DNA from: Deltaproteobacteria bacterium
Lineage (GTDB): Bacteria; Myxococcota_A; UBA9160; UBA4427
Direction: 5' to 3'
Assembly: GCA_029261855.1 (NCBI GenBank)
Contig: JAJDAN010000011.1
Span: 140,646 to 204,645, forward strand
DNA length: 64,000 nucleotides
In this document: one piece after another, positions 1 through 64,000 of the stretch
How positions within the stretch are numbered: position 1 is the stretch's first letter
Layout of the letters: every line of letters begins with the position of its first letter
The notes under the pieces: generated by a model
Database searches by the model: none
What the model was told of the DNA's origin: nothing
Seen by the model: only the letters and a program-made list of their open reading frames with translations
Program-made: the position numbers and the translations under genes

Positions 1-1172
1 TCACCGGTGAAGGCCTTCTCCGTCTGCTCGGGCAGGTTCCAGTAGCCGAGCAGCACGTTCGACCCGCGAATGCACAGCTCGCCTTCTTCGCCGTCGGCGA
101 CGGGTTGCAGGCTCGGATCGAGGACTGCGCCCTCGAGCTGCGAGCAGACCTTCCCGATCGGATACGGCACCGTGCGATCCCCGGGAACGGGCAGCTCGAC
201 CTCGTACCAGGTACAGACGTTCGTCTCCGTGGGACCGTAGAGGTTGTAGTAACGCGGCCCATGCCAGAGTTCGGTCAGGCTCCGCAGATGGCCGACCGGG
301 AACACCTCTCCGGCGAACAGCACCGCACGCAACGCGGAATAGTCCCGCGTCTCGAGCTTCCCGAACTGGCAGAGCATCGCGAGGATCGACGGCGCCGAGT
401 ACCAGACGCTGATCTTCTTGTCGGCGATGAGTTCGGCGAGGGCGACCGGCTCCTTGCCCACGTCCTCGGGAACGATCACGAGACACGCTCCGCTCGAGAG
501 CGACGTGTAGATGTCCAGGATCGACAGATCGAAGTGGAAAGGCGCGTGGGACGAGAAACGGTCCTCGGGAACGGGATGGAAGGTGTCGAGGCACCAGTCG
601 AGAAAGCTGGTCGCGTTCTCGTGGGAAAGCATGACGCCCTTGGGCTTCCCCGTGGACCCCGAGGTGTAGAGGATGTACGCGAGGCCGTCCTGGGGAACCC
701 CACGCGTCTCCGCAGCGGGCGCGGGGTCGTTCGCCTGTAGCGCGTCGAGACGGGCCGCGAGCGCGCGCCCCCCACCGGCCCCATCGAGGACGATCAACGG
801 AGGAAGACGACCGAGCGCCGACAGCTGGGCTTCGAGACCTTCCCGGTAGCAATCCTCGACGATCACGATCTCGACCTTGCAGTCGTCGAGGATGTAGGCG
901 TTGCGCGTCGGCGGTGCCGTCGGGTCGACGGGCACGTAGGCGGCGCCGGCCTTCAGGATGCCGAGGATCGAGGCGACGGTATCGATGGTCTTGTGCACGT
1001 AGAGCCCGACCCGGTCGCCGGGCGCGACTCCAGCGTGCACCAGGCGGTCGCGCATGCGATCGGAAAGGTCCGCCAGCTCGCCGTAGCGAAGGGTCGATCC
1101 GTCGGCCTCTTCGATCGCCGTGCGACGGGCGTGCTCGCTGGAGCTCTGCTCGAAGTACTCGTGCAGGTTCAT
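1..1172 (-). CDS. ANL-superfamily adenylating enzyme, DltA-like carrier-protein ligase (C-terminus lies beyond the left edge)
   Basis: Hand-translated minus frame. It has no stop in the window, so it is absent from the ORF track. N-terminus MNLHEYFEQSSSEHARRTAIEE. Adenylation core motifs LAYILYTSGSTGKPKGVMLSH, YNLYGPTETNVCT and GELCIRGSNVLLGYWNLPEQTEKAF. The ATG at 1172 lies 1 nt after the stop of the upstream carrier-protein gene. Confidence 0.85.
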   Translation of the reverse strand, partial: MNLHEYFEQSSSEHARRTAIEEADGSTLRYGELADLSDRMRDRLVHAGVAPGDRVGLYVHKTIDTVASILGILKAGAAYVPVDPTAPPTRNAYILDDCKVEIVIVEDCYREGLEAQLSALGRLPPLIVLDGAGGGRALAARLDALQANDPAPAAETRGVPQDGLAYILYTSGSTGKPKGVMLSHENATSFLDWCLDTFHPVPEDRFSSHAPFHFDLSILDIYTSLSSGACLVIVPEDVGKEPVALAELIADKKISVWYSAPSILAMLCQFGKLETRDYSALRAVLFAGEVFPVGHLRSLTELWHGPRYYNLYGPTETNVCTWYEVELPVPGDRTVPYPIGKVCSQLEGAVLDPSLQPVADGEEGELCIRGSNVLLGYWNLPEQTEKAFTG

Positions 1173-1173
1173 G

Positions 1174-1428
1174 TCAGAGCTTGGAGCAGACCAGCTTGGT
1201 GATCTCTTCGAGCGTGTTCATGTGCTCTGCGCCGACTTCGTTCGCCTCGAAGGTGACGTCGAACTGCTCTTCGAGAAAGGTGACGAGCTGCATGACGGAC
1301 ACCGAGTCGAGGATGCCCAGGGTCATCATCTCGACCGAATCGGTGAGCTCGTCGGGATCCTCCCCGGGCAGGAATTCCTCGAGGATGTAGTTCTTGATGG
1401 TGCTCTTCACTGCGTTGGGATCGGCCAT
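1174..1428 (-). CDS. Acyl/peptidyl carrier protein, DltC-like
   Basis: Taken from ORF 1174..1482. The internal ATG at 1428 (MADPNAVK) has AAGGAG 6 nt upstream. 84 aa. The phosphopantetheine Ser context is LGILDSVSVMQLVTFLEEQF. Confidence 0.85.
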   Translation of the reverse strand: MADPNAVKSTIKNYILEEFLPGEDPDELTDSVEMMTLGILDSVSVMQLVTFLEEQFDVTFEANEVGAEHMNTLEEITKLVCSKL

Positions 1429-1478
1429 GTGAATCTCCTTCAACTGTGGTTCTGGATCTGGCTTGTCTCGTGGGCGGC

Positions 1479-3392
1479 TCATTCCAGGTAGCCGAGGGCG
1501 CGAAGCCGGGATTCGAGCTCGCTACCCGTCTGCATCTGGCTCGCGTCGAGGCTGTTCGCCTCGTCGCGGTCGAGCGCCTGGTCGAGGGCAGCTTCGAGTG
1601 CGCCTTCGCGCGGGTCGCCCTGCCCCGCGAGGTTCCGTTGCTGTCCCGGATCGCGTCGCAGGTCGTACAGCTCGAAGGGCGCGAGCCGTTCCTGGTCGGT
1701 CTCGCGGGTGCGGATGAGGGTCGCGCCCTGGTTCCGGGCTGCGTCCATGTCGTTGCCCCGACTCTGCAGGGTCGAGAAGCAGAAGCCCGCCGCCTCGGCG
1801 GGCGGCGTTCCGTCACGGCCCAGGACCGGGCGACCGGTCATCTCGCCCGGAACCTCGAGCCCGGCCAGCGACAGCAAGGTCGGCGCCACATCGATCTGCT
1901 GCGTGAGGCCCGGGCGGGTGGTCCCCTTCCCGGCCCCCTTCGGCAACTTCAAGATCAGCGGAATCCGAAGCACCTCCTCGTACAAGGAGTCGCCGTGCCC
2001 CCACGCCGCGTGCTCGTAGATTTCTTCACCGTGATCGGAAGTGAAGGCGATGACGGCGTCCTCGTACAGGTCCAGCTGCCGCAAGCCGTCGACGAGACGA
2101 CCCAGATGTGCGTCCATGAACTCGATATCAGCCGTGTGACCGCGAATCAGCTGCTCCGGCGAGACCGTGTCCGCCGCCGGATGTCCCGGGTTCCCGCTCA
2201 TCGGCCTTCCCTGGACCCGGCCGCCCATGTACGGGCTGTGCGGGTCCATGTAATGGAGCAACGCGAACAGCGGTCGGTGGTCGCGGCGCTCCCGTAGTCT
2301 CTTCAACACGAGGTCGGTATACGCATCGGCCGGCTGGTAGAAATGATGAGCGTTGGCGCCCACCAGCCGCTTCGCCAAGGGCGAGATGGCCTGCCGGTAC
2401 AGGACCAGGGAAGTACCCGACCAGGGAGCCCCGAGCCAGGCGTCCGACGGTGAAAGATCGATGAAGTGCTCGAAGCCCTGATCGAAGTTCGCACCAGACG
2501 AGTTGTTCGGATTGACGTTCGAGTATCCGAGGGTCTCGTAGCCGTGGGCCGCGAAGACCTCTGCAACCGTCGTCGCCCCTTCGGGAAGCTCGGCATCCTG
2601 ATCGAGTGCCGCATGACGCCGGGGCCGCAGCCCCGTCACGATGGACGCGAAGCCGGGCTTCGTCCAGGAGCTCTGCGCGCAGTGGTCGGCGACCAGCACG
2701 CCGTCAGCCGCCAGTGCGTCGAGGGTCGGTGTCCGCGCGGGCGCGTCCCGGTCGTAGAGGTTCAGGTACCGAGCGCCCAGGGTGTCCGCGACGATCAGGA
2801 ATACGTCCGGGGAACCCGGCTTCGCGAGCGCCTCGACAGGCGCATCGACAGGGATCTCGGAGGCCGGCGTCGTGGGCGCCGGGTGTCGCAGAGCCAGGCC
2901 GAGAGCCGCGAGCCCCGACAGGATCAAGGACCCCGCGAACAGGGCGCGCGCCCCGCGCCAGCGCGCGACGGCGACGACTGCAACGGCGAGTGCGAGTCCG
3001 CAGGCGAGGCTCACGCCGACGACCAGCAAGGGGGCGGGTGCCGTCTCCCGCGACGGGGCCACGTCCATATAGAAGCGCGCGCGCCCGACCCACACACCGC
3101 ACAGCAGCAAGGCGCCTGCGAACGCAGGGACCGCGACGTCGTTGGCGTGCAGCGTCCTGCCCGTCGTTCGACCCACGACCCATGCGAGTCCTGGCATCCC
3201 CCAGGCGACCGCGAGGCCGAGGGGCGCGCACGAGAGCGCATAGGCGGTGGCCGCCCAGAGAAGGAGAGGTACCGCAGAGACGTCTGGAGCGCGCGACGAA
3301 AGCCAGCCCGCTTCGGCGACGCCGATCAGGACCCCCGCGCAGCTACCGGCGAGAACGCCTTCGAAGGACGTCCGCAGGCCGCGCGGCGGCAT
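1479..3392 (-). CDS. Polytopic membrane protein with an alkaline-phosphatase-superfamily (sulfatase-like, LtaS/EptA-type) transferase domain
   Basis: C-terminal 637 aa of ORF 1479..4223, starting at ATG 3392 (MPPRGLRTSF). Several N-terminal TM helices are followed by DVFLIVADTLG and FTSDHGEE blocks. The nucleophile position reads SSWTKPGF (Thr, no CxPxR). The ORF upstream of 3392 is Arg/Gly/Pro junk. Confidence 0.75.
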   Translation of the reverse strand: MPPRGLRTSFEGVLAGSCAGVLIGVAEAGWLSSRAPDVSAVPLLLWAATAYALSCAPLGLAVAWGMPGLAWVVGRTTGRTLHANDVAVPAFAGALLLCGVWVGRARFYMDVAPSRETAPAPLLVVGVSLACGLALAVAVVAVARWRGARALFAGSLILSGLAALGLALRHPAPTTPASEIPVDAPVEALAKPGSPDVFLIVADTLGARYLNLYDRDAPARTPTLDALAADGVLVADHCAQSSWTKPGFASIVTGLRPRRHAALDQDAELPEGATTVAEVFAAHGYETLGYSNVNPNNSSGANFDQGFEHFIDLSPSDAWLGAPWSGTSLVLYRQAISPLAKRLVGANAHHFYQPADAYTDLVLKRLRERRDHRPLFALLHYMDPHSPYMGGRVQGRPMSGNPGHPAADTVSPEQLIRGHTADIEFMDAHLGRLVDGLRQLDLYEDAVIAFTSDHGEEIYEHAAWGHGDSLYEEVLRIPLILKLPKGAGKGTTRPGLTQQIDVAPTLLSLAGLEVPGEMTGRPVLGRDGTPPAEAAGFCFSTLQSRGNDMDAARNQGATLIRTRETDQERLAPFELYDLRRDPGQQRNLAGQGDPREGALEAALDQALDRDEANSLDASQMQTGSELESRLRALGYLE

Positions 3393-3686
3393 CAGTCCAT
3401 GCAAGCGATGATCGATCGGACCCGTCCTGGCGGCTCGACGAAGCTGCTGTCGAAGGAATCGGAACTCGTCGACGTAGCGAGTCGAGCGCGCCGGTTGAGG
3501 GAGGTGCCAGGAGGGTTGGTTCGCCGCAGTCCCCGGAGGGTACACGGACGCGCGTCGTGCGCCAGGGTGCGCCGCGCACGGACCGTGACCGATCCGGCGC
3601 CTGCGCCGTACCTCACGTAGGCTCCGTCCCCCGCTCGCCCTACTCGCCCTACTCGCCAAGCCGCACGCCCCCGACACCCCGACCCC

Positions 3687-5018
3687 ATGAACCTCCGAAC
3701 CCTGCTCCCGCTGCTGTTGCTTGCGTGCACCTGGCCGACGCTGACGCGCGCGGACTGCTCGCTGACGACGATCGGCGTCTCGCCGTTGTCGGACTCTGCC
3801 GCGGGCAGCTATCTCGGACGCGCCGGGGGCCTGTATCCCGGTGGCTTCAGCACGCGCCCGGCGTCGCACGAGGCCGCGGGTCTCGCGATCGCGAGCGACA
3901 TCACGCCCCGCGACGCAGCGGGCGACCCCGACGCCGGAGGTCTCATCGTCTTCCTCTCCGTCGGGATGTCGAACACGCGGTCTGCCTTCGACGGATTCCT
4001 CGCACACTCGGAAACGGACGCCGCCCGGGATCCGCGGGTCCTCGTGGTGAACGGGGCCCAGGACTCCCGCACCGCCGAGGACTGGATGAGCCCGTCGTCC
4101 TTTACCTGGGACGTCGCGGACGGGCTCATCGACGACGCCGGCGGCACCCCGGCACAGGTGCAGGTGGCCTGGGTGAAGCTCGCGGACCGCGTCCCCAACG
4201 ACAACGGCGCCTTCCCCGACCATGCCGAGGTGTTGCAGGAAAGGATCGAGGAAGTGTCACGCAGCCTTCGCGTCCGCTACCCCAACCTCCGGATCGCGTG
4301 GTTCTCGAGCCGCACCCGCGCCTACACCGACGATGCGGACCTGCTCAACCCCGAGCCCTTCGCGTTCGAGAGCGGATTCGCCGTCCACTGGATGCTGGAC
4401 AAGCAGCTGGCGGGAGACCCCGCCCTCAACTTCGATCCCGGGGCGGGCCCGGTCATGGCCCCGCTGCTGTCCTGGGGCCCGTATCTCTGGATCGACGGGC
4501 TCGAGGTCCGGTCCGACGGCATGCAGTGGCTTTGCAACGACGTCAGCGCCAGCGATTTCATCCACCCCTCGAACAACGGGGTCGCGAAGGTCGGGGCCCA
4601 GCTGCAAGCCTTCTTCAAGACCGACCCGCTTGCCCGAAGCTGGTACCTGCGTGCGAACGAGACCGGTAGCCCGCCCACCTGCGACGCCACCGCCTCTCCG
4701 ACCCGGGGACCGGCGCCGCTCACCGTCTCGTTCAACGCCAACGCCGGCGACAGCGACGGAACCCTCGTCGAGCACGCCTGGAACTTCGCCGACGGCACGG
4801 GCTCTCTCGCGAGCGCGCCCAGCAAGGTCTTCCACGCCGAGGACAACTACACCACCCACCTCACCGTCAGCGACGACGATGGCAACACGGCTCGGTGCTC
4901 GGTGGTCATCCAGGTCCCGGAGACCCGGGACCTCACCCTCGGCACGGCCGCCCTGCTCTCCCTGGCGCTGCTTTCGACCGGCCTGGCGCAGAGTAGGCCG
5001 CGACCGCACAGACGCTAG
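3687..5018 (+). CDS. Secreted PKD-domain protein with a PEP-CTERM-type C-terminal sorting signal
   Basis: Signal peptide [22 protein letters not shown]. The GMSNT block resembles GQSNM esterases. PKD segment [29 protein letters not shown]...[20 protein letters not shown]. Tail [34 protein letters not shown]. Confidence 0.75.
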
Positions 5019-5046
5019 GATCGAGCGGACCCGCGACGAGGACTCC

Positions 5047-5559
5047 GTGAGCTACAGCTACTTCTGCCATCCCCAGGCGCTCGTCGAGAGCGCCCACATC
5101 GGACCGGACACCCGCATCTGGGCCTTCGCGCACGTGCTGCCGGGTGCGCACATCGGAGCGGCCTGCAACATCTGCGACCACGTGTTCATCGAGAACGACG
5201 TGGTGATCGGCGACCGCGTCACGATCAAGAACGGGGTGCAGATCTGGGACGGCATGATCCTCGAGGACGATGTCTTCGTCGGTCCGAACGCGACCTTCAG
5301 CAACGACCCGTGGCCACGCAGCGGCAAGCGCCCGACGGACTGGCCGCGGCTGACCGTGAAGCGCGGCGCGTCCATCGGAGCCAACGCGACCCTGCTGCCG
5401 GGCATCACGATCGGTGAGCGAGCGATGGTGGGAGCCGGCGCCGTCGTGACCCGGTCCGTCGAGGCCGGGGCGGTGGTCGTCGGAAACCCGGCCCGTGTGG
5501 TGCGCTACGCCGACGAGGGCGGCGAGGGCGAAGGCGATAGAGGGGGAGAAGGCGACTGA
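5047..5559 (+). CDS. Left-handed beta-helix (hexapeptide-repeat) sugar N-acyl/acetyltransferase
   Basis: C-terminal 170 aa of ORF 4222..5559 from GTG 5047, with GAGGA upstream. Sequence [36 protein letters not shown] followed by repeated [LIV]G hexapeptides. The upstream part of the ORF is junk. Confidence 0.8.
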
Positions 5560-7004
5560 ACGCCCACCGGCGGGCCCGCCGCGCGCATCCCGGCGCGCGG
5601 CAACAACCCCGACCGCTGGAAGGTGTCCTCGATCAGTGCGCGAACGGCGGGCTCGCGCACGAAGGTGAGATGACCGCCCTGGTACCACGCGATGGGCGGG
5701 CTTCCCCAATGCTCGTGCAGATCGCGTACCTGGTCCGGCGGGACCAGGCGGTCCGCCACACCACCGAAGATGGCGCGGCCTTCGGGTGCGACCTTCGGCT
5801 CGAGGACCAGCGGCGAGATCGGGCGGAACACCTGTGAGAAGAGCTCGCGGGTCAGACCCCGATCGTGCAACTCGCGAAGCTGGGTTTCATGCGAGTGCTC
5901 GTAGAGCAATCCCTCGAAGCTCGTCGCCGGAATCCCGGGAATCGCGCACAGCAGGTCCTCGTCGAGGGAGGCCAGCAACGCGGTGTTGTAGCCACCGAGC
6001 GACAGCCCGAGCACACCGATGCCGTAAGGGTCCTGAGCGCGGATCCACGACAACAGCCGGCGCATGTCCCACATGGCCTGGGCCTCGGCATGGACCGAGT
6101 CCAGCGCGTTCGCCCCGAGGAAGCCATCGCCGCTTCGTCGCCCCATCTTGCGCTCGCCGTGGAGCGGCAGCACCGGCAGCAGCATGTTCAGCCCGAGCTT
6201 GCGGTGATACAGCCGAGGGTCGAATGCCCCGAGGTCGACGAGCGGCGACCCCATCTGGTAGCCGTGGACGCAGACCAGCCAGGGACGCGGCGCCCCGGGA
6301 TGGCGGAGCACCCACGCATGGGCGGTGCGGTTCTTCGTGTAGCCGAGCCACCGGTCGCGGCCGGGTTCTTCGGCGTGAGGCTCGTACTCGCTGTCGAAGC
6401 TGAGGTGCTCGAACGCGATGCCGCGGGACCGCGCGGGACGAATGCGCGGCGCATCCAGGGACAGAGGCACGCGGTGGTAGCTCTCGGGCTTGTCGAGCCA
6501 CCCCCGGGCGCCGAACAGCTCGACCGCCTGCAAGGTTTCGACCCGGACGCGGTCTGCGCGCTCGCCGCGCGGAAGCGTGCGAGTCACGTTCATCGTGGAC
6601 AGGATCGCCTCGTCGGCGGCGACCTTCGCCGCCATCGCGGCCCCCCCGCGAACGGGCGGTACCCGCTCGAACGGCGCGAGCCCGCGAAGTGAGAGCTGCC
6701 CGGCGGCCAGGAAGGATGCCGCGGACAGCAAACCCAGTACGACGGCCGGTAGGAAGCCCACGAGCAGGATGGCGGGCAGCGACAGGATCACACCCGCGGC
6801 CGATCCGAGCGCGCAGAACTGCAGCATGCGGCGGTCCTCGGACCACAACAGCTCGCCGGCGCCGGTGGCGACCAACAGGACGCCGGGCACCAGCGCCAGG
6901 ACCAACGCCAGCATCCCCGTCGTGGCGCCGATCCCCAGCCAGCAAAGCCCAGCGAGCATCGGGATCCAGGCCTCGTGAGATCGCCTGCCTTCCTGATCCA
7001 TCAC
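5505..7004 (-). CDS. Membrane-anchored alpha/beta-fold hydrolase
   Basis: ORF 5505..7004. About 4 N-terminal TM helices. Nucleophile elbow GLSLGG. HGYQMG oxyanion-type block. Ser/Pro-rich tail. Confidence 0.8.
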
Positions 7005-7075
7005 ACATCAACCTCCACGCGCATGCGAGAGCACCGCCGCAGGATAACAACACCGACGCGGCGGGACCGAGTAGA

Positions 7076-9490
7076 ATGCGGGCCATGGCTTTCGCAAGGT
7101 GGATGGCCTCCGCCCTCGAGAACGAGCCGTCCTGGCCTGACGCGGGATCGCGCCGCGTCGTGCTGCTGCTCGACGCGTCGAGCAGCATCGAGCGTCGGCT
7201 GCTCGACGCCTGGGTGGAGCGCGCCCGCCCGGATCCCGGCGCTGGCAGCCGCGCGAACGCGATCCCGATCCCGCCCTCGCGTCGGCGGCGGTCCGGACGA
7301 CGACTCGACCCTCGGCTGGAAGACGCTCTTGCTTCCGACGATGATCCGCTGCTCGCTCCCCTGCGCGTGGTGTGGCTGCCCGAGCTCGTGGACGGCCGAC
7401 GCGTCGCACGCCTGTCGGACCTGTTGAAGCTCGGCGACCCACGCGACCCCGGCGTCCTGCGGCAGTTCGGCGTGCTGGTGCGGAGACGCGACCGCTGCCG
7501 CATCGTGGCCGGCGAGCCCGCGCGAGCTTCAGAGCTGCGCGCGCGCTGGCGTGAGGCGGGCGGCGCCGATGCCGGACAGACCGGCGGCCTCGCAGAGTTC
7601 GTGTCGCGCATGGCCGCGCTCGCCCTCGAGCGCGCCGAGCGAGCCCTGCGCGGGGCGCGCTACAAGGTTCCTCGCCTCGTGCACGAGGAGATCCTCGACC
7701 GTCCCGCCTTCCGGGGCGGACTGCAGAAGATCGCGAACGAGGAAGACATCTCGCTGTCGCGCGCCAGCAAGAACGCCGGGCGCTACCTGGGAGAGATCGC
7801 CGCTGCGCACAGCCACCTGCTCATCGACCTCGCCTCCGTCCTGATCCGCAAGATCTACACCCGCAGCTACAGCGAAGAGCTTCAGTACGACCGGGAGAAG
7901 CTCGCCGGGATCGCGACCTTGTCCCAGCGTCACCCGGTCGTGTTCCTGCCGACCCACAAGTCCAACCTCGACCATCTGGTGCTTCAGTACATGCTGTACG
8001 AGCACGAACTGCCTCCGAATCACACGGCCGGCGGCATCAACATGAACTTCTTCCCGCTCGGCCAGTTGGTGCGCCGCAGCGGCGTGTTCTTCATCCGTCG
8101 CACCTTCAAGGACAACCCGGTCTACAAGCACGTGCTTCGCAGCTACATCGACTACCTGATCGAGAAGCGCTTCAACCTCGAGTGGTACATCGAGGGGGGA
8201 CGCTCCCGCAGCGGCAAGCTGCTGCCTCCGCGCTTCGGACTGCTCGCCTACGTGGTAGACGCCTTCCGGCGCGGCAAGAGCGACGACGTCTACCTGATCC
8301 CCGTGTCCATCGCGTACGACCTGATCCAGGACGTCGGCTCGTATTCCGCCGAAGCCCAGGGCGGCGCCAAGCAGCAGGAAAGCTTCGGCTGGTTCGTGAA
8401 CTTCATCCGGGGCTTCCGGCAGAAGTCCGGCGAGATCCACATTCGCTTCGGAGACCCGGTTTCCCTGCGCGAGCAACTCGGGCCGCCCGACCCCGGCCGC
8501 CAGCCCGAGCCGGACGAGGAAGAGCTGACGCTTCAGAAGCTCGCCTTCGAGGTGTCGGTGCGGATCAATCAAGTCACGCCGATCACGCCGACTTCACTCG
8601 TGACCCTCGCACTGCTCGGCTGGGGCGACCGCGCGGTGACCGTGTCGGAAGTGCGGGCGAGCATGACGAACCTGCTCGACACCGTGGAGGAGCGAAAGCG
8701 TCCGGCGACCCGCGCGCTCGAACCCCTGCGCCGCGACGCGGGCGTCAAGTCGACCCTCGACGCGCTCGTCGAGTGCAAGGTCGTCAACTGCTACGCAGCC
8801 GGGCCCGAAGCCGTCTACGTGATCGACCGCGGGCAGGAGCTGACCGCCGCCTACTACAGAAACACCGTGATCCATTTCTTCATCACGAGCGGGATCTGCG
8901 AGCTGGCCCTGCTGAGAGCCGCCGAGGTGCGCCCGAGCGATGGCGATCCCGTCGCGTCCTTCCTCGACGAGACCATGGGGCTGCGCGATCTGTTCAAGTT
9001 CGAGTTCTTCTTCGCAGAGAAGGAGGCCTTCCGCGCCGAGATCCGCGACGAGATGCAGTTGCAGGACCCGCGCTGGGAAGAGCTGCTCGAAGAGGGCCCC
9101 GAGGCGATCCACAGCCTCGTCCAACGGATGCGCCCCTTCAGCTCGCATCGCACCCTGCGCCCGTTCCTCGAGAGCTACCAGGTGGTCGCCGAAAACCTCA
9201 CCCGATGGGACGTCGACGCCGAGCTCTCGGAGACGCGCTTCCTGGACGAGTGCCTCGCTCTGGGTCGTCAGCGCCTGTTGCAACGCCGCATCCACAGCGG
9301 CTCGTCGGTCTCGAAGGTGCTGTTCCAGACCGCGCTCAAGCTGGCGCGAAACCGCGGGCTGGTGGACCCGGGCTCGCCGGGACTCGCCGAGCGGCGCGAA
9401 GAGTTCGCGGTCGAGATCCGTGACGCGCTGCGGCGCGCCGAAGCGATCGCCGCGCTGGCGGCGAGCCGACGCACGGGCCTGATCCCGTAA
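7076..9490 (+). CDS. plsB: Glycerol-3-phosphate acyltransferase
   Basis: In-frame ATG 7076 within ORF 6689..9490. HX4D acyltransferase motif PTHKSNLDHLVL. Also FFIRRTF and EGGRSRSGKLLPP blocks. About 800 aa, which is PlsB-sized. Confidence 0.85.
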   Translation: MRAMAFARWMASALENEPSWPDAGSRRVVLLLDASSSIERRLLDAWVERARPDPGAGSRANAIPIPPSRRRRSGRRLDPRLEDALASDDDPLLAPLRVVWLPELVDGRRVARLSDLLKLGDPRDPGVLRQFGVLVRRRDRCRIVAGEPARASELRARWREAGGADAGQTGGLAEFVSRMAALALERAERALRGARYKVPRLVHEEILDRPAFRGGLQKIANEEDISLSRASKNAGRYLGEIAAAHSHLLIDLASVLIRKIYTRSYSEELQYDREKLAGIATLSQRHPVVFLPTHKSNLDHLVLQYMLYEHELPPNHTAGGINMNFFPLGQLVRRSGVFFIRRTFKDNPVYKHVLRSYIDYLIEKRFNLEWYIEGGRSRSGKLLPPRFGLLAYVVDAFRRGKSDDVYLIPVSIAYDLIQDVGSYSAEAQGGAKQQESFGWFVNFIRGFRQKSGEIHIRFGDPVSLREQLGPPDPGRQPEPDEEELTLQKLAFEVSVRINQVTPITPTSLVTLALLGWGDRAVTVSEVRASMTNLLDTVEERKRPATRALEPLRRDAGVKSTLDALVECKVVNCYAAGPEAVYVIDRGQELTAAYYRNTVIHFFITSGICELALLRAAEVRPSDGDPVASFLDETMGLRDLFKFEFFFAEKEAFRAEIRDEMQLQDPRWEELLEEGPEAIHSLVQRMRPFSSHRTLRPFLESYQVVAENLTRWDVDAELSETRFLDECLALGRQRLLQRRIHSGSSVSKVLFQTALKLARNRGLVDPGSPGLAERREEFAVEIRDALRRAEAIAALAASRRTGLIP

Positions 9491-9652
9491 GGCGCTCCGC
9501 CCGGACCCGAAGCAGCGGTTCCAAAAGAGGAAGCGGACTTCCCACCCGGGCCCCCGGGCCCGACACCGAGCGGTTTCTCGCGTGAGCAGCTTCCGCGTGC
9601 AAGCCCGGGCGCGCGCAACGGCTTCCTGCGCGTCCCGCCGCAGGGGGGTGGC

Positions 9653-9668
9653 TGGCAAGGCGCTTGCA
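9653..9668 (+). promoter_or_regulatory. Candidate sigma-54 (RpoN) -24/-12 promoter
   Basis: TGGCAAGGCGCTTGCA matches TGGCAC-N5-TTGCA with correct GG/GC spacing. It lies 62 nt upstream of the ATG at 9730, inside a 239-bp intergenic region. Confidence 0.45.
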
Positions 9669-9729
9669 ACCCTCTTGGCCAGAGTCGGCGACTGCTTCGG
9701 GAAGGGCGATCGGCGATTCCGGAGGTTGG

Positions 9730-10941
9730 ATGCAGATTCGCCTGGCGACCCTGAACGTGTGGGCTCTTCCGGAGCCCATCGGGCGGGACGTACAGGTTCG
9801 AATCGACGCCATCGGAGCGCGTCTCCCGGACCTCGGATTGGATGTCGTCGCCTTCCAGGAAGTGTGGACGCGAGACGCCGCGGCCCGACTGCTTCGAGCC
9901 GGCGAGCGCGCTGGGCTCGTTCACGGCTGGTACGGGGACGGCACCTTCGGCAAGGGCGGACTGCTGGTGCTGTCGCGGCTGCCCATCGAAGAGGTGCACT
10001 TCGAGGCCTACTCGGTCACCGGAGCGGCGGAGAAGGCCGCGAACCTCGAGTACCTGAGCGGCAAGGGCTTCGCGACGGTCCGGCTCGAGACGCCCAGCGG
10101 CCCGCTGGTACTCGTCACCACCCACCTCCACGCGCGCTATTCGAGCAGCGCTCCGCACCGGCACGTCCCTCAGCGTACGGGGCAGGCCGTGCAGCTGGCG
10201 ACGCGCTTCGCGGACAGTCGCGAACCCATCGTCGCGCTCGGCGACTTCAACTTCCGCGAAGGCGAGACCGACTACCGCGTCCTGACGGACATCCTCGGCC
10301 TGCAGGACGTCGCTGCGCTGCTGGACGAGCGCCAGAACACGACGCTGCACACCAGCCCCTACCGCAACCCGACTGGGGTCGATCGGCGCAAGGACTTCAT
10401 CTTCGTGCGAAGCGGCGCCAACCACGCGCTGCTCCCGAAGTCGATCCGGCGCAGCTTCGACGAGATCTTCGAGATCGCCGGCGCACCCGGCTCCTATTCG
10501 AACCACGCGGGCCTGGTGACCGAGATCGAGTTGGTCGAACTGGCATCCGCGGCAGTGAACCACGCCCCGCTCTCCGCCGATGCGGACCCGGGCGTCTTCG
10601 AGGCGGCCGCACGCATGCTCGCCAAGGGCGAGCGCCTGGCCCGGGCGCGCCAGGACGGTGGCCGCGCTGCATCCGGCATCGGGCTCGGCATCGCCGCCAT
10701 CGCCACCCTCGGCGCGATGCCGAAACGAATGAGCCGACGCCGACTGCTGCGCGCCGGCCTTGCGACAGGCGCCCTGGCCGCACTCGCGCCGAGCCTCGGC
10801 TTCTCGATCGCGTCCGAAGTGCTCGTGCCCGACGAGATCCGCGCCTTCCGCGACGCCGCGAGGCAGCTTGCGGCCCTGGCCCCCGACGCCCTGCCCCCCG
10901 AAGCACAGCTGCCCTCGGTGGCGTCCGGCCCGCCGGCCTAG
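9730..10941 (+). CDS. Endonuclease/exonuclease/phosphatase (EEP) family protein, neutral-sphingomyelinase-like, with a C-terminal membrane anchor
   Basis: ATG 9730 with GGAGG 4 nt upstream, in frame within ORF 9664..10941. Motifs LATLNVWALP, VVAFQEVW, GDFNF and YSNHAGL. Two hydrophobic helices lie near the C-terminus. Confidence 0.8.
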   Translation: MQIRLATLNVWALPEPIGRDVQVRIDAIGARLPDLGLDVVAFQEVWTRDAAARLLRAGERAGLVHGWYGDGTFGKGGLLVLSRLPIEEVHFEAYSVTGAAEKAANLEYLSGKGFATVRLETPSGPLVLVTTHLHARYSSSAPHRHVPQRTGQAVQLATRFADSREPIVALGDFNFREGETDYRVLTDILGLQDVAALLDERQNTTLHTSPYRNPTGVDRRKDFIFVRSGANHALLPKSIRRSFDEIFEIAGAPGSYSNHAGLVTEIELVELASAAVNHAPLSADADPGVFEAAARMLAKGERLARARQDGGRAASGIGLGIAAIATLGAMPKRMSRRRLLRAGLATGALAALAPSLGFSIASEVLVPDEIRAFRDAARQLAALAPDALPPEAQLPSVASGPPA

Positions 10942-11023
10942 CCCTGATCCGTCATGCGGTTCAGCGGAAGCCCAGCGCGCGCTGTACCACGACAAGGACG
11001 GATTGGGGCTAGCGGCCGTCCGG

Positions 11024-12370
11024 TCAGCTCGCCGCGAACAGCGCCATGATCGACTTCCAGGTCGACGGGATCGAGTTCCACAGCACGAAGACCAAGACCG
11101 CGGGCACCGCGTAGCGCAGCAGTCCGATCCACAGGCGCAACGCCCCCTGGCTTCCACCCGCCCTCGCCTCGCCCACCGGGTCGTCCATCACCCAGCCGAC
11201 GAAGATCGACAGACCGAGTCCGCCGCCGACCAGGAACAGGTTGTTGGCGACGGCGTCCATCACGCCGAGCACATCCGTCGACCAGGCCGCACCGGCGCCG
11301 AGCAGGGTGATGAGACTCCCGGCCACCATGGCGGCGCGGGCGCGCGGCCAGCCGAGTCCATCCATCGCCGCGCTGACCACCACCTCGAGGAGCGAGATCG
11401 CTGAGGTCAGGGCGCCGACGAGAAGCGCCACGAAGAACAGGAAGCCCACGATGCGCCCGGCAGCACCCATGCTCACGAACGCCTTGGGCAACGCGACGAA
11501 GAGTGCGCCCACCGTGCTGCCGCCGACGTCACTCTGGAGCCCGAAGGCGAAGATCAACGGGAACACCATCAGCCCGGCGAGGAAGGCGACCCCGAAGTCC
11601 GCCGTCGCAATGATCGCGGATTCCACGGGCAGGTCGTTGTCGCGGCCGAGGTAGCTCGCGTAGGTGAGCATCGCGCCCATGCCGAGGCTGAGGGAGAAGA
11701 ACGCCTGGCCTGCCGCGTCCACGAAGATGGGTATCGAGAGCGCGTTCTCGAGTCGAGCGTTCAGGTAGTAGGTGTAGCCGGCGCCGGACCCGTCGAGCGT
11801 GGCGGCGTAGACCGCGATCCCGATCACGAGCGCGAAGAGCGCCGGCATCGCCAGCATCGAGACACGCTCGATCCCGCTGCTGACGCCACCGAGCACGATG
11901 CCGATGGTGACGGCCATGAAGACCACGTGGAAGCCGAACGCCGGCGCGCCTGCGGCGATCTCGCCGAAGTGTCCCGCGGTGTCCGGCGCGAAGCCCATCA
12001 GCGCCTCGCCGGCGTAGCGCAAGGTCCAGCCGGCGATGACGCCGTAGTAGGCCAGGATCAGGAAGCCGGCGCTCACGAAGACGACGCCCAGCAGCTTCCA
12101 GGCCGGGCTGCCCCCGGCCGCGTGGGCGAAGTGTGCGAGCGCCTGGATGGGGCTCTTCCCCGACCCGCGCCCGATCGTGAGTTCGGCCAGCAGCACCGGT
12201 AGACCGACGACCAGCGTGAAGGCGATGTACAGCACGACGAATGCGGCTCCACCGCCCTCTGCCGTGAGGTACGAGAAACGCCACATGTTTCCCAGGCCGA
12301 CGGCCGAGCCGACGGCGGCCAGGATGAACCCGGCCTTGCTGTTCCACTGCTCGCGGGACCCGGCGGCCAT
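11024..12370 (-). CDS. Sodium-dependent transporter, neurotransmitter:sodium symporter (NSS/SNF) family
   Basis: ORF 11024..12370. N-terminus REQWNSKAGFILAAVGSAVGLGNMWRFSYL. About 12 TM segments. Confidence 0.9.
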   Translation of the reverse strand: MAAGSREQWNSKAGFILAAVGSAVGLGNMWRFSYLTAEGGGAAFVVLYIAFTLVVGLPVLLAELTIGRGSGKSPIQALAHFAHAAGGSPAWKLLGVVFVSAGFLILAYYGVIAGWTLRYAGEALMGFAPDTAGHFGEIAAGAPAFGFHVVFMAVTIGIVLGGVSSGIERVSMLAMPALFALVIGIAVYAATLDGSGAGYTYYLNARLENALSIPIFVDAAGQAFFSLSLGMGAMLTYASYLGRDNDLPVESAIIATADFGVAFLAGLMVFPLIFAFGLQSDVGGSTVGALFVALPKAFVSMGAAGRIVGFLFFVALLVGALTSAISLLEVVVSAAMDGLGWPRARAAMVAGSLITLLGAGAAWSTDVLGVMDAVANNLFLVGGGLGLSIFVGWVMDDPVGEARAGGSQGALRLWIGLLRYAVPAVLVFVLWNSIPSTWKSIMALFAAS

Positions 12371-12437
12371 TCCTCTCTCCCCCCGAAGAGAACTCCGGGC
12401 GGAGCTTAGCCGGTCGTGCGGTGCGGCCTACCCCGGT

Positions 12438-13619
12438 CTAGGACCGAAAGTCGCTCTTCAGGGGCCCCACTTCCGCGGCGATCCTGCCGAGCTTCGAGGC
12501 GTCGAAGCCGTAGAAGTCCGCGAGGTTTCCGCCGAGCATCCGCGTGATCTCGTCCTCGGGCAGGTCCATGAAGGTCTCCCGCATCTGCGGGGCGGTGTTC
12601 GGCCAGGTGCCCTCGGGATGCGGGTAGTCGCTGCCCCAGGCCAGGTTCTCGATGCCGATCTCGTACCGCATCTCCGCTTCGCGCCGCGGCATGCAGGATG
12701 CGCCCACCAGAACGTTCCGCGAGAAGTACTCCGACGGCTTCATCGAGAGGTGGCCGGTGTAGTCGCCGAGCTTCGCGCTGTAGGGCGTGTCCGCGTAGCG
12801 GAAGTCGAGCAACTGCAGGTATTCGGGCACCCACACCGACGTCCCCTCGGTGACCATCAGGCGCAACTTCGGATAGCGCTCGAAGACGCCGCCCCACAGC
12901 ATGAAGGTGAGGGGTCGATAGGCAAACCAGCACACCTCGCTGATGTAGATGCCCATCATGCCCTGCCCCTCGCCATAGTCTTCCATGGGCGCGGCGCCGG
13001 AATGCAGGTTCACGACCATGCCAAGATCCTGGCAGGCCGCCCACACGGGGTCGTACTTGGGGTGATGGTAGGCGTCGAGCTTGCCCCAGCGCGTGGGGAT
13101 CAGGATGCCGCGCAGTCCGTTTTCCTTGGCCCACTCCACTTCCTTCACGGCCTCGTCGACGTCCCACAACATCGGGCACAGCGCGACACCGGCGCGGCGA
13201 TCCGGGGCCATCTGACAGAATTCGGCGAGCCAGCGGTTGTGGGCACGCGCGCCTGCCCACTGCAGCTCGGGAACGATCGGGTCTTCCGTCGGCAACGAGA
13301 GCCCCGCGCCGAAGGGCGGCATGTTCATCTCGGTGATGCCGTCCGGGTAGATGACCTCGCCGGCGATGCCGTCACCGTCCAGCACCTTGATGCGCTGGTC
13401 GTGATCCCAGGCACCCGAAAGCAGGCTCTCGCGACCCTTGCGCCACTCCGCATTGATGTCGGCGACCAGGAACTTCTTCGCGGCCTTCTGAGTTTCCTCG
13501 ATCTGGATCGGCAATGCGATGTCGAAGGCGTCCCGATACTTCGGGTCGAGATAGTCGCGGTACTGCTCGGGCGGAAGTCCGGCATGACAATCGGAGGAGA
13601 TCACGAGGTATCGGTCCAT
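12438..13619 (-). CDS. Amidohydrolase-2 (ACMSD-like) family metal-dependent hydrolase/decarboxylase
   Basis: ORF 12438..13619. Motifs VISSDCHAG, NLHSGA and LAWGSDYPHPEG. Confidence 0.85.
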   Translation of the reverse strand: MDRYLVISSDCHAGLPPEQYRDYLDPKYRDAFDIALPIQIEETQKAAKKFLVADINAEWRKGRESLLSGAWDHDQRIKVLDGDGIAGEVIYPDGITEMNMPPFGAGLSLPTEDPIVPELQWAGARAHNRWLAEFCQMAPDRRAGVALCPMLWDVDEAVKEVEWAKENGLRGILIPTRWGKLDAYHHPKYDPVWAACQDLGMVVNLHSGAAPMEDYGEGQGMMGIYISEVCWFAYRPLTFMLWGGVFERYPKLRLMVTEGTSVWVPEYLQLLDFRYADTPYSAKLGDYTGHLSMKPSEYFSRNVLVGASCMPRREAEMRYEIGIENLAWGSDYPHPEGTWPNTAPQMRETFMDLPEDEITRMLGGNLADFYGFDASKLGRIAAEVGPLKSDFRS

Positions 13620-13622
13620 GAT

Positions 13623-14669
13623 TCAGGCTTCCTCTTTCGGCACTTGGTTCGGAAACGCGTTCGGCGCTGCGCTCGGAAATGCGTTCGGCGCTGCGCTCGG
13701 AAATGGGCCATCGACGACGCCGGGCAGCTGGCTCGGCGAATAGAACTGCTTCACCCACTTTCGGAACTCGACCAGATAGGTGTCGGCCTCACAGAAGACC
13801 GGGTCCTTGCGGTGGATCTTGTTCGACCAGATCCGACGGTCGTCTTCGACGCCGCCGGTGATGTTGGCGATCCACTCTTCGCCCGCCTCGTCGATGGCGT
13901 TGTTGGTCCCGACGAGGGCCCAGCGGGAACGCGTGTTGTGGCGGTCGATCGGAGTCGTCGACGAGAACATGTAGAGCCCGACCCCCGGGATGCCGCGGCT
14001 TTCCACGGTCGCGTGACCGATGCAGCCGGCCTCGCGCAACAGCTGCATGTCGAAGGTCCCGAAGGGCGTCTCCTGCTGGCTGTGGCTGACCGCCTTGAGC
14101 AGGCGACCGTCTTCTTCGAAGCTGATCTCCTGGTCCGGGATGTCGTTCATCGAGTGGACGTAGCGGAAGTGGACCGGGTCCATGTTGTTCTCGGCCATGT
14201 CCTGCACGTGCACGGGCACGTCGATCTCGAAGCTGCGGACCGCCGACCAGTCGGGGTCGTCGAAGTGCGGGGAAGGCTCGATGTGCCAGCTCGGCGGCTT
14301 CTGCTCGGCGTGGTGCCACACCATGACCATGTGGTTCACCTCGTCCACCGGCCAGGCGCGCTGGCGCGCCTTCTGCGGAATGCGGGCGCAATAGGGGATG
14401 GAGACGCATTCGCCCGTCTCGCCGTCGTACTCCCAGGCATGGAAGGGGCAGCGGATGCTCTCGCCTGAAATGCGCCCGCCCTCTGCGAGGTGCGCGCCCA
14501 GGTGCGAGCAGTACGCCGAGAGAACGCGCGCCTTGCCGGATCGCGTGCGGAAGAGCACCAGTTCTTCGCCGAACGCCTTTACGCGCTTCACCTCGCCGAT
14601 CGCGAGCTCCCGCGTCCACGCGACGGCATACCAGCCGTTCGGGAACCCGGGTCGCAGGTCCTGGTCCAT
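13623..14669 (-). CDS. Rieske [2Fe-2S] non-haem-iron oxygenase, KshA-like
   Basis: ORF 13623..14669. Rieske motif CSHLGAHL...CPFHAWEYD. Catalytic region NNMDPVHFRYVH. C-terminal duplicated PSAAPNAF. Confidence 0.85.
   Translation of the reverse strand: MDQDLRPGFPNGWYAVAWTRELAIGEVKRVKAFGEELVLFRTRSGKARVLSAYCSHLGAHLAEGGRISGESIRCPFHAWEYDGETGECVSIPYCARIPQKARQRAWPVDEVNHMVMVWHHAEQKPPSWHIEPSPHFDDPDWSAVRSFEIDVPVHVQDMAENNMDPVHFRYVHSMNDIPDQEISFEEDGRLLKAVSHSQQETPFGTFDMQLLREAGCIGHATVESRGIPGVGLYMFSSTTPIDRHNTRSRWALVGTNNAIDEAGEEWIANITGGVEDDRRIWSNKIHRKDPVFCEADTYLVEFRKWVKQFYSPSQLPGVVDGPFPSAAPNAFPSAAPNAFPNQVPKEEA
13651..13698. repeat. 24-bp tandem duplication (x2, third copy partial) inside the 3' end of the Rieske oxygenase gene
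   Basis: ggaaaYgcgttcggcgctgcgctc is repeated back to back. It encodes PSAAPNAF twice. Confidence 0.9.
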
Positions 14670-14673
14670 CGTG

Positions 14674-15360
14674 TCAGTCCTTTGCCGGCTCGACGCAGAG
14701 CGCGTCGATCAGGAAGCGGGCCGCCTCGAGCGCGCGCTCGTGCAGCGGGTAGTCATCGAGGTTGGCGCGATTGAACATCAGCACGTAGTAGGCGCCGAGG
14801 ATCATCTCCGTGAGGGTTTCCGGGCTGTGCCGCCGGCTGAGGTCGCCGGCTGCGAGGCCATCTCGAACGATGGCCCCGAAGGCCTCGTGGAGGCGCCGCG
14901 CCTGTTCGGGCTCGTCACCGGCCTCGTGTCCGATGTGCACGATTTCGGACAACAGCTCGCGCCCCATCGGCCCAGCCTCGTCGGCATGCTCGGCGACCCG
15001 GCCGAAGAAGCGCCGGATGCGCTCGGCGGACGTCGCCCCCTGCTTGCGGGCGTCCTCGATCTGCTCGAGTAGCTGGTCCACTCCGTAGCGCGCGATCTCG
15101 CGCAACAGCTCGCGCTTCGACTGGAAGTGGTTGAAGAAGGTCTTCTCCGCCACGTCCGCCACGCCACAGATCTCGACGACGGTGGTCTGATCGATGCCCT
15201 GCTGCTGGAACAGCGACACGCTGGCCTCGAGGACGCGATTGCGGACCTCGAGCTTCCGCCGCTCGCGACGGCTGAGATCTCCATTCACCCTGTCGCCCTT
15301 CAAATCGCTGGAGTCGAGGTCGGCGGCCATGGCCGGCATCATTGCATAGATACAGTCCAC
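14674..15360 (-). CDS. TetR/AcrR family transcriptional regulator
   Basis: ORF 14674..15360. HTH region TTVVEICGVADVAEKTFFNHFQSKRELL. Start uncertain: GTG 15360, or ATG 15342, 15339 or 15330. Confidence 0.85.
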   Translation of the reverse strand: MDCIYAMMPAMAADLDSSDLKGDRVNGDLSRRERRKLEVRNRVLEASVSLFQQQGIDQTTVVEICGVADVAEKTFFNHFQSKRELLREIARYGVDQLLEQIEDARKQGATSAERIRRFFGRVAEHADEAGPMGRELLSEIVHIGHEAGDEPEQARRLHEAFGAIVRDGLAAGDLSRRHSPETLTEMILGAYYVLMFNRANLDDYPLHERALEAARFLIDALCVEPAKD

Positions 15361-15373
15361 TGCAACGTTACAG
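15360..15373. promoter_or_regulatory. Imperfect palindrome, possible TetR operator, in the divergent promoter region
   Basis: ctgcaacgttacag matches its reverse complement at 12/14 positions, centred on aacgtt. The AT-richest stretch of the window follows it (ctattttcgtcttagtttcgctttttt). Confidence 0.25.
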
Positions 15374-15439
15374 CGACCTACCGGTCTTGCGGCTCGTCTA
15401 TTTTCGTCTTAGTTTCGCTTTTTTGAGGATGAACCCCCG

Positions 15440-16567
15440 GTGACCAGCTCCCCCAGCCTCCCCCAGACGCCCGTCCTCAAGGGCCGCGGCGCCGCCGAGA
15501 ACCCGGCCAACCGATTCGAACGACTTTCCTATGTCGAAGAGGGGGTCGAAGAGGGGGTCGAAGAGAAGGTCGAAGAGCCCGGAGACGATGCAGACGCGGG
15601 GGTGCCGCCCGCCCCGCTGACCCCGACCGTGTACTTGCGCGACCCCACCCGCACGGCGCTCGCGACGAACAACAGCCCCGACATCCAGTTCGACACCAGC
15701 TTGAATCCGTATCGGGGGTGCGAGCACGGCTGCGCCTATTGCTATGCGCGTCCCACGCACGAATTCCTGGGCTTCTCGTCCGGGCTCGACTTCGAGACGC
15801 GCATCCTCGTGAAGGAGGACGCCCCCGAGCTGCTGCGACGCGAGCTGTCGTCGAAACGCTGGAAGCCCCAGGTCGTCGGCATGAGCGGCGTGACGGACCC
15901 CTACCAGCCGATCGAGCGCCGGTTGGGCATCACGCGCCGCTGTCTCCGGGTCTTTGCCGACTTCCGCAATCCGGTTCAGATCATCACGAAGAACGCCCTC
16001 GTCGTTCGCGACATCGACCTGCTGTCCGAGCTCGCCGGCCACGATGCGGTTTCGGTCGCCGTGTCCATCACGACCCTCGACCCGGGCCTTCATCGCAGCA
16101 TGGAGCCGCGGGCCTCCCATCCGGAACAGCGTCTGCGGGCGATCGCAGCCCTCGCCGAGGCGGGCGTCCCGGTGGGCGTCATGGCGGCACCCATCATCCC
16201 CGGTCTCACGGACCACGAGCTGCCCGAGATCCTCGCTCGCGCACGGGCAGCCGGCGCAGGCTTCGCGGGCCACATCGTGCTGCGACTACCGGGCAATGTG
16301 AAGGAACTGTTCTCGGCCTGGTTGGATCGGCATCACCCGGACCGAAAGCAGAAGGTCCTGAACCGACTGCGTGCGCTGCGCGGTGGAAAGCTGGACGACC
16401 CGCGCTTCGGCACGCGCATGAAGGGCAGCGGCGTCTACGCGGACCAGATCCACGGCCTGTTCGATCTGGCCTACCGCAGGGCGGGTTTTTGTCCCGCCGC
16501 AAGCGCCCCGAGCCTCTCGACTGCCGCCTTCCGAACGCCGGGAGACGCCCAGCTTCAGCTGTTCTAG
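15440..16567 (+). CDS. Radical SAM protein (PA0069 / DNA-photolyase-like family)
   Basis: ORF 15440..16567 (GTG start). CxxxCxxC cluster CEHGCAYCY. Also SGVTDPYQP. The N-terminal region has an in-frame VEEG repeat. Confidence 0.85.
   Translation: MTSSPSLPQTPVLKGRGAAENPANRFERLSYVEEGVEEGVEEKVEEPGDDADAGVPPAPLTPTVYLRDPTRTALATNNSPDIQFDTSLNPYRGCEHGCAYCYARPTHEFLGFSSGLDFETRILVKEDAPELLRRELSSKRWKPQVVGMSGVTDPYQPIERRLGITRRCLRVFADFRNPVQIITKNALVVRDIDLLSELAGHDAVSVAVSITTLDPGLHRSMEPRASHPEQRLRAIAALAEAGVPVGVMAAPIIPGLTDHELPEILARARAAGAGFAGHIVLRLPGNVKELFSAWLDRHHPDRKQKVLNRLRALRGGKLDDPRFGTRMKGSGVYADQIHGLFDLAYRRAGFCPAASAPSLSTAAFRTPGDAQLQLF
15533..15577. repeat. 12-bp in-frame tandem repeat (x3.75) in the radical SAM gene
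   Basis: gtcgaagagggg gtcgaagagggg gtcgaagagaag gtcgaagag encodes VEEG VEEG VEEK VEE. Confidence 0.9.
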
Positions 16568-16585
16568 GCGTCTCGAGGCGTCGGT

Positions 16586-18805
16586 TCAGCGCCGGTTCAG
16601 CGCCGTGCGGACCTTCTCGGCGAGGATGGCCTGGGTGAAGGGCTTCTCGACCAACTCGGCGCCGGGCGCGAGACGCCGCGTCGGCCCGAGGGCGTTCTCG
16701 GTGTAGCCCGACGTGAACAGCACCGGCAGACCCGGGCGCTTGCTCTGTACGCGCCTCGCCAGCTGCGCCCCGCTGGTGCCACCGGGCAGGACGACGTCGG
16801 TGAAGACCAGCGCGAGGTTCGGCACGCGTTCGACCAGCGCGACGGCGGCGTCGCCGTCCGCCGCCTCGATGGTCTTGTAGCCGATGCGTTCGAGCAACGT
16901 GACGGTGAGACTGCGAACGTCTTCGTCGTCCTCCACCACCAGGATCAGCTCGCCGCTTCCCCGCGGCCCTTCGGCCGTGTCGGCACCCATCTCCGCCCCC
17001 GCGCGACCGGGTGCGCTGTCTCGCGCGCGTTCGACGCGCCGCTCCCGCTCGACGCGCGGCAGATACAGGCGCACACAGCTTCCGCGATCGGGCTCGCTCT
17101 CGATTTCAACGCTACCTCCCGACTGCCGGACGAAGCCGTAGACCATGCTGAGCCCGAGCCCGCTCCCGTGCCCCAGTCCCTTGGTGGTAAAGAAGGGCTC
17201 GAAGGCGTGCTCGAGCACGTTTGGGTCCATTCCCGCGCCGCTGTCGGTGATGGACAGCACGACATAGGGGCCGGGCTCGAGCCCGTCGTGATGACGCGCG
17301 AACTCCTCGCCCACCTCTCGATTCGCGGTCTCGATGACCAGGCGGCCCCCACCGGGCATGGCGTCCCGCGCGTTGATCGCGAGGTTGAGGATGACGTTCT
17401 CGAGCTGCGCCGGATCGACCTCGCACTCCCAGAGGTCCTCCGCGAGGCGCGATTCGACCTCGACAGTCTCGCCGAGAGTCCGGTTCAGCAGGTCGTCCAT
17501 ACCGGCGACCAGCTCGCCAAGGTCGAGGACCCGGGGCTGCAGCGCCTGCTTGCGCGCGAAGGCCAGCAATCGATGGGTGAGCGCGGCACCCCGGTGGGCC
17601 GCGGCGCGGGCGTTCTCGACGAAGCGAAGGGACGCGTCTCCCGGCGCCAGGCCACTCGCCACCAGCTGCAGGTTGCCGAGAACGACAGTCAGCAGGTTGT
17701 TGAAGTCGTGGGCGACACCCCCGGTCAGCTGCCCGACTGCTTCCAGCTTCTGGGCCTGGAGCAACTGCTCTTCGAGGTCGAGGCGCTCGCTCATGTCGCT
17801 CGAGACCACGATCACCCGGTCGACGCTTCCGTCCTCGACCACGGGCCCCACGCGACTCGAGTACCAGACGCGGCCTCGGTTCTCGATCTCGACCTGAACG
17901 TCGTACGACACGGGCTCGCCGTCGCGAAAGACCCGATCGATGGCATCGCTCACCCGTTCGGCGTGATCGGGCGCGACCAGGTCCTCGGCGCGAATGCCTG
18001 TGGGGTTCGGCGTCAGCCGCCGCCCCCCGCGCAGCTGGTGGTTGGCGAAGGTGACCCGGTGATCGCGGTCCACGATGGCGATGCTGTCCGGCGCATGCTC
18101 GACCAGCGAGTGGAACTGGGCCTCGAGTGAGGTCTTCTCGAACTCGGCCCGGTTGCGCTCGCTGCGCGCAGACGTAGCCGCGGCGAGCGCCTCACGCGTC
18201 TCCTTCAAGCTGGCGGTGAGACGGTCGACCACCAGATAGACGCCGAAGGCGAGCATGCCGCTGAAGGCCGCGTAGGCCATGGCCACCCGGAGGGCCACAC
18301 TCAGGTTGTGCGGATCCACGCGAGCCGGGTCGAATGTCGACTCGATGAGGCCCTGGTCGAGCGCGAGAGACCCGACGATCAGGATCGCCGTGGACGCCGC
18401 CCAGGTCGCGGCCGCCCAGCGGCGTCCCAGCAGCAGACCGGCCAGCCCGACGGCCAGCAGCGCCAACAGGATCGTCCCGACCACGTAGCCGTATCCGATA
18501 ACGCCCAGGAATTCGAGCGACAGCAGGCACACGAGGAAGGTCAAGACCCGCAGTTGATAGTTCGCGCCGCGCCAGGCAGCCGTCGCCAGCATCGCGAGCG
18601 GCGCGAACAGGACGAGTCCATCGCGCACGGGGTGCGCGTCCAGGCTCAGCTCGCGCGCTCCAAAGAGCAGCATCAGGCCGAGGATCACCGCGGCGGAAGC
18701 GCTCAGGCGATCGAAAATGCGGGCGCGCCACGGCTCGGAACGAAGATCGTCCACGACTCCGCCTGCTGCGCGATCGTTCTCGGGTCGGTTTCCGGAATCG
18801 GTCAC
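16586..18805 (-). CDS. Hybrid sensor histidine kinase / response regulator (multi-TM, PAS, HisKA, HATPase, REC)
   Basis: ORF 16586..19057, with a likely GTG start at 18805. H-box VAHDFNNLLTVV. ATPase blocks NLAINARDAM and GSGLGLSMV. C-terminal receiver LVVEDDEDV...FTDVVLPGG. Confidence 0.85.
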   Translation of the reverse strand: MTDSGNRPENDRAAGGVVDDLRSEPWRARIFDRLSASAAVILGLMLLFGARELSLDAHPVRDGLVLFAPLAMLATAAWRGANYQLRVLTFLVCLLSLEFLGVIGYGYVVGTILLALLAVGLAGLLLGRRWAAATWAASTAILIVGSLALDQGLIESTFDPARVDPHNLSVALRVAMAYAAFSGMLAFGVYLVVDRLTASLKETREALAAATSARSERNRAEFEKTSLEAQFHSLVEHAPDSIAIVDRDHRVTFANHQLRGGRRLTPNPTGIRAEDLVAPDHAERVSDAIDRVFRDGEPVSYDVQVEIENRGRVWYSSRVGPVVEDGSVDRVIVVSSDMSERLDLEEQLLQAQKLEAVGQLTGGVAHDFNNLLTVVLGNLQLVASGLAPGDASLRFVENARAAAHRGAALTHRLLAFARKQALQPRVLDLGELVAGMDDLLNRTLGETVEVESRLAEDLWECEVDPAQLENVILNLAINARDAMPGGGRLVIETANREVGEEFARHHDGLEPGPYVVLSITDSGAGMDPNVLEHAFEPFFTTKGLGHGSGLGLSMVYGFVRQSGGSVEIESEPDRGSCVRLYLPRVERERRVERARDSAPGRAGAEMGADTAEGPRGSGELILVVEDDEDVRSLTVTLLERIGYKTIEAADGDAAVALVERVPNLALVFTDVVLPGGTSGAQLARRVQSKRPGLPVLFTSGYTENALGPTRRLAPGAELVEKPFTQAILAEKVRTALNRR

Positions 18806-19040
18806 GGAACCTTCGACTTCCTCCAGCTCGACTCTCCCCGCTCGACTCTCCCGCTCGACTCCCCAGCGACTGCCCTCCGAGCCGCTTCCGCATGGAAGCG
18901 CGCTTCGCGTGGGACCACAAACGCCGGACCGGGGCGACGCCCCAGGGGCTCCGTCGGCTAGGAGCGTGACCCAAGGCGTAGCCCTGGGACGCGACGACGC
19001 AAACGGAGCCCACCGGGCTCCGTCGGCTAGGCTTCCCGCC

Positions 19041-19508
19041 ATGCTCAACGACCCCACTCGCGAACTGATCGCCCGCCAGCAGATCAGCGACTTGATCCAC
19101 GAGTACTGCGTGCGCGTCGACCGCTACGAGCCCGACGGCGTCGCCGAAATCTTCTTCGAGGACTGCATCGTCGACTACGGACCCACGCTCGGTGGGCCCG
19201 AGACCGGCCGAGCACCCCTCGCCGCGAAACTCCGACGCGGGCTCGCGAACTTCGAGGCGACGCACCACCAGGTCTCGAACATCCAGCTGCGCTTCGACTC
19301 GCCCGACCGCGCCACAGGCATCAGCTACGTCCGAGCCTGGCACGGCGGAAAGGGAAACGCCCCCGACTTCACTGTCTACGGCCAGTACCACGACGTCTTC
19401 GAACGCCGCCAGGGTCACTGGGGCTTCGCCGCAAGAACGATCCTCGTAGCAGGCCACAACGGCCCCCCAATCGACTGGATCCCCACGCCGCGAACGAAAA
19501 CCCCATAG
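19041..19508 (+). CDS. SnoaL-like / NTF2-fold protein
   Basis: ATG 19041 in frame within ORF 18717..19508. Sequence MLNDPTRELIARQQISDLIHEYCVRVDRYEPDGVAEIFFEDC. The upstream part of the ORF is junk. Confidence 0.7.
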   Translation: MLNDPTRELIARQQISDLIHEYCVRVDRYEPDGVAEIFFEDCIVDYGPTLGGPETGRAPLAAKLRRGLANFEATHHQVSNIQLRFDSPDRATGISYVRAWHGGKGNAPDFTVYGQYHDVFERRQGHWGFAARTILVAGHNGPPIDWIPTPRTKTP

Positions 19509-19525
19509 AACACCCTCCCCGAGCG

Positions 19526-19575
19526 CCAAGCGCCAAAGGCGCGAGAACAAACCCCCCAAGCGCCAAAGGCGCGAG
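19526..19575. repeat. Two copies of a 20-bp hairpin-containing unit, 30 bp apart
   Basis: ccaagcgccaaaggcgcgag occurs at 19526-19545 and 19556-19575. Each carries a gcgcc-aaa-ggcgc stem-loop. The pair is flanked by gaacaccct at 19508 and 19588. Confidence 0.85.
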
Positions 19576-19654
19576 GCCCCCTACCCGGAACACCCTGAGG
19601 GCGTCGAGAGTGCCGTAGCTTCGCGGACCTCGCAGTGGAGGGAGACGAAGACGT

Positions 19655-19781
19655 AGTCCCCTACGTCGAGGAGCCCGCAGCGAGAAGGCCGCGAAGATGC
19701 GGTGCTATCGGCGCCCTCAGTCCCCTACGCCGAGGAGCCCGCACGAGAAGGCCGCGAAGATGCGGTGCTATCGGCGCCCTC
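19655..19781. repeat. 64/63-bp tandem direct repeat (x2) abutting the ACAD stop codon
   Basis: agtcccctacgYcgaggagcccgca(g)cgagaaggccgcgaagatgcggtgctatcggcgccctc is repeated head to tail with one substitution and one 1-bp indel. Confidence 0.9.
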
Positions 19782-19783
19782 AG

Positions 19784-20860
19784 CTACCAGCCGGCCATGG
19801 TCGCTGCGCGCTCCCGGTGCAACGCCGGATTCCCCAGAAACGCGCGATCGAACATGGCTCGCTTGAACCAGATCTGGACGTCGCATTCCCAGGTGAAGCC
19901 GATCCCGCCGTGCGCTTCGACGGCGTCCCGGGCGATCTGCATGTAGCGATCGGTGATGTGGGCCTTGGCGATGGCGGCGGTGCGTTCCGCCTCGTCGCGA
20001 ACGTGGTCCAGGGCGTGTGCCGCGTACCAGTAGAGGCCACGCGACGGCTCGATTTCCACCGCCATGTTCGCGAGCTGATGCTTCAGGGCCTGGAAGTGGC
20101 CGATGGTGACGCCGAACTGCTCGCGGGTCTTCGCGTACTCGACGCTCATCTCCACCAGCCGCGTCGCGCCACCGAAGGCGTCCGCCGCCAGCAGCACCAG
20201 CGCGGCGTCTCGCAGCCGCGTGGCCGCGACTTCGCCGTCGGGCAGCGCTTCCGCCGGCGTGTCCGCCAGGATCACCTCGCACAGCCGTCGCGTGCGATCC
20301 GCACTGTCGATGGGCTTGATTTCCAGCCCCTTGGCATCGCGCTCGACCAGGGCGAGCCCGCCACCCGCCGTACCGACGACGATCAGATCGGCATGGTCGG
20401 CGAAGATCACGTGCTTCTTGCTGCCGGAAAGGGAGGCGCCGGCCGGAACGGACCACTGGTCGGGCAGCCAGGCGCCGCCCTCTTCCGCCAGTGCCACCGT
20501 GGCCAGCGCGTCGCCCGTCGCGAGCTTCGGGAGCCACTTGCTCTTCTGGGCATCGCTGCCACCGCAGGCGATGGCGAGGCCCGCGAGCGCATGTCCCAGG
20601 AACGGCCCGGGTGCGGCCATGTAGCCCAGGGTCTCGGACACGAGGGCGAGATCGAGGACCTCGAGGCCGGCTCCACCGTATTCCTCGGGCAGGTGCAGGC
20701 CCGCGAGTCCCATCTCGGCCATGCCCTTCCACAGCGCGGGGTCGAAGCCGACTTCGCCGTCGAAGATCTCGCGCAGGGTCGTCGCCGGACATTCGTTGTC
20801 GAGAAACTGCCGGACGGTCTCCTGCAGCATCTCCTGCTCTTCCGAGAGGTCGAAGTTCAC
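19784..20860 (-). CDS. Acyl-CoA dehydrogenase family protein (short, possible beta-type subunit)
   Basis: ORF 19784..20860. N-terminus MNFDLSEEQEMLQETVRQFL. Also REQFGVTIGHFQALKH and GGIGFTWE. Confidence 0.85.
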   Translation of the reverse strand: MNFDLSEEQEMLQETVRQFLDNECPATTLREIFDGEVGFDPALWKGMAEMGLAGLHLPEEYGGAGLEVLDLALVSETLGYMAAPGPFLGHALAGLAIACGGSDAQKSKWLPKLATGDALATVALAEEGGAWLPDQWSVPAGASLSGSKKHVIFADHADLIVVGTAGGGLALVERDAKGLEIKPIDSADRTRRLCEVILADTPAEALPDGEVAATRLRDAALVLLAADAFGGATRLVEMSVEYAKTREQFGVTIGHFQALKHQLANMAVEIEPSRGLYWYAAHALDHVRDEAERTAAIAKAHITDRYMQIARDAVEAHGGIGFTWECDVQIWFKRAMFDRAFLGNPALHRERAATMAGW

Positions 20861-22068
20861 TTGGAGCTCCTTTCTGCGGCCGCGTCACGGGGCAGCCCGA
20901 GGCCGCGCTCGCCGATCACGTTGCGCTGGATGTTGGCGGTGCCGCCCGCGACGGCGATGCCCAGCGAGTACATGTAGTGGCTGATCCATCGCTCGTGACC
21001 GCCGCTCATCATCGCGGCCATGCCACTGCCGCCGGCGTCGAGCAGGCCGTCTTCGCCGAGCAGGTCGATGGCGAGGCGGGCGATGTCGTGACCGATGTTG
21101 GTGGAGATGATCTTGTTCATCATCGTGATCGTGCCGGGCGACTCACCCTTGGCGTCCTTCGTGAGCGTGCGGTAGCCGGCGTACTGGTGGGCCTTCACGT
21201 AGCCCTCGAGCGCCGCCAGACGCTGGCGGATGTCGGCGTTCTGGATGGCGGGCTTGCCGTCGATGTTCCGCTCCTTGGCCAGCTGCACGAGGCCCGAGAA
21301 CAGCGCCCGGGTCTGCTGGGTGCTGCCGATGGAATTGCGCTCGTGCTTGAGGGTGGTGCGCGAAACCAGCCAGCCCTCGCCGCGCTTGCCGACGATCCAG
21401 TCTTCGGGGGTCTTGACGTCCGTCAGGAAGACCTCGCAGAAGTCGGCACCGCCGGTCATCTGGCGCAGGGGCCGGACGTCGATGCCGGGCTGCTTCATGT
21501 CGACGAGCAGGTAGGAGATGCCCGCGTGCTTGGGCGCTTCGGGCTCGGTGCGCACCAGGATGAACATGTAGTCGGCGGACTGGGCACCACTCGTCCAGAT
21601 CTTCTGACCGTTGATCACCCACTCGCCGTTCACGAGCTCGCCGCGGGTCTTGAGTGAAGCCAGATCGCTACCCGAGCCGGGCTCGCTGTAGCCCTGACAC
21701 CAGGCGAGATCTCCGCGAATGGTCGCGGGGACGAACTTCTCCTTCTGCCATTCGCTGCCGCGTTCGAGCAGGGTCGGGACCAGCATCATGGTGCCGATGC
21801 CGCGGGGTTCCATCGGCGCGTGGGCCTTGCCGAACTCCTCGCGGATGATCTGCGCCTTGAGGACGTCGGGCTCCTGCTCGGACCCGCCGTACTGCTTGGG
21901 GATGTTGCGGCACAGGAAGCCGCCCTCGATGGCCCGCTCGCGGAAGCGGACGGCCTGCTCTTCCCAGCCGAGCTTGGCCTCATCTCCCTTTAGCGGCCAA
22001 CTGGCGTTCAGAAACTTCGCGACCTCGTCGCGATAGCCTTCGAGTTCTTCTCCGTAGCTCAGATCCAT
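20857..22068 (-). CDS. Acyl-CoA dehydrogenase
   Basis: ORF 20857..22068. Motifs WCQGYSEPGSGSDLASL, NGQKIWTSGA and GGTANIQRNVIGERGLGLP. It has a 4-nt overlap with the downstream ACAD. Confidence 0.9.
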   Translation of the reverse strand: MDLSYGEELEGYRDEVAKFLNASWPLKGDEAKLGWEEQAVRFRERAIEGGFLCRNIPKQYGGSEQEPDVLKAQIIREEFGKAHAPMEPRGIGTMMLVPTLLERGSEWQKEKFVPATIRGDLAWCQGYSEPGSGSDLASLKTRGELVNGEWVINGQKIWTSGAQSADYMFILVRTEPEAPKHAGISYLLVDMKQPGIDVRPLRQMTGGADFCEVFLTDVKTPEDWIVGKRGEGWLVSRTTLKHERNSIGSTQQTRALFSGLVQLAKERNIDGKPAIQNADIRQRLAALEGYVKAHQYAGYRTLTKDAKGESPGTITMMNKIISTNIGHDIARLAIDLLGEDGLLDAGGSGMAAMMSGGHERWISHYMYSLGIAVAGGTANIQRNVIGERGLGLPRDAAAERSSK

Positions 22069-22161
22069 CGGGGTCCTCTCCTGGCAGCGCGCGGCCCGGT
22101 GGCCGCTGCGCCCGTGGCAAGTCGGAGGGAGAGGTTAGATCCCCGAACTAGATGAGTCCAG

Positions 22162-22179
22162 CCGCCCGAAGCCGGGCGG
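22162..22179 (-). terminator. Candidate stem-loop downstream of the PIG-L gene
   Basis: ccgcccg-aagc-cgggcgg: 7-bp perfect stem and 4-nt loop, 8 nt after the stop. No clear U tract. Confidence 0.3.
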
Positions 22180-22186
22180 GGCGACG

Positions 22187-22957
22187 TCAGGACCGGCGCG
22201 CGATCGCGCAGTGCAGCTGCCGGGGACGCAGTAGCTTGAAGGCCTCGGCGTGGGCGAAGCCTTCGGGTTCACCTCGCTGTCCCTCCACGAAGCCGATGCC
22301 CCGGTGCAGGTCGTCGAGGGCGGGGCCCGCAATCAGCGATGGGTAGCAGGACATGGCGCGATGCTTGCGCTCCCGAGTGGCGGCGATGTCGATGACCAGG
22401 TTCTCGTCGAGGGTGTAGTAGAGCACCAGGCCGCGGACCTCGTGGGGCGTCCAGGCGTCGTCGACTTCCGGGCGGGTCTTGAAGCGCGGCATGGCGTGGA
22501 ACATGACGGCTTCCCCGGCGAGGATGCCTGTCCGCAGGTGGTCCCGATGGGCTTCGTGGGGGAGCCACGGATCGCAGGTGAAGACATAGTCGGGCTGGAC
22601 CCGGCGGATGTGTTCGATGAAGCTCCGCCGCAGCTCGACCTCGTCCCAGGCGCCGGCGTCCGGCAGGCCGAGGTCGTATTGGGCGTGCACGCCGATCTCG
22701 GTGCCGGCCCGCTGCTGCTCGCCGCTCAGGATGGCGGCTGCGTCGGCGTCCGACAGATCGGGGTCGGTCACCCCGGCTAGGTTGTCGGTCACCGTCAGGT
22801 AGTGGACTTCGACGCCGTGATCCGCGAGCAGGGCGAAGGTGCCGCCCGCCGCGATGTCGTTGTCGTCGTGGTGGGGCTGGATGCAGAGGATGCGCGAGGC
22901 CCCGAGGATCTCGTCGCGCAGCTTCGCGGATCGTTCGGTCGAGTAGGAGTGCGGCAT
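22187..22957 (-). CDS. PIG-L / LmbE family N-acetylglucosaminyl deacetylase
   Basis: ORF 22187..22966 (TTG), with ATG 22957 preferred. Zinc motif ILCIQPHHDDNDIAAGG. Also HRDH. Confidence 0.8.
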   Translation of the reverse strand: MPHSYSTERSAKLRDEILGASRILCIQPHHDDNDIAAGGTFALLADHGVEVHYLTVTDNLAGVTDPDLSDADAAAILSGEQQRAGTEIGVHAQYDLGLPDAGAWDEVELRRSFIEHIRRVQPDYVFTCDPWLPHEAHRDHLRTGILAGEAVMFHAMPRFKTRPEVDDAWTPHEVRGLVLYYTLDENLVIDIAATRERKHRAMSCYPSLIAGPALDDLHRGIGFVEGQRGEPEGFAHAEAFKLLRPRQLHCAIARRS

Positions 22958-23013
22958 GCGCGACAAGATATCCGAGGCCCCGGTGGCGCCCTAGCGTCGC
23001 GTATACTTCCCCG

Positions 23014-24276
23014 GTGACGGACACGCTGGCCATCCACGGCGGCAAGCCCCTTCGCGAACGCCCCTTCGCTTCGTGGCCCGAATTCGGCGAAGACGAGCGC
23101 AAGGCCGTCACCCGGGTGCTCGAGAGCGGCAACTGGGGCGGGCACCCGAGTCCGAACCAGGAGGCCCTGGCCTTTTCCCGTGAGTTCGCCGCCTATCTCG
23201 GCGCGAACCACGTGGTGCCCTGCACCAGCGGAACCACGGCCCTGTTGCTGGCGCTGCAGGCCGCGCGTCTGTCTCCCGGTGCCGAAGTCATCACCACCGC
23301 GTACAGCTTCGTCGCGACCGCCGGATCCATCGCCCAGGCGGGTCAACTGCCCGTTCCGGTGGACGTCCTCGAGAGCAGCTACTGCATCGACCCGGACGCC
23401 GTCGAGGCGGCGATCACGGAGCGCACCGAAGCAATCGTTCCCGTGCACCTGGCGTGCTCGATGGCCGACATGGATCGCCTCGAAGAGATCGCCCGACGGC
23501 GCGGGCTCGTCCTGATCGAGGACTGCGCCCACGCACACGGCGCCCGCTGGCGCGAACGGGCTGCCGGCTCCATCGGCGACTTCGGCTGCTTCTCGATGCA
23601 GAGCACCAAGCTGCTGACCGCCGGCGAAGGCGGGGCCGTGTCGGCCCGCGACGACGCGAATGCGGCTCGCCTCTGGTCCCTGGTGAATTGCGGTCGCAAG
23701 GAGCCGGGCTACGACGCCTTCCCCGAACGCCTGCTCGGGCACAACCTGCGCATCACGGAATGGCAGGCCGCCATGCTACGCGAGCAGCTCCGTCGCCTCG
23801 ACGGGCAACACGCGCGACGCAGTGCGGCGGTCGCCCGGCTGGAAGGCCTGCTCGCGGACGTACCCGGTGTGGCGCTGCTCGAAGCCGACCCCCGAGTCAC
23901 GCGCCGCACCCACTACCAGACCCTGATTCGCTACGACCCCCGGGCGTTCGCGGACGCCCCCCGCGACCACGTGCTGCTGGCGCTGCAGGCCGAGGGGCTG
24001 CCGTGCTTCGGCCGCTTCTACGTGCCGCTCCACCAGGACCCGCTCTTCGCCGCCGACCCGGCGACCAACCCCGCAGTGGGTCTCGGACTCGACCTGCGGG
24101 AAGCCGACTTCCCCGTCACCGCGCGCGCCGCCTACCACGAGACCTTCTGGCTGCCCCACGAGGTCTTTCTCGGCGGCGAGGAAGACGTCCGCGACGTCGC
24201 GGCGGTCTTCGCCCGGGTGCAGCGGGAAGCCGCGTCCCTGCGTGAACGACCGCCCGAGGGAGCGCCCCGACGCTGA
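23014..24276 (+). CDS. DegT/DnrJ/EryC1/StrS family PLP-dependent sugar aminotransferase
   Basis: ORF 23014..24276 (GTG). Motifs CTSGTTALLLAL, and FSMQSTKLLTAGEGG containing the PLP lysine. Confidence 0.85.
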   Translation: MTDTLAIHGGKPLRERPFASWPEFGEDERKAVTRVLESGNWGGHPSPNQEALAFSREFAAYLGANHVVPCTSGTTALLLALQAARLSPGAEVITTAYSFVATAGSIAQAGQLPVPVDVLESSYCIDPDAVEAAITERTEAIVPVHLACSMADMDRLEEIARRRGLVLIEDCAHAHGARWRERAAGSIGDFGCFSMQSTKLLTAGEGGAVSARDDANAARLWSLVNCGRKEPGYDAFPERLLGHNLRITEWQAAMLREQLRRLDGQHARRSAAVARLEGLLADVPGVALLEADPRVTRRTHYQTLIRYDPRAFADAPRDHVLLALQAEGLPCFGRFYVPLHQDPLFAADPATNPAVGLGLDLREADFPVTARAAYHETFWLPHEVFLGGEEDVRDVAAVFARVQREAASLRERPPEGAPRR

Positions 24277-24333
24277 TGGCCACAACCGCCGTCCGTGTCC
24301 GGCCCGAACGGCGCGGGCAAGACCACCACTCGG

Positions 24334-24348
24334 GCTGACGCGCGCGCG

Positions 24349-24353
<5 letters not shown>
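24334..24353. terminator. 20-bp perfect palindrome between convergent genes, overlapping the sucA stop
   Basis: gctgacgcgcgcgcgtcagc is its own reverse complement. The sucA stop codon (24349-24351) lies inside it. Confidence 0.45.
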
Positions 24354-27183
<2,830 letters not shown>

Positions 27184-27248
27184 CCGGCGCTCCCCACTGA
27201 CGCGTCACAGGGTGGATCGGCGGACGGCGGGCTCGCCCTGAGCGCTGG

Positions 27249-27854
27249 TTACGGAATCTGCTCGCCGCGTTGCACCGCGGGCCGCTCGCCGATGCGCTTC
27301 GTCCATTCGACGACCCGCGGAAACGCCATCACCTGCGGCGCGCCGAGCTTCACGGCGATGGACAGCCAGCCGTAGTGCATGATATCGCCGATCGAGTACT
27401 CGCCCGCCAGGAAGGGGCGACCGTCGGACAGGATGCGGTCGAGCACGCCGCAAAGCCGTTGGACCTCGTCGCCGAAGATCTGGATCATCTCCGGATTGCG
27501 CTCGTCCTCGGGTTTGCGAATCGCCGCGCCGAAGCGGCCCATGTTCGGCCCGATGCCGCCGGTCTGGAAGAACGCGTACTGGATCGCCTCGATGCGACCC
27601 TTCGGATCGGCGGGCAACAGCTTTCCGTACTTCTCGGCCAGGTGCAGCAGGATCGCGCCGGACTCCCAGATCACGAGGCCGTCGTCGTCGAGGACCGGAA
27701 CCTTGTGGTTCGGGTTGAGGGCCAGGAACCAGTCGCTCATCTGCTCGCCCTGATCGATGCGGACGTGGACTACCTCGTAGGGAACACCGAGCTCTTCGAG
27801 GGCGATCGAGACCTTGCGGCCGTTGGGGGTGTCAGCGGTGTACAGCTTGATCAT
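27249..27854 (-). CDS. Glutathione S-transferase
   Basis: ATG 27854 (MIKLYTADTPNGRKVSIALEELG) in frame within ORF 27249..28079, with GGAG upstream. Also NPNHKVPVL and ESGAILLHLAEKYG. Confidence 0.85.
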   Translation of the reverse strand: MIKLYTADTPNGRKVSIALEELGVPYEVVHVRIDQGEQMSDWFLALNPNHKVPVLDDDGLVIWESGAILLHLAEKYGKLLPADPKGRIEAIQYAFFQTGGIGPNMGRFGAAIRKPEDERNPEMIQIFGDEVQRLCGVLDRILSDGRPFLAGEYSIGDIMHYGWLSIAVKLGAPQVMAFPRVVEWTKRIGERPAVQRGEQIP

Positions 27855-27897
27855 GGGATCTCCGGTTCGGGGAACCGATTCGATGCCGGGCTCTCGT

Positions 27898-28224
27898 TCA
27901 GGGTGCAGGCGCGAGGATCGCGAGCAGCACGAGCCGCTCGTTCCCCGTATTGCGCACGCCGTGAGCCACGCCCTCGGGCGCCACGAGCATGACTCCCGGC
28001 CCCATCGCGATCTCGCGATCCTCGAGCAGGAAGACCCCCTCCCCCGACAGCACCTGGTAGACCTTGTCCATGCCTTCATGGGCGTGGAGCTTGTGGTCCT
28101 GCCCGGGCTCGAAGCAGTTCAGGCCCACGAGGATGCGAGGCGACTGGAAGATCGTCGCCTTGCCCATCTTGTCGGGATTGAAGACGGCATGCTCTTCGGG
28201 TCGCAGTGCTTCGGGGTGATTCAC
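27898..28224 (-). CDS. Cupin-domain protein
   Basis: ORF 27898..28224. Cupin motifs GQDHKLHAHEGMDKVYQVLSGEG and APEGVAHGVRN. Confidence 0.75.
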   Translation of the reverse strand: MNHPEALRPEEHAVFNPDKMGKATIFQSPRILVGLNCFEPGQDHKLHAHEGMDKVYQVLSGEGVFLLEDREIAMGPGVMLVAPEGVAHGVRNTGNERLVLLAILAPAP

Positions 28225-28268
28225 GGGTTGTTCCTCCAGGCGGACCGACGAGAATAGCGTGCGGTAAC

Positions 28269-28895
28269 GTGAGTCTCGTGGAATACGGCGACGGACTTCG
28301 CGCGCGCTGCGAGCGCAACCTGGTGGCCTTCGAGCGAAGGCCCAGCACGGACGAGACGCTCACGCGAGCTGCCGTCGCCATCGTCGTGGTTCCCGACGAC
28401 GCCGGGCGTGGCTGCTTCGTTCTCACGCGCCGCGCCTCCAAGCTCCGCGACCACCCGGGCCAGTGGGCTCTGCCCGGAGGCCGGTTGGACGGCAACGAGA
28501 ATCACACCGAGGCGGCCCTGCGCGAGTGCCACGAGGAGGTGAATCTCGCGCTCCCCTCGCACAACGTGCTCGGCCTGCTCGACGACTACCCGACGCGGTC
28601 GGGCTTCGTGATCACACCCGTGGTGGTCTGGGCCGAGAGCGACGCCGAGATGACGCCCAACGAGGACGAGGTCGCGCGCATCTACCGGGTGCCCCTGGCC
28701 GACCTCGACCATCCGGACGTCCCGGGCCTGCGCTCGATCCCCGAAAGCGACCGCCCGGTGATCACGGTGCCCATCCTCGAGACCCACATCCACGCCCCGA
28801 CGGCAGCCATCCTCTACCAGCTGCGCGAGGTCGTCCTGCACGGACGCCACACCCGGGTCGCCCACTACGAGCAGCCGACTTGGGCTTGGAAATAG
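28269..28895 (+). CDS. NUDIX hydrolase (CoA-pyrophosphatase-like)
   Basis: GTG 28269 in frame within ORF 28206..28895. Nudix box GGRLDGNENHTEAALRECHEEVNL. Confidence 0.8.
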   Translation: MSLVEYGDGLRARCERNLVAFERRPSTDETLTRAAVAIVVVPDDAGRGCFVLTRRASKLRDHPGQWALPGGRLDGNENHTEAALRECHEEVNLALPSHNVLGLLDDYPTRSGFVITPVVVWAESDAEMTPNEDEVARIYRVPLADLDHPDVPGLRSIPESDRPVITVPILETHIHAPTAAILYQLREVVLHGRHTRVAHYEQPTWAWK

Positions 28896-28946
28896 GGCTT
28901 GGAAATAGGGCTTGGAAACAGGGCCTTGAAGTCGGCGCTGGAAGGA
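28882..28946. repeat. 13-bp tandem array (3 good and 2 degenerate units) spanning the NUDIX stop codon
   Basis: gggcttggaaata gggcttggaaata gggcttggaaaca gggccttgaagtc ggcgctggaagga. The gene's TAG (28893-28895) is formed at the unit 1/2 junction. Confidence 0.9.
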
Positions 28947-28950
28947 TCCG

Positions 28951-29841
28951 CTAGCGCCCCTCGCCGATGTGCATCAGCGGCAGAGGCTGCGCGGCGTTCG
29001 AGTCCATGAAGTAGAGCTTCGCCGCCGGGTCCTTCGACATTTCCTTGAGCGCTTCGAGGGACTGCAGCTGGATGTAGGCAGGGTTCTTCGCGATGGCGTC
29101 GTTGATGAGCCGGATCTCGTCGGCCTTCGCCTTCGCGAGCACACGCACCTGCTCGGCCTCGGCCTGGGCTGCCTGCAGCCTCGCGTCGGCGTAGGCCACC
29201 TTCTGCTGCTGTTCCTGACGGAAGCGCTCGAGCTCGGCCTTCTGCCGTTCGACGGCCTGCTCGCGCTCCTTCTTCTGCTCGATGGCCTGGGACAGCACCG
29301 TGGGCAGATTGATGTCTCGGATCAGCACGTTCTGGATGATCAGGCCCTTCGGCTCGAGGAATTCCTGCATGCGGACCTCGAGTCCCGTCTCCAGACGATC
29401 GCGCGTCTCCTCTTCGAAGAAGTCCTCCGCGCGCTGGACCTTCGAGCCCTCTTCCCGCACGAGCGAGCGCAGGAAGGGAGTCAGCTGGACGCTCACCAGG
29501 CGCTGGGCGTCGCCGGTCTCGCGCAGGATCTCCGGCGCGCGCTCGCCATCGATCCGGTACTGGACGCTGATGTCGATCTTCGTCTGCAGCTGATCTCGGG
29601 TCGGGACCTGGGCGGTCTCCTTGAGCGTCGTCTGGCGAACGTCGAACAGCACCCACTGATAGAACGGATTGACGGGGAACTGCAGCCCTTCGCGGAACGG
29701 CTTGGGCTGGACCTTGCCGAAGAGCGTCGCGACGCCCACGTGCCCGGGCGGGATGGTCTTCAGGAAGCGTCCGCCGAAGACGAGCACCACCATGACCACT
29801 ACGCCGATGATTCCGAGTCTCGCGTTCATTCTGGCCCCCAT
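28951..29841 (-). CDS. SPFH/band-7 (prohibitin/HflC-like) membrane protein
   Basis: ORF 28951..29841, with an alternative ATG at 29829. N-terminal TM, then IPPGHVGVATLFGKV, followed by a long Q/E/A coiled coil. Confidence 0.85.
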   Translation of the reverse strand: MGARMNARLGIIGVVVMVVLVFGGRFLKTIPPGHVGVATLFGKVQPKPFREGLQFPVNPFYQWVLFDVRQTTLKETAQVPTRDQLQTKIDISVQYRIDGERAPEILRETGDAQRLVSVQLTPFLRSLVREEGSKVQRAEDFFEEETRDRLETGLEVRMQEFLEPKGLIIQNVLIRDINLPTVLSQAIEQKKEREQAVERQKAELERFRQEQQQKVAYADARLQAAQAEAEQVRVLAKAKADEIRLINDAIAKNPAYIQLQSLEALKEMSKDPAAKLYFMDSNAAQPLPLMHIGEGR

Positions 29842-29890
29842 GGAGTGGATTGCGTTCGAACGAGTCGAATGAGTAGCGCGAAACGGGACC

Positions 29891-30769
29891 TTAGCAGAGC
29901 GTTCCGATGCGCGTCCCGAGGCGCAGCGGCGTCCCCGGCTCGCGTATGTCCAGATCGAGGAAACCCCGCGCCGCCAGCAGCACGATCGTCGAACCGAACT
30001 CGAAGCGCCCCCATTCCTGGCCGCGCTCGAAGCCGACGGGCGGCTCGTAGCTTCGCTGGGTGGTGCCGGCGCCCGGGATGTTGGTCGTCAGATCGTCGAA
30101 CTCGACCTTCACGGACCCGACCATCGTCGCGCCGACAGCAACGAGACACAGGGGCGCGGGCCCGGTACCGCCCGGCGGCTGCATCCAGGCACAGATCCGC
30201 TCGTTCTCCGCGAACAGGCCATCGACGCCGCGCAGTCCGATGCCGTTGACGGGCCACAGCCTCCCGGGCAGATGGCTCGCCGCAACGACTTCCAGGGCAC
30301 ACGGTGTGTGGAAGCGGTGATAGTCCCGGGGCGACAGGTACAGGGTTGCGAAGACGCCGCCCTCGAGACGCCTGGCAGCGACGCCGTCCCCCAACAGCGC
30401 GGCGAGGGAATAGTGACGCCCCTTGACCTGCAGCAAGCTGCCGTTCTCGATGCTGCCGGCGGCGCCCCAGGCGCCATCGCAGGGCGAGACGAACGCCGCT
30501 TCGGCGGGATCGATCGGGCGCGCATCATCGCGCAAGCGGCGCGTGAAGAAGTCCTGGAAGCTTGCGAAGGACTCGACCGGGTCCCGCGCTTCCGTGAAGT
30601 CCACGCCGAAGATGCGACCGAAGCCGCGAATGGCCGCGCGCAGCACCGGGCCGGGCAGCCGCGCAGCGGCGACTCGTCCCGCGAGACGCGACACCCACTT
30701 CACGGGCAGCACCCGCAGCAGCGCCGCAGCGGCGCGCGAGATCGTCCCGTTCGGCAAGCCGCTCGACAT
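29891..30769 (-). CDS. psd: Phosphatidylserine decarboxylase proenzyme
   Basis: C-terminal 292 aa of ORF 29891..33637, starting at ATG 30769. Motifs YLSPRDYHRFH, and the self-cleavage site FEFGSTIVLL. The rest of the 1248-aa ORF is an antisense shadow. Confidence 0.9.
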   Translation of the reverse strand: MSSGLPNGTISRAAAALLRVLPVKWVSRLAGRVAAARLPGPVLRAAIRGFGRIFGVDFTEARDPVESFASFQDFFTRRLRDDARPIDPAEAAFVSPCDGAWGAAGSIENGSLLQVKGRHYSLAALLGDGVAARRLEGGVFATLYLSPRDYHRFHTPCALEVVAASHLPGRLWPVNGIGLRGVDGLFAENERICAWMQPPGGTGPAPLCLVAVGATMVGSVKVEFDDLTTNIPGAGTTQRSYEPPVGFERGQEWGRFEFGSTIVLLAARGFLDLDIREPGTPLRLGTRIGTLC

Positions 30770-30834
30770 CGCGCGCAGCGTAGCCCAGGGCTCGCCGCCC
30801 TCGGCCTCACCGGCGATCTGATAGCCTGACCGCG

Positions 30835-31752
30835 ATGCGATTGCGCCCGTCGACGCTGCTCGCACCGCTTCTCGGCCTCGGCGTCCTGGGCGCTGCCTGC
30901 GCCGGACTGCAATGGGAGCCGCTCGGGCCGCGCCGCACGCAAGCCATCCCGGAAGTCTCCCGGGTCGGCAGCGAAGAGTGCGGGGTCTGCCACGAGGACG
31001 TGCGGGGCCACGAGAAGATCGCGTCCTATCACGGGGACTGTGAAGCCTGCCACGGAGGGGGCAGTCTCCACGCGAAGACCGAGGCAACCGCGGACATCCG
31101 GCACCCCTCCAACGCCGAGTGTCTCGGCTGCCACAGCGTCGCGCGGAATACGCATCTGCAGTGGGGCAACGGCGAGCATTCACGCGCGGGCCTCTACTGC
31201 ACGGACTGTCACGACCCGCATGCCACCACCACGCGTCACCTGCGCGGGCTCGAACACGTCCGCTTCCCGGACATCGACGCGGCATCGGCACTGTGCCTGT
31301 CCTGCCACGACGAGATCGCCGCGCGGCTGGGCTTCCCGTCTCACCATCCCGTGCCGGAAGGGGCGATGAGCTGCGTGTCCTGTCACGACCCCCACGAAGA
31401 CGAGCGCGTCGCCTTCGGCGATCGCAACCAGCTGTGCGCGGGCTGCCATCAGGACACGATGGGGCCCTGGATCTTCGAGCACCCACCCGTGGTAGATGAC
31501 TGCGGGATCTGCCACGCACCACACGGGGCGGTGGGTGACCACCTGCTCGAAACGATCCAACCCGTGGCCTGTCTCGGCTGTCACACCGTCGCCGACCTCG
31601 CGCACCACGAGAACCTGAGCGCCACGGGCATCCCGGGCAACACCATCGGAAGCCCATTGACGCGCCAGGAGGCCGCGACCTTCCTCGACCGCTGCACCGA
31701 CTGCCACGGCGCCATCCACGGGTCCTACACCGATGAGTTCCTGCGCCACTGA
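30835..31752 (+). CDS. Decahaem c-type cytochrome, MtrA/DmsE/PioA-like periplasmic conduit subunit
   Basis: ORF 30835..31752, 305 aa. Signal peptide present. Exactly ten CxxCH motifs: CGVCH CEACH CLGCH CTDCH CLSCH CVSCH CAGCH CGICH CLGCH CTDCH. Family-typical GPWIFEHPPV...CGICHAPHG and C-terminal CTDCHGAIHGS. Confidence 0.9.
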   Translation: MRLRPSTLLAPLLGLGVLGAACAGLQWEPLGPRRTQAIPEVSRVGSEECGVCHEDVRGHEKIASYHGDCEACHGGGSLHAKTEATADIRHPSNAECLGCHSVARNTHLQWGNGEHSRAGLYCTDCHDPHATTTRHLRGLEHVRFPDIDAASALCLSCHDEIAARLGFPSHHPVPEGAMSCVSCHDPHEDERVAFGDRNQLCAGCHQDTMGPWIFEHPPVVDDCGICHAPHGAVGDHLLETIQPVACLGCHTVADLAHHENLSATGIPGNTIGSPLTRQEAATFLDRCTDCHGAIHGSYTDEFLRH

Positions 31753-33970
31753 ACGTCTCGAGCGCGAGCGAACGGCTCACGCCTTCGCGGCGTGGGGCGT
31801 CTCGGTCCTGCTCCTCACCGCGTTGCCCGTCACGGCCGACGAGCCGGACACGACGGACGCCGACGCCGTCGCGGCCTTCGAGGCTCGCGCCGAGTTCACG
31901 CTGGGAGCGCGCTTCTACGTCATCGACAGCCCGCAGGACAACGACAACATCGGCGGCTTCTGGGATCAGTACCGGCAGACGAGAAAGAAGAACGCCGACC
32001 CGCCCACCTTCATCGACGTCCTCCACAGCGACCTCGGGCTCGCCCGCGACGACGACACCTGGCTGCTCCATCTCGAGAGCTGGAGCCCCAACGCCAACAA
32101 CGACCACGTCGCGGTCGACGCAGGCGATGGTGGGGTCGAGATCGACATCGACTACCGCCGCTATCGCAGCGAAGACCTGCGCGTCTTTCCGGAGGGCACC
32201 TTCCAGGGACAGAATCCCCCGAGCCCGATCTTTCCCTTTGGCACGGAGTACACCCCGGACGCCAGCGACGCCGAAGTTCTCGACTCGAACCGGCGGCTCT
32301 TCCTGCAGCGCACGGGGATCCACGGCGAGCTGCGCTTCCGCCCCGAGGGCTTCGACCTCGACCTTCCGCTGCTTGCCGAGGCGAGCCTCCGGTCCGGCTT
32401 CGAACGCCGCAAGGGCTTCCGCCAGGACCGCTTCCTGCTCGACATCGTCGAGCTCGCACCGAGCAATCAGCGCTTCCGGGGAAATCGACGCAAGCTCGAC
32501 CAGGAAGTGTCGAACGTCGGTGGCGCGGTGGTGGTCAGCCCGGGCGGCGATTGGGTGACGGACTTCGACGTCTCCTTCGAGAGCTTCCGGGAGAAGGCCG
32601 ACCCGGTGCTCTTCTCCGACATCGCGGCCTCGGACCCGTCGATCCCCACGCCCACGGGCAATACCGCGCTGCGCGCGTTCGACTTCGTGCCGAACACCGA
32701 CCGGGTGTCCGGCAGCATGCGGGTCGCTGGCCCCGTCGGTCCCGCGTCGGTGCAGGCCGGCGCCTTCGCGACCCACCTGAAGCAGACCAACAAGGCGCCA
32801 CTGCAGCGAAGCCTCGGTATCGACAAGCAGGCCCTCACCACCTGGTCCGCACACCTGGGCTTCGACCTTCCGCTGACCGACGGGGCGAAGGCACTCGGGA
32901 AGGTCGGCCTCAACGGATTCGCCAAGTTCTCCGAGCGTCTCAACGATCTCGACGAGAACGACTTCGAGGGGAACCGACAGATCGCGCCCATCCTGCGCCG
33001 TCGCAGCGAGCTCGAGGCGCAGCTCGAGCTCACCGCGCGACCGCTTCCCGGGGCCCTCGTCGGCACCGGCTACCGCTTCGATTCCGTCGACCGGAACCTG
33101 CGCTATGCCGCGCCACCCGGCGTCATTCAGCCCCCGCTTTCGCTCGTGGAGAAGGACGGGCAGACGCATACCGTCTACCTGCGCGCGCGCACGCGGTTGC
33201 TGCGCCGCATGCAGCTGCGCGGCGAGTTGGGCTGGCAGTACGCGCCCCAGCGCAGCTTCCCGCGCGACCCCACCTACACCGTCTACTTCGACGGCCGCGG
33301 CAGCTACACCCTGCCGCGCCCCTTCCCGCTGACACTGTCCGTCTACGGCGGCGTCCGCGACGGACACGGCAACGGCAAGGTGTTGACCGGCGAGAGCACC
33401 CAGGCCCGCAAGGACCTCGACCGACTGCAGTGGAGCTACGGGGCGACGGCCACCGCCCTGCCGATGCGGCGTGTGAGCCTCACGCTTTCGTTCATCGAGC
33501 AACGCGACGAGCAGGACTTCCCGTACCTGCGTACGGACGTCCCGCGCACAGCGGGCCCCTCCTTCACCAACTTCCTGCCCGGAACCGAGCGGCCCCACTA
33601 CCGGAGCGACGTCAAGAGCCTCGCCAACAGTCTCCATCTGAAGCTACCCGCCGACGTCGACCTCCGGCTCTTCAGCAGCGTCAGCTGGGTGCGCGCCGAC
33701 TACTCGGACGCGAGGTCGGACTCGAGCAACACGTCGAGGGTGCTCGAGAGCGCGAGCGAGGTGAAGAGTCGTATCCTGTCCGCCGGAAGCGGGGTCGGGT
33801 GGACGGCGCGCGAAGGGCTTCGCTTCGACCTCGGGTACCGCTTCGATGACTACGTCGACCATCGCGACCGCGGCGCCCTCATCGACCCCGACGATCGGCG
33901 GCACACCTTCACGGTCGCGATGACCGTCGACCTGGGCGTGTTCTCCGGGGCCGCGCGCACGCGCCGCTAG
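31733..33970 (+). CDS. Large outer-membrane beta-barrel candidate, MtrB/PioB-like partner of the decahaem cytochrome
   Basis: ORF 31733..33970. It overlaps the cytochrome gene by 20 nt. Signal peptide ...VSVLLLTALPVTA/DEP. 745 aa. Alternating amphipathic strands rich in Y/F/R/D/G (LRFDLGYRFDDY, HTFTVAMTVDLGVF). The family assignment rests on context and composition only. Confidence 0.6.
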   Translation: MSSCATERLERERTAHAFAAWGVSVLLLTALPVTADEPDTTDADAVAAFEARAEFTLGARFYVIDSPQDNDNIGGFWDQYRQTRKKNADPPTFIDVLHSDLGLARDDDTWLLHLESWSPNANNDHVAVDAGDGGVEIDIDYRRYRSEDLRVFPEGTFQGQNPPSPIFPFGTEYTPDASDAEVLDSNRRLFLQRTGIHGELRFRPEGFDLDLPLLAEASLRSGFERRKGFRQDRFLLDIVELAPSNQRFRGNRRKLDQEVSNVGGAVVVSPGGDWVTDFDVSFESFREKADPVLFSDIAASDPSIPTPTGNTALRAFDFVPNTDRVSGSMRVAGPVGPASVQAGAFATHLKQTNKAPLQRSLGIDKQALTTWSAHLGFDLPLTDGAKALGKVGLNGFAKFSERLNDLDENDFEGNRQIAPILRRRSELEAQLELTARPLPGALVGTGYRFDSVDRNLRYAAPPGVIQPPLSLVEKDGQTHTVYLRARTRLLRRMQLRGELGWQYAPQRSFPRDPTYTVYFDGRGSYTLPRPFPLTLSVYGGVRDGHGNGKVLTGESTQARKDLDRLQWSYGATATALPMRRVSLTLSFIEQRDEQDFPYLRTDVPRTAGPSFTNFLPGTERPHYRSDVKSLANSLHLKLPADVDLRLFSSVSWVRADYSDARSDSSNTSRVLESASEVKSRILSAGSGVGWTAREGLRFDLGYRFDDYVDHRDRGALIDPDDRRHTFTVAMTVDLGVFSGAARTRR

Positions 33971-33977
33971 CGACCGG

Positions 33978-33996
33978 GATCGCTCGACTAGCGATC
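33978..33996. terminator. Stem-loop between the convergent mtrB-like gene and the cytochrome operon
   Basis: gatcgct-cgact-agcgatc: 7-bp perfect stem and 5-nt loop. It overlaps the minus-strand stop at 33988-33990. Confidence 0.35.
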
Positions 33997-34671
33997 CGCC
34001 TCGGCGGCTTCCTCGGCGGCCTCCTGAGCGTCTTCCAGCTCGACGAAGCGGCCCTTCACGTCGGCGGGGATCGGGTGGGCGATGCGTTCCTTTGCGGTCG
34101 CGAAGTCGAACCCCGCGCGGCTTCCGTCGGGCAGCTGATAGCGGTTCGGGTCGAAGGTCGGGCTCGATGCGTTGTGGCAACCGATGCAGAGCGCCTCGTC
34201 GTCGGCGTCGCGCAACCCCTTGCGCGTGGCGAGCTTGCGGTCGGACATGATCTTCTTCTTGCGGTAGTCGCGACCCGGCCCGTGGCAGGTCTCGCACTGC
34301 ACACCGTCTTCCCGGCCGAGCGGGTGTGCGACGCGCACGGGGGGCACGCCGTGAGCGCTCAGGTGACAACCCAGGCAGGCGTCGCTCTCTGCCGGGGGTC
34401 GATCGAGTCCCTGCTCGGCGGCGATCGCCAGCGACGCGGGGCTCTTCAGCGTCGCGTAGGCGTGCCGGTGTGGTCCGGATCTCCAGGCAGCTACCTGGTC
34501 TCCCATCAGCTGCTTCTCGTGACAGGTCCGGCACTTCTCGACGCCCACCCAGTCCCGATCCCGCGCGGCGGCCGGCGACCCCACGAGCAGCCCACTCCCG
34601 ATCACGATTCCGATCCCGATTCCGATCGCGCCCAGGCGACCGGCATGGCGGACCCGGCTCCCGGGAGGCAT
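33988..34671 (-). CDS. Tetrahaem cytochrome c (cytochrome c554-like)
   Basis: ATG 34671 in frame within ORF 33988..35343. The stop of the upstream gene and this ATG share 1 nt (TGATG). N-terminal signal/anchor. Four CxxCH motifs: CRTCH, CLGCH, CETCH, CIGCH. Also WRSGPHRHAYATL. Confidence 0.85.
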   Translation of the reverse strand: MPPGSRVRHAGRLGAIGIGIGIVIGSGLLVGSPAAARDRDWVGVEKCRTCHEKQLMGDQVAAWRSGPHRHAYATLKSPASLAIAAEQGLDRPPAESDACLGCHLSAHGVPPVRVAHPLGREDGVQCETCHGPGRDYRKKKIMSDRKLATRKGLRDADDEALCIGCHNASSPTFDPNRYQLPDGSRAGFDFATAKERIAHPIPADVKGRFVELEDAQEAAEEAAEADR

Positions 34672-35483
34672 CACGAGAGACTTCGAAGCATCAGCCAGAG
34701 ACAGACGCAGACGGCGGCGAGCGCGGCGAGCAACGCGGCTCCGAAGCGAACGCGACGGTCGACCTGGCCCTCGTACGCGGACACCTGCTGCGCGATCTCG
34801 TCGACCTTCGCCTGGCTGGCGGCATGGGCCCTCGCGATCTCGCCGTCGTCGAAGCCGTGCACCGCACGCGCGAGTCGCGCGCGCTCGACCTGGAGCCTCG
34901 CGCGGTAGTCGGAAAGCTCGATCCCCCGGTCCTCCACCGCGGCCAGGCGCTCGAGTACGCGCCCGCGCGCCTCCCGGGCCGAGCCGAGTAGCGCGACCGC
35001 GGCCTGCGGGTCCGCGAGGGCCGGACACCCCGGGCAGCTGTCGGACGTCACGATCTGCCCGGGCTGCGCTTCCTGGACGCGGTGCCCCTCCTGCATGTGG
35101 CAGCTCGCGCAGGTCGCCACGCGAATGCCGTCTGCCAGCGCGGCACCAAAACGCCCCTGGCGGTAGCTCTCGGCGATGCCTTCGTGACACGCGCCGCAGT
35201 GCTCCGTCATCTCGGTCCAGGACGGCAGGTCCATGAAGCCCGCTTCCGGACTCATGGATGCGTCCGCGTCCTCGACGCGGGGATCCCCGCCGTGACAGGC
35301 ATCGCAGGACACACCGCTCGCGGCATGCACGCTCTCCCGCCACTCGGGCACGGGCAACGCGAGCACCGCGTCGATGTCGACCTCATGGCAGGCCACGCAG
35401 GTGTCGTCGTCCGCCCGACCGATGGCGGAGATCGCCGACGACAGGATGACGAGCAGCACTCCCCCCAAGAGCCAGCCCTTCAC
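34671..35483 (-). CDS. Tetrahaem cytochrome c with coiled coil and C-terminal TM anchor (c1-like role)
   Basis: GTG 35483 overlaps the cytochrome b stop (GTGA), in frame within ORF 34671..36014. Signal sequence MKGWLLGGVLLVILSSAISAIGRA. Four CxxCH motifs: CVACH, CDACH, CGACH, CASCH. C-terminal helix FGAALLAALAAVCVCLWLML. Confidence 0.8.
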   Translation of the reverse strand: MKGWLLGGVLLVILSSAISAIGRADDDTCVACHEVDIDAVLALPVPEWRESVHAASGVSCDACHGGDPRVEDADASMSPEAGFMDLPSWTEMTEHCGACHEGIAESYRQGRFGAALADGIRVATCASCHMQEGHRVQEAQPGQIVTSDSCPGCPALADPQAAVALLGSAREARGRVLERLAAVEDRGIELSDYRARLQVERARLARAVHGFDDGEIARAHAASQAKVDEIAQQVSAYEGQVDRRVRFGAALLAALAAVCVCLWLMLRSLS

Positions 35484-36541
35484 GCCCGAGCTCCCGCGAT
35501 CGTCAAGGCCACGAAGGCAAGCACGACCCCGATCAGAACCGTCGTCAGGTAGGGTCGATCCCGGGGATGTCGCCGGGGGCTGCGGTCGACCAGCGGCAAG
35601 GCAAACAGCGCGAGCAACAGGCCAGCCTGGACGATCAGCGCCAGCCGCTCCGGCATGAAGCGGGGCAGCGCGTAGGCCCACAGGAAGTACCACTCGGGCT
35701 TCACGTTCAAGGGAGTATCGAAGGGATCCGCCGGCAACGCGTGCTCGACAGGAAAGAAGAGATTCGGCGCGAAGACCACCGAGGCGACCAATGCCATCGC
35801 GAAGACGCCGCACGCCAGCGCAGCGCGAAGGGCGACGCGCGGCCACACGGGGATCGGCGCAGGCCCTTCCGCGTCCGCGCGACGCCCCGGTCGACCGGCG
35901 AGGCCGACCCGGCGAACCCAGGCGAGGTGGACCGCGACGCCGGCCACGAGGGCGAGCGGCAGCAGCGCGACGTGGGCCGCGAAGGCCCTTCGATAGGTGG
36001 CGTCGCCCACCCACTCACCACCGCGGACCCACTCCGTGGCGCTCTGACCCACGAAGGGCAGGTAGGAGAGCGACGCGGTCACCACGGTGGTCGCCCAGAA
36101 GGAAGTCTGGCTCCAGGGCAGGATGTAGCCCGTCAAGGCCGACGCCAGGATCGCCAGGAACAGGACGCAGCCACTCCACCAGACGGCCTCGCGCGGGTCC
36201 TTGTAGCTGCCCCGGAAGGCGGCGTGAAAGAGGTGCACGAATGCGATGGCAACCAGGAAGCTCGCACCGTGCGCGTGTGCGAGGCGGATCAACCAGCCGT
36301 AGGGAACGTCGCGCATGAGCGCGCGCACGCTCTCGAAGGCGCCGGACGGGTCCGGCACGAAGTGGAACAGCAGCAACATCCCCGTCGCCAGCTGCAACAG
36401 CAACGCGAAGACGAGCACGGCTCCGAGCGATACAGGCTTCCCGGTATCGGCGGGCACCCGGTAGGCGGCAAATCGCCGAATGGACGTGCCGAGGCCGGTT
36501 CGTCGGTCGAGGGACTGCCACAGGCGTCGGCTGCGAGACAT
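35480..36541 (-). CDS. Cytochrome b (fused b6 and subunit-IV type) of a Rieske/cytochrome b complex
   Basis: ORF 35480..36541. Bis-His helices RLAHAHGASFLVAIAFVHLFH and AAHVALLPLALVAGVAVHL. PEWYFLWAY motif. Confidence 0.9.
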   Translation of the reverse strand: MSRSRRLWQSLDRRTGLGTSIRRFAAYRVPADTGKPVSLGAVLVFALLLQLATGMLLLFHFVPDPSGAFESVRALMRDVPYGWLIRLAHAHGASFLVAIAFVHLFHAAFRGSYKDPREAVWWSGCVLFLAILASALTGYILPWSQTSFWATTVVTASLSYLPFVGQSATEWVRGGEWVGDATYRRAFAAHVALLPLALVAGVAVHLAWVRRVGLAGRPGRRADAEGPAPIPVWPRVALRAALACGVFAMALVASVVFAPNLFFPVEHALPADPFDTPLNVKPEWYFLWAYALPRFMPERLALIVQAGLLLALFALPLVDRSPRRHPRDRPYLTTVLIGVVLAFVALTIAGARA

Positions 36542-36544
36542 CGC

Positions 36545-37000
36545 TCAGGTCTTGCGCACGACGATGGCGCCCGGCTCTTCGCTCACCTCGAGCCGAGCGA
36601 GGGAACGCGGAGCCGGTCCGCCCCGCACGCGGCCTTCGGCGTCGAAGCGGGCGCCGTGGCACGGGCAGAAGAACTCGCGACGCCCCTTGCGCCACTTCAC
36701 CACGCAGCCGAGGTGCGTACAGATCGCGGAGAATGCCCGCACCCCTTCGTTGGTGCGCACGACCAACACGGGCCGACCCGCCACCACCACCTGCCGCGCC
36801 TCCCACAGGCCCAGGCTGTCGTCGATGGCGGCGACGGCCTCCGCCTCGGGCAGCGCGAGGGGCCGCAGGTAGCTGGCAACGGGTGCCGCGGCCATTCCGG
36901 CCAGCACCGCAGTGGATCCGCCCATCAACAGCTGAAGCACGCGACGACGATCGACGCCCCGCTCGGGTCTGTTGCCGTCGTCGTCGCCAGGCGGTGCCAT
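36545..37000 (-). CDS. Rieske [2Fe-2S] iron-sulfur subunit (Tat-exported)
   Basis: ORF 36545..37000. Twin-arginine signal [12 protein letters not shown]. Cluster motifs CTHLGC and CPCHGARF. Confidence 0.9.
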
Positions 37001-37097
37001 GAGCGGCCATTCTCAAGGATCGGCGTGCACGACGCAATCTCGCCCCTCGGCTACCGTGGTCCCCGCTCCCACCGCCGGAGCCGGAGGACGAGTCCCC

Positions 37098-37823
37098 TTG
37101 CTGGCAAGTCGCAGTCGCCCGATCTGGATCGTCGTTCTCCTGCTGCTCTCGAGCGCGCCCGCATCCTCTAACGAGAACGGCATCGACTCGTTCTTTCAGA
37201 GCGATGGCGCGGGTACCTGCGGCGGCGGCGTCTCGGGCATCCTGTGTCACGGCCCCGCTTCGGACGATGTGCAGGTGACGATCGCGGGGCCAGCCAACCT
37301 GGCTCCGGGTGAGACCCAGGCCTACACGATCGAGATCGAGCAGCTGGCGCCGGGCGGGTTGCAGATCGGCGCGGGGCTCAACGTCCACGCCTACATGGAC
37401 CAGGTCCTCACGGATCTCGACGACGGTGTCCTCACCGAAGCCCTCGACAACGCGCAGATCACGACCGCCGACGGCCTGCAGTTCGTCTTCACGGGTCAGC
37501 TGACCCACGTCAACGCGCCGAGCATGGGGACCGACGGATCCCGGGGCGTGTTCGCCTACAGCTTCGAGGTCACGGCCCCGGACGAGCCCGGCAGCCTCGA
37601 GCTGCGGGGCGCCATGAATTCCTTCAACGACAGCGGTGACAACTTCGGCGACAAGTGGAGCAACACCTCCCTCGTCGTCACGGTGCCGGAGCCGACGACC
37701 ACAGCCGCGGCGGGCCTCGCAAGCGTGCTCGCCCTCGGGATCCTCGGAGGGCGGAGGACGCGGCGCCTGACCGGGGCGCGAAATCGGGGTCGCGGCCTGA
37801 TCCGCATGACGGATCAGGGCTAG
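37098..37823 (+). CDS. Secreted PEP-CTERM protein of unknown function
   Basis: In frame within ORF 36972..37823. Preferred start is TTG 37098, with GGAGGA 9 nt upstream, giving the signal peptide MLASRSRPIWIVVLLLLSSAPASS. Canonical tail VPEPTTTAAAGLASVLALGILGGRRTRR. Confidence 0.7.
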   Translation: MLASRSRPIWIVVLLLLSSAPASSNENGIDSFFQSDGAGTCGGGVSGILCHGPASDDVQVTIAGPANLAPGETQAYTIEIEQLAPGGLQIGAGLNVHAYMDQVLTDLDDGVLTEALDNAQITTADGLQFVFTGQLTHVNAPSMGTDGSRGVFAYSFEVTAPDEPGSLELRGAMNSFNDSGDNFGDKWSNTSLVVTVPEPTTTAAAGLASVLALGILGGRRTRRLTGARNRGRGLIRMTDQG

Positions 37824-37832
37824 CGTTGGCCC

Positions 37833-38360
37833 ATGGCGTCGACCCACCTCGTCCTCACCGTCATCGCCCGGGACCAACCGGGCGTCGTCGAAGCCCTCTC
37901 CCAGGCCGTCGCCCAGCAGGACGCGAACTGGCTCGGCAGCCGGATGGCTCGGCTCGGGGGCGAATTCGCGGGGATCGTCGAGGTCAGCGTGCCGACCTCG
38001 AACGCCACCGCCCTGCGCGATGCCCTCACCGCCCTCGAAGCGCGCGGCCTGCGGGTCCTCATCCAGGAGTCGACCGCCCGGGCGGACAGCGGCGGGGACT
38101 CGCGGCGGCTGCACCTCGAGCTGGTGGGCAACGACCGACCGGGCATCGTTGCGGAGATTTCGCAGGCCTTGGCTCGGCGCGGAGTGAACGTCGACGAACT
38201 CGAAACCAGCTGCGAGAGCGCCGCCATGTCGGGCGACGCCCTGTTCCGCGCGACCGCCCAGCTCGAGGTGCCAGCCGGGCTCACCGTGGAGTCCCTCGGC
38301 GAAGAACTCGAGAAGATCGCCGCCGACCTGATGGTGGACCTGACCCTCGCCGGAAGGTGA
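37833..38360 (+). CDS. gcvR: Tandem ACT-domain protein, GcvR-like (glycine cleavage system regulator family)
   Basis: ORF 37833..38360. Two ACT N-caps: LVLTVIARDQPGVVEALS and LELVGNDRPGIVAEIS. Confidence 0.7.
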   Translation: MASTHLVLTVIARDQPGVVEALSQAVAQQDANWLGSRMARLGGEFAGIVEVSVPTSNATALRDALTALEARGLRVLIQESTARADSGGDSRRLHLELVGNDRPGIVAEISQALARRGVNVDELETSCESAAMSGDALFRATAQLEVPAGLTVESLGEELEKIAADLMVDLTLAGR

Positions 38361-38388
38361 AGCGGCGCGCCGGAAGGTGAAGGGTCGC
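38349..38388. repeat. 20-bp tandem duplication spanning the gcvR-like stop codon
   Basis: gccggaaggtgaagcggcgc followed by gccggaaggtgaagggtcgc. The first copy contains the TGA at 38358-38360. Confidence 0.9.
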
Positions 38389-38462
38389 GCGGGGTGGTGC
38401 AACACCGAGCCGCGTTGCGTAAGCTTCCCACCGCCCGCCTCATGGGCACGGGGGAGGAAACA

Positions 38463-38906
38463 ATGATTCGCGCCATGCGCTTCGCGGCGGTCGCCGCACT
38501 CACTACGATCCTGATTGCACCTGCCGCTCTGGCGCGTGAAGACGCCGTCCAGGTTTCCGTCCAATGGGTCAAGGACAATGCCGACCAGAGCAAGGTGCTG
38601 CCGAACATCGGGTGGTACATGAACGGCCAGAAGCACAAGAGCGTGAAGGAACGCTACAACCTGGCCGCCACCACCAAGAGCACCAACGCGGCCTTCAAGA
38701 GCGACGAGGCAGCCTGCTCGCGCGCATTCCTGTCGGCGATCATCCAGCTGCAGACGGCAGCACGGAACATGGGCGCGGACGCCGTCGTGGACATCAAGTC
38801 GACGGCCATGGGGCAGACCACCGAGGCCTCGGACACCTTCGCGTGCACCGCCGGCAACATTCTTGCCCGGGTGTCTCTCACCGGCGTGCCTGTCAAGTTC
38901 AAGTAG
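38463..38906 (+). CDS. Small secreted protein, unknown function
   Basis: ATG 38463 with GGGGAGGAAACA upstream, in frame within ORF 38394..38906. Signal peptide MIRAMRFAAVAALTTILIAPAALA. Lys-rich. Visibly lower GC than its neighbours. Confidence 0.6.
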   Translation: MIRAMRFAAVAALTTILIAPAALAREDAVQVSVQWVKDNADQSKVLPNIGWYMNGQKHKSVKERYNLAATTKSTNAAFKSDEAACSRAFLSAIIQLQTAARNMGADAVVDIKSTAMGQTTEASDTFACTAGNILARVSLTGVPVKFK

Positions 38907-38933
38907 AGGTGCGCTCGAATCGGGGGCGGACGG

Positions 38934-40076
38934 CTACTTCACGGCTCCGCTCTCGAGCAGCTTCTCGATCTCCGCGGCCCCGAAGCCGCAGTCGGCCAGC
39001 ACCTGCGCGGTGTCTTGGCCGATATGCGGCGGGGGCCCCGGCAGTTCCGGCGCGGTGCGACTGAAGCGCGGGGCCGGCGCGGCCTGCACGGCCCCGGCGG
39101 CCTCGACGAAGGTGCTGCGTGCGACGTTGTGGGGGTGCGACGGCGCCTCGCCCATGGACAGTACCGGCGCGAAACAGACATCACTGCCTTCCATGACCTC
39201 GCACCAGTCATCGCGCGTCTTGCTCTTGAAGACCGCGGTGAGTCGTTCCTGCATCTTCGGCCACTGGCTCTTGTCCATCTGCGCCGGCAGGTCCTCGCCC
39301 GCGAGCCCGGTCTTCTCGAGCAGCTCGGCATAGAACTGCGGCTCGATCGATCCGAGGGACACGTGCTTGCCGTCCTTCGTCTCGTACACCTCGTAGAAGT
39401 GCGCGCCCGTGTCCAGCAGGTTGGTTCCGCGATCGTCACTCCAGACGCCCATGGCGCGCATGCCGTACATCATCTGCATCAGGACCGCGGCGCCATCGAC
39501 CATCGCGCAGTCGATCACCTGACCCTGTCCCGAACGAGCCGTCTCGACCAGCGCACATGCCACGCCGAACGCCATCAGCATGCCGCCGCCGCCGAAATCC
39601 CCCACGAGGTTGAGGGGCGCGAGCGGCCGCTCGTCCTTGCGACCGATGTGATCGAGCACACCCGCCAGCGAGATGTAGTTGATGTCGTGGCCAGCGGCCT
39701 GGGCCATGGGACCGTCCTGCCCCCAGCCGGTCATGCGCCCGTAGACGAGCTTCGGGTTGCGGGCCAGGCAGACGTCGGGCCCGAGACCCAGTCGTTCCAT
39801 CACACCGGGACGGAATCCCTCGACGAGCGCGTCGGCCTGCTCCACCAGTCGCAGCACGGTCTCGATGCCCTCGGGGTTCTTGAGATCCACTGCGACACTG
39901 CGGCGGCCGCGGCTCATGGGATCGATGGGCGGCCTTCCGGGGTCGCCATCGCGCTTGCGATTCGCGCGATCGACGCGGATCACGTCCGCACCCATGTCCG
40001 CGAGCATCATCGACGCGAACGGGCCGGGCCCGATGCCTGCGATCTCCAACACCTTCACACCGCTGAGGGGACCCAT
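38934..40076 (-). CDS. Family III CoA-transferase (CaiB/BaiF), alpha-methylacyl-CoA racemase-like
   Basis: ORF 38934..40076, with AAGGAG upstream. Motifs [30 protein letters not shown] and [11 protein letters not shown]. Confidence 0.85.
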
Positions 40077-40101
40077 TGCTGCTCCTTCGTTGCCGTACTT
40101 T

Positions 40102-40142
40102 GCGTGAGTTCGCGTGAGCTTCGCACGAGTTCGCGCGAACTC
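40102..40142. promoter_or_regulatory. Four tandem ~10-bp units ending in a 16-bp perfect palindrome, upstream of the racemase-like gene
   Basis: gcgtgagttc gcgtgagcttc gcacgagttc gcgcgaactc. The segment gagttcgcgcgaactc (40127-40142) is a perfect palindrome. Confidence 0.4.
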
Positions 40143-40164
40143 TGGAGCATATCCAACGCTTCCG

Positions 40165-41328
40165 TCAGCCGCCGGCGCCCAGGGTCGTGCTGCCGTCGCG
40201 CTGCCCGAGCTCGCGGCGCATCGCGCGCACCTTGTCCGCGGTCTCGAACAGGGCGCGTAGCTGACAGTGCTCGATGGTCGCGTCGACCACCGCCGCGATG
40301 TCCCGCTCGAAGTACTCCTCCAGCTGCGACATCCGGAAGCGCGCGAACTGCCGACCCGTCTCTCCCGATGTCCAGAAGTGCGCGAACAACCCGATCGTGT
40401 CCCGGGCCAGCTCGCCCTCGGCCGGCGCGTTGGCGTGGATCAGCGAGGTGAGCCCGTCGAGCACCTTCATGGCTCCGAGCATCTCGTTGTGCGCGATCGC
40501 TGCCATGCCCACCTCGAAGAGCGCCTGGCTGCGCGCCATGGTCAGCGCGCGATCCTTGCCACGCGACCACCCGAGCGATTGGGTGATGGTCTGGGTGACC
40601 GCCGGATTTCCCATCGAAATGGACGCGATGCCCAGCGAACTCATGCCGTGGATGGCGCTCGACGCGTCCGTGTGTCCGCTGCGGGTCGGATCGAAGGCGC
40701 GCACGGCACGGCGCAGCACCGCGAGTGCCGGCCCGACGAGCTGGGCCCGCCCTGCCCCGCGCGCCTCGACGACGATGGCCACGACCCCGTCGATCAGATC
40801 CGTCAGCGCGTCGCCCGCGTAGCGCGGGTGCTCGCAGACGCGGTCCGCCAGCTCGCGCAGCGCCAGCAGGGTCGGGAGCTTCTCGCGCACGGGCTCGCTG
40901 CGGCGACCGAACTCGACCAGGTCGTGCAACGAGTCCTCGAGCAGGCGACCGCTGACCTCGAGCTCTCGAGAGCTCTCCCCTGCCAGCAGGCGGATGATCG
41001 CCGACCGCTGGCCATAGCGACGCGGCGCGACGAAGGCCGTCATCACGGAAATCAGCGCCAGCAACCCGAAGCCCACGCTCCAGACCGGGCCGTCCGGCCA
41101 CACGCTGTAGCGATGCACCACCACGGTCCCGGCCGCCACGGCGATGGCGATGATGATGGGCAGCCCCAGGTCTCGGGCGAGCATTCCCCGGCGCTTCTCG
41201 AGTACCTGGCGGATCTCGGGTGGCAACGACTGCAAGACGACCGCCGGCAGACCGATCAGCAGGACGAAGAACGTGACGAGCGCGTCGAACGGGATCTCGG
41301 TGACGATCAGCGCGGGGGCGGAATTCAT
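40165..41328 (-). CDS. Membrane protein (about 4 TM plus an all-helical cytoplasmic domain), unknown function
   Basis: ATG for MNSAPALIV is placed at 41328 from the track frame of ORF 40165..41493. It forms an ATGA overlap with the stop of the upstream REC gene. Confidence 0.65.
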
Positions 41329-41819
41329 CGTCCCCGTTGCTCGAGCAACCGGTCGATCAGCTCGCGCAGGATCGTGTCCGGCAGGTCGGCGCGCTTCTGC
41401 TGCACCACCTCGATACCGAGCTCTTCCAGCAGGTCCAGGATCTCCGTGCGGCAGTCCACGGAGAAGACTGCGATGCGGCTGGGGGACATCCACGGCGGTG
41501 GCTTCGGCAGCTCTCCGTCGGGTGCCTGGGCGGGGCCCAGCAACCAGCGCAGCAGCTGCAGGCCGAGCTCTGCGTGCACCTTGTCGCGACCCGCTCTGCG
41601 ATGCAGCTCCTTCCAGTGCGGGTCGTCACCCGGCGGAAGCCGCACGTCGACCACCACCGCGTCGAACTCCTCCTCGAGGATGTACTCGACGGCGGTCGTC
41701 AGGTCTTCGGCCAGCACCAGCTCGATGCGCCCGTCGTAGAGGACGGGACCGGAGAGATGCGAAAGCTCCGATCGGGCGCCGTCTTCGATCCAGAGGGCTC
41801 GCGGTCGGCTCGGGGGCAT
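41325..41819 (-). CDS. Stand-alone atypical receiver (REC)-like domain protein
   Basis: ORF 41325..41819. Receiver-like blocks ALWIEDG, DAVVVDVRLPPGD, IAVFSV and VQQK. A roughly 35-aa insertion follows the putative phospho-Asp. Confidence 0.6.
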   Translation of the reverse strand: MPPSRPRALWIEDGARSELSHLSGPVLYDGRIELVLAEDLTTAVEYILEEEFDAVVVDVRLPPGDDPHWKELHRRAGRDKVHAELGLQLLRWLLGPAQAPDGELPKPPPWMSPSRIAVFSVDCRTEILDLLEELGIEVVQQKRADLPDTILRELIDRLLEQRGR

Positions 41820-41912
41820 GGGGCTTGCGTTCTCCTGGGTTCGAATTGCAGGCTACGGGACGCGTTCCGACACGCGCGTGGACGCGGGCGGCGACGGACG
41901 GCAACGACGGGG

Positions 41913-43415
41913 TCAGACCGCCAGGGGCAAGGTCAGGGTGACCCGGGTGAGGAACGGCTGCCGATAGTACTCCCGATGCCCCGGGTCCGGCGAGGAGGCG
42001 CGCGCGGGGCGACTCGTCACGGTCAGGGATCCGCGGTGGGCGTGGGCGACGCGTTGGCTGTCCGTCAAGCCGATCCCGGTCCCCAGGCGCCCGCGGTCCT
42101 TGGACCGCTTCCCGCGGTAGCCCATCTGGAAGATCATGCCCCCCTCGATCTCGCTCCGCTCGACGGGCACGCCCCAGTTCTCCACGTCGATCCGGACGAG
42201 TTCTTCGTCATTCGAGATCTCGATGGAGATCCACGGCGCGTCATGACCCTCGCGCGCCCACGAGTACTTGATGGCGTTGTGGATCATGTTCGTGATCGCG
42301 CGCAGCAGATCTCTGCGATTGCCGAACACTTCGTGATCCTCGGACCGGTTGCGCCAGACCACCTCCACCCGGGCCGCCCGCGCGAACTCCGACAAGTGCG
42401 CGATCGATTCGCGCAGGACCGACGCCACGGTGAAGCGCGTGCTGGGGTCGTCGGTACGGATCTCGGTGGTGATGAAGTCGCGCAGAGCCGCGAGACTGGT
42501 GTCCATCTGGACCACCGCCGTGCGCGACGCGGTGATGTCCATGAAGCAGGTGATCCGTTCCAGCTCCTGCGCGGCGCGCAGGGTGTCCCGCACCACCTCC
42601 TTGGGCATGTTGCCGGGCGCCAGGTCACGACAGGCGGCGAGGATCTCACCCGTCACCGCCCGCAGGGCGGAGATCCGCATCTCGGGAACCGGGATCATCT
42701 CCTCGTAGCCCTCGAGGGTGGGGACCACGGCCTCGAGCTTCTGCCAGCGTTCCGGCGGCAGGGCCTGCGCGCGGCGTTCTTCGTCGCCCGCCTCCATCAG
42801 GCGCTGCAGCGCGGTCACGAGTAGATCCGTACGCTTCGACATCTGCTCTTCGAGCCGGTCGGGATGCGCGGCCTCGTAGTCTGCCTGTAGCTCCGGCTCG
42901 AGCGCGCGCCCGGCCGCGAGCAGGGTCTGGTTGACCATCACCAGGGTCGAGGTGTTCGCGTGCAGGATCTGACCGATGTCGAAGGTCATCTCGCGCACGG
43001 TTTCTTGCAGGGCGTGAGTACGAGCAGCCGCCTGGTGGTCCTCGGTGACGTCGACCATGCAGCCCACGTAGAGGCCGTTGCTCGAGTCATCCTCGTACGG
43101 GATCGGCGCCAGATGGTTCTCGACCCACAGGTCCCGCCCGCCGACCCGTAGGTGAACCAAGGTGCGGCCGCCCTCGCCCGCCCGCTCCACCAGACGCTGC
43201 CAGCCGGCGGACTCGGCATGGAAGTCGGCGATGCTCGCTTCGAGCGCGCCCTCCACGGGCAACTCCAACATGCGCCGCGCCTCGGCGTTGGCGTAGGCCA
43301 GACGTCCCTCGGCATCGGCAATGGTGATGCCCATCGGCAGGTCGATCAGCGGCGCGCTCTCGAGCTGCGAAAGAAGCCAGGAAAGCGTCTGCCGTCCGGT
43401 CTCGGGCGGACTCAT
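41913..43415 (-). CDS. Cytoplasmic PAS sensor kinase with an atypical dimerisation/phosphotransfer region
   Basis: ATG 43415 in frame within ORF 41913..43913. PAS region GITIADAEGRLAYANAEARRML. HATPase N-box ITNMIHNAIKYS and G2 box GTGIGL. I recognise no canonical H-box. Confidence 0.75.
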   Translation of the reverse strand: MSPPETGRQTLSWLLSQLESAPLIDLPMGITIADAEGRLAYANAEARRMLELPVEGALEASIADFHAESAGWQRLVERAGEGGRTLVHLRVGGRDLWVENHLAPIPYEDDSSNGLYVGCMVDVTEDHQAAARTHALQETVREMTFDIGQILHANTSTLVMVNQTLLAAGRALEPELQADYEAAHPDRLEEQMSKRTDLLVTALQRLMEAGDEERRAQALPPERWQKLEAVVPTLEGYEEMIPVPEMRISALRAVTGEILAACRDLAPGNMPKEVVRDTLRAAQELERITCFMDITASRTAVVQMDTSLAALRDFITTEIRTDDPSTRFTVASVLRESIAHLSEFARAARVEVVWRNRSEDHEVFGNRRDLLRAITNMIHNAIKYSWAREGHDAPWISIEISNDEELVRIDVENWGVPVERSEIEGGMIFQMGYRGKRSKDRGRLGTGIGLTDSQRVAHAHRGSLTVTSRPARASSPDPGHREYYRQPFLTRVTLTLPLAV

Positions 43416-43474
43416 TCGGGACTCGCTCCGGGAGTGGCGTGGAGGCGGCGATGATACGCTCTCCGGCCCCCGGA

Positions 43475-43524
43475 TGCCCGGGAGCAGGTGCCGCCTGGGA
43501 GCAAGTGGCGCCTGGGAGCAAGTG
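43475..43524. promoter_or_regulatory. Three direct repeats at an exact 17-bp period in the divergent kinase/panE promoter region
   Basis: tgcccgggagcaggtg (43475), cgcctgggagcaagtg (43492), cgcctgggagcaagtg (43509). Confidence 0.5.
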
Positions 43525-43540
43525 ACGGAAGGGGGGACGC

Positions 43541-44518
43541 GTGAAGGTCGCCGTGTTCGGGGGAGGTGCCGTGGGCCTCGGACTCGCGAGCTGTCTGCTG
43601 GCAGCCGGCGAGACCGTGCATCTCCACGTTCGCAGGCGCGCAGCCCTCGCAGCGCTGAGACGTCACGGGATCCAGCGCGAGGGGCTGTTCGGACCCCGGC
43701 TCGCGAGGCCCGAGGAGTTCGAGGTGTCGACGGACCCGTCGGCTCTCCCGGCGTTCGGTCCCGAGGTCGTGCTGATCTGTACGAAGAGCCCGGACCTGGA
43801 CGCAGCCGCGACCGCGCTCGCCAGGGTCTGGGGAGACCTGCCCGGAGAGCCGGGGGTCGTCGCTTGCATGAACGGCTGGGGGGCCGCCGAGCGGCTGGCT
43901 CGAGACCTCCCACCCGCCCGCATCTTCAATGCGACGATCACGACGGGCTTCCGCCGGCACCCGCTCTACCGGGTCCACGTCACCGTGCACGGCGCGGACG
44001 TGCGGATGGGCAGCCTTTTCGGCGGGCCGGCCGCAGAGCTCGCGCCCCTGTGCGACGCGCTCACGAAGGGCGGGTTGCCGAGCGCCGTGTCCGACGACAT
44101 GGAGGCGGAGATCTGGGCGAAGCTCCTCTACAACTGCGCGCTGAACCCCCTCGCCGCACTGCTCGGCGTCGCCTACGGGTCACTCGGCGAGAACCCGGCC
44201 AGCCGTCGGGTACTGGAAACGGTGGTGGGCGAGATCTTCGCAGTGCTCGCGGCCAGCGGGCGCCGGACGAAGTGGCCATCTGCCGATGCCTACCTCGACT
44301 TCTTCTTCCGCGAGCTGCTGCCCCCGACCCGGGACCACGAGTCGTCCATGCTGCAGGACCTGCGGGCCGGACGACCCACGGAAATCGATGCGCTCAACGG
44401 AGCCGTCGCCCGACTGGGGCAGAATGCCGGCGTCGCGACACCCGTCAACGCGGCCCTGGCAACCCTCGTCCGGTCCCTGCATCCAAGCCTGTATCCAGAC
44501 CAGGGCGCATCCGCTTGA
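43541..44518 (+). CDS. panE: 2-dehydropantoate 2-reductase (ApbA/PanE family)
   Basis: ORF 43541..44518 (GTG, G-rich SD). Rossmann N-terminus MKVAVFGGGAVGLGLA. Also SMLQDLRAGRPTEIDALNG. Confidence 0.8.
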   Translation: MKVAVFGGGAVGLGLASCLLAAGETVHLHVRRRAALAALRRHGIQREGLFGPRLARPEEFEVSTDPSALPAFGPEVVLICTKSPDLDAAATALARVWGDLPGEPGVVACMNGWGAAERLARDLPPARIFNATITTGFRRHPLYRVHVTVHGADVRMGSLFGGPAAELAPLCDALTKGGLPSAVSDDMEAEIWAKLLYNCALNPLAALLGVAYGSLGENPASRRVLETVVGEIFAVLAASGRRTKWPSADAYLDFFFRELLPPTRDHESSMLQDLRAGRPTEIDALNGAVARLGQNAGVATPVNAALATLVRSLHPSLYPDQGASA

Positions 44519-44620
44519 CCCCACGCGACGATTTGGCTTTGATCCTCGCCGCGCCAGCAGGCACGCAAGCAAACGAGAAAATAGGGGGACGCCGCCATTC
44601 GCTGCTCGAATCGTAGAGTC

Positions 44621-45841
44621 GTGATCACCGGAATCGGCGCGCTCAGCCCCGTCGGGCTCGACCGGGAGACGACCTGGTCCGCTCTGCTAGCGGGGCAGAG
44701 CGGGATCGCTGCGATCAGCCTCTTCGACGCCAGCGATTTTCCGGCCCGAATCGCCGGGGAGGTGTCGGGCTTCGACCCCGAGCAGCACTTCACGCCGAAG
44801 GACGCGCGCAAGCTCGATCGCTACGAGCAGTTCGCGATCGTGGCGGCGCGCGAGGCCATGGCCGATGCAGGGCTCGATCGCGAGTCTCTCGACGGAGACC
44901 GCACCGGCGTCGTGATCGGCACGGGCCTCGGCGGGCTCGAGACCCTGCAGACGGTCGCGGACACCCTGCGAGACAAGGGTCCGCGTCGGGTGAATCCGTT
45001 CACCATCCCGAAGATCATCGCCAACCTCGCGTCCGGGCTGGTGTCCATCGAGTTCGGCGCGCGCGGTCCCAACCTCGCGAGCGTCAGCGCCTGCGCGACC
45101 GGTTCCCACAGCATCGGCGACGCGGCGCGACTGATCGCCATGGGCGACGCCGACGCCATGATCGCCGGCGGCGCCGAGGCGACCATCCACCCCATCTGCC
45201 TGGCGTCGTTTGCGGCCATGAAGGCGCTGTCCACGCGCAACGACGAGCCCGAACGTGCGAGTCGTCCCTTCGACGTCGACCGGGACGGCTTCGTCGCCGC
45301 GGAAGGCGCGACGGTGGTGATCCTCGAGCTGCTCGAGAACGCCAAGGCCCGGGGCGCGCGGATCTACGCGGAGGTCGCCGGCTACGGTCAGTCCGCCGAC
45401 GCGCACCACATCACCAGCCCCGACCCCGAGGGCTCCGGCGCCATGCTGGCCATGCGAAACGCCCTGGCAGACGCCGAGCTCACGCCGGCGGACATCCAGT
45501 ACATCAACGCCCACGGCACCTCGACGCCCTTCAACGATGCCATCGAGACCAAGGCCATCAAGGGCGTCTTCGAGGCGCGGGCGAACGACGTCTGGATCAG
45601 CAGCACGAAATCGTGCACGGGCCACCTGCTGGGCGCCGCAGGAGCCATCGAAGCGGCGGTGCTGGCCCTCGCCATCCACCGCAACGAGGTGCCGCCCACG
45701 GCGAATCTCGAGAACCCGGACCCGGAATGCGATCTCGACTACGTGCCGGGAAAGAGCCGCCAGAAGGACATCCAGGCCGGCCTCTCGAACAGCTTCGGCT
45801 TCGGCGGGACGAACGTCTGCCTCGTCTTCAAGGAAGTCTGA
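44621..45841 (+). CDS. fabF: 3-oxoacyl-ACP synthase II
   Basis: ORF 44621..45841. Active-site context [10 protein letters not shown]. Also [11 protein letters not shown] and [15 protein letters not shown]. The true start is probably upstream of the GTG (see findings). Confidence 0.9.
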
Positions 45842-45846
45842 AGGCG

Positions 45847-45885
45847 AGGCCCGCTAGCAAGCCGGAACGGCCGGCTAGCGGGCCT
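45847..45885. terminator. Bidirectional stem-loop between convergent fabF and CoA-transferase genes
   Basis: aggcccgctagc ...15 nt... gctagcgggcct: 12-bp perfect stem. The right arm contains the minus-strand stop at 45875-45877. Confidence 0.5.
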
Positions 45886-47065
45886 GCAGCACGCCCTGGT
45901 CCCGGAGGCTCGCGATCTCGTCGGGCGACAGCACCTCGGCGAGCACCTCGTCGTCGTGCTCACCGTGCAGGGGCGGCGGTCTCGTGATGGCGCCCGGGGT
46001 CTCCGAAAGCTTCACCGGCAGGCCCGTCGTCTTGAAGGTGCCGACCTCGGCGTGGGGCAATTCGACGAGCATCTCCCGCGCCAGAACCTGGGGGTCGCGG
46101 AAGACCTGGCCGATGTCGAGCACCGGCCCACAAGGCACGCCCGCCTGGTTGAGGCGTGTCACCCAATGGTCGACGGACTTGGCGGCCAGGACTTCCTCGA
46201 TGGCGTGGGTGAGCGCTTCGCGGTGCTTCAACCGCTCGATCGGCCCGCAGAAGCGGTCGTCCGTCTTCCATTCGGGCCGCTCCAGAACGTCCGCGAGCTT
46301 CTCCCACATGGCCTCGTTGCCGGCGGCGATGTTCAAGTACCCGTCTCCCGCCCGAAAGCGACCGTAGGGAGACGACAAGGGGTGGTGCTGGCCGGCGGGA
46401 CCCGGGACGGTCCCGCGTTCGAAGAACATGCCCGCGCCCCAGGACAGCACGCTGATCATGGACTCGAGCAACGAGGTCTCGACCACCTGGCCCCGGCCCG
46501 TCCGTTCGCGCGCCAGTAGGGCGAGCTGGACGCCGTGGGCGGCGAAGATGCCCCCGAGCAGGTCACCGATGGCGATCCCCGCGCGGGTGGGGCCGCTCTC
46601 TTCGGTTCCGGTGAGGCTCATGAAACCGCTCATGCCCTGCGCGATCTGATCGAAGCCGGGTCGATCCCGGTACGGCCCGGTCGCGCCGAAGCCCGAGATC
46701 CCGCAGTAGACCAGCCGCGGGTTCAGAGCCTGCAGGCTCTCGGCCCCCAGCCCGAACGCGTCCATCACACCCGGACGGAAGTTCTCGATCACTACGTCGA
46801 AGCGCGGGACGAGTCGCCGGAAGACCTCGGCACCGGCATCCGTCCGCAGGTCCAGGGCGACCGACCGCTTGTTGCGGTTGGCGGACAGGAAGAAGTAGCT
46901 GTCCCGCTTCGCGCCGGGCGGCCGGAACTCGCGCCCCTTGAGCGATTCGATCTTGACCACGTCGGCGCCGTAGTCGCCGAGCAGCATGGAAGCGAAGGGC
47001 CCCGCCAGGTAGCGGGTGAGGTCGAGGACCCGGATGCCGTCGAGGGGCCCGGCCACGTTCCTCAA
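45875..47065 (-). CDS. Family III CoA-transferase (CaiB/BaiF)
   Basis: ORF 45875..47065. Motifs GIRVLDLTRYLAGPFASMLLGDYGADVVKIE and GFDQIAQGMSGFMS. Confidence 0.85.
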   Translation of the reverse strand: MRNVAGPLDGIRVLDLTRYLAGPFASMLLGDYGADVVKIESLKGREFRPPGAKRDSYFFLSANRNKRSVALDLRTDAGAEVFRRLVPRFDVVIENFRPGVMDAFGLGAESLQALNPRLVYCGISGFGATGPYRDRPGFDQIAQGMSGFMSLTGTEESGPTRAGIAIGDLLGGIFAAHGVQLALLARERTGRGQVVETSLLESMISVLSWGAGMFFERGTVPGPAGQHHPLSSPYGRFRAGDGYLNIAAGNEAMWEKLADVLERPEWKTDDRFCGPIERLKHREALTHAIEEVLAAKSVDHWVTRLNQAGVPCGPVLDIGQVFRDPQVLAREMLVELPHAEVGTFKTTGLPVKLSETPGAITRPPPLHGEHDDEVLAEVLSPDEIASLRDQGVLQAR

Positions 47066-47853
47066 CGCCCCTTGAAGTCGGGTCGGCGCTTCTCGAGGAA
47101 GGCGCGCACGCCCTCCTTGTAATCGTCGCTCTCGAAGCAGGCTTGGATGCTGTCTCCCATCCCGGCGTGATCCTGCTGGGCCGACTCGAGGTGGACCTGT
47201 CCGAAGATCTTCTTGGCGCTTCGCAGGGTGAGCGGCGCGTTGTCCGCGATGCCCTCGGCGATCTTCCGAACGCTGGCCTCGAGCTCGGCCTTGTTGAAGA
47301 CCGCATTCACGAGACCCATGCGCAGGGCTTCCTGGGCGTCGAAGCGCCTCCCGGTAAAGAAGAGCTCCTTGGCGGCGGGAAGGCCCACGGTGTTGACCAG
47401 CGCCTCGATCCCGCCGGCGCTGTAGCCCAGGCCCAGGCGCGCGGCGGGGATGCCGAACATGGCGTCGTCCGACGCGTATCGCATGTCCGCCGTGAGCGAG
47501 ATCGCGCAGCCGCCGCCGATGCAGAAGCCGTGGATCATGGCGAGCACCGGCTTGCGGATCTTCGCGATCGAGCCGAACGCCAGCGCGTTCTGGACGTCGT
47601 AGTCTGCGGCCTTGTCGCCGACACGGTTCTTCCCGAACTCGGAGATGTCCGCGCCCGAGACGAAGGCCTCTTCGCCTTCGCCGCGCAGGACGACGACCCG
47701 AACCGAGTCATCGTCGTCCAGCTCGCTCGCCGCGGCCGGCATCGCGTTCCACATCCCGGCCGAGATCGCGTTGCGACGCTGGGGGTGGTCGAAGACGAGC
47801 CAGCCGATGGGTCCTTCACGTTCGACGCGGATCCTGCCCGCTGATTCCGACAT
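47062..47853 (-). CDS. Enoyl-CoA hydratase/isomerase (crotonase) family
   Basis: ORF 47062..47853. Motifs NAISAGMW, AFVSGADISEF and HGFCIGGGCAISL. It has a 4-nt overlap with the downstream CoA-transferase. Confidence 0.9.
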   Translation of the reverse strand: MSESAGRIRVEREGPIGWLVFDHPQRRNAISAGMWNAMPAAASELDDDDSVRVVVLRGEGEEAFVSGADISEFGKNRVGDKAADYDVQNALAFGSIAKIRKPVLAMIHGFCIGGGCAISLTADMRYASDDAMFGIPAARLGLGYSAGGIEALVNTVGLPAAKELFFTGRRFDAQEALRMGLVNAVFNKAELEASVRKIAEGIADNAPLTLRSAKKIFGQVHLESAQQDHAGMGDSIQACFESDDYKEGVRAFLEKRRPDFKGR

Positions 47854-47865
47854 GCTGCGAGCTTA

Positions 47866-49446
47866 TCACCCGGACGAGGCGGCGTCCGTGGCCTCCGGCC
47901 GCTCGTCGTCCGGCTCCGCCTGCTCGGTCCTGGGCGCCACGCGTCCGAGCGCCGCGAGCAGTGCCTTCGCCTTGTCCAGGGTCTCCCTCCACTCGCCGAC
48001 GGGATCCGAGTCCGCCACCACCGCGCCGCCCACGTGCAAGCGCGCGCGCGCTTCCGCCACGACGAGAGTGCGAATCACGACCGACAGATCGAGCCCTCCC
48101 CGCACGTCCAGGTAGCCGAGCGCTCCTGCGTAGACGCCCCGGCGCACCGGCTCGAGGCGATCGATGATCTTCATGGCCGCGAGCTTGGGAGCGCCCGTCA
48201 TCGAGCCCGGTGGGAAGGTCGCGTGCAGGAGATCGAGGGCGTCGCAATCGCCGCGCAGTCGCCCAACGACCGTCGAGACCATCTGGTGCACCGTCGCGTA
48301 GGGCTCGACCGCCATCAGCTCGGGCACCGCGACGCTGCCGATCTGGCACACGCGCCCCAGGTCGTTGCGCACCAGGTCGACGATCATCAGGTTCTCGGCC
48401 CGGTCCTTCTCGCTGTCGCGCAGCGCCTGCTCGAGCCGGCGATCTTCTTCGGTGGTTCCGCCGCGCGGGCAGGTGCCCTTGATGGGCCGGCTCTCGACGC
48501 GACCATCCGGGTCGAGCCGCAGGAAGCGCTCGGGCGAGCTGCTGAGGATCGACGCCTCGGGAAGCTCGAGATAGGCGGCAAAGGGCGCCGGGTTGAGCTC
48601 GCGCAGGTCGGCGTAGAGACGCAGCGGATCCACCCCCGGAAGCGCCAGCTCCATGCGATGGGAGAGATTGGCCTGGTAGACGTTGCCGGCCTCGATCTCA
48701 CCCGCGATATCCAGCACGGCTTCGGCGTAGGACGCCTCGTCGAAGAGCGTCTCCAGGCCCTCGGGCGCCGGCGCCAGCAACGACGAAGCGACCGCCTCTC
48801 CATGAGAGCGCGCCCGCCGAACGGGCGGCACTTCCACCAGCCGGGCAGCGAGCGTCTCGCAGGCCTCCGCCGCCCGGGCGGCCGCAACGCTCTCCGCATT
48901 CGTGCCCGGGGCGTCGAAGCCAAGCCCGAGCACCCACGCCCGAGCCTCCAGGTGATCGATGGCGACCAGCGCGTCGACGAACAGCAGCACGAGGTCGGGA
49001 AGTCCGGCGTCGTCGGCAGCGGAGAGGGTGATGGGTTGCGTGCGCGTGCCGAGCTCGTAGCCGAAGTAGCCGACGGCTCCCCCGACGAAGGGAACCGGAC
49101 AGCGCGCCGCACCCCGGGTCAGCGACGGCGCGGGAGGGAGCAATGACCGGACCAGGGGCAGCGGATCGCCGAGTCGGGCCTCGGGACCGGGGGGCAGATC
49201 CGGGCGCACGCCTCTGCGGACGTCCAGCCGGCATTCGCCGCCGCGCGCGCGCAGGCACAGATACGGGTCCGCGCCAACGAACGAGAAGCGCCCGTGGCTC
49301 GCGTTCGGCAGCGCGCTATCGAGCAGCCAGGGGAGCCCGAGATCGCGGAGTACACGCACCACGGCAAGGGCATCCGGCACCTGCTTCAGCTCGCGAACAT
49401 GGAGCGCGGTGACGACCGGCGCAGGCTGGATCGGCGTTTCGTTCAT
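47866..49446 (-). CDS. pabB: Aminodeoxychorismate / anthranilate synthase component I
   Basis: ORF 47866..49446. Motifs FPPGSMTGAPKLAAMKIIDRLE, RGVYAGALGY and SVVIRT. Confidence 0.8.
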   Translation of the reverse strand: MNETPIQPAPVVTALHVRELKQVPDALAVVRVLRDLGLPWLLDSALPNASHGRFSFVGADPYLCLRARGGECRLDVRRGVRPDLPPGPEARLGDPLPLVRSLLPPAPSLTRGAARCPVPFVGGAVGYFGYELGTRTQPITLSAADDAGLPDLVLLFVDALVAIDHLEARAWVLGLGFDAPGTNAESVAAARAAEACETLAARLVEVPPVRRARSHGEAVASSLLAPAPEGLETLFDEASYAEAVLDIAGEIEAGNVYQANLSHRMELALPGVDPLRLYADLRELNPAPFAAYLELPEASILSSSPERFLRLDPDGRVESRPIKGTCPRGGTTEEDRRLEQALRDSEKDRAENLMIVDLVRNDLGRVCQIGSVAVPELMAVEPYATVHQMVSTVVGRLRGDCDALDLLHATFPPGSMTGAPKLAAMKIIDRLEPVRRGVYAGALGYLDVRGGLDLSVVIRTLVVAEARARLHVGGAVVADSDPVGEWRETLDKAKALLAALGRVAPRTEQAEPDDERPEATDAASSG

Positions 49447-49521
49447 CTCGGGACCCGGAGAGGAACGCGCAAGCTACCGCAGACGCATGCCCCGCCCCAT
49501 TTTCCCCGGCGCCGTCGGGCC

Positions 49522-50466
49522 TCACACCTCGTTGCGGAGGGCCTCGCCTCGCACGTAGCGCGCGAGATTCTCGATGAAGATCTCGTCGGCGCGCGGTCCG
49601 TTGGACGGCGTGGTCCCGGAACTGTGCGGGGTGACGATGACATTCGGAAGCGTCCACAACGGGCTCTCCCCGGGCAGGGGCTCCACCTCGAAGACGTCGA
49701 GACCCGCGCCTCCGATCCCGCTCGACTGCAGGGCCTGCACGAGCGCGGCCTCGTCGACGAGCCCGCCGCGCCCGACGTTGATCACGATGGCGTCGGGCTT
49801 CATGGCCGCCAGCTCGGTCGCCCCCAGCAGGCCCTGGGTTTCGGGCCGGAGCGGCAGGGCGAGCACGACGGCGTCCGCGCCGGGCAGCAACGCGGGGAGC
49901 TCGTCCAGGCGGCGTGTTTCGCACGGCTCGTCGCCCTTCGGCGCGCGCCGCAGGCCGGTCACCCGCATCCCGAACGCCTGCCCGAGCCGCGCCACGGCGA
50001 GCCCGATCGGGCCCAGTCCCACGACGAGCAGCCGCCGCCCCTGGAGATCGACCACGGAGCGCGGGTTCCAGCGTCTCGCCGCCTGGTCCGAGAGCCAGCC
50101 GGGAAGGTCTCGAGACAACGCCAGGAGATACAGCATGACGGTCTGTGCGATGGGTACGGCGCCCGCGCCAGACGACGTGCTGATGCGAACACCCTGCTCG
50201 AGCATGCGCTGGAAGAAGCGGTCGTCGGTACCCGCCGAGAAGGTATGCAGCCAGCTCAGCCCCGGCGCCTCACGCAGGCTGCGGGCGAGCGGGCGCACGT
50301 TGTCGGGGAACAGGTCACCCGAGAAGTAGGCCGCCTCGACGGATTCGATGCCCGGCGTCGGGCCTTCGAGGTCGAGCACCAGGCGCAGGACGCCGGGCGC
50401 CGCTCGCTCGAGGGCGGCCGCCTGACGGCGTTCGACACCAGGACTGACCAGGAGGGATCCCTGCAC
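49522..50466 (-). CDS. D-isomer-specific 2-hydroxyacid dehydrogenase
   Basis: ORF 49522..50466 (GTG). NAD fold LLVVGLGPIGLAVARL. Also NVGRGGLVDE and TPHSSG. Confidence 0.85.
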   Translation of the reverse strand: MQGSLLVSPGVERRQAAALERAAPGVLRLVLDLEGPTPGIESVEAAYFSGDLFPDNVRPLARSLREAPGLSWLHTFSAGTDDRFFQRMLEQGVRISTSSGAGAVPIAQTVMLYLLALSRDLPGWLSDQAARRWNPRSVVDLQGRRLLVVGLGPIGLAVARLGQAFGMRVTGLRRAPKGDEPCETRRLDELPALLPGADAVVLALPLRPETQGLLGATELAAMKPDAIVINVGRGGLVDEAALVQALQSSGIGGAGLDVFEVEPLPGESPLWTLPNVIVTPHSSGTTPSNGPRADEIFIENLARYVRGEALRNEV

Positions 50467-50474
50467 GGCGGGGA

Positions 50475-50499
50475 AGCTAGCGGACGCAGTCCGCTAGCT
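50475..50499. other. Perfect 11-bp-stem hairpin in a divergent intergenic region
   Basis: agctagcggac-gca-gtccgctagct. Confidence 0.8.
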
Positions 50500-50525
50500 G
50501 GCCGAAACCGGAGTTCCGGCCTGCC

Positions 50526-50556
50526 GCGGGTGCGCGGCCTTCTGCCGCGCACCCGC
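50526..50556. other. Perfect 13-bp-stem hairpin in the same divergent intergenic region
   Basis: gcgggtgcgcggc-cttct-gccgcgcacccgc. Confidence 0.8.
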
Positions 50557-50591
50557 CTCGACCTGGGCGGGCGATCCAGTAGTCTCGCGGG

Positions 50592-51455
50592 GTGAATCGC
50601 GTCTGTTTCTACCACGCGGGTTGTCCCGACGGCTTCGGGGCCGCGTGGGCAACCCGTCGCGCCTGGGGGGACGACGCCCGCTACGTCCCTCGCCGTCACG
50701 AGCACCGGGTCGACCCGGAAGAGCTTCGCGACTGCCAGGTCGCCTTCGTCGACATCGCACCGGCGAACGACGAGTTGATCGCTCTCGCCCGAGTCGCCGA
50801 GCAGGTCATCGTCCTCGACCATCACGTGACGGCTCGCGACCGCTACTACAGCGAGCCCAAAGTCGTCAACGAGGTCGAGGACCTCGGTCACGAGGTCGTC
50901 TACGACATGGCGCGTTCCGGTGCGATGCTGGCGTGGGAGTACTTCAACCCCGAGCCGGCTCCTGCGCTGCTGCGCTACGTCCAGGACCAGGACCTGTGGA
51001 ACTGGGCGCTATCTGATTCGCGCGAGGTCAACGCCGCCCTCGCCGTCTACCCGCATGACTTCACGACCTGGGACGAACTCGCGCTGCGCGACGTCGCGGG
51101 CATCGCCGCCGAGGGGCGGCCGATCGTGCGATCCGACCAGGCCGAGGTCGAGCGCCGGGCGAAGTCCGCGCACGCCATGCTCGTGAATGGAGAGCTGATC
51201 GAGGCCGTGAACGCCACGACCGTTCGCAGCGCGATCGGGCACGCGCTGGCAGAACGGAAGACCTACGGGGTCGCCTGGGGTTGCGTCTACCGGGTCGACG
51301 CCGATCGCGTGCACGCCACCCTCTATTCCATCGGCGACGTCGACGTCGCGAGCGTCGCGAACGGCTACGGCGGCGGCGGCCACCGCAACGCCGCAGGCTT
51401 CAGCATGCCCCTCGAGCGTTGGCTCGAAGATCTCGTCAGGCCGGCTCGGCCCTAA
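50592..51455 (+). CDS. DHH/DHHA1 family phosphoesterase
   Basis: ORF 50592..51455 (GTG). Motifs HAGCPDGFGAAW, VIVLDHH and DHHA1 GGGGHRNAAGF. Confidence 0.8.
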   Translation: MNRVCFYHAGCPDGFGAAWATRRAWGDDARYVPRRHEHRVDPEELRDCQVAFVDIAPANDELIALARVAEQVIVLDHHVTARDRYYSEPKVVNEVEDLGHEVVYDMARSGAMLAWEYFNPEPAPALLRYVQDQDLWNWALSDSREVNAALAVYPHDFTTWDELALRDVAGIAAEGRPIVRSDQAEVERRAKSAHAMLVNGELIEAVNATTVRSAIGHALAERKTYGVAWGCVYRVDADRVHATLYSIGDVDVASVANGYGGGGHRNAAGFSMPLERWLEDLVRPARP

Positions 51456-51461
51456 GCGCGT

Positions 51462-51526
51462 GCGACCGGCGGGGAACCAGGAGCTGCGACCGTCGGGGAA
51501 CTAGCAGAGCGCGACCATCGGGGAAT
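51462..51526. repeat. Three copies of a 16-bp core at a 24-25-bp period, spanning the stop of the PAS-HATPase gene
   Basis: gcgaccggcggggaac (51462), gcgaccgtcggggaac (51486), gcgaccatcggggaat (51511). The stop codon lies at 51501-51503. Confidence 0.85.
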
Positions 51527-52448
51527 CGGGGCTCAGCCATCCCGAGTCTTCCGTCGCGTACGGGAAGAGCATCACCACCGAGGTGCCTTCCACCGGCGAG
51601 CTCTGCATCCGCAGCTCGCCACCCTGCTCGCGCAGCCAGGCTTCCGCCTCGGCATAGCGGATCGCCCTGCCGGAGTAGACCGTACTGAGAAACGGCTCGC
51701 TCACGCCGGTGTGATGAACCCCGTCCGGGTGGCCTCCCGAATCGTGGATCTCGAGGAACGCCCAGTGCCCGGGCGGAAGCTCGCGCGACAGGTCCCCGCC
51801 GTACAGCGGCCCCGAGCCGCTGCCCAGGATGCCCGTCCACGCGGTGATGGTCCCCCAGGCCTCACCCAGGCTCTCGATGCCGTGCGCGATCCTGCGGGCG
51901 ACCAGCGCTTCGATCTTCGCGACGTCGGCCAGGACCGGGGGAAGCCCGCGGTCGAGATCGAAGTCGAGCGCCGCGCGGTCCGTGAGACGACCGCGTTCAC
52001 GAAGTGCGACCCGGGTGACGAGCTCGCTCAAGTCGACCTCCGAGACGCGCGCACTCGACTCCGCGCGCCTGCGTTCGGTGACATCGGTCGCCGTCGCGAT
52101 GAAGTCGCTCACCTGGCCCGCCGCGTCGAAGAGCGGCTCGACGCGTAGCTGGATCCACAGCGCGCCTCGATTCGGGGGCGTCACCGCGAGTTCGATCTCG
52201 CACACCCGCCCCTCGCGAAAGCAGCGGGCGACGAAGTCCACCGCGCCCGCGTCGAGTTCGACCCCTTCCAGGAAGCCGTGGATCGGCTTCGCGACCGATT
52301 CGTCGAGGGCGTAGCCGGTCACCCGGGTCCAGGCGTCGTTCGCCCACTCGATGAAGCCGTCGCGGCTTCCGACCACGATGGCCCGTTCGCTGTGCTGAGC
52401 ACCCGACACGAGCTTGCGCAGGGTGGATTCAGGGACCCCGTAGGACAT
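51501..52448 (-). CDS. PAS domain protein with a HATPase-like C-terminal domain (no recognisable HisKA)
   Basis: ATG 52448 with GGAGG 7 nt upstream, in frame within ORF 51501..52487. PAS region GFIEWANDAWTRVTGY. C-terminal FLEIHDSGG...GGELRMQSSPVEGTSVVMLFP. Confidence 0.7.
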   Translation of the reverse strand: MSYGVPESTLRKLVSGAQHSERAIVVGSRDGFIEWANDAWTRVTGYALDESVAKPIHGFLEGVELDAGAVDFVARCFREGRVCEIELAVTPPNRGALWIQLRVEPLFDAAGQVSDFIATATDVTERRRAESSARVSEVDLSELVTRVALRERGRLTDRAALDFDLDRGLPPVLADVAKIEALVARRIAHGIESLGEAWGTITAWTGILGSGSGPLYGGDLSRELPPGHWAFLEIHDSGGHPDGVHHTGVSEPFLSTVYSGRAIRYAEAEAWLREQGGELRMQSSPVEGTSVVMLFPYATEDSGWLSPDSPMVALC

Positions 52449-52602
52449 CGATTGCCTCCGGCCAGGAATCTCGCGGTCTCGCTTCACGGGGGGGTTCCCG
52501 ATCCTACCGTGCCCTGCGCAGAGTGTGCGGCCAGATCAGACCCTCGCCCGGGATCCGATCAGCAGTATTCTCGTCCCGTCCCGTCAGCCCTGGAGAAAAC
52601 CC

Positions 52603-53616
52603 ATGCAGTACACCTACCTCGGACGCACGGGCATCAAGGTCTCTCGCATCTGCCTCGGCTGCATGAGCTACGGCTCGCCGAAATGGCGGCCCTGGGTGCT
52701 CGACGCTTCGGATGCCGAACCCTTCTTCCGACGGGCAGTCGAGGCCGGCATCAACTTCTTCGACACCGCCGACATGTACTCCATGGGCGCGAGCGAAGAA
52801 GTCACCGGCCGCTGGCTCCGCGAGTACGCGAATCTCGACGAGGTCGTGATCGCCACGAAAGTGTTCTTCCCCGAGAGCGACAAGCCCAACATGGGCGGGC
52901 TGTCGCGAAAGCACATCCAGCAGGCGTGCGACGCCAGCTTGAAGCGGCTGGGCGTCGAAACCATCGACCTCTACCAGATCCACCGACTCGACCCGCACAC
53001 GCCCATCGACGAGACCCTCGCGGCACTCGACGGCCTCGTCCGTCAGGGCAAGGTGCGGCACATCGGGGCGAGTTCCATGTACGCCTGGCAATTCATGAAG
53101 GCGCTCGCGACGTCGGACCAGAACGGCCTGGCGCGCTTCGCCACCATGCAGAACCACTACAACCTCGTGTACCGCGAAGAGGAACGCGAGATGCTGCCGC
53201 TGTGCGAGAACGAAGGGGTGGCGGTGATCCCATGGTCTCCGCTCGCGCGCGGCATGCTCGCCGGAACCCGAAAGCAACTGGGGGACAAGTCGACGGCGCG
53301 CAGCGAAAGCGACGGCATCGACCAGCATCTCTACGATCAGCCGTGCGATTGGGAGGTCGTCGAGGCCGTGAAGAAGGTCGCGGCGGCGCGCGGGGTGAAG
53401 CCCGCGCAGGTCGCACTCGCGTGGCTACTCGCGCGCCCGGCGGTAGCCGCACCGATCGTCGGCGCGACGAAGATCGCGCATCTCGACGACGCCATCGAAG
53501 CCGTGGACATCGCCCTCGAGGCGGAAGAGATCGCCGCCCTCGAAGCACCGTACCAGGCACACCCGATCCGAGGCCTGGCGCCCCCCGCGCCGGCCCTGTT
53601 CGGATCCCGGCACTAG
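52603..53616 (+). CDS. Aldo/keto reductase
   Basis: ATG 52603 with GGAG upstream, in frame within ORF 52525..53616. Sequence MQYTYLGRTGIKVSRICLGCMSYG. Also FFDTADMYS, DLYQIHRLD and HIGASS. Confidence 0.9.
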   Translation: MQYTYLGRTGIKVSRICLGCMSYGSPKWRPWVLDASDAEPFFRRAVEAGINFFDTADMYSMGASEEVTGRWLREYANLDEVVIATKVFFPESDKPNMGGLSRKHIQQACDASLKRLGVETIDLYQIHRLDPHTPIDETLAALDGLVRQGKVRHIGASSMYAWQFMKALATSDQNGLARFATMQNHYNLVYREEEREMLPLCENEGVAVIPWSPLARGMLAGTRKQLGDKSTARSESDGIDQHLYDQPCDWEVVEAVKKVAAARGVKPAQVALAWLLARPAVAAPIVGATKIAHLDDAIEAVDIALEAEEIAALEAPYQAHPIRGLAPPAPALFGSRH

Positions 53617-53663
53617 TCTTGGGGAAGCAGGCGACGACGCAAAGGTCGCCCGACTGCAGCTAG

Positions 53664-54374
53664 CTAGACGATCACGGACTCGAGTGTCAGAGCCATCTGG
53701 TAGAGCTTGAACTCGACCGAATCCGACACGGCTGCGGCCGCATAGCCGAGGTCGTCGGGAAGCTCGTCGAGCAGCACGATGCCCCGCACCTCTTCGCCGG
53801 ACTGACCCAGGTGTCGCCGCACCCAGCCCATCCGCTGCAGCAGGTCGCTGACGATGTCCTTCCCCTTCGAGTCGGGGATGCAGACCACGACCCAGCCGCC
53901 GGCGTCGTCACGGGCCAACACGTCGATGTCTCCCACAGCCGTCGAATAACCGACGCCGACGAGCTCTCCCTTTTCGCTGTAGACCTCGAGCCCATCCTCG
54001 ATCAGACCGGGCTGATCGATCAGCATCCGCCGCACGTCCGCGGGACGAATCGCAGAGGCGCCGCCACTGTGAGACGGCTCGGGCGGAGTCGCCGGGGGCG
54101 CGGGCTTCTGAGACGGAGCGGGACGCGCCTCGGCCGGCCGCGACTCGCGCCGTTCGGGCGGCGCCGCTGCCCGCTGGGAGCTTCCGGGGCCCGACAGGTC
54201 CGTGCCGCTGCTGTCGTCGTCCATGGACGACGACGGAGACAGGGGATACTGCTTCGAATCGTTGCCCGCCGAGCTGTCGCCCAGGGAACGGTTGCCGCCC
54301 GCCGCGCGTCGACCGCAGGTCGGGCAGCTCGTGTCACGGGGAGAGAGCTTCGTCTGGCAGGATTGGCAATACAT
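53664..54374 (-). CDS. Zinc-ribbon protein with a disordered linker and a NucS/DUF91-like C-terminal domain whose catalytic positions are substituted
   Basis: ORF 53664..54374. N-terminus MYCQSCQTKLSPRDTSCPTCG. Pro/Ser/Ala-rich linker. C-terminal GDIDVLARDDAGGWVVVCIPDSKGKDIVSDLLQRMGWVRRHL. Confidence 0.6.
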   Translation of the reverse strand: MYCQSCQTKLSPRDTSCPTCGRRAAGGNRSLGDSSAGNDSKQYPLSPSSSMDDDSSGTDLSGPGSSQRAAAPPERRESRPAEARPAPSQKPAPPATPPEPSHSGGASAIRPADVRRMLIDQPGLIEDGLEVYSEKGELVGVGYSTAVGDIDVLARDDAGGWVVVCIPDSKGKDIVSDLLQRMGWVRRHLGQSGEEVRGIVLLDELPDDLGYAAAAVSDSVEFKLYQMALTLESVIV

Positions 54375-54597
54375 GATTCGCCCCGAACATCCGGTGCCCG
54401 TGTTGGCCCCGGTCTCGCTGGCTCATCGGCGGAACGCGGTCCGGGGATGAGCGCGGCGACACGCTCCGGCGTGGGCAACCGCCGCCCTCCACGCACCCCC
54501 GCGAGCCCTATTTTCCTTTGGAAATCGAACCTTTGGCGTCCAACCCCGGATTCCGCTTCGCTATCGTGCGCCGCACCCGACGGAGCCACTCGACACC

Positions 54598-55434
54598 ATG
54601 GCCGACATTCCGAACACGCCCGAAGCCCCGCTTGAATCCCAGTCTGACCCCAAGCCCCGGAAGAACCCCATCCAGCGGCTGGTCGTCCATGCCTTCAAGC
54701 GCACCCTGAAGCGGGGGCTGCGGCCCGCCCTGAACCGGCTGCTCGTCCACTACTCCCAGGTCGGCGACCCGGTGGTGTTCGACAACGACACCTTCCCCTG
54801 GGTACGGCGGCTCGAGGCCGGATTCTCCGACATCCGCCAGGAGGCACTCACGCTCTACGACCTGCGCGACTGTCTGCCCACCTTCCACGAGGTTTCCCCC
54901 TACCAGAAACGGATCTCCAAGGGTGACAACTGGAAGACGGCCTGGTTGCACGGCTTCGGGCACGATTCGGAGGTCGCGCAGAGCCTGTGCCCGCGAACGA
55001 CTGCTCTGCTCGCGGAGGTCCCGGACCTGCAGACCGCGCTCTTCTCGATGTTGTCTCCCGGCACCCACATCCCGAAGCATCGCGGCGTCTACAAGGGCCT
55101 GATCAACTTCCACCTCGCCCTCGTGGTCCCCAAGGAAGCCGACCGGTGCCGGATGGCAGTCGGCGACGAGACCGTGTCCTGGCGCGAAGGTCACGCGTAC
55201 GTATTCGACGACACGAACCCGCACGAGGTGTGGAACGAGACCGGTGACGAGCGGATCGTGCTGATGCTGCAGTTCCATCGCCCGTTTCGCTCGCCGGGCC
55301 ATCAGCTCAGCAAGCTCTTCTTGTGGGTTCTCCAGATCACTCCGTACCTGCGAAAACCCCGGCAGAACGTGCTGGAATCCGACGAGCGACTCCGCAAGGT
55401 CGCGGAAGAGCGAGGACTCCTGAAGGCGACCTGA
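54598..55434 (+). CDS. Aspartyl/asparaginyl beta-hydroxylase family dioxygenase (LpxO/OlsC-like lipid hydroxylase)
   Basis: ORF 54598..55434. Motifs LSPGTHIPKHRGVYKGLINFHLAL and FDDTNPHEVWN. Confidence 0.8.
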   Translation: MADIPNTPEAPLESQSDPKPRKNPIQRLVVHAFKRTLKRGLRPALNRLLVHYSQVGDPVVFDNDTFPWVRRLEAGFSDIRQEALTLYDLRDCLPTFHEVSPYQKRISKGDNWKTAWLHGFGHDSEVAQSLCPRTTALLAEVPDLQTALFSMLSPGTHIPKHRGVYKGLINFHLALVVPKEADRCRMAVGDETVSWREGHAYVFDDTNPHEVWNETGDERIVLMLQFHRPFRSPGHQLSKLFLWVLQITPYLRKPRQNVLESDERLRKVAEERGLLKAT

Positions 55435-55445
55435 AGAGGAACTCC

Positions 55446-55748
55446 ATGTCCCGCACCCTCGCGTCCATTGCTTCCGCCGCCATCGTGATCGCGCTCTGCG
55501 CGGGTGCATCGACACTCGGCTGCCAGGAGGAAGGCCCGGGCGAGCGTCTCGGACGCGCCCTCGACGAGGCCGCGAGCGACGTGGCCGACGCCGTCGAGGA
55601 CGAGGTCGACGCGGCCATGGAGGCCGCCGAAGAGGCCGCGGAAGCCGCCTCGGAGCGCGTCCGCAAGGAGGCCGACGCCGCCGCCGAGAAGGCGCACGAT
55701 GCGATCGACGACGCCGTTCACGAAGCCCAGGAACGCACTCGCTCCTAG
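55446..55748 (+). CDS. Small acidic helical lipoprotein
   Basis: ATG 55446 with GAGGA upstream, in frame within ORF 55323..55748. Lipobox ASTLGC. Ala/Glu/Asp-rich helical remainder. Confidence 0.6.
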   Translation: MSRTLASIASAAIVIALCAGASTLGCQEEGPGERLGRALDEAASDVADAVEDEVDAAMEAAEEAAEAASERVRKEADAAAEKAHDAIDDAVHEAQERTRS

Positions 55749-55763
55749 CGAAGCAGCGGCCCG

Positions 55764-56177
55764 CTAGTCCGCGGATCCATCTCCGCCGGGCCACAGGGGC
55801 CAGCCCGGGTTTGCGTCGCCGCCGATCTGTCGCGCGCCGATCACGACGTCGTCGCGCGACACGTCGATCAAGATGCTGTCGAGCTCGGTCTGGAGGCTTC
55901 CGATCCGGAACGGCGACAGCAGGATCGAGACGCCGACACCGAGCCCCTGCGTCCGGGCGTGGCTGTAGATCAGCACCTGACTGCCGTCGCGTCGCTGGTG
56001 GACCGCATGGGGCGGCCCGACGGCGCGGTAGAGCTCGTCTCGGGTCGTGATCCCAGGCTCGACGGCGAAGCGGCTCGTCGGCATCCCCTGGTCGACGCTG
56101 GTACAGCCCGTAGCGGCGGCGACGAGCAGCCAGAGAAGCGCCGTGACGGACAGCGTACTGCGCGACCCGGCCGTCAT
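55764..56177 (-). CDS. BamE/SmpA-OmlA-like lipoprotein, paralogue 3
   Basis: ORF 55764..56177. Lipobox AATGC. Motifs VEPGITTRDELYRAVGPP, LIDVSRDDVV and C-terminal GWPLWPGGD. Confidence 0.65.
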   Translation of the reverse strand: MTAGSRSTLSVTALLWLLVAAATGCTSVDQGMPTSRFAVEPGITTRDELYRAVGPPHAVHQRRDGSQVLIYSHARTQGLGVGVSILLSPFRIGSLQTELDSILIDVSRDDVVIGARQIGGDANPGWPLWPGGDGSAD

Positions 56178-56668
56178 GGCAGGCTCACTCCCGGCACCGA
56201 GGTCGTCTGCACGCGCACCTTCCGCTCGTCGCCACTGCTCCAGGGTCGCCAGACGACCTGGGTCGTTCCCTTCGAGACCCGCTCGACCACGCCTGCGTCG
56301 TCGAACTCGATCACGAGCACGTAGCTCGGCTGGTCGTCACACCAACGGAATGGAATCAACGGAGCCACGGGCACCGGCGCGCCTTCGATGGGCGCAGCCG
56401 CGAGGAACGAGGTGCAGCGCATCTCGCGACTCACGTAGCGGAGGGTGCCGCTCGAAAGCTGGAACTCCTTCGGGTCGGCGGGCTGGAGAAGCGCGAGGGT
56501 GTCACTGGGAGCGGGCGGCCCCCAGGTCGTGATGACGTCCAGCAGGGTCGTCTCGCCGACGACGATGCGCGACGAGTCGAGGTCGCGGACGTGGGCGTTC
56601 GTCACCGTCTTCGAGTAGATGCATCCCGAGCACGCGAGCGCGAGCAGCAGTCCGGCGAGCCACCGCAT
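56174..56668 (-). CDS. BamE/SmpA-OmlA-like lipoprotein, paralogue 2
   Basis: ORF 56174..56668. Lipobox LACSGC. Motifs IVVGETTLLDVITTWGPP, VIEFDDAGVVERV and VWRPWSSGD. It has a 4-nt overlap with paralogue 3. Confidence 0.65.
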   Translation of the reverse strand: MRWLAGLLLALACSGCIYSKTVTNAHVRDLDSSRIVVGETTLLDVITTWGPPAPSDTLALLQPADPKEFQLSSGTLRYVSREMRCTSFLAAAPIEGAPVPVAPLIPFRWCDDQPSYVLVIEFDDAGVVERVSKGTTQVVWRPWSSGDERKVRVQTTSVPGVSLP

Positions 56669-56671
56669 CGG

Positions 56672-57121
56672 TCACTCGCCCCCGAACGGCCAGAACTGCC
56701 AGGGAAGATCCTTCGAGTTGGTCCCGTGGATGACCTCCTGCACGACCCCGTTGCGGTCGGCCACGAAGATCGCGGTGTCGATGCCGGTGTTCGTCTTCTG
56801 AAAATTCAAGAAGATCATCCCGAGCATCCAGGTCTTCGAATCACCGTAGCTGTAGACGTAGCCTTCCTTGTCCGGCGGCACCGGCACGATGCCGGAGGGC
56901 GCGGTGCCCAGGATGGCCGTCAGCTCCTCGACCCGGGTCTCGCCGGGTCGGACCCGAGAGATCCTCGTATAGGGGTTCTCGACGTTGATCCGGTGCCTCT
57001 GCATCGAGCATCCGGTGAACGCGGGAACGAGCAGCGCCGTTCCGATCAAACCAACGAGCGCTGCGCGAACGCCTCGAATCGACATTCGAGTTGGCGTTCG
57101 AGTCGAAAAACGAGTCGACAT
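56672..57121 (-). CDS. BamE/SmpA-OmlA-like lipoprotein, paralogue 1
   Basis: ORF 56672..57136. Preferred ATG at 57121, with GGGAGGGGGG upstream. Lipobox AFTGC. Motifs VRPGETRVEELTAILGTAP, IFVADRNGVVQEV and PWQFWPFGGE. Confidence 0.65.
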   Translation of the reverse strand: MSTRFSTRTPTRMSIRGVRAALVGLIGTALLVPAFTGCSMQRHRINVENPYTRISRVRPGETRVEELTAILGTAPSGIVPVPPDKEGYVYSYGDSKTWMLGMIFLNFQKTNTGIDTAIFVADRNGVVQEVIHGTNSKDLPWQFWPFGGE

Positions 57122-57249
57122 GGGCCCCCCTCCCAATCCAACCGAGCAGCCTCGACCCGGAACCGTGCTTCGGCAGCCTAGCAGCGATCCTCCGCAGCAG
57201 TGGCGCGACCTGCATTCAACCCGCAGATCCGACCGACCGAAACAGCTGC

Positions 57250-57999
57250 GTGACCAACCGAGACCGTTGCCTGCAGGAAAGCCGCCGGCGTCGCCGCGCG
57301 GCCACCCGAAGCCTGATCCCGGCCCTGCTCGCGGGCTTGCTGGCGTGCGCCGCTCCGCCGCCGGCGCCAGTCCCCGGGCGCAGCGCGGCCTGGGGCTTCA
57401 TCACACTGGTTCCGCACCAGGGCGCTCCCCGCACTGCCAGCGGCGGCTACGGCGACCGTCGCATGCGGGACGTCGAGCTCGTCGACTATTCCCGGCCGGG
57501 CTTCGTGGTCGTATACGTCGAGGGCGTCGACTCCGCGGAAGGGTCCGACGCCTTGCTGACGATCCGAGACGGCGCGATCGGACCCCGCCTCGAGCCGACG
57601 CATGCCGCGCTCTCGGCGACGGGGACGCTGACGCTGCACAACGACGACGAGCGTCCGCACCTCGTGTCGTGTCCCGCCGCCGACACGGTCTTCTCTCTCG
57701 CGCCCGGCGAGACGCGCAAGATCGAGCTCACCCGGTCCGGCGAGTACCCCCTCTTCCTGATCGACGTACCGGGTGTATCGAGCCTGGTCTTCGTCGCGCC
57801 CGGCACGTACAGCGTGGTGTCCGCGAGCGGACGCTTCGAGCTCGCCGACCTTCCGCCGGGTCGACATCGACTTGGCGCCTGGCACCCGCGTCTCCCCTCC
57901 GCCTTCCGCTGGATCGATCTCGATGCAGACGGGGTGCTGCGCGTCGATGTGGAAGTCGGTGTCGACGTCGGCCCAAAGGGCGCCTCCAATGCACTCTGA
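57250..57999 (+). CDS. Lipoprotein with a degenerate (ligand-less) cupredoxin-like domain plus a CarboxypepD_reg-like domain
   Basis: GTG 57250 in frame within ORF 57091..57999. Arg-rich signal with lipobox LLAC. Paralogous to the product of 59359..59994, but the C-x2-H-x2-M block is replaced by LFLIDVPGVSS. Confidence 0.65.
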   Translation: MTNRDRCLQESRRRRRAATRSLIPALLAGLLACAAPPPAPVPGRSAAWGFITLVPHQGAPRTASGGYGDRRMRDVELVDYSRPGFVVVYVEGVDSAEGSDALLTIRDGAIGPRLEPTHAALSATGTLTLHNDDERPHLVSCPAADTVFSLAPGETRKIELTRSGEYPLFLIDVPGVSSLVFVAPGTYSVVSASGRFELADLPPGRHRLGAWHPRLPSAFRWIDLDADGVLRVDVEVGVDVGPKGASNAL

Positions 58000-59359
58000 C
58001 GCACGCGTCTGGATCGCCGCACTGCTTGCCCAGTCGGTGTTCGCGGGCGCTGCCCTTGCGACAGATCCCGACCCGCGGATCGAGGACCTCGAGCGGCGCA
58101 TCGAAGAGCTCGAGGCGAAGCAGGACGGCGCCGAGGCGCGGCCCGCCACCGAGACGACCCCGGACGCCGAAACCCCGACCTTGCTCGACGCGCTGCCCGC
58201 CTGGGCCCAACGCGTTCGGCTCGGGGGAAGTGCGAATACCGGCTGGTACGGTGGCGAGCAGAACAGCGTCTTCCACGACGAGCACTTCCAGGTGTGGGAT
58301 GCCCGCTTCTTCATCGACGCCGAGCTCGGCGAGGACGTCCGGATCGGCGACCAGACCCTCTTCCGAAACGTCGGCTTCAGCTTCGAGTGGGACCTGGTGC
58401 GACTCGGCGACCTGATGAACGACGTCGGCGAGTTGTACACCGAATTCCAGGGCATCGCGGGCTCTTCCTGGGGCAATCTGCAGGTCGGGCGCTTCGAGAT
58501 CCCGGTCGGCGAGAGCTATCTGCTCTACAGCCGCGGCTACGCCGACAACCCGTTCATCACCAACGTCGTCGGAGGTCCCTGGTTCTGGGACGAAGGCGTG
58601 CGGATCTACGGGTCCGACCCGAGCGATCGCTTCGGCTATGTGGCGTCCGTCGCCGACGGCGAGACGAGCTTCGACAGCGACCTGAACAGCGACTACCAGT
58701 ACACGCTGAAGCTCTTCGCGAACCCGACGCATTGGCTTCACGTGAGCGCCAGCGGTCTCTACACGGGGAAGATCGGATCGCGTTCTTCGGCGGGTAGTGG
58801 CGGTGCGCTGTGGCTGGGGGAGGCCTGGGCCCGCGCCTTCGGCAGTGGGACCTCGGTGCCGAACTACCAGGACGGTGTCCTGGTCGCCGACGGGCCAAAT
58901 CGCATCGAGGAGACCAATCTGCTCGGTGCCGACGTGATCGTGAGCTTTCCCGGGAAGACGCGGATCTGGCTCGGCTACGGCAGCTACGCGATCGACCAGA
59001 ACGGCGGCGGCTACGATCGCCGTCTGCACTACTGGGTGGCCGAGCTCCTCTTGTACGGCGGCTTGATCTCGCCCCGGCTCGACGACGTCTACACCGGCTT
59101 CCGCGCCCACGGACTCGGCACCTACGACCGCGACAAGGGCTACCTGCTGGACTCGCGACGCGCCGAGACACTCGGCTACAACATGAAGTCGATCAACGCA
59201 TACTCCTTCGTGCTGGGTTGGAAGATGCTGCGCTTCGTGACCCTCCGCGCCGAGTACACCCACCGCGACATCGATCTGGTCCGGGGCGCAAAGGCGTCCC
59301 TCGGTGGTGAGGCAGACGACGTCGACTCCTGGGGAGTCGAGGTGGGAATCCAGTTCTAG
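57989..59359 (+). CDS. Outer-membrane porin-like beta-barrel with an N-terminal coiled coil
   Basis: ATG 57989 in frame within ORF 57773..59359. Signal peptide. Coiled coil RIEDLERRIEELEAKQ. Alternating beta-strand pattern. C-terminal WGVEVGIQF. Confidence 0.7.
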   Translation: MHSDARVWIAALLAQSVFAGAALATDPDPRIEDLERRIEELEAKQDGAEARPATETTPDAETPTLLDALPAWAQRVRLGGSANTGWYGGEQNSVFHDEHFQVWDARFFIDAELGEDVRIGDQTLFRNVGFSFEWDLVRLGDLMNDVGELYTEFQGIAGSSWGNLQVGRFEIPVGESYLLYSRGYADNPFITNVVGGPWFWDEGVRIYGSDPSDRFGYVASVADGETSFDSDLNSDYQYTLKLFANPTHWLHVSASGLYTGKIGSRSSAGSGGALWLGEAWARAFGSGTSVPNYQDGVLVADGPNRIEETNLLGADVIVSFPGKTRIWLGYGSYAIDQNGGGYDRRLHYWVAELLLYGGLISPRLDDVYTGFRAHGLGTYDRDKGYLLDSRRAETLGYNMKSINAYSFVLGWKMLRFVTLRAEYTHRDIDLVRGAKASLGGEADDVDSWGVEVGIQF

Positions 59360-59994
59360 TGCGACGCGCGCCGATCGTCCCCGCTGCGCTCCTGGCCCTC
59401 GCCTTCCTGCTCGGGTTCGCTGGCCCGGGCCGAGCGGAGGCGCCTGGTGTGGTCAGCGGCGTGGTGGCGCGCGACCTCGGCGAACCGGCGCTCTCGGGCC
59501 TCGGGCCGATCGTGGTCTACCTGGAGCCACTGGAGCCGGAACCGGGCAGTGCCGAACCCGCACCACCCGTCCAGATCGCACAGAAGAACGCGCGCTTCGC
59601 ACCCAGCTTCCAGGTCGTGACCGTCGGCCAGCGCGTCGAGATGCCCAACAGCGACGCGATCTACCACAACGTCTTCTCGTTCTCGAAACCCAACGACTTC
59701 GACCTGGGCCTGTACGCCGCCGGAGAGTCGCGCGAGGTCGTGTTCGAGCACGCCGGGGTCGTGAAGACCTACTGCTCCATCCACGAGAGCATGAACGGCA
59801 CGATCCTGGTGGTACCGACGCGACACTTCGCGCGCGCCGACGGAAAAGGCCACTTCCGAATCGAGGGCGTTCCGCCGGGGCGCTACCAGCTGTGGGTGTG
59901 GTGCGAGAAGCTGCCACTGAGGAGTCGCCCGCTCACCGTCGCGGCAGGCACCTCGCAGCTCTTGTCGCTCCAGCTCATTCCACCGCCGGCTTGA
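59359..59994 (+). CDS. Secreted type-1 copper (cupredoxin) protein with a CarboxypepD_reg-like domain
   Basis: ORF 59359..59994. Its GTG shares 1 nt with the upstream TAG. Signal peptide present. Full T1Cu ligand set: IYHNVFS and YCSIHESM (C-x2-H-x2-M, amicyanin-like spacing). Confidence 0.75.
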   Translation: MRRAPIVPAALLALAFLLGFAGPGRAEAPGVVSGVVARDLGEPALSGLGPIVVYLEPLEPEPGSAEPAPPVQIAQKNARFAPSFQVVTVGQRVEMPNSDAIYHNVFSFSKPNDFDLGLYAAGESREVVFEHAGVVKTYCSIHESMNGTILVVPTRHFARADGKGHFRIEGVPPGRYQLWVWCEKLPLRSRPLTVAAGTSQLLSLQLIPPPA

Positions 59995-62695
59995 GCAGCT
60001 CCGGGGCGAGGTAACGTTCGGCGGCGACCTCCGCGGGCGCGGGCCGTCCGAAGTAGAAGCCCTGGATCTCGTCGCACTTCCAGGACGCGAGCAGACGGCA
60101 CTGCTCTTCGGTCTCGACGCCCTCGGCGATGATGTGCAGCCCCAGGGCCTTCCCCATGGAGATGATCGATGCCGTCAGAGCCGCGTCGCCCTCGCTGTCT
60201 GCAATGCCCGAGACGAAGCTGCGGTCGATCTTGAGGGTGTCCACGGGGAGTCGGCGCAGGTAGGCGAACGACGAGTAACCGGTCCCGAAATCGTCGATGT
60301 GAATGCGGATCCCGCGCTCCCGCAGGATCTCGAGATCCCGCACGACGGCGTCCTCGTCGTGCATCAGCGTACTCTCGGTGATCTCGAGCTCGAGCAGCGC
60401 CGGATCCGCTCCGCTGTCTTCGAGCATGCCCAGGATCCGACCTGGGAGCCGACCGCCGCGGAACTGATGCACGGACAGGTTGACCGAGATCGGGATGGCA
60501 TGACCCTTGTCGTTCCAGGCAACGGCCTGACGACAGGCCTCGCGCAGCACCCAATCGCCGAGGGGCGCGATCAGCCCGGTCTCCTCCGCGATGGGGATGA
60601 AGACCCCGGGCGGAACGAGACCGGCTTCCGGGTCGCGCCACCGCACGAGTGCTTCGAAGCCCTTGAGTCGTCCGGACGGCACCTCGACCTTGGGTTGGTA
60701 GTGCAGCTCGAACTCATCCTCTTCGAGACCCCGACGGAGCTTGTTCTCGAGGATCAGGCGGCGCATGGCCACCTCATTCATCGTCTCGGCATAGAACTGG
60801 TAGTTGTTCCGGCCCTGGTCCTTGGCGTGGTACATGGCCGCGTCCGCATTGCGCAGGAGTACTTCGACGTCGTCGCCGTCGAAGGGGAAGGCCGTGATGC
60901 CGATGCTGCCGGAGATCACGACCTCGTGTCCATCGAGGTCGAAGGGTTGGACGAGACCCGCGAGGATGCGGCGCGCGACCTTTGCGAGGTCCTGGACGTC
61001 AGGCACGGAGACGACCACGGTGAACTCGTCGCCACCCAGGCGCGAGATCGAGTCGGCCAGATCGCCGCGCGCGATGAAATCGCTCTGCCGGACGGTGGCA
61101 ACGAGGCGGTCTGCGACGCCCTTCAAGAGCTCGTCGCCGTGGGAATGGCCGAGCGTGTCGTTGATGCGCTTGAAGCGGTCGAGATCGAGGAACAGGACAC
61201 CGAGGATCTGGTCGCTCCGCTTCGCCTGGGCGAGCTGGATGGCGAGGCGCTCCTGGCAGAGCATCCGGTTGCCGAGGCCCGTCAGACTGTCGTGATAGGC
61301 GAGGTAGCGGATCTGCTCTTCCGAACGCTTCCGCTCGGTGACGTCCTGGATCGTGCCCTCGAGATGCCCCGGATGACCGTCCACGCCGGGGCGCACGCCG
61401 GCCTGCAGATGGAGGACCCGCTCGGGCGCGTCGCGCAGCGAGATCCTGCAGTCGAGCCGCACGGTCGAGCGCTCGCGCATGCAGCTCTCGAGCGCGCTGC
61501 GCAGGCCGTCCCGGTCGTCCGGGTGAACGGCCGAGAAGGCGCTTCGCGGCTCCACGGGCTTGTCGCCCTTCACCAGACCGAAGATCGAGCAGAACTCCTC
61601 GGAACCCTCGAGGTCCCCCGTCGCGAGGTCGACCCGCCAGCTTCCGATGTGCGCCAGGCGCTGGGCACGCGCCAACTGCTCCTCGCTCTCCTTGAGCATC
61701 TCGACGCTACTCGCGAGTTCCTGGTGCTGGTTCTCGACCTGGGACCGGTAGGCCCGGAGGCGACCGAGCATGGCATCGAATGCCCTCGCCACGTCGCCGA
61801 TCTCGTCGCCGCGATCGCTTTCGAGGCGCTGCTCGAAGTCGCCATCTCCGATGCGCTCGCTCGCGTGCTGGATCGCGAGGATCGGGCGGACGACCCCGCG
61901 AGAGACCAGCAGACTGACCGCGAACGCCAGGGCGAGGGCGACGGCGCCGGCGATCAACAGGTTGTAGCGGGAATGTGCCAGGGCATCGCGCTCGGGTTCG
62001 AGAGAGATCGCGACACGCAAGTCGACGTTGCCGAGCCGCCGCACCACCCGATCGACCGCATCCGGTGCACCCCGACCCGACGTCGCGAACACGACCTGTG
62101 CGCCGGTCAGCTCCGACCACTGCTCGAGCAGGGCCGGCGTCACGCGCTCCGCCGCGAGCAGGCGACCCACCACGTGCGACGCGGTTCGCAGCGGGATCGA
62201 GACCACGCCCCAGACCTCGTCGCCTTCGCCGACCAGGTCCGCTTCGTGGACGGAGAGCATCTGCCCGGTGAGCGCCTCGGCGCCCGCCGCTGCCAGGGGG
62301 CGGCCGTCCGGCGCCAGGAACGCGACGAGACCGCCGTCGCTCTTGTCGGCCAATTCCCGAGCGAAGAACTGCAGGGTCGGACCGTCGCCGACCTGCAGGG
62401 TTGCCCGGAACTGCGGCGTCCCGGAGATGGCGGCGTAGCGGTCCACCAGGGATGCCAGGTGGTTCGCGACCAGCAGATCCGCGGCCCGGGCCGCGGCCTC
62501 GGCGCGCACCTGAGCTCCACTCCGGAGATCGCCGGACAGCGCCCGGTCCTGAAGCAACAGCGCGAGCACGGTCGAGAAGGCCGCCATCGCCGAGAGAATC
62601 AGCAGCAGCCGGACCGACAGCTTGAAACGGTGCGGACGGATCAAATTCCGAGAGCCCTCAACTCCTTGTCGGTGAAGGGCTTTTCGGAGACACAC
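59975..62695 (-). CDS. Membrane c-di-GMP signalling protein (sensor domain-HAMP-PAS-GGDEF-EAL)
   Basis: ORF 59975..62695 (GTG; start uncertain). Motifs RLGGDEFTVVV, FELHYQPKV and FEALVRW. HAMP and PAS segments present. Confidence 0.9.
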   Translation of the reverse strand: MCLRKALHRQGVEGSRNLIRPHRFKLSVRLLLILSAMAAFSTVLALLLQDRALSGDLRSGAQVRAEAAARAADLLVANHLASLVDRYAAISGTPQFRATLQVGDGPTLQFFARELADKSDGGLVAFLAPDGRPLAAAGAEALTGQMLSVHEADLVGEGDEVWGVVSIPLRTASHVVGRLLAAERVTPALLEQWSELTGAQVVFATSGRGAPDAVDRVVRRLGNVDLRVAISLEPERDALAHSRYNLLIAGAVALALAFAVSLLVSRGVVRPILAIQHASERIGDGDFEQRLESDRGDEIGDVARAFDAMLGRLRAYRSQVENQHQELASSVEMLKESEEQLARAQRLAHIGSWRVDLATGDLEGSEEFCSIFGLVKGDKPVEPRSAFSAVHPDDRDGLRSALESCMRERSTVRLDCRISLRDAPERVLHLQAGVRPGVDGHPGHLEGTIQDVTERKRSEEQIRYLAYHDSLTGLGNRMLCQERLAIQLAQAKRSDQILGVLFLDLDRFKRINDTLGHSHGDELLKGVADRLVATVRQSDFIARGDLADSISRLGGDEFTVVVSVPDVQDLAKVARRILAGLVQPFDLDGHEVVISGSIGITAFPFDGDDVEVLLRNADAAMYHAKDQGRNNYQFYAETMNEVAMRRLILENKLRRGLEEDEFELHYQPKVEVPSGRLKGFEALVRWRDPEAGLVPPGVFIPIAEETGLIAPLGDWVLREACRQAVAWNDKGHAIPISVNLSVHQFRGGRLPGRILGMLEDSGADPALLELEITESTLMHDEDAVVRDLEILRERGIRIHIDDFGTGYSSFAYLRRLPVDTLKIDRSFVSGIADSEGDAALTASIISMGKALGLHIIAEGVETEEQCRLLASWKCDEIQGFYFGRPAPAEVAAERYLAPELLKPAVE

Positions 62696-62719
62696 GGAAC
62701 AGGCTTGAGGTCCGTAGCG

Positions 62720-62780
62720 ACCGGCTGTCGCAACCGGCTATTTCAACCGCCTATTTCAACCGGCTGTTTCAACCGGCTAG
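62720..62780. repeat. 13-bp tandem array (about 4.7 units) running from the TetR stop codon towards the GGDEF/EAL gene
   Basis: accggctgtcgca accggctatttca accgcctatttca accggctgtttca accggctag. The last unit holds the TetR stop at 62777-62779. Confidence 0.9.
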
Positions 62781-63379
62781 GACGGAGCGGGACCCATCAG
62801 GGAGGCGATCAGCCGGCGCACCTGGCTGCGCACGGCGTCTCGGTCGGCGTCCTCGAGGCCCGCCTGCAGCAACACGAAGTCCTCGAGGGCGACCCAGCCG
62901 AGCTGCAGGGCCGCCACCGCCGCGAAGCGCACCCGGAACTCGACGTCATCCGGGTCGATGTTTCGCTCCCTGAGCAGGGACTCCAGAGCGTCCCGGGGTA
63001 CGGAAACGCCCTCGTCGATCTCGACCCGCGCGAGTTCGAGATCTCCTTCCAGCACCACGTGGCAGAGGGCCCGCCAGTAGCGCGGGTCCTCCGCCAGCGA
63101 GAGGGCGCGCGGTACGGGATCTCCACCCGACAGCGCCCGCATGTTCGTCCGGTGGTCCCGGGCCAGCTGTTTCATGGCCTCGACGAGGAGACCTCGCTTC
63201 GAACCGAAGTAGTGATGGATCTGGCCATGATTGACGCCCGCACGTCGAGCAACTTCCCGTAGGGACAAGGTCGTCGGGCCGACCGCCGCGAGCAGGTCTG
63301 CGGTGGCCTCGAGCAGCGCGGCCTTGACGGCAGCCTCGCCGCGGACGGGTTCCGGTCCGGATTGCTCGCTCATGGACAC
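62777..63379 (-). CDS. TetR/AcrR family transcriptional regulator
   Basis: ORF 62777..63379 (GTG; ATG alternative at 63373). HTH region LSLREVARRAGVNHGQIHHYFGSKRGLL. Confidence 0.85.
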   Translation of the reverse strand: MSMSEQSGPEPVRGEAAVKAALLEATADLLAAVGPTTLSLREVARRAGVNHGQIHHYFGSKRGLLVEAMKQLARDHRTNMRALSGGDPVPRALSLAEDPRYWRALCHVVLEGDLELARVEIDEGVSVPRDALESLLRERNIDPDDVEFRVRFAAVAALQLGWVALEDFVLLQAGLEDADRDAVRSQVRRLIASLMGPAPS

Positions 63380-63380
63380 A

Positions 63381-63400
63381 GGCTAGACGACTGACTAGCC
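63381..63400. promoter_or_regulatory. Inverted repeat, possible TetR operator, in a divergent promoter
   Basis: ggctag-acgactga-ctagcc, immediately upstream of the TetR start. An 8-bp palindrome tgcatgca follows at 63426-63433. Confidence 0.25.
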
Positions 63401-63482
63401 CGTGCCCACACACCCTTCCCACCCCTGCATGCACGCGCGGCCCTGCACTAGGGTCTCCGTCCCCGCCAGCCTGGAGAACGCC

Positions 63483-64000
63483 ATGAAGCTCGTCACCTTC
63501 CGACACGACGGCCGCAGCCGGACGGGACGCCTGGAGGGCGACACCGTCGTCGATCTCGAGGCTGCCGGACTGCCCGCAACCATGATCGCGCTGCTCGAAG
63601 CCGGCACGGCCGCTGCAGCCGGCGCCGACGGGCCGCGCATCCCACTCGCGGACCTGAAGCTCGAAGCACCCGTGGCGCGCCCGCCCAAGATCCTGGCAGT
63701 CGGTCTCAACTATGCCGACCACATCGCCGAGACCGGCATGGAAACGCCGAAGGTCCCGATGATCTTCAACAAGCAGTCGACGGCGGCGACGGGTCCCTAC
63801 GACCCGGTGCACCTGCCGCGCGCTTCCAGTCGCCTCGACTACGAAGGCGAACTCGGCGTCGTGATCGGACGGCGCTGCCGGCACGTCCCGAAGGATCGCG
63901 CCCACGAGGTCGTGGCGGGTTACGTCGTGGCCAACGATGTGTCCGTGCGCGACTGGCAGGCCCGGGTGCCGACCATGACGATGGGCAAGTCGTGGGACAC
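63483..64000 (+). CDS. Fumarylacetoacetate hydrolase (FAH) family protein (C-terminus beyond the right edge)
   Basis: Hand-translated; it has no stop in the window, so it is absent from the track. ATG 63483 with GGAG upstream. Sequence MKLVTFRHDGRSRTGRLEGDTVVDL. Also KILAVGLNYADH, LDYEGELGVVIG and NDVSVRDWQ. Confidence 0.85.
   Translation, partial: MKLVTFRHDGRSRTGRLEGDTVVDLEAAGLPATMIALLEAGTAAAAGADGPRIPLADLKLEAPVARPPKILAVGLNYADHIAETGMETPKVPMIFNKQSTAATGPYDPVHLPRASSRLDYEGELGVVIGRRCRHVPKDRAHEVVAGYVVANDVSVRDWQARVPTMTMGKSWD

Follow-up and report, generated by a model that had tools for sequence, protein, structure and literature searches.

In the Dlt system of Firmicutes (DltA, DltC, DltB, DltX and DltD), an adenylating ligase charges a small stand-alone carrier protein, and the precedent exists for an acyl group that passes from DltC to DltB, then to a shuttle tyrosine and finally to an SGNH protein (PMC12148441). 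The other MBOAT/SGNH pathways work without a carrier protein (PMC12148441). In PatA/PatB, AlgI/AlgJ/AlgX and the AT3-SGNH enzymes (OatA, OafA), a membrane acyltransferase delivers the group to an SGNH domain, which forms an ester on a polymer of the periplasm or the cell exterior (PMC12148441). Ligases and carriers are also found in the type II NRPS pyrrole cassettes PltF/PltL/PltE (pyoluteorin; for PltF-PltL see PMC7723355), PigI/PigG/PigA (prodigiosin) and RedM/RedO/RedW, in which a prolyl ligase and its carrier are joined by an acyl-CoA-dehydrogenase-family oxidase.

The window analysed here (the whole stretch of 64,000 nucleotides from a Deltaproteobacteria bacterium) opens inside a conserved four-gene module, whose first two genes, for a carrier and a ligase, lie on the minus strand at the left edge, while the genes for a dehydrogenase and an MBOAT-SGNH membrane protein sit just past it. 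The module is widespread and apparently undescribed; neither the curated models nor the literature yielded a description of this four-gene combination. As in Dlt, an adenylating ligase is accompanied by a small stand-alone carrier and by a membrane partner with a predicted DltB (MBOAT) fold and a DltD-like SGNH domain, and an invariant tyrosine lies between MBOAT and SGNH, where DltX or PatA bear the shuttle tyrosine. Unlike Dlt, the module has the pocket of the proline enzyme PltF and not that of DltA, adds a flavin dehydrogenase, fuses MBOAT and SGNH in one 848-aa protein with no need of a DltX gene, and is hosted by diderms of many phyla. In joining a membrane part with an SGNH domain in a single protein, the module recalls OatA, but PatA/PatB, AlgI/AlgJ/AlgX and the AT3-SGNH enzymes use acetyl-CoA, whereas a dedicated carrier and ligase almost always adjoin the module's enzyme. 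The prolyl-type ligase, carrier and oxidase are shared with the pyrrole cassettes; in place of their downstream PKS, NRPS or condensation enzyme, however, the module has a transmembrane MBOAT-SGNH acyltransferase, and its context is often glycan biosynthesis. A diderm envelope molecule is likewise decorated by a ligase and a carrier in AlmE/AlmF/AlmG of Vibrio cholerae, where a DltA-like ligase and a carrier put glycine on lipid A; that system, in contrast, has no dehydrogenase and relies on AlmG, a cytoplasmic-face lysophospholipid-acyltransferase-family enzyme, instead of an MBOAT-SGNH protein.

The carrier and the ligase

The carrier gene (1174-1428, minus strand) encodes a putative type II carrier protein of 84 aa (PP-binding, 27 bits, cut-off 20.8), whose predicted phosphopantetheine site is the serine of GILDSVS. 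A GGAG ribosome-binding site lies 7 nt 5' of its ATG, and a single base separates its TGA (1176-1174) from the ligase ATG (1172-1170), exactly as a sequence-only reading of this DNA had it. Compared with the PDB, the carrier matched type II peptidyl carrier proteins best (2my5, 36.7 bits; PltL, 33.6), followed by DltC (27) and by fatty-acid-synthase (FAS) ACPs (at most 16), and by sequence it groups with the type II peptidyl carrier proteins and not with FAS ACPs. Of the curated models, ACP_for_OlsHI comes nearest (104.9 bits, cut-off 130), and the DltC model gave 29 bits (cut-off 68).

The ligase gene (1-1172, minus strand; AMP-binding, 292 bits) is represented in the window by its first 390 codons, identical to residues 1-390 of P0001 (514 aa), the remainder lying off the window. 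Full-length P0001 passes TIGR01733 (amino-acid adenylation; 371 bits, cut-off 317), the sole model in the curated-model search whose cut-off the ligase passes, and it is thus an amino-acid adenylation enzyme and does not group with the fatty-acyl-CoA ligases. Among single-domain PDB matches, PltF ranks first (6o6e, 365 bits), with DltA at 216 and other adenylation domains at 200-238 bits. The pocket segments FDLSxLD, WYSxPS, LFAGE and NLxGPTETNVC are identical to those of PltF and nearly invariant across 120 relatives, consistent with a PltF-type stand-alone enzyme for L-proline.

The sequence-only reading had regarded the ligase as DltA-like and had likened it to the ligases of exosortase loci, and both comparisons fail: the DltA models gave 275-284 bits against cut-offs of 476-560 and the exosortase-associated model TIGR03098 249 bits against 592, while inspection of the adenylation pocket led to the proline enzyme. 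True D-alanylation in a diderm, with a ligase activating D-alanine and a carrier orthologous to DltC, would explain the significant matches to DltA and DltC models and a membrane partner whose best fold, and JGI annotation, is DltB. It is nevertheless highly improbable, given the missed DltA and DltC cut-offs, the higher score and identical pocket of PltF, and a near-constant partner, the prolyl-carrier-type dehydrogenase, that is absent from Dlt systems. Least probable of all is fatty-acid activation, in which a fatty-acyl-CoA/ACP ligase and a FAS-type ACP would supply lipid synthesis beside the PlsB gene; long-chain-fatty-acid-CoA ligase models do reach 280 bits, and several lipid genes, PlsB among them, are found within 10 kb, but those models have cut-offs of at least 476, only the amino-acid adenylation model was passed, the carrier scores poorly against FAS ACPs, and conservation beside the cassette in related loci does not extend to the genes for PlsB, the alpha/beta-hydrolase and EEP.

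The dehydrogenase, the membrane protein and their conservation

The operon had been expected to run past the left edge, and this is borne out by contig L087 (same sample as L001), at whose start stand residues 421-514 of P0001, the dehydrogenase and the 848-aa protein P0132 coming next; L087 is joined to the window on the strength of the identical protein P0001, about 30 codons of which fall between the two pieces. The module thus reads, in order, carrier (84 aa), ligase (514 aa), dehydrogenase (381 aa) and MBOAT-SGNH protein (848 aa), with intergenic spacers of 1, 0 and 1 nt. The DltB or DltD partner that leftward extension was meant to reveal was found two genes beyond the window edge as an MBOAT-SGNH fusion with a DltB-like predicted fold and a DltD-like domain, in agreement with the Dlt logic proposed earlier for the ligase and carrier.

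The 381-aa protein appears to be a PigA/RedW-type prolyl-carrier flavin dehydrogenase, its best models being PigA (451 bits, cut-off 500) and RedW (434 bits, cut-off 650), on which two ordinary acyl-CoA dehydrogenases from the same window, taken as a control, reach only 86-112 bits. These scores lie under the curated equivalog cut-offs, a difference from the pyrrole cassettes; the protein is a sister group to the PigA/RedW equivalogs, and it might stop at a pyrroline or act otherwise.

In the predicted structure of P0132 (pLDDT 88, pTM 0.80), the top fold matches of the N-terminal part were DltB (8jem and 6bug, E 3e-7 to 1e-6), followed by HHAT, PORCN, DGAT1 and MBOAT7, with modest TM-scores (0.54-0.63 against target), and the C-terminal domain matched SGNH esterases. 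Even at E<=10, Pfam MBOAT gave no match to the 848-aa family, and the sequence profile of the family matched the PDB in the SGNH part alone; the assignment of the N-terminal part as a DltB-like MBOAT therefore rests on the predicted fold. Many members of the family, which counts 892 representatives at E<=1e-30, carry the JGI label DltB or AlgI. Its invariant residues are N302, H345, G535-Y536-Y537, S621, D815 and H817; the GYYE motif departs from the FxYxxF shuttle consensus, and SGNH block V reads WDxHPN, that is, D-x-H instead of the usual D-x-x-H.

Relatives are present in 393 species genomes of many phyla. Among the 46 informative loci (related loci having enough flanking sequence), the carrier was found in all 46, the dehydrogenase in 44, the MBOAT-SGNH protein in 41 and all three together in 39; at L094, the dehydrogenase gene is absent among the genes called 6 kb either side of the MBOAT-SGNH gene. 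Conversely, in two reverse look-ups from the MBOAT-SGNH protein, the carrier and ligase again adjoin it. One homology cluster adjoins the cassette in seven loci, and the three members tested belong to the Trp_halogenase family; these halogenase-family neighbours, which have counterparts in the type II NRPS pyrrole cassettes, support pyrrole chemistry.

The sulfatase-like gene and the divergent neighbours

The gene at 1479-3392 (minus strand) encodes a membrane-anchored S1-sulfatase-fold protein of 637 aa (Pfam Sulfatase, 147 bits over the whole profile). The three genes described by the sequence-only reading are real and correctly placed, and the tight coupling ascribed to them holds for carrier and ligase, but not for the sulfatase-like and carrier genes, which are separated by a 50-nt spacer (1429-1478, minus strand) that holds the carrier's GGAG. 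Terminator-like and promoter-like patterns are both absent from this spacer, and co-transcription of the two genes is plausible.

In the model of this protein (pLDDT 88), five N-terminal helices span residues 4-169, and the top 50 folds comprise sulfatases, choline sulfatase and phosphonate monoester hydrolases, the sequence likewise resembling these families. The protein does recall LtaS and EptA, to which it had been likened, in its five helices, outward alkaline-phosphatase-superfamily domain and Thr nucleophile, but both are missing from those 50 matches, and their models gave 18-20 bits against cut-offs of 561-970. The earlier remark on its motif stands: T244 of SSWTKPGF, at the nucleophile position, is invariant in 37 homologs, and D203, D453 and H454 are likewise invariant among the homologs. 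Since T-K-P-G/S-F replaces the C/S-x-P-x-R of S1 formylglycine sulfatases, formylglycine cannot form, and the Thr nucleophile with Asp/Asp-His metal ligands points to phosphoryl-type transfer or hydrolysis over formylglycine sulfatase chemistry.

This protein had been proposed as the third partner, a transferase using the carrier-bound aminoacyl group, consistently with its strand, the short gap with no terminator pattern, the Thr nucleophile and membrane anchor, an Alk_phosphatase gene near the cassette in L085 and an alkaline-phosphatase-superfamily cluster in five Gemmatimonadota loci. Synteny largely refutes the proposal: an ortholog stands beside the cassette in none of the 46 informative loci, nor is the gene present in the two closest ligase relatives; three loci gave hits of 28-31% identity, and the one checked (L050, also a member of the Gemmatimonadota cluster) is a PF01663 (Phosphodiest) phosphodiesterase-type protein. 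The homologs on L088 and L089 sit in Wzx/GT clusters, orthologs occupy polysaccharide clusters that contain neither carrier nor ligase, and L089 has five orthologs in common with L087 but not the cassette. Moreover, five helices arranged by the positive-inside rule would put the catalytic domain in the periplasm, where a carrier in the cytoplasm could not meet it; enzymes of the alkaline-phosphatase superfamily move phosphoryl or sulfuryl groups, not acyl groups; and the operon already encodes a dedicated MBOAT-SGNH acyltransferase. A three-part system of this kind is therefore very unlikely. We assign the sulfatase-like protein instead to the neighbouring Wzy-type polysaccharide cluster, as a predicted periplasmic enzyme separate from the module; that cluster is also present elsewhere with no cassette.

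On the plus strand, and as context only, lie a PKD-domain protein (3687-5018; PKD_4, 49.8 bits) and a left-handed beta-helix acyltransferase (5047-5559; Hexapep, 82.6 bits). The former, which had been taken for a PEP-CTERM cargo protein, has, by eye, an N-terminal hydrophobic leader resembling a signal peptide, and it ends in a hydrophobic, basic C-terminal tail (VPETRD...RPRPHRR); the tail gave nothing against PEP-CTERM models at E<=1, and the protein had no NCBIfam match and no homolog in related loci. The hexapeptide acyltransferase, as previously noted, is indeed next door and resembles sugar N/O-acetyltransferases (NeuD/PglB/VioB family, 99 bits, cut-off 160.8).

Proposed route of the acyl group and its acceptor

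From the gene content, order and conservation, and from the family, fold and pocket assignments, we infer the following route. The cytoplasmic ligase would charge the phosphopantetheine arm of the carrier with L-proline, and the dehydrogenase would oxidise the resulting prolyl-S-carrier to pyrrole-2-carboxyl-S-carrier, a step known from the pyoluteorin and prodigiosin pathways; some relatives would then use a flavin halogenase to halogenate the carrier-bound pyrrole. The carrier would dock on the MBOAT domain from the cytoplasmic side, in the manner of DltC on DltB, and the acyl group would cross the membrane, perhaps through the invariant tyrosine of the GYYE motif in a flexible linker, to reach the serine of an outward-facing SGNH domain, which would esterify an extracytoplasmic acceptor. 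We favour this full reading, cytoplasmic synthesis of pyrrole-2-carboxyl-S-carrier followed by Dlt-like transfer, with moderate confidence.

For the genome at hand, the likeliest acceptor is the polysaccharide of the adjoining Wzy-type glycosyltransferase cluster, which on L087 includes GT2, GT4 and GT1 genes and a weak Wzy_C match. Glycan genes recur at L094 and L095 and at the Microvirga loci (GT1, a sugar transferase and a Wzc-like protein, from the sequences read), DltB is the closest fold, and envelope polymers are the targets of the characterised bacterial MBOAT/SGNH pairs (PMC12148441). The same module might instead pass its carrier-bound pyrrole or halopyrrole to a membrane lipid, a lipoprotein or a secreted small pyrrole ester, within a secondary-metabolite or lipid-remodelling pathway. 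To our knowledge, the PltF/PltL/PltE-type cassettes all feed small molecules; halogenase-family genes stand beside the cassette in the seven loci mentioned above; an MMPL transporter and a polyketide-cyclase-like protein lie downstream in L085; and eukaryotic MBOATs, with HHAT, PORCN and DGAT1 among the fold matches, acylate lipids or proteins. Set against the glycan clusters, the DltB fold and the targets of the characterised pairs, such a non-polysaccharide acceptor seems a rather unlikely alternative.

The probable task of the module is to make a pyrrole acyl group from proline and to place it on a surface polymer via a DltB/DltD-like membrane enzyme. Since many loci are without glycan genes nearby (L002, L083 and L085, for example, are without neighbouring glycosyltransferases), the acceptor may differ among organisms.

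The left-edge genes and their surroundings

All three minus-strand open reading frames of the sequence-only reading were present where it had placed them: a sulfatase-like gene (3392 to 1479; 637 aa; Pfam Sulfatase PF00884, 147 bits over profile positions 1-300 of 301), a carrier gene (1428 to 1174; 84 aa, PP-binding, with GGAG seven bases upstream of the ATG) and a ligase gene (1172 to <1; 390 codons of an AMP-binding enzyme running off the window). They had been described as tightly coupled, and this applied to the carrier and ligase, whose stop and ATG are indeed one base apart, but not to the sulfatase-like gene, whose stop lies 50 bases before the carrier ATG. No terminator or promoter pattern was found in this 50-base gap, with a scan that is itself uninformative.

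The 390 ligase residues of the window are identical to the start of a 514-aa protein (P0001). Exact-match look-up with the carrier returned only L001, a shorter contig that does not extend the operon, and look-up with full-length P0001 returned no record. When we queried instead with the large membrane protein that relatives encode alongside the ligase, we recovered an 848-aa protein (P0132). It is on record for a contig of 287,345 bp, and the contigs recorded for P0001 and for the sulfatase-like protein (P0241) have that length too. P0132 is encoded on contig L087, which originates from the sample that also yielded L001. L087 opens with a partial ORF that corresponds exactly to P0001 residues 421-514, with about 30 codons falling outside both pieces. 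Because L087 starts with these C-terminal residues, we read the probable operon order across the window edge as sulfatase-like gene, carrier, ligase, 381-aa dehydrogenase (0-nt spacer) and 848-aa protein (1-nt spacer). The DltB/MBOAT or DltD partner that had been left open beyond the edge has a counterpart on L087 in the predicted MBOAT-SGNH gene that encodes the 848-aa protein. It is followed by genes for DUF2334, GT2, GT4 and GT1 proteins, a 731-aa oxidoreductase-epimerase fusion and a 481-aa protein that weakly matches Wzy_C. G+C content was 0.62-0.66 in the ligase/carrier stretch (window 1-1500), 0.69-0.71 in most 500-base bins of 1501-8000 and 0.684 in the whole window, which fits horizontal acquisition of the cassette and is no proof of it.

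Divergently from the edge genes lie a PKD-domain protein (3687-5018) and, as previously described, a hexapeptide acyltransferase (5047-5559). The label of PEP-CTERM cargo given to the PKD protein is unsupported, because the whole protein matched no PEP-CTERM model and its last 59 residues matched none even at E<=1; the sequence reads PET, not PEP. No exosortase gene was seen among the window ORFs sampled. The next three genes may be related to lipid metabolism: an alpha/beta-hydrolase (5505-7004, minus strand; 499 aa, hydrophobic N-terminus, weak ABHD18 match), a glycerol-3-phosphate 1-O-acyltransferase (7076-9490, plus strand; NF002886, 886 bits, cut-off 721) and a 425-aa protein (9664-10941, plus strand) whose sole match was weak (sphingomyelin phosphodiesterase model, 25 bits, cut-off 248). 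The sampled rest of the window (15413-16567, 16586-19123, 19784-22134 and 24349-27204) had a housekeeping or regulatory look, with a PA0069-family radical SAM protein (452 bits, above cut-off), a hybrid histidine kinase, two ordinary acyl-CoA dehydrogenases and a 2-oxoglutarate dehydrogenase E1.

Identity of the four cassette proteins

Full-length P0001 passed the amino-acid adenylation model TIGR01733 (371 bits, cut-off 317.4), on which the window fragment of 390 aa alone scored 294 bits. It fell far short of the models for the two functions previously proposed, namely DltA (275.4 bits against a cut-off of 559.85, and 284.4 against 476; TIGR01734, NF003417) and the exosortase-associated ligase (TIGR03098, 249 bits against 592.35); as a candidate fatty-acyl-CoA ligase, it also scored below the cut-offs of those models. 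Its best single-domain solved match was the L-proline ligase PltF (365 bits, versus 216 for DltA and 200-238 for other adenylation domains), LgrA ranking higher for no other reason than that two of its domains were summed. In the alignment with PltF (6o6e), the segments that hold the specificity residues (FDLSxLD, WYSxPS, LFAGE and NLxGPTETNVC) were identical, and the PltF-like pocket positions were kept in 106-120 of 120 relatives, i.e., invariant or nearly so. Judged by its sequence, the ligase belongs to the PltF type, with a predicted pocket that is the same as in the proven proline enzyme. Model scores and pocket identity together oppose both a true D-alanylation system, to which we give an extremely slim chance, and ordinary fatty-acid activation, whose probability we regard as negligible.

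The carrier did not behave as the DltC-like protein it had been taken for (29 bits against a cut-off of 68, and 19 against 52.35; NF003464, TIGR01688). Its top solved matches were type II peptidyl carrier proteins, including PltL, with DltC weaker and FAS ACPs at 16 bits or less. The nearest curated family was that of the ornithine-lipid ACP (NF052616, ACP_for_OlsHI), whose cut-off of 130 was reached neither by the carrier (104.9 bits) nor by its Pseudothauera homolog (L002 9738-9995; 115.8 bits). According to the paper that describes OlsH and OlsI, OlsH requires no ACP (PMC12493201). We also considered the alpha/beta-hydrolase at 5505-7004 as an OlsI-like partner of an OlsHI-type carrier and rejected it, since it had only a weak RcgR match and, being the one of the three possible lipid-metabolism genes searched for in related loci, had no homolog there.

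The dehydrogenase (L087:287-1432, 381 aa, acyl-CoA-dehydrogenase family) matched PigA (NF053553, 451.3 bits) and RedW (NF045652, 434.3 bits) more than 100 bits ahead of any other model, remaining under the equivalog cut-offs (500 and 650, respectively). On these models, the two ordinary acyl-CoA dehydrogenases that the window also encodes reached only 86-112 bits. These scores place the enzyme in a sister group of the proven prolyl-carrier dehydrogenases.

In the 848-aa protein, sequence methods detected only a C-terminal GDSL/SGNH domain: Pfam gave no MBOAT match at E<=10 among 27 members of the family, and a family profile run against PDB sequences returned only weak SGNH matches. Since these methods recovered SGNH only, a fold search was needed for the MBOAT part. 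The structural model (built on 42 homologs; pLDDT 88, pTM 0.80) had DltB as its top fold matches (8jem and 6bug, E 3e-7 to 1e-6), followed for the membrane part by HHAT, PORCN, DGAT1 and MBOAT7 (MBOAT range E 3e-7 to 1e-4), and SGNH esterases for the C-terminal part. The N-terminal part is accordingly modelled as an MBOAT fold. It carries WRRxNIYWKDF and, about 40 residues on, TWxLHxYQ, in which N302 and H345, invariant in 42 members, form a candidate MBOAT catalytic pair. Lipase_GDSL_2 matched 24 of the 27 members (best E 5e-10), and S621, D815 and H817 were invariant, with S621 inside block I, LG(S/A)S, and block V reading WDxHPN, an atypical D-x-H spacing. Both domain match and model assign the C-terminal domain to the predicted SGNH/GDSL hydrolases-transferases. 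In Dlt and PatAB systems, the acyl group travels from MBOAT to the SGNH serine on a tyrosine that belongs to a short motif at the outer face (PMC12148441). Here, the last helices are joined to the SGNH domain by a linker modelled at low confidence (535-553), which contains an invariant G-Y-Y-E; by analogy, its tyrosine would be in the right place for such a shuttle, yet it is off the FxYxxF consensus. Many family members are annotated DltB or AlgI by JGI, and the family comprises 892 representatives (50% clustering, E<=1e-30). NCBIfam holds no model for the MBOAT-SGNH protein and none that names the ligase specifically.

Conservation of the cassette and the place of the sulfatase-like gene

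One scan of species-representative genomes gave 393 stretches with a ligase relative. Hosts of the cassette are mostly diderms from many phyla (at least 393 species genomes), with relatives in Myxococcota, Alpha-, Beta- and Gammaproteobacteria, Acidobacteriota, Gemmatimonadota, Planctomycetota, Verrucomicrobiota, Chloroflexota, Nitrospirota, Krumholzibacteriia, Latescibacterota, KSB1, Binatia, Lentisphaeria and Spirochaetaceae. We compared the best 80 of the 393 loci (52-63% identity to the ligase), 46 of which had enough flank. A carrier adjoined the ligase in all 46, a PigA-like dehydrogenase in 44, an MBOAT-SGNH gene in 41 and all three in 39, most frequently in the order MBOAT-SGNH, carrier, ligase, dehydrogenase. 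Reciprocal look-ups from two MBOAT-SGNH proteins led back to an adjoining carrier and ligase in both cases. In the closest ligase relatives (about 70% identity), the carrier is followed by ligase, dehydrogenase and MBOAT-SGNH genes in that order, and the genes upstream are unrelated.

Some loci contained additional genes. A single homology cluster, with one or two genes per locus, lay beside the cassette in seven loci (L010 6754-9549; L037 3-2183; L051 13244-15912; L052 11568-12188; L064 8553-9902; L067 3312-6628; L073 12901-14304). All three members tested (L064, L010 and L073) were Trp_halogenase-family flavin halogenases, the one in L064 with a visible WxWxIP motif, which suggests halogenated pyrrole variants. 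In Gemmatimonadota loci, tested members of two neighbour clusters were a bifunctional PAPS synthase and a PF01663 phosphodiesterase-type protein. Two or three tandem MBOAT-SGNH paralogs were present in some Planctomycetota and Gemmatimonadota loci (L052 1132-9969; L050 13107-18828; L037 4034-9027; L057 8141-13331), and L052 has two carrier genes. An acidobacterial locus (L094 6001-10368) has MBOAT-SGNH, carrier and ligase genes within a sugar-nucleotide/glycosyltransferase cluster, and no acyl-CoA-dehydrogenase gene among those called up to 6 kb either side of its MBOAT-SGNH gene; it is possibly a variant that transfers an unoxidised aminoacyl group.

The sulfatase-like gene (1479-3392), cast as the third partner of the operon in the sequence-only reading, had no ortholog beside the cassette in the 80 loci; queries with it gave matches of 28-31% identity in three loci, and the one checked was a PF01663-type protein. 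The protein does contain SSWTKPGF and lacks the C/S-x-P-x-R formylglycine motif, as had been noticed, and T244 is invariant in 37 homologs, D203, D453 and H454 being likewise invariant. It resembles LtaS/EptA only in its architecture and in having a Thr nucleophile: scores were 19.5 bits against a cut-off of 970 and 17.8 against 561, and neither enzyme was among the top 50 folds of the model (pLDDT 88, five N-terminal helices), all of which were S1 sulfatases, choline sulfatase and phosphonate monoester hydrolases. Because of these fold matches and a motif with Thr, it is best described as a predicted sulfatase-fold enzyme unable to form formylglycine. No curated family for such Thr-nucleophile proteins was found.

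Homologs of this protein occur in Wzx/glycosyltransferase clusters. The family takes two forms: one is about 640 aa long and comes mostly from Myxococcota, and the other, about 1000 aa long, has a PF03706 LPG_synthase_TM (MprF-flippase-like) domain at its N-terminus. In one locus (L091), the longer form lies beside a sulfotransferase, a GT2-methyltransferase fusion, a PKD protein and a GT9; recurrence of a PKD neighbour was considered and dismissed, as this protein and the PKD protein of the window have only the PKD repeat in common. Another locus (L089) has orthologs (63-75% identity) of the GT2, GT4, GT1, 731-aa fusion and 481-aa Wzy-like genes of L087 around a sulfatase-like gene (41%), and its polysaccharide cluster has no carrier/ligase cassette. 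In the simplest interpretation, the sulfatase-like gene is a member of the polysaccharide cluster, which in this genome has come to contain the cassette. When a carrier gene was sought downstream of the closest sulfatase-like homolog (L088, 52% identity), the contig was seen to end 60 nt past the stop of that homolog, with no ribosome-binding site or ATG visible in that stretch; at the far end of its polysaccharide cluster (1-1668), L088 has an AurF-family (diiron N-oxygenase-like) gene and a different, 532-aa AMP-binding gene. The earlier three-gene model, in which the sulfatase-like protein would act as the acyl transferase, is opposed by synteny, predicted topology and chemistry, and we give it a very slim chance.

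A predicted pyrrole-acylation pathway

Loading of proline and its oxidation to pyrrole are established for the PltF/PltL/PltE and Pig/Red enzymes. The PltF-PltL step is described in PMC7723355. The explanation that we consider fairly probable is that the cassette would couple proline to its carrier and oxidise it there to pyrrole-2-carboxyl-S-carrier. In a Dlt-like manner, the MBOAT domain would then relay the acyl group to the outward-facing SGNH domain, which would deliver it to an extracytoplasmic acceptor. In this genome, the acceptor would probably be the adjoining polysaccharide; elsewhere, recurrent neighbours of the cassette include glycosyltransferases, a sugar transferase and a Wzc-like protein (read from sequences), with glycan genes in L094 and L095. 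The same chemistry directed at a lipid or a small molecule is the main, though unlikely, alternative to this polysaccharide acceptor.

Each half of the module is of a known kind, and the novelty lies in the four-gene cassette, not in the three-gene combination originally flagged. We found no description of a combination of MBOAT/SGNH, carrier and PltF/pyrrole enzymes in the literature, our coverage of which is incomplete for subscription journals, so that this is not proof of novelty. A 2025 mechanistic paper gives the Dlt system of Gram-positive bacteria as the only MBOAT/SGNH acylation pathway with a carrier protein (PMC12148441). In comparison with Dlt, the cassette would constitute a second carrier-dependent MBOAT/SGNH pathway, and what it transfers would be an aromatic, proline-derived acyl group.

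More broadly, it is possible, rather than probable, that the cassette represents a widespread Dlt-like pathway of diderms that attaches proline-derived pyrrole-2-carboxylate, in some cases halogenated, through ester bonds to polysaccharides of the surface or to other molecules of the envelope. If true, this would be a new kind of envelope modification and the first instance in which pyrrole chemistry of the type II NRPS kind supplies a carrier-dependent MBOAT-SGNH transacylase, and its recognition would keep genome-mining tools from mistaking such loci for orphan NRPS-like clusters. Another uncharacterised family that merits study is that of the sulfatase-fold membrane proteins with a Thr nucleophile, some of which are fused to an MprF-type flippase domain. 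Cassette-bearing genera include Accumulibacter and Thauera from wastewater as well as Microvirga, a genus known for root-nodule symbionts, and the existence of cultured cassette-bearing organisms, among them Microvirga spp., Pseudothauera rhizosphaerae and Steroidobacter flavus, makes the system open to direct testing. The predicted outcome is a new chemical decoration on bacterial surfaces, which in turn might affect their charge, hydrophobicity, UV absorbance, and recognition by phages or the immune system.

Follow-up and report, generated by a model that had tools for sequence, protein, structure and literature searches.

Six closely spaced genes at positions 30835-37000 of the window (i.e., the whole 64-kb stretch of DNA that was analysed) probably encode a single modular route by which electrons pass between menaquinone pool and cell surface, with a lean towards outward flow. 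Its inner module, a b6f-like Rieske/cytochrome b complex, would exchange electrons between quinol and a membrane-anchored tetrahaem cytochrome in the position of cytochrome c1; its outer module, a lipoprotein decahaem cytochrome putatively lodged inside a 26-strand MtrB-like barrel, would let electrons cross the outer membrane; and a soluble c554-like tetrahaem cytochrome would carry them across the periplasm from one module to the other. At the surface, the probable extracellular end-point is a protein that has a C-X8-CH motif and a PEP-CTERM anchor. A quinone-to-surface pathway had been proposed in an earlier note on this DNA, and our analysis supports that reading. An MtrAB-like conduit lying side by side with a bc complex, and probably joined to it by a shuttle, is an undescribed form of a pathway type that is already known.

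Components of the locus

The six-gene arrangement, its coordinates (Table 1) and its 18 CxxCH sites for haem c (10 + 4 + 4) are all in the sequence as the earlier note had them, and public gene calls on the identical contig agree on all six products (305, 745, 227, 270, 353 and 151 aa). The decahaem and barrel genes, which overlap by 20 nt both here and in relatives, converge on the minus-strand operon with stop codons 17 nt apart. That operon runs from Rieske to cytochrome b, tetrahaem and c554-like tetrahaem, and its junctions, put at 1-4 nt in the note, are in turn a 3-nt gap, a 4-nt overlap and a 1-nt overlap. Across the 64 kb, no further CxxCH-bearing ORF passed the codon-bias filter for coding sequence.

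Table 1. Genes of the putative electron pathway, with positions in the window
Product	Position	Strand	Basis
MtrA-like decahaem c-type cytochrome, predicted lipoprotein, 305 aa	30835..31752	+	ten CxxCH; MtrA match
MtrB-like 26-strand outer-membrane beta-barrel, 745 aa	31733..33970	+	AF2 model, Foldseek
c554-like tetrahaem cytochrome, predicted periplasmic shuttle, 227 aa	33988..34671	-	four CxxCH; Pfam Cytochrome_C554
Tetrahaem cytochrome c, N-terminal signal and C-terminal TM anchor, c1 position, 270 aa	34671..35483	-	four CxxCH
Fused cytochrome b (b6 + subunit IV equivalent), 353 aa	35480..36541	-	PF00033 + PF00032
Rieske [2Fe-2S] subunit, twin-arginine signal, 151 aa	36545..37000	-	PF00355
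Choice-of-anchor V protein, signal peptide, C-X8-CH, PEP-CTERM tail, 241 aa	37098..37823	+	NF041895

Ten CxxCH motifs in 305 residues, taken together with the modelled 26-strand barrel, far exceed what chance would give. The decahaem ORF contains exactly ten such motifs, each predicted to bind a haem, and groups with MtrA-type cytochromes and not with NrfB: its best NCBIfam families are GSU2203/OmcK (E 1e-57, 195 bits; cut-off 325) and DmsE/MtrA (E 3e-46, 158 bits; cut-off 192), and its sole PDB match is MtrA (6r2q_A, E 2.7e-24). Both strings cited in the note as MtrA hallmarks align to that structure (GPWIFEHPPV..CGICHAPHG to GPKLWEHAPV..CVTCHNPHG, and CTDCHGAIHGS to CLNCHSQVHGS), and a lipobox (L-[AT]-A-C) following the signal peptide is kept across the clade. 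The 745-aa protein, as had been supposed from its size and position, is modelled as a large MtrB-type barrel: the AF2 model has 26 strands (pLDDT 70.7, pTM 0.68), and its top Foldseek match is MtrB (6r2q_B, E 9.4e-17, TM 0.57/0.64), the next solved structure being a TonB-dependent receptor (E 2e-10, TM about 0.36). By sequence, the barrel itself has no match to Pfam or TIGR03509, PF11854 is matched by 7 of 17 of its homologs, its only NCBIfam match is GSU2204 (21.6 bits; cut-off 350), and its family profile finds a canonical MtrB sequence at a probability of only 10.8%. The pair is MtrAB-like rather than belonging to the filed families, since both proteins lie under the curated cut-offs (including TIGR03508 and TIGR03509).

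DmsE/DmsF-type pairs serve an extracellular DMSO reductase. With DmsE as the second-best family of the decahaem, the conduit might similarly serve a surface terminal reductase for a soluble substrate, as in Shewanella DmsEF-DmsAB; we consider this highly improbable, in that no molybdoenzyme or other reductase gene adjoins the cluster in the window or in the related loci examined.

The Rieske and cytochrome b proteins carry a complete set of cofactor and Qo-site motifs. The former (PF00355, 54.6 bits; best NCBIfam match PetC-type, 90 bits, cut-off 154) has an RRR twin-arginine motif and the cluster boxes CTHLGC-x12-CPCHGARF, the second of which reads CPCHG[AG]RF in each of the seven relatives that yielded the motif. 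The latter (Cytochrome_B PF00033, 169 bits; Cytochrom_B_C PF00032, 63 bits) has PEWY, Hx13H (helix B) and Hx14H (helix D), and matches bc1 cytochrome b (204 bits) and b6 (130 bits) in the PDB and, as its top NCBIfam model, ExtP (162 bits; cut-off 290). The anchored tetrahaem has four CxxCH, hydrophobic segments at residues 3-21 and 248-266 and no relative in the PDB; we assign it to the bc complex because, in one relative (P0047), a tetrahaem homolog and the C-terminal part of cytochrome b form one fusion protein. The fourth product has four CxxCH and matches Pfam Cytochrome_C554 (60.3 bits; cut-off 20.8) and Nitrosomonas c554 (PDB 1bvb, E 1.3e-8). These motifs and domains agree with the note's description of a Tat-exported Rieske protein, a fused cytochrome b, a TM-anchored tetrahaem and a c554-like tetrahaem, and the operon probably encodes a b6f-like Rieske/cytochrome b complex of menaquinol type. 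The box spacing of the Rieske protein is b6f-like, with a predicted low-potential signature: Ser and Tyr in the Rieske box raise the potential (as known from yeast S183/Y185 mutants), and both are missing from CPCHGARF.

Divergent from the Rieske operon, and separated from it by 97 nt, is a seventh gene, whose product matches NF041895 (81 bits; cut-off 42). Members of this family have C-Xn-CH with n = 2, 4, 1, 6, 8 or 10; C41, C50, H51 and the distal H137 are invariant in 53 of them, and VPEP is conserved. The C-X8-CH of the window protein resembles a haem c motif. This anchor-V protein may be a surface-anchored monohaem partner of the conduit.

Co-variation of genes among relatives

The two operons are co-localised in relatives, as the note's reading would predict: at least five other distinct metagenome contigs have the convergent six-gene layout, and a further locus (L028) has a rearranged, divergent version. 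Because the closest relatives keep this layout within a conserved housekeeping neighbourhood, much of the synteny amounts to plain vertical inheritance. A rival reading is that adjacency has no direct function, i.e., that the bc genes encode a housekeeping complex III feeding a terminal oxidase, next to which a conduit and its c554, having some other inner-membrane partner, were inserted in one lineage. The conserved flanks (psd, band 7, ACT, CoA-transferase) are what vertical synteny predicts, and the oxygen-dependent enzymes encoded in the window make an aerobic chain needing complex III likely. Moreover, one locus (L026) keeps the Rieske, cytochrome b and tetrahaem genes in the same psd/ACT neighbourhood and has no decahaem or barrel gene, and no bc genes lie within 10 kb of eight distinct conduit loci (L004, L006, L007, L010, L011, L013, L014 and L017). 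Conduit loci with 29-36% barrel identity lack bc genes. Neither module, therefore, strictly needs the other.

Three patterns nevertheless make mere adjacency an unlikely explanation. First, the c554 gene remains beside the decahaem and barrel genes at four of the loci without nearby bc genes (L004, L007, L011 and L017) and is missing from L026, where only the bc genes remain; it thus appears to travel with the conduit, and yet to be co-transcribed with the bc genes, with which its overlap is 1 nt in the window and 4 nt in L028. The note had counted it as a second cytochrome of the bc complex; its place in the bc operon stands, but this co-variation suggests that it belongs genetically to the conduit and is the likely link between modules, a small shuttle cytochrome that would join conduit and bc complex. 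Second, the anchor-V gene, though situated beyond the bc operon, is absent from L026 along with the conduit; it is present in every convergent six-gene locus with sufficient flank, as well as in L006 and L007, and so seems to co-vary with the conduit. Third, L028, a single distant contig of 6.7 kb, has a homologous Rieske-cytochrome b-tetrahaem-c554 operon (identities of 50, 43, 38 and 49.5%) in divergent orientation to a different, canonical MtrAB pair, which passes the curated cut-offs (TIGR03508, 260 vs 192; TIGR03509, 276 vs 240). As judged from gene content, this independent juxtaposition of another MtrAB lineage, in the opposite orientation, argues for functional coupling of bc complex and conduit.

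Direction of electron flow

In the coupled pathway that we favour, the bc complex would oxidise quinol and pass electrons outward to a moderately high-potential extracellular acceptor, candidates for which are Mn(IV) oxide and chelated or colloidal Fe(III). We lean to outward flow because Rieske/cytochrome b complexes oxidise quinol in their forward reaction and the c554 gene ends that operon; because the Rieske box CPCHGARF has neither potential-raising residue; and because the flanking genes fit an aerobic heterotroph, the host being probably a heterotrophic marine bacterium of Myxococcota type. Counting against this direction, crystalline Fe(III) oxides are out of reach for an electron that leaves a Rieske centre at about +100 mV or more, and it is in iron oxidisers that bc complexes are known to take part in extracellular electron transfer (PMC5566968, PMC10734462).

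The identical wiring could run inward, and electron uptake is possible, if somewhat unlikely. Electrons from extracellular Fe(II), a reduced mineral, a cathode or a partner cell would then pass through barrel and decahaem to c554, which would both feed a terminal oxidase (the downhill branch) and, by way of the tetrahaem and a bc complex working in reverse, reduce menaquinone (the uphill branch), as proposed for neutrophilic and acidophilic iron oxidisers. Consistent with uptake, many of the related contigs derive from marine MAGs, and the shuttle matches Nitrosomonas c554, which conveys electrons towards the quinone pool from a donor in the periplasm. In iron oxidisers, bc1 is accepted as the uphill branch (PMC5566968, PMC10654088, PMC10734462). 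No MtrC/OmcA gene was found in the 64-kb window, a resemblance to MtoAB/PioAB systems from which the earlier note had assigned the locus to the metal-oxidising type. Although the absence of MtrC from the window holds, the assignment is weakened by the neighbouring anchor-V gene, a candidate surface partner, and by a relative of the same decahaem/barrel subfamily (L013) that has upstream a true MtrC gene (TIGR03507, 403 vs 209), which is typical of reducers; furthermore, oxidising and reducing MtrA homologs are not separable from sequence alone. Nor are genes for autotrophy, Cyc2 or a terminal oxidase visible in the 64 kb, the flanks of which look heterotrophic.

Comparison with known systems

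Shewanella MtrCAB (PDB 6R2Q) has in common with the window an MtrA-homologous decahaem, an MtrB-like barrel and a cytochrome gene directly upstream of the barrel gene, to which L013 even adds the upstream MtrC. It differs in that the window has no MtrC, its decahaem has a conserved lipobox, its scores fall under the TIGR03508 and TIGR03509 cut-offs, and its inner-membrane partner is a Rieske/cytochrome b complex rather than the NapC/NirT-type CymA. The MtoAB-MtoD-CymA system of Sideroxydans lithotrophicus ES-1 and PioABC of Rhodopseudomonas palustris likewise combine, in one locus, an MtrC-less conduit with a small shuttle in the periplasm and a quinone-reactive component of the inner membrane (PMC5566968, PMC4412085, PMC6831781); but the window has a c554-like tetrahaem for its shuttle where these have monohaem MtoD or the HiPIP PioC, a Rieske/cytochrome b complex of three subunits at the inner membrane, a host of probably heterotrophic Myxococcota lineage, and a linked PEP-CTERM C-Xn-CH protein. 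The iron-oxidiser clusters PCC3 and PCC4 also unite a porin, multihaem cytochromes of the periplasm and a dedicated b-haem protein of the inner membrane in a proposed envelope-spanning route (PMC5566968), although this last protein is a five-helix dihaem without a Rieske partner, and their porins and cytochromes are unrelated to those of the window, both in size and in haem number.

As for the inner module alone, the b6f complex and menaquinol:cytochrome c reductases of Firmicute type (QcrABC) are similar in Rieske box spacing and CTHLGCVV.W (which match PetC), in Hx14H of helix D and in PEWY, and a fusion of the c-type cytochrome with the subunit IV part, known from QcrC, is seen in P0047. 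In contrast to these, the window has b6 and subunit IV fused (353 aa) with no Cys for haem ci, a tetrahaem c subunit with a long helical stalk and a C-terminal anchor, and a c554-like gene ending the operon.

Geobacter offers the nearest families of the conduit in GSU2203 (OmcK) and GSU2204, the top NCBIfam family of the decahaem and the sole one matched by the barrel, GSU2204 having been described as an MtrB/PioB-type barrel (PMC13188914). The window proteins score under both cut-offs (195 vs 325; 21.6 vs 350), and GSU2204 has CxxCH whereas the window barrel has none. For the linkage, which the note called not a textbook arrangement, there is precedent in extHIJKLMNOPQS of Geobacter (PMC5877670). 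In G. sulfurreducens, this conserved cluster (extHIJKL-MNOPQS; Cbc6/CbcMNOPQR) encodes a porin-like protein, multihaem cytochromes, the Rieske protein ExtO and the cytochrome b ExtP, and is predicted to connect the menaquinone pool with the cell exterior (PMC5877670, PMC13591261). Its porin ExtI (45 kDa) is not MtrB-like but comes from another family; its cytochromes have 12, 10, 5 and 4 haems in other architectures; its cytochrome b is split (ExtP + ExtQ) where that of the window is fused; and the window proteins lie far under the Ext equivalog cut-offs (162 vs 290), even though ExtP is the top NCBIfam match of the window cytochrome b.

Components of the locus

The six genes at 30835-37000 had been described in the earlier note as a porin-cytochrome conduit converging on a Rieske/cytochrome b operon, and that description is accurate: the open reading frames and their junctions agree with independent calls made on the identical public contig, in which the gene boundaries are the same, and a codon-bias filter applied to the whole window, which has 69% G+C, found no further CxxCH-bearing gene. 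A scan of positions 30600-37900 found neither a promoter-like site nor a credible terminator between the convergent operons.

The decahaem cytochrome carries an N-terminal hydrophobic signal, and among PDB entries it matches only MtrA, from MtrCAB of Shewanella (6r2q_A, E 2.7e-24, residues 68-297), the alignment spanning both the GPW/KLWEH..C..CH.PHG segment and the C-terminal C..CH...HGS. Its NCBIfam scores lie below cut-off for the DmsE/MtrA/MtoA/PioA model TIGR03508 (158.1 bits, E 3e-46; cut-off 192.2) and for its best family, GSU2203/OmcK (195.4 bits, E 1e-57; cut-off 325). An NrfB/NrfH-type identity was rejected, the E-values being 1e-3 to 1e-2 vs. 1e-57 for GSU2203 and 1e-46 for DmsE. 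Because a lipobox (L-[AT]-A-C) is conserved after the signal peptide in every decahaem of the clade, these proteins are predicted to be lipoproteins, whereas the feature is missing from MtrA and from the canonical decahaem of one rearranged relative (contig L028).

The link between the 745-aa protein and MtrB rests on fold, on transitive Pfam matches and on gene context. The protein has no match of its own to Pfam (PF11854, i.e., MtrB_PioB, included) or to TIGR03509; 17 homologs besides itself were found in the protein collection, and PF11854 is matched by 7 of 17 aligned sequences, the window protein included (best E 2.7e-9). Its AlphaFold2 model (pLDDT 70.7, pTM 0.68) has 26 beta-strands by DSSP, the number expected of a barrel that would sheathe a decahaem cytochrome, and the best PDB fold match by Foldseek is MtrB (6r2q_B, E 9.4e-17, TM 0.57/0.64), with 22-strand TonB-dependent receptors well behind (E 2e-10, TM ~0.36). 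The sequence link is only transitive, since hhalign gives the family a probability of 10.8% against the canonical MtrB of L028, which is not supportive; the family profile, compared with PDB sequences, found no MtrB and only chance-level matches to a TonB-dependent receptor and Opa. As to context, the barrel gene lies directly downstream of the decahaem gene, and the 20-nt overlap is kept in all six loci checked (L002, L003, L004, L007, L011 and L023), which suggests translational coupling. The barrel start codon sits within the conserved decahaem C-terminus ..SYTDExLRH*, and conservation of the ATG could merely reflect the Thr-Asp codons. We conclude that the decahaem and the barrel probably work as a pair in the manner of MtrAB and form a divergent subfamily outside the curated models.

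On the opposite strand, the Rieske protein has a twin-arginine leader, a PF00355 domain (54.6 bits) and the boxes CTHLGC-x12-CPCHG, with the disulfide cysteines present; the box spacing is that of PetC of the b6f complex, which is also the best NCBIfam match, and box II reads CPCHG[AG]RF in the window and in the seven relatives that yielded the motif. Ser and Tyr raise the potential of Rieske centres, and since the Ser and Tyr of high-potential centres are replaced in the window protein, the textbook rule would make it a low-potential, menaquinol-type centre. Its predicted potential is near +100 mV. Cytochrome b unites the b6 and subunit IV parts in one protein (PF00033 + PF00032), with haem-b histidines at H89/H103 (x13, helix B) and H190/H205 (x14, helix D) and a PEWY Qo motif that begins at residue 282; the four histidines and PEWY are present in all relatives. 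A b6f-type haem ci was rejected by eye, there being no Cys before helix A and VSLGA at the position of the ci Cys.

The 270-aa tetrahaem cytochrome, which has an N-terminal signal and a C-terminal transmembrane anchor, has no relative among solved structures. In one homologous protein (P0047, 424 aa, partial), the C-terminal part of cytochrome b, PEWY included, is fused to the tetrahaem domain and its C-terminal anchor, an arrangement analogous to Bacillus QcrC; this fusion shows the 270-aa protein to be a subunit of the bc complex, where it takes the c1 position. The product of the last gene of the operon falls in the c554 family (PF13435, 60.3 bits; cut-off 20.8) and matches the Nitrosomonas c554 structure (PDB 1bvb, E 1.3e-8), and it scores 43.9 bits on the Nitrosomonas CycA equivalog NF043010, below the cut-off of 400. 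It is a member of the c554 fold class, not the nitrifier protein.

Coordinates of the features discussed (positions in the window unless a relative's locus is named)
Feature	Coordinates	Strand	Remark
Decahaem ORF, 305 aa	30835-31752	+	exactly ten CxxCH motifs
Lipobox, then W.P.G.RRT	30835-30930		same position in >20 related loci
Barrel ORF, 745 aa	31733-33970	+	overlaps decahaem ORF by 20 nt
Barrel start codon within decahaem C-terminus	31733-31752		
Second tetrahaem cytochrome, c554-family	33988-34671	-	last of four minus-strand genes
Tetrahaem cytochrome, 270 aa	34671-35483	-	1-nt overlap with next gene
Cytochrome b	35480-36541	-	4-nt overlap with tetrahaem gene
Rieske	36545-37000	-	3-nt gap to cytochrome b
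Anchor-V gene, 241 aa	37098-37823	+	97 nt from Rieske gene, opposite strand
PAS histidine kinase, receiver-like 164-aa protein, ~440-aa membrane protein	40165-43913	-	membrane protein without Pfam match
KshA-like Rieske oxygenase	13623-14708	-	
2-oxoglutarate dehydrogenase E1	24349-27183	-	
Asp/Asn beta-hydroxylase	54451-55434	+	
Anchor-V gene, L002	15297-15980		
Anchor-V gene, L003	7709-8404		
Anchor-V gene, L006	11976-12632		
Anchor-V gene, L007	9020-9643		
Anchor-V gene, L008	6530-7150		
Anchor-V gene, L023	7759-8382		
ACT-Rieske-cytochrome b-tetrahaem-psd, L026	4791-8966		
Rearranged locus, L028	135-6648		
OmcA/MtrC decahaem, L013	3163-5418	+	
Haem_bd-type and ~870-aa proteins, L004	5855-8989		
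Haem_bd-type and ~870-aa proteins, L011	3092-6321		
Large cluster, L029 (GCA_040961345.1)	1-20744		

Distribution of the two modules among relatives

Thirty loci were surveyed by tblastn and local HMM searches. Every named genome with relatives is a MAG of an uncultured organism; the labels are Myxococcota, Myxococcales, Deltaproteobacteria or Proteobacteria, and a marine origin can be read from some of the names (3000-m ocean, TMED). L002, L003, L008, L023-25 and L030 share the convergent six-gene layout, with barrels 43-66% identical to that of the window, and on each contig that is long enough (that of L008 is too short) the layout has the same psd/band 7 and ACT/CoA-transferase flanks; the recurrence is mostly vertical synteny.

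Other loci hold the modules in part. Decahaem, barrel and a convergent c554 gene occur together in L004, L007, L011 and L017 (barrel identity 32-35%), with no Rieske or cytochrome b gene found within 10 kb, and L006, L010, L013 and L014 have the decahaem and barrel without c554 and, again within 10 kb, without bc genes. Conversely, L026 keeps the order ACT-Rieske-cytochrome b-tetrahaem-psd and is devoid of c554, barrel and decahaem on one side of the bc genes and of the seventh gene of the window locus, the anchor-V gene, on the other, which makes it a natural ‘deletion’ (or pre-insertion) variant. So the c554 gene is transcribed with the bc genes and inherited with the conduit.

A rearranged version is found in L028, where genes for a canonical MtrB/PioB barrel and a DmsE-family decahaem stand head-to-head with a Rieske-cytochrome b-tetrahaem-c554 operon, 197 nt apart. 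The products of this operon are, in that order, 50, 43, 38 and 49.5% identical to those of the window; the decahaem shares only 31% identity with that of the window and passes TIGR03508 with 259.9 bits, and the barrel passes the curated MtrB/PioB cut-off. MtrAB-type conduits and the bc-c554 unit have thus come together at least two times, and not in one and the same orientation. Because c554 is inherited with the conduit and because this pairing recurs, the two modules would exchange electrons via c554, and these patterns are the strongest available argument for such an exchange. Against coupling, however, each module also occurs without the other, and the rearranged layout is a single short contig (6.7 kb, G+C 72%).

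A few kb from the cluster lies a trio of genes for a kinase, a receiver-like protein and a membrane protein, which keeps its synteny in L002 and L003; L026 also has the two smaller genes. Since these genes persist where there is no conduit, the trio is probably not conduit-specific.

The anchor-V protein and other candidate surface partners

From the absence of MtrC it had been argued earlier that the system is of an “oxidising type”, an argument that is weakened by the presence of a candidate surface partner encoded next to the Rieske gene. The product of this seventh gene contains a choice-of-anchor V domain (NF041895, 80.9 bits; cut-off 42), along with a signal peptide and a tail of PEP-CTERM type (VPEP, a hydrophobic stretch and an Arg-rich tail). 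The gene is present in every convergent six-gene locus with enough flank. In L006 it follows the barrel gene directly and in L007 it lies close to the conduit, neither locus having bc genes within 10 kb; it is not found in L026, itself without a conduit.

An exhaustive HMMER search returned 136 cluster representatives of the anchor-V family. A C-Xn-CH motif lies near the mature N-terminus in 118 of the 138 family sequences examined: n is 2 (the canonical CxxCH) in 49 of these, 4 in 27 and 1 in 22, and the other 20 have 6, 8, 10, 5, 9 or 3; in the window protein n = 8. Both cysteines, the adjoining His and a distal His (H137) are invariant in 53 full-length members, which is the signature of a putative bis-His c-type haem site with a variable loop. 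To judge from these residues, the family looks like one of unrecognised surface-anchored monohaem cytochromes that co-vary with the conduit, and its member in the window is a candidate surface partner. An AlphaFold2 model made from a four-sequence alignment (pLDDT 44) was too poor for a fold search.

Relatives of the conduit have further cytochrome genes beside it. In L013, a Myxococcales MAG, a gene for an OmcA/MtrC decahaem (TIGR03507, 403 bits; cut-off 209) lies directly upstream of the homologs of the window decahaem and barrel, giving an mtrCAB-like order within the same subfamily. In L004 and L011, of the subclade that has conduit and c554 only, a gene for a small Haem_bd-type monohaem protein precedes the decahaem gene, and is itself preceded by one for a ~870-aa protein with cysteine-rich acidic (myxo-type) repeats and one CxxCH; the two products may be alternative surface partners.

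Wiring, direction of flow and known systems

What the parts are and how their genes are linked has been shown, and the best-supported wiring, whose contacts, haem occupancy and direction we infer, is a chain from menaquinone to the cell surface. Electrons would be exchanged between menaquinol/menaquinone and the Rieske/cytochrome b complex, between this complex and the anchored tetrahaem, between the tetrahaem and the c554-like shuttle, and between the shuttle and the lipoprotein decahaem inside the barrel, which would connect to the cell surface, possibly ending at the anchor-V protein.

Besides the oxygenase, hydroxylase and dehydrogenase genes listed in the table, the visible flanks encode acyl-CoA dehydrogenases, and the flanking genes point to a probable aerobic heterotrophic host. 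Quinol oxidation is the forward reaction of Rieske/cytochrome b complexes. For this reason, and because c554 closes the bc operon, because the L013 relative uses MtrC and because the flanks are those of an aerobic heterotroph, we lean toward outward flow. A serious rival is inward flow, in which c554 would feed an oxidase and a reversed bc complex, a model that is established for iron oxidisers (PMC5566968, PMC10734462). If flow is outward, Mn(IV) oxides or chelated Fe(III) could accept an electron from the Rieske centre, but crystalline Fe(III) oxides could not.

To our knowledge, the route between the quinone pool and an MtrAB/MtoAB conduit is settled only in a few model organisms (CymA, ImcH, CbcL, CbcBA), and the part that bc complexes play in extracellular electron transfer has up to now been deduced; we know of no genetic demonstration. 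Single loci that combine a conduit with an inner-membrane quinone-reactive partner are not confined to the present case: mtoAB-mtoD-cymA is likewise one, and PCC3 and PCC4 unite a conduit and a dihaem-b protein (PMC5566968). The closest known case is Geobacter extHIJKLMNOPQS, which encodes a porin-like protein, multihaem cytochromes, the Rieske protein ExtO and the cytochrome b ExtP, and whose role is still open (PMC5877670, PMC13591261); the window cytochrome b scores 161.8 bits on the ExtP equivalog of this Ext selenite/tellurite cluster (cut-off 290), and the tetrahaem subunit 17.3 bits on the ExtM model (cut-off 800).

Four features of the locus are new, all in uncultured Myxococcota: the combination of an MtrAB-family conduit with a Rieske/cytochrome b complex that is b6f-like, probably of menaquinol type, and equipped with a tetrahaem analogue of c1; a c554-type shuttle as the gene common to both modules; the predicted lipidation of the decahaem; and a C-Xn-CH PEP-CTERM protein linked to the conduit. 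The searchable literature yielded nothing specific on an MtrAB-bc association or on Mtr in Myxococcota.

A broader reading, which we put forward tentatively and consider rather unlikely, is that in a marine Myxococcota clade an MtrAB-type conduit has the Rieske/cytochrome b complex as its dedicated inner-membrane quinol oxidase (or, in reverse, quinone reductase), replacing CymA, ImcH or Cbc-type enzymes, and that the conduit ends in a new family of PEP-CTERM-anchored monohaem cytochromes with 1 to 10 residues between the cysteines. If true, extracellular electron transfer chains would gain a new class, with energy conserved via a Q cycle, operating in open-ocean aerobic heterotrophs (e.g., in Mn/Fe particle redox chemistry or reductive iron acquisition).

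The locus is a compact natural test case, in that conduit, shuttle and Rieske/cytochrome b complex are encoded together, with natural “deletion” and “rearrangement” variants in relatives and a candidate new family of surface cytochromes. Real coupling would mean that extracellular electron transfer can be linked to a proton-motive Q cycle and that the trait reaches into uncultured marine Myxococcota; it would also give the uncharacterised Cbc6/Ext cluster of Geobacter a partner for comparison.

An unrelated large cluster in L029 encodes a NiFe hydrogenase, several multihaem cytochromes, a cytochrome b-multihaem fusion, a DOMON protein, a Rieske protein, a 438-aa cytochrome b and a 506-aa protein without a Pfam match that is possibly a porin; it is another case of a Rieske/cytochrome b complex within a locus seemingly built for extracellular electron transfer.

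Follow-up and report, generated by a model that had tools for sequence, protein, structure and literature searches.

A predicted blue-copper protein, a porin and a two-TM sensor encoded side by side: a candidate envelope-spanning sensory input module in Myxococcota

The window analysed here, a stretch of 64,000 nucleotides from the genome assembly of a Deltaproteobacteria bacterium (Myxococcota_A in GTDB; contig JAJDAN010000011.1), carries the genes and features listed in Table 1. Three genes, g1, g2 and g3, lie on the plus strand and run into one another: g1 and g2 overlap by 11 nt (ATGcactcTGA), and g2 and g3 by a single nucleotide (taGTG). A preliminary description of this stretch had proposed a three-gene plus-strand operon with such overlaps, and the coordinates and overlaps are all borne out. 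A fourth gene, absent from that description, encodes a membrane sensor; this gene and g3 are convergent, share 20 nt (59975-59994) at the 3' end of g3 and are not co-transcribed.

Table 1. Positions of the genes and features within the window
Feature	Position	Strand	Description	Basis
g1	57250..57999	+	249 aa, GTG start; outer-membrane-type lipoprotein with ligand-less cupredoxin-like domain and CarboxypepD_reg-like beta-sandwich	ORF list; weak Pfam matches, paralogy with g3
g1 lipobox	57346..57348	+	Cys33 (LLA-C)	Invariant Cys followed by Ala in 18 aligned family members
g2	57989..59359	+	456 aa, ATG start, ends ...GIQF; porin with signal peptide, periplasmic coiled coil, 16-strand barrel, terminal Phe	ORF list; AlphaFold2 model, Foldseek
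g2 coiled-coil helix	58073..58135	+	aa 29-49	DSSP on model; R37 and E42 invariant in family
g2 PWFWDEG motif	58577..58597	+	aa 197-203, long loop between strands 5 and 6	Family conservation and model
g3	59359..59994	+	211 aa, GTG start; predicted secreted type-1 (blue) copper cupredoxin with CarboxypepD_reg-like beta-sandwich	ORF list; AlphaFold2, Foldseek, phmmer
g3 first copper ligand	59665..59667	+	His103 (NSDAIYHNVFS), followed by Asn104	H103 and N104 100% in 121 sequences
g3 amicyanin-type loop	59773..59793	+	Cys139-x2-His142-x2-Met145 (YCSIHESM)	C139, H142 and M145 100% conserved
Sensor	59975..62644	-	889 aa, inner membrane: TM, periplasmic domain, TM, HAMP, PAS, GGDEF, EAL	ORF, gene call in L001, Pfam
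Sensor periplasmic domain	61961..62539	-	~aa 36-228, dCache_3-related	47% identity to L003 chemoreceptor N-terminus; hhalign
Sensor outputs	60041..61300	-	GGDEF (aa 449-614) and EAL (aa 634-868)	Pfam E 9e-45 and 1e-73
MtrAB-like pair	30784..33970		Decahaem cytochrome and large (~720 aa) Cys-free protein

To judge from an amicyanin-like predicted fold and an invariant His-Asn...Cys-x2-His-x2-Met ligand set, the product of g3 appears to be a genuine type-1 copper protein. Its AlphaFold2 model (pLDDT 92) matches amicyanin, plastocyanin, pseudoazurin and the cupredoxin domain of NirK with a Foldseek probability of 1.00 (rmsd 1.8-3 A over 84-100 residues for the PF00127 proteins amicyanin, plastocyanin and pseudoazurin) and also matches 5fc9, and in a phmmer search of the PDB its ligands align with those of 5fc9 and 9cck. 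All 121 of the close family members have H103, C139, H142 and M145, as do 130 of 150 representatives from clustering at 50% identity, and the set is retained in Alpha-, Beta- and Gammaproteobacterial relatives. The Pfam score for PF00127 is 20.3 bits against a cut-off of 21.2, several homologues have a precomputed PF00127 match, and the NCBIfam amicyanin and plastocyanin models score g3 far under their cut-offs. The family is large, with 732 close homologues and 4346 representatives, the family size of ~4,300 being a count of 50%-identity clusters at E <= 1e-10. Like amicyanin and its relatives, g3 is predicted to be periplasmic and has the short amicyanin-type ligand loop; in contrast to them, it adds a beta-sandwich, its copper binding is a prediction, and its neighbours are a porin and a sensor rather than a dehydrogenase, a nitrite reductase or a photosystem. 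RefSeq names the relatives in Caballeronia, Burkholderia and Comamonas ‘methylamine utilization protein’ or ‘plastocyanin’, and JGI lists close homologues as ‘plastocyanin’. These labels derive from similarity, and no methylamine dehydrogenase genes lie nearby.

The lipoprotein g1 is a paralogue of g3 (BLASTP E 3e-9, 23% identity), with weak Pfam matches to Cupredoxin_1 and CarboxypepD_reg. The CarboxypepD_reg match is found in both proteins (E 4e-4 in g1, E 7e-6 in g3), in each case under the Pfam cut-off, which homologues pass. Across the g1 family the copper-ligand Cys, the second His and the Met are absent: the lipobox Cys, kept in every aligned family member, is the sole conserved Cys, and there is no conserved Met. 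Certain fusion proteins combine a ligand-less with a ligand-complete unit, which supports the view that g1 and g3 form a pair.

Going by its AlphaFold2 model (pLDDT 85.5), g2 is an ordinary 16-strand porin of the OprP/chitoporin/DcaP class: helix 29-49 is followed by a beta-barrel of approximately 16 transmembrane strands, and the best Foldseek matches in the PDB are the trimeric porins OprP, chitoporin, OmpT, PorB and DcaP, with OprP (2o4v) at the top (E 1.9e-12, TM 0.52/0.58). DcaP has an N-terminal periplasmic coiled coil, as g2 does. In sequence, g2 has no Pfam match, no match to any PDB chain and no match at E <= 1 to PF07396, the OprO/OprP family profile; a relative from locus L043 (28% identical) matches Porin_O_P below the threshold, with E 0.0039 and 16.9 bits where the cut-off is 20.9. 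Over 348 homologues were found. Within the PWFWDEG motif, which the model places between strands E163-170 and E200-209, W198, W200, D201, E202 and G203 do not vary across 35 sequences, and by analogy with general porin architecture this loop is probably the pore-constriction loop. Inspection of the sequences revealed no cysteine in g2 and no CxxCH motif in g1, g2 or g3, so that g2 is without haem motifs. The preliminary description had called g1 a lipoprotein and ligand-less paralogue of g3, given both proteins CarboxypepD_reg-like tails, described g2 as a 456-aa barrel with an N-terminal coiled coil and a terminal Phe, and credited g3 with a complete blue-copper ligand set, and in all of this it agrees with the present analysis.

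The sensor is a two-TM protein in which a periplasmic domain is followed by HAMP (aa 246-298, after the second hydrophobic segment), PAS_3, GGDEF and EAL matches in Pfam; the GGDEF, EAL and DDFGTGYSS motifs are intact in the translation. Its N-terminal 290 aa (TM, periplasmic domain, TM, HAMP) are 47% identical to a chemoreceptor in L003, and across genomes the same sensor domain is joined to swappable outputs, namely GGDEF-EAL, a chemoreceptor (MCP) or a hybrid histidine kinase (HisKA-HATPase-REC). The periplasmic domain contains a conserved motif, RYRAISGTPQxRAxLEV. It gives no significant direct Pfam match in the window sensor, and its L005 counterpart gives a ‘faint’ match to dCache_3. When 27 sensor N-termini were compared by hhalign with three dCache_3-bearing (PF14827) sensors, encoded beside g3-like genes in Caballeronia, Comamonas and an Omnitrophota MAG, the probability was 99.4 and the E-value 5e-21 over 293 columns, TM and HAMP segments included. 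At the level of sequence profiles, the periplasmic domain is thus homologous to dCache_3 domains beyond the Myxococcota.

The preliminary description had proposed co-occurrence as a check, and the triad proves to be conserved beyond the window: g1 lies upstream of the barrel gene in 30 of 32 evaluable loci, and g3 adjoins the barrel gene in all related loci with enough downstream sequence except L021, from which both cupredoxin genes are absent. The association with the sensor is strict. In all 33 non-redundant evaluable loci with a g2-type barrel and g3, a sensor gene abuts g3, and where the two are co-directional (L003, L007) there is a 4-nt overlap between the sensor gene and the g3 stop codon. 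Oxidoreductase genes are not a conserved part of the Myxococcota module. We lean towards reading the unit as a putative four-gene envelope-spanning sensory input module rather than a three-gene conduit, on the basis of this gene order and of the predicted folds.

A porin-independent test was made on 120 metagenome loci retrieved by the cupredoxin motif only. A TM, ~250 aa, TM topology was found in 36 of 52 genes downstream of the cupredoxin, compared with 8 of 177 other ORFs (Fisher p = 7e-22), and the gene directly downstream matched HAMP (22), dCache_3 (17), HisKA (11), Pkinase (11) or HD-GYP (7), with further matches to cyclase, MCP and SpoIIE; at least seven sensor output types occur in the cupredoxin-linked loci. 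A recognisable downstream sensor is absent in about a third of these motif-selected loci. The barrels encoded upstream vary as well and include the g2-type porin, a family ending in QLVFWF, BBP2-like barrels and DUF3034, and no similarity was detected between these families, of which there are at least four. This recurrence of non-homologous barrels indicates a functional requirement for an outer-membrane channel. Redox-flavoured neighbours of the cupredoxin loci comprise periplasmic truncated haemoglobin, c-type cytochromes and dihaem cytochrome c peroxidases (5 of 60 upstream ORFs). Some g3-family genes adjoin peroxidases, cytochromes or an SCO protein instead of a sensor, so the family is not exclusively sensory; a remote g3-like gene on S. 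meliloti pSymA, for example, has an SCO copper-chaperone gene and genes for cbb3 oxidase as neighbours. A simpler version of the arrangement, consisting of DUF3034, periplasmic truncated haemoglobin, cupredoxin and a GGDEF-EAL sensor, is present in culturable Caballeronia, Burkholderia, Novosphingobium and Comamonas.

Most likely, the blue-copper protein and the porin supply the signalling machinery of the cell with information on its environment, either redox state or copper. In the proposed model, the g2 porin would admit a small stimulus across the outer membrane, and the soluble g3 protein would act as a periplasmic co-sensor, probably paired with its outer-membrane-tethered, ligand-less paralogue g1. 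Whether the g3 copper site is oxidised or reduced, or else copper-loaded or empty, would then be read by the dCache_3-related domain of the sensor, presumably through physical contact, and the signal passed via HAMP to the output, which would be c-di-GMP synthesis or breakdown by PAS-GGDEF-EAL here and a chemoreceptor or a hybrid histidine kinase in sister genomes. As the stimulus, redox state or an oxidant is somewhat favoured over copper availability. The closest analogy for how the module may work is provided by LuxP-LuxQ, TorT-TorS and ChvE-VirA, in which the sensor depends on an accessory periplasmic protein; the likeness would be one of working, not of membership. In these systems, as in the module, a gene for a soluble periplasmic protein lies beside, and is often translationally coupled to, one for a two-TM sensor with a PAS/Cache-like domain. 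LuxP, TorT and ChvE have periplasmic-binding-protein folds that bind small ligands, whereas g3 combines a cupredoxin with a beta-sandwich and belongs to an electron-transfer class of metalloproteins; the module further differs in its tethered degenerate paralogue and dedicated outer-membrane barrel, and in that contact between g3 and the sensor is surmised from gene order. We put forward only tentatively the fuller version of this model, in which the blue-copper protein would be a signalling device and not an electron carrier, its copper state being set by an oxidant or reductant entering through a dedicated channel and read by a Cache domain into c-di-GMP, chemotaxis, phosphorelay, Ser/Thr-kinase or HD-GYP outputs. 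Type-1 copper sites barely change structure with redox state or metal loading, and this counts against a co-sensor. So do the convergent orientation of the sensor gene in the window, the motif-selected loci in which no downstream sensor is recognised, the lack of a significant direct Pfam match for the window's sensor domain, and the barrel homologue of L021 with neither cupredoxin gene.

The preliminary description had instead suggested a copper-based analogue of a porin-cytochrome module, with the cupredoxin docking in or on the barrel and passing electrons or copper across the outer membrane, and had pointed to an MtrAB-like conduit 20 kb away. The pair is present, but at a distance of ~23 kb and with unrelated genes in between; in the relatives examined it does not occur within +-8-10 kb of the module, and no cytochrome gene lies there in L002-L007. 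What such a conduit has in its favour is that the gene for a redox-capable cupredoxin overlaps a porin gene in a widely syntenic triad, much as an outer-membrane barrel gene stands beside a periplasmic redox-protein gene in MtrCAB, PioAB and Pcc, that a decahaem cytochrome and a large barrel-like gene occur in the same window, and that Cyc2 and rusticyanin of Fe(II) oxidisers offer a loose precedent, likewise in a redox setting, for a small porin-class barrel combined with a periplasmic protein of the blue-copper type. We nevertheless consider this reading very improbable. The 26-strand MtrB sheaths MtrA, and because g2 has 16 strands (against 20-26 in MtrCAB, PioAB and Pcc) and belongs to the general-porin class with an internal loop, it would be too small to sheath the cupredoxin in this way. 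Without a cysteine, g2 has no haem c site, whereas Cyc2 carries an N-terminal CxxCH haem; moreover, cytochrome and oxidase genes are absent from the module, no extracellular redox partner is present and the Mtr-like pair is not syntenic elsewhere. A conduit would also leave the invariant sensor and the interchangeable barrels unexplained: the invariant partner of the module is a signalling protein, and an invariant sensor neighbour with interchangeable output points to signal perception rather than bulk transfer of electrons or copper. Of the trans-outer-membrane electron or copper handling suggested in the preliminary description, redox or copper would then be left only as the kind of stimulus sensed. 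The porin fold predicted for g2 is that of OprP, OprO and DcaP, although, unlike OprP/OprO, g2 has no significant PF07396 match and its family stands beside g3 in all evaluable loci but one.

Two further readings keep g3 in the periplasm without making it a co-sensor. In copper trafficking or homeostasis, the porin would admit or release copper, g3 would be a chaperone or buffer and g1 an adaptor, while the sensor would regulate the system, be co-regulated with it or sense copper directly. The complete, predicted high-affinity copper site of g3, the pSymA gene with its SCO and cbb3 oxidase neighbours and the existence of cupredoxin-fold copper chaperones such as AccA of Neisseria are consistent with this, but we think it unlikely, since CopA, CusCBA, CopC, CopD, multicopper-oxidase and HMA families are found neither among the 25 commonest neighbour families on either side in the 120 loci nor, in the relatives examined, at a distance of up to +-8-10 kb from the module. 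Furthermore, a sensor domain with many outputs is an atypical co-varying partner for a metal-resistance operon, and redox chemistry is what the neighbouring genes for haemoglobin, peroxidases and cytochromes suggest. Alternatively, g3 might be an ordinary periplasmic electron carrier like pseudoazurin or amicyanin that moves electrons from one redox enzyme to another, with the porin supplying a substrate and the adjacent sensor regulating the pathway instead of sensing directly through g3. Its fold and ligand loop would suit such a role, as would the peroxidases and c-type cytochromes beside some family members; however, the only invariant partners in the Myxococcota module are the porin, the ligand-less paralogue and the sensor, with no conserved oxidoreductase, the translational coupling of g3 to the sensor in L003 and L007 suggests a stoichiometric complex, and the extra beta-sandwich and tethered paralogue would be unusual for a freely diffusing carrier. 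This reading, too, strikes us as improbable.

To our knowledge, the perception of extracellular or periplasmic redox, oxidants and metals by bacteria is understood for just a handful of sensor types, and we know of no stimulus for most Cache-type sensor domains. The analysis exposes a recurrent three-layer arrangement of an outer-membrane barrel, a predicted type-1 copper protein and a two-TM sensor, and no description of a cupredoxin-porin-sensor signalling combination was found in the literature searched. Should the association be merely regulatory, the finding would shrink to an uncharacterised periplasmic cupredoxin operon. If, on the other hand, g3 does read the stimulus, one of the best-studied metalloprotein folds would have gained a new use, and there would be a handle on the unidentified inputs of many c-di-GMP enzymes, chemoreceptors and kinases; thousands of members across Myxococcota, Proteobacteria and other phyla would then make up a large and, in our searches, undescribed family of ‘cupredoxin-coupled’ envelope redox sensors.

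The best-supported reading of the locus is that of a trans-envelope sensory input module made up of four genes: a ligand-less cupredoxin-like lipoprotein (g1), a porin (g2), a blue-copper cupredoxin with a CarboxypepD_reg-like β-sandwich (g3) and a two-TM HAMP-PAS-GGDEF-EAL sensor. The preliminary description had stopped at three genes; these stand, and the unit was incomplete, the sensor gene adjoining g3 having been overlooked. The three plus-strand ORFs at 57250-59994 lie where they had been placed and overlap as had been stated, by 11 nt between g1 (ending ...aat gca ctc TGA at 57999) and g2 (ATG at 57989), and by 1 nt between g2 (ending ttc TAG at 59359) and g3, whose GTG begins with the final G of that stop codon. 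The same genes (249, 456 and 211 aa) were placed by an independent gene caller on the public contig carrying the sequence; window GC is ~68%, and in a scan for promoters and terminators no hit exceeded what shuffled sequence would give. The NCBI protein for g3 (P0001, 181 aa) begins 30 codons 3' of the GTG at 59359 and has no signal peptide; the longer form is backed by the conservation of its start in the family alignment (94%) and by the single nucleotide that it shares with g2. A run of three short genes, coding for 137, 164 and 154 aa and divergent from g1, has lipoprotein-type signals throughout (…AATGC, …ACSGC, …AFTGC); the near-identical contig L001 shares these genes, and the closest relative, L002, has a luciferase-like gene in their place.

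In all six barrel-homologue gene contexts, g1-g2-g3 is directly followed by a large HAMP-domain membrane protein, which takes one of two forms: a HAMP-PAS-GGDEF-EAL protein of ~890 aa that is convergent with g3 and overlaps its 3' end, as in the window, or a HAMP-MCPsignal protein of 746 aa on the same strand as g3 with a 4-nt overlap. The window sensor and the chemoreceptor of the related locus L003 share 47% identity across their first 290 residues, which comprise TM, periplasmic domain, TM and HAMP, and beyond these they are unrelated. A barrel-profile scan across genomes gave 35 further loci, throughout which the order g1-g2-g3-sensor holds (tblastn). Once duplicates had been removed and loci extending less than 1.2 kb past g3 set aside, a sensor was found in 33 of 33 loci. 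Convergent sensors comprise 13 with GGDEF-EAL and four with GGDEF-EAL plus a hybrid kinase; the 16 co-directional ones are seven chemoreceptors, six hybrid kinases, two with GGDEF-EAL and a chemoreceptor or kinase match, and one without a recognised output. One sensor domain is joined to three output classes, as confirmed by Pfam. In four loci (L019, L020 and L029 on the minus strand, L017 on the plus strand) it sits on a ~1000-aa hybrid kinase (HisKA-HATPase-REC-REC-Hpt), and a separate GGDEF-EAL gene after the kinase suggests a phosphorelay to c-di-GMP turnover rather than the fused form of the window. Close relatives of the window genes come from MAGs of soil origin that bear the label Myxococcota or 'delta proteobacterium'; the 35 related genome loci include none from a cultured organism, the Myxococcota hosts being uncultured.

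Coordinates of features in the window and in related or motif-selected loci
Locus	Coordinates	Strand	Feature
Window	30784-33970	+	MtrA-like decahaem cytochrome (10 CxxCH), then Cys-free beta-rich ~720-aa protein without Pfam match
Window	55764-57136	-	Three small lipoprotein-type genes
Window	57250-57999	+	g1
Window	57989-59359	+	g2
Window	59359-59994	+	g3
Window	59359-59451	+	Start region of g3 (longer form versus P0001)
Window	59975-62644	-	Sensor
L005/L006	1520-7298		FecR-domain protein and 1514-aa Ser/Thr kinase with TPR repeats, immediately upstream of g1 and on its strand
L021	483-2027		Barrel homologue (48% identity) on a 4-kb contig
L040	6001-10638		Barrel, cupredoxin and sensor genes, each broken across reading frames (3-Mb contig)
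L044	5467-9770		Counterpart operon on Caballeronia/Burkholderia/Novosphingobium replicons: DUF3034, truncated haemoglobin, cupredoxin, dCache_3-HAMP-GGDEF-EAL
L047	3258-7755		Counterpart operon, as L044
L048	3467-7794		Counterpart operon, as L044
L050	3428-5820		Counterpart operon, as L044
L053, L057, L060, L071, L076, L151, L168			QLVFWF-ending family (A10), ~410 aa, signal peptide, no Pfam match; upstream of g3-like gene

The association of cupredoxin and sensor extends beyond this lineage. Two distant barrel relatives, 28% identical to g2, occur in an Omnitrophota MAG and a Gammaproteobacteria MAG; in both, the barrel is followed by a g3-like gene and a sensor, g1 is absent, and the Omnitrophota sensor scores dCache_3. 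Further g3 relatives, labelled 'methylamine utilization protein', were found on plasmids (tblastn); that function is rejected for the absence of mau genes nearby. In Caballeronia, Burkholderia, Comamonas and Novosphingobium, a dCache_3-HAMP-GGDEF-EAL protein is encoded immediately 3' of the g3 relative, in which the copper ligands are kept. A profile built from the N-termini of 27 Myxococcota sensors aligns with the dCache_3-bearing sensors at 99.4% probability (E 5e-21). Most of these loci also encode a DUF3034 protein, probably an outer-membrane barrel as judged from its signal peptide and C-terminal ...QAGF, and a group-1 truncated haemoglobin whose signal peptide predicts a periplasmic location. 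A haem b globin with a Sec-type signal is unusual in its own right.

A test independent of the porin used 120 metagenome loci fetched solely by a degenerate DNA pattern for N-x-D-x3-HNVFS-x-S-x4-FDLG, with ORFs called crudely as the longest ORF, so that some neighbours are probably mis-called. Among the 62 ORFs directly 3' of the cupredoxin gene, Pfam found HAMP in 22, dCache_3 in 17, HisKA in 11, Pkinase in 11 and HD-GYP-type HD_5 in seven, as well as guanylate cyclase, MCP and SpoIIE. The Pkinase-type neighbours recall the Ser/Thr kinase of L005/L006, which there lies 5' of g1. By a simple hydropathy test, the sensor topology 'TM, 190-330 aa, TM' is present in 36 of the 52 downstream genes that reach 300 aa; for the remaining long ORFs of these loci the figure is 8 of 177 (odds ratio 48, Fisher p = 7e-22). 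The upstream ORFs include 11 members of the QLVFWF-ending family, four g2-type porins with the coiled coil, four BBP2-like barrels, five dihaem cytochrome c peroxidases and four tandem g3-like genes. Members of the QLVFWF-ending family are probably outer-membrane barrels, and the g3-like genes behind them are followed by histidine kinases; no homology of this family to g2 was detected (hhalign probability 18%). Together, the upstream and downstream counts describe a recurrent design, in which a barrel of any family precedes a type-1 copper cupredoxin with a β-sandwich and a two-TM sensor with any output.

g2 has no sequence match in Pfam, NCBIfam or the PDB. Its AlphaFold2 model (pLDDT 85.5, from a 35-sequence alignment) contains a signal helix, a helix at residues 29-49 and a barrel of ~16 strands, in agreement with the 456-aa barrel and N-terminal coiled coil described before, and its strands 5 and 6 are joined by a long loop that bears an invariant PWFWDEG motif. 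The fold was assigned by Foldseek only, for which the top PDB match is OprP, followed by chitoporin, OmpT, PorB, OmpM1, Omp32 and DcaP, all of them 16-strand trimeric porins. A phosphate porin is rejected for the absence of a profile match, and a Cyc2-like cytochrome-porin for the absence of any cysteine. Synteny of the three genes in other genomes, on which the preliminary description had staked its proposal, is strong, with g1 upstream of the barrel in 30 of 32 loci, and a barrel free of the cupredoxins, which it had counted against itself, was seen only in L021, where neither cupredoxin gene is on the contig. The module in L040 is either decaying or hit by long-read indel errors.

g3 has a signal peptide and sub-threshold matches to both Copper-bind and CarboxypepD_reg. 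Its fold, too, was assigned by Foldseek only: the model (pLDDT 92) resembles the NirK cupredoxin domain, 5fc9 (a Nitrosopumilus cupredoxin), amicyanin, plastocyanin and pseudoazurin. In phmmer alignments its first His, Cys and second His pair with their counterparts in 5fc9 and 9cck, the Met having a counterpart in 9cck only. The complete blue-copper ligand set noted earlier is borne out, with H103, N104, C139, H142 and M145 invariant in 121 sequences and a Cys-x2-His-x2-Met spacing of the short amicyanin type. An exhaustive phmmer search (E <= 1e-10) gave 4,346 representatives of the family (50% clusters), and His...Cys-x2-His-x2-Met is kept in 130 of the best 150. Six members (P0270, P0275, P0277, P0283, P0290 and P0307; 730-1154 aa) consist of 5-8 tandem cupredoxin units, every one of which carries the Cys-x2-His-x2-Met loop, and could be poly-blue-copper 'wires'. 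g1, for which an Arg-rich lipoprotein N-terminus had been described, has the lipobox LLAC, with Cys then Ala invariant in 18 aligned family members, from which outer-membrane tethering may be surmised; it matches Cupredoxin_1 and CarboxypepD_reg weakly. Its paralogy with g3 holds over 138 residues (E 3e-9, 23% identity), as does its loss of ligands: in the joint alignment the g1 family has neither the Cys nor the second His nor the Met, and the first His survives in only about half of its sequences. Certain members of the family combine two cupredoxin-sandwich units in one polypeptide, with copper ligands in one unit only; the ligand-less unit comes first, in the g1-then-g3 order, in P0265, P0276, P0315 and P0353, and second in P0248, where it is nearer to g1 than to g3. 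These fusions suggest that degenerate and competent units act as partners.

The earlier proposal, a copper-based analogue of a porin-cytochrome module, fits these observations poorly. In a porin-cytochrome-like conduit the barrel must be wide enough to sheathe a redox protein, but g2 belongs to an ordinary 16-strand porin class, haem motifs are absent from g1, g2 and g3, and the sensor and the interchangeable barrels are left unexplained. The MtrAB-like pair invoked in its favour lies 23 kb away rather than 20 kb, beyond cytochrome b, ACT-domain, CoA-transferase, histidine-kinase and ketoacyl-synthase genes. Taken by itself it is plausible as a porin-cytochrome pair; we reject that it is functionally linked to the module, since the pair is absent around the module in the other genomes examined and there is no synteny.

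The anatomy, conservation and association of the four genes are observed, and the protein contacts and the stimulus we infer, all of the support being computational. In the sensory reading, the barrel would admit a stimulus to which g3, probably paired with g1, would respond at its copper site; the Cache-like domain of the sensor would read g3, and HAMP would pass the signal to the output, in the window c-di-GMP turnover. The window sensor has intact GGDEF, EAL and DDFGTGYSS motifs. Redox state or an oxidant seems to us the likelier stimulus, because the other neighbours of the family are the putatively periplasmic haemoglobin, peroxidases and cytochromes. Copper availability is possible, and an SCO chaperone gene adjoins the S. 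meliloti g3 relative, but the most frequent neighbour families include none for copper homeostasis, which again argues for redox state or an oxidant. The structure of a type-1 copper site differs little from one redox or metal state to another, and this is a real difficulty for how the sensor would read the state of the copper. Descriptions of the cupredoxin-sensor pairing, of DUF3034 or of the module operon were not found in the full-text literature searched, in which many subscription papers are missing. The parts are of known kinds, namely a porin, a blue-copper protein and a Cache sensor, and accessory-protein-assisted sensing, already known from LuxPQ and TorTS, would be common to these systems and the module as proposed. 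If the copper site is itself the sensing element, the novelty would be more radical.
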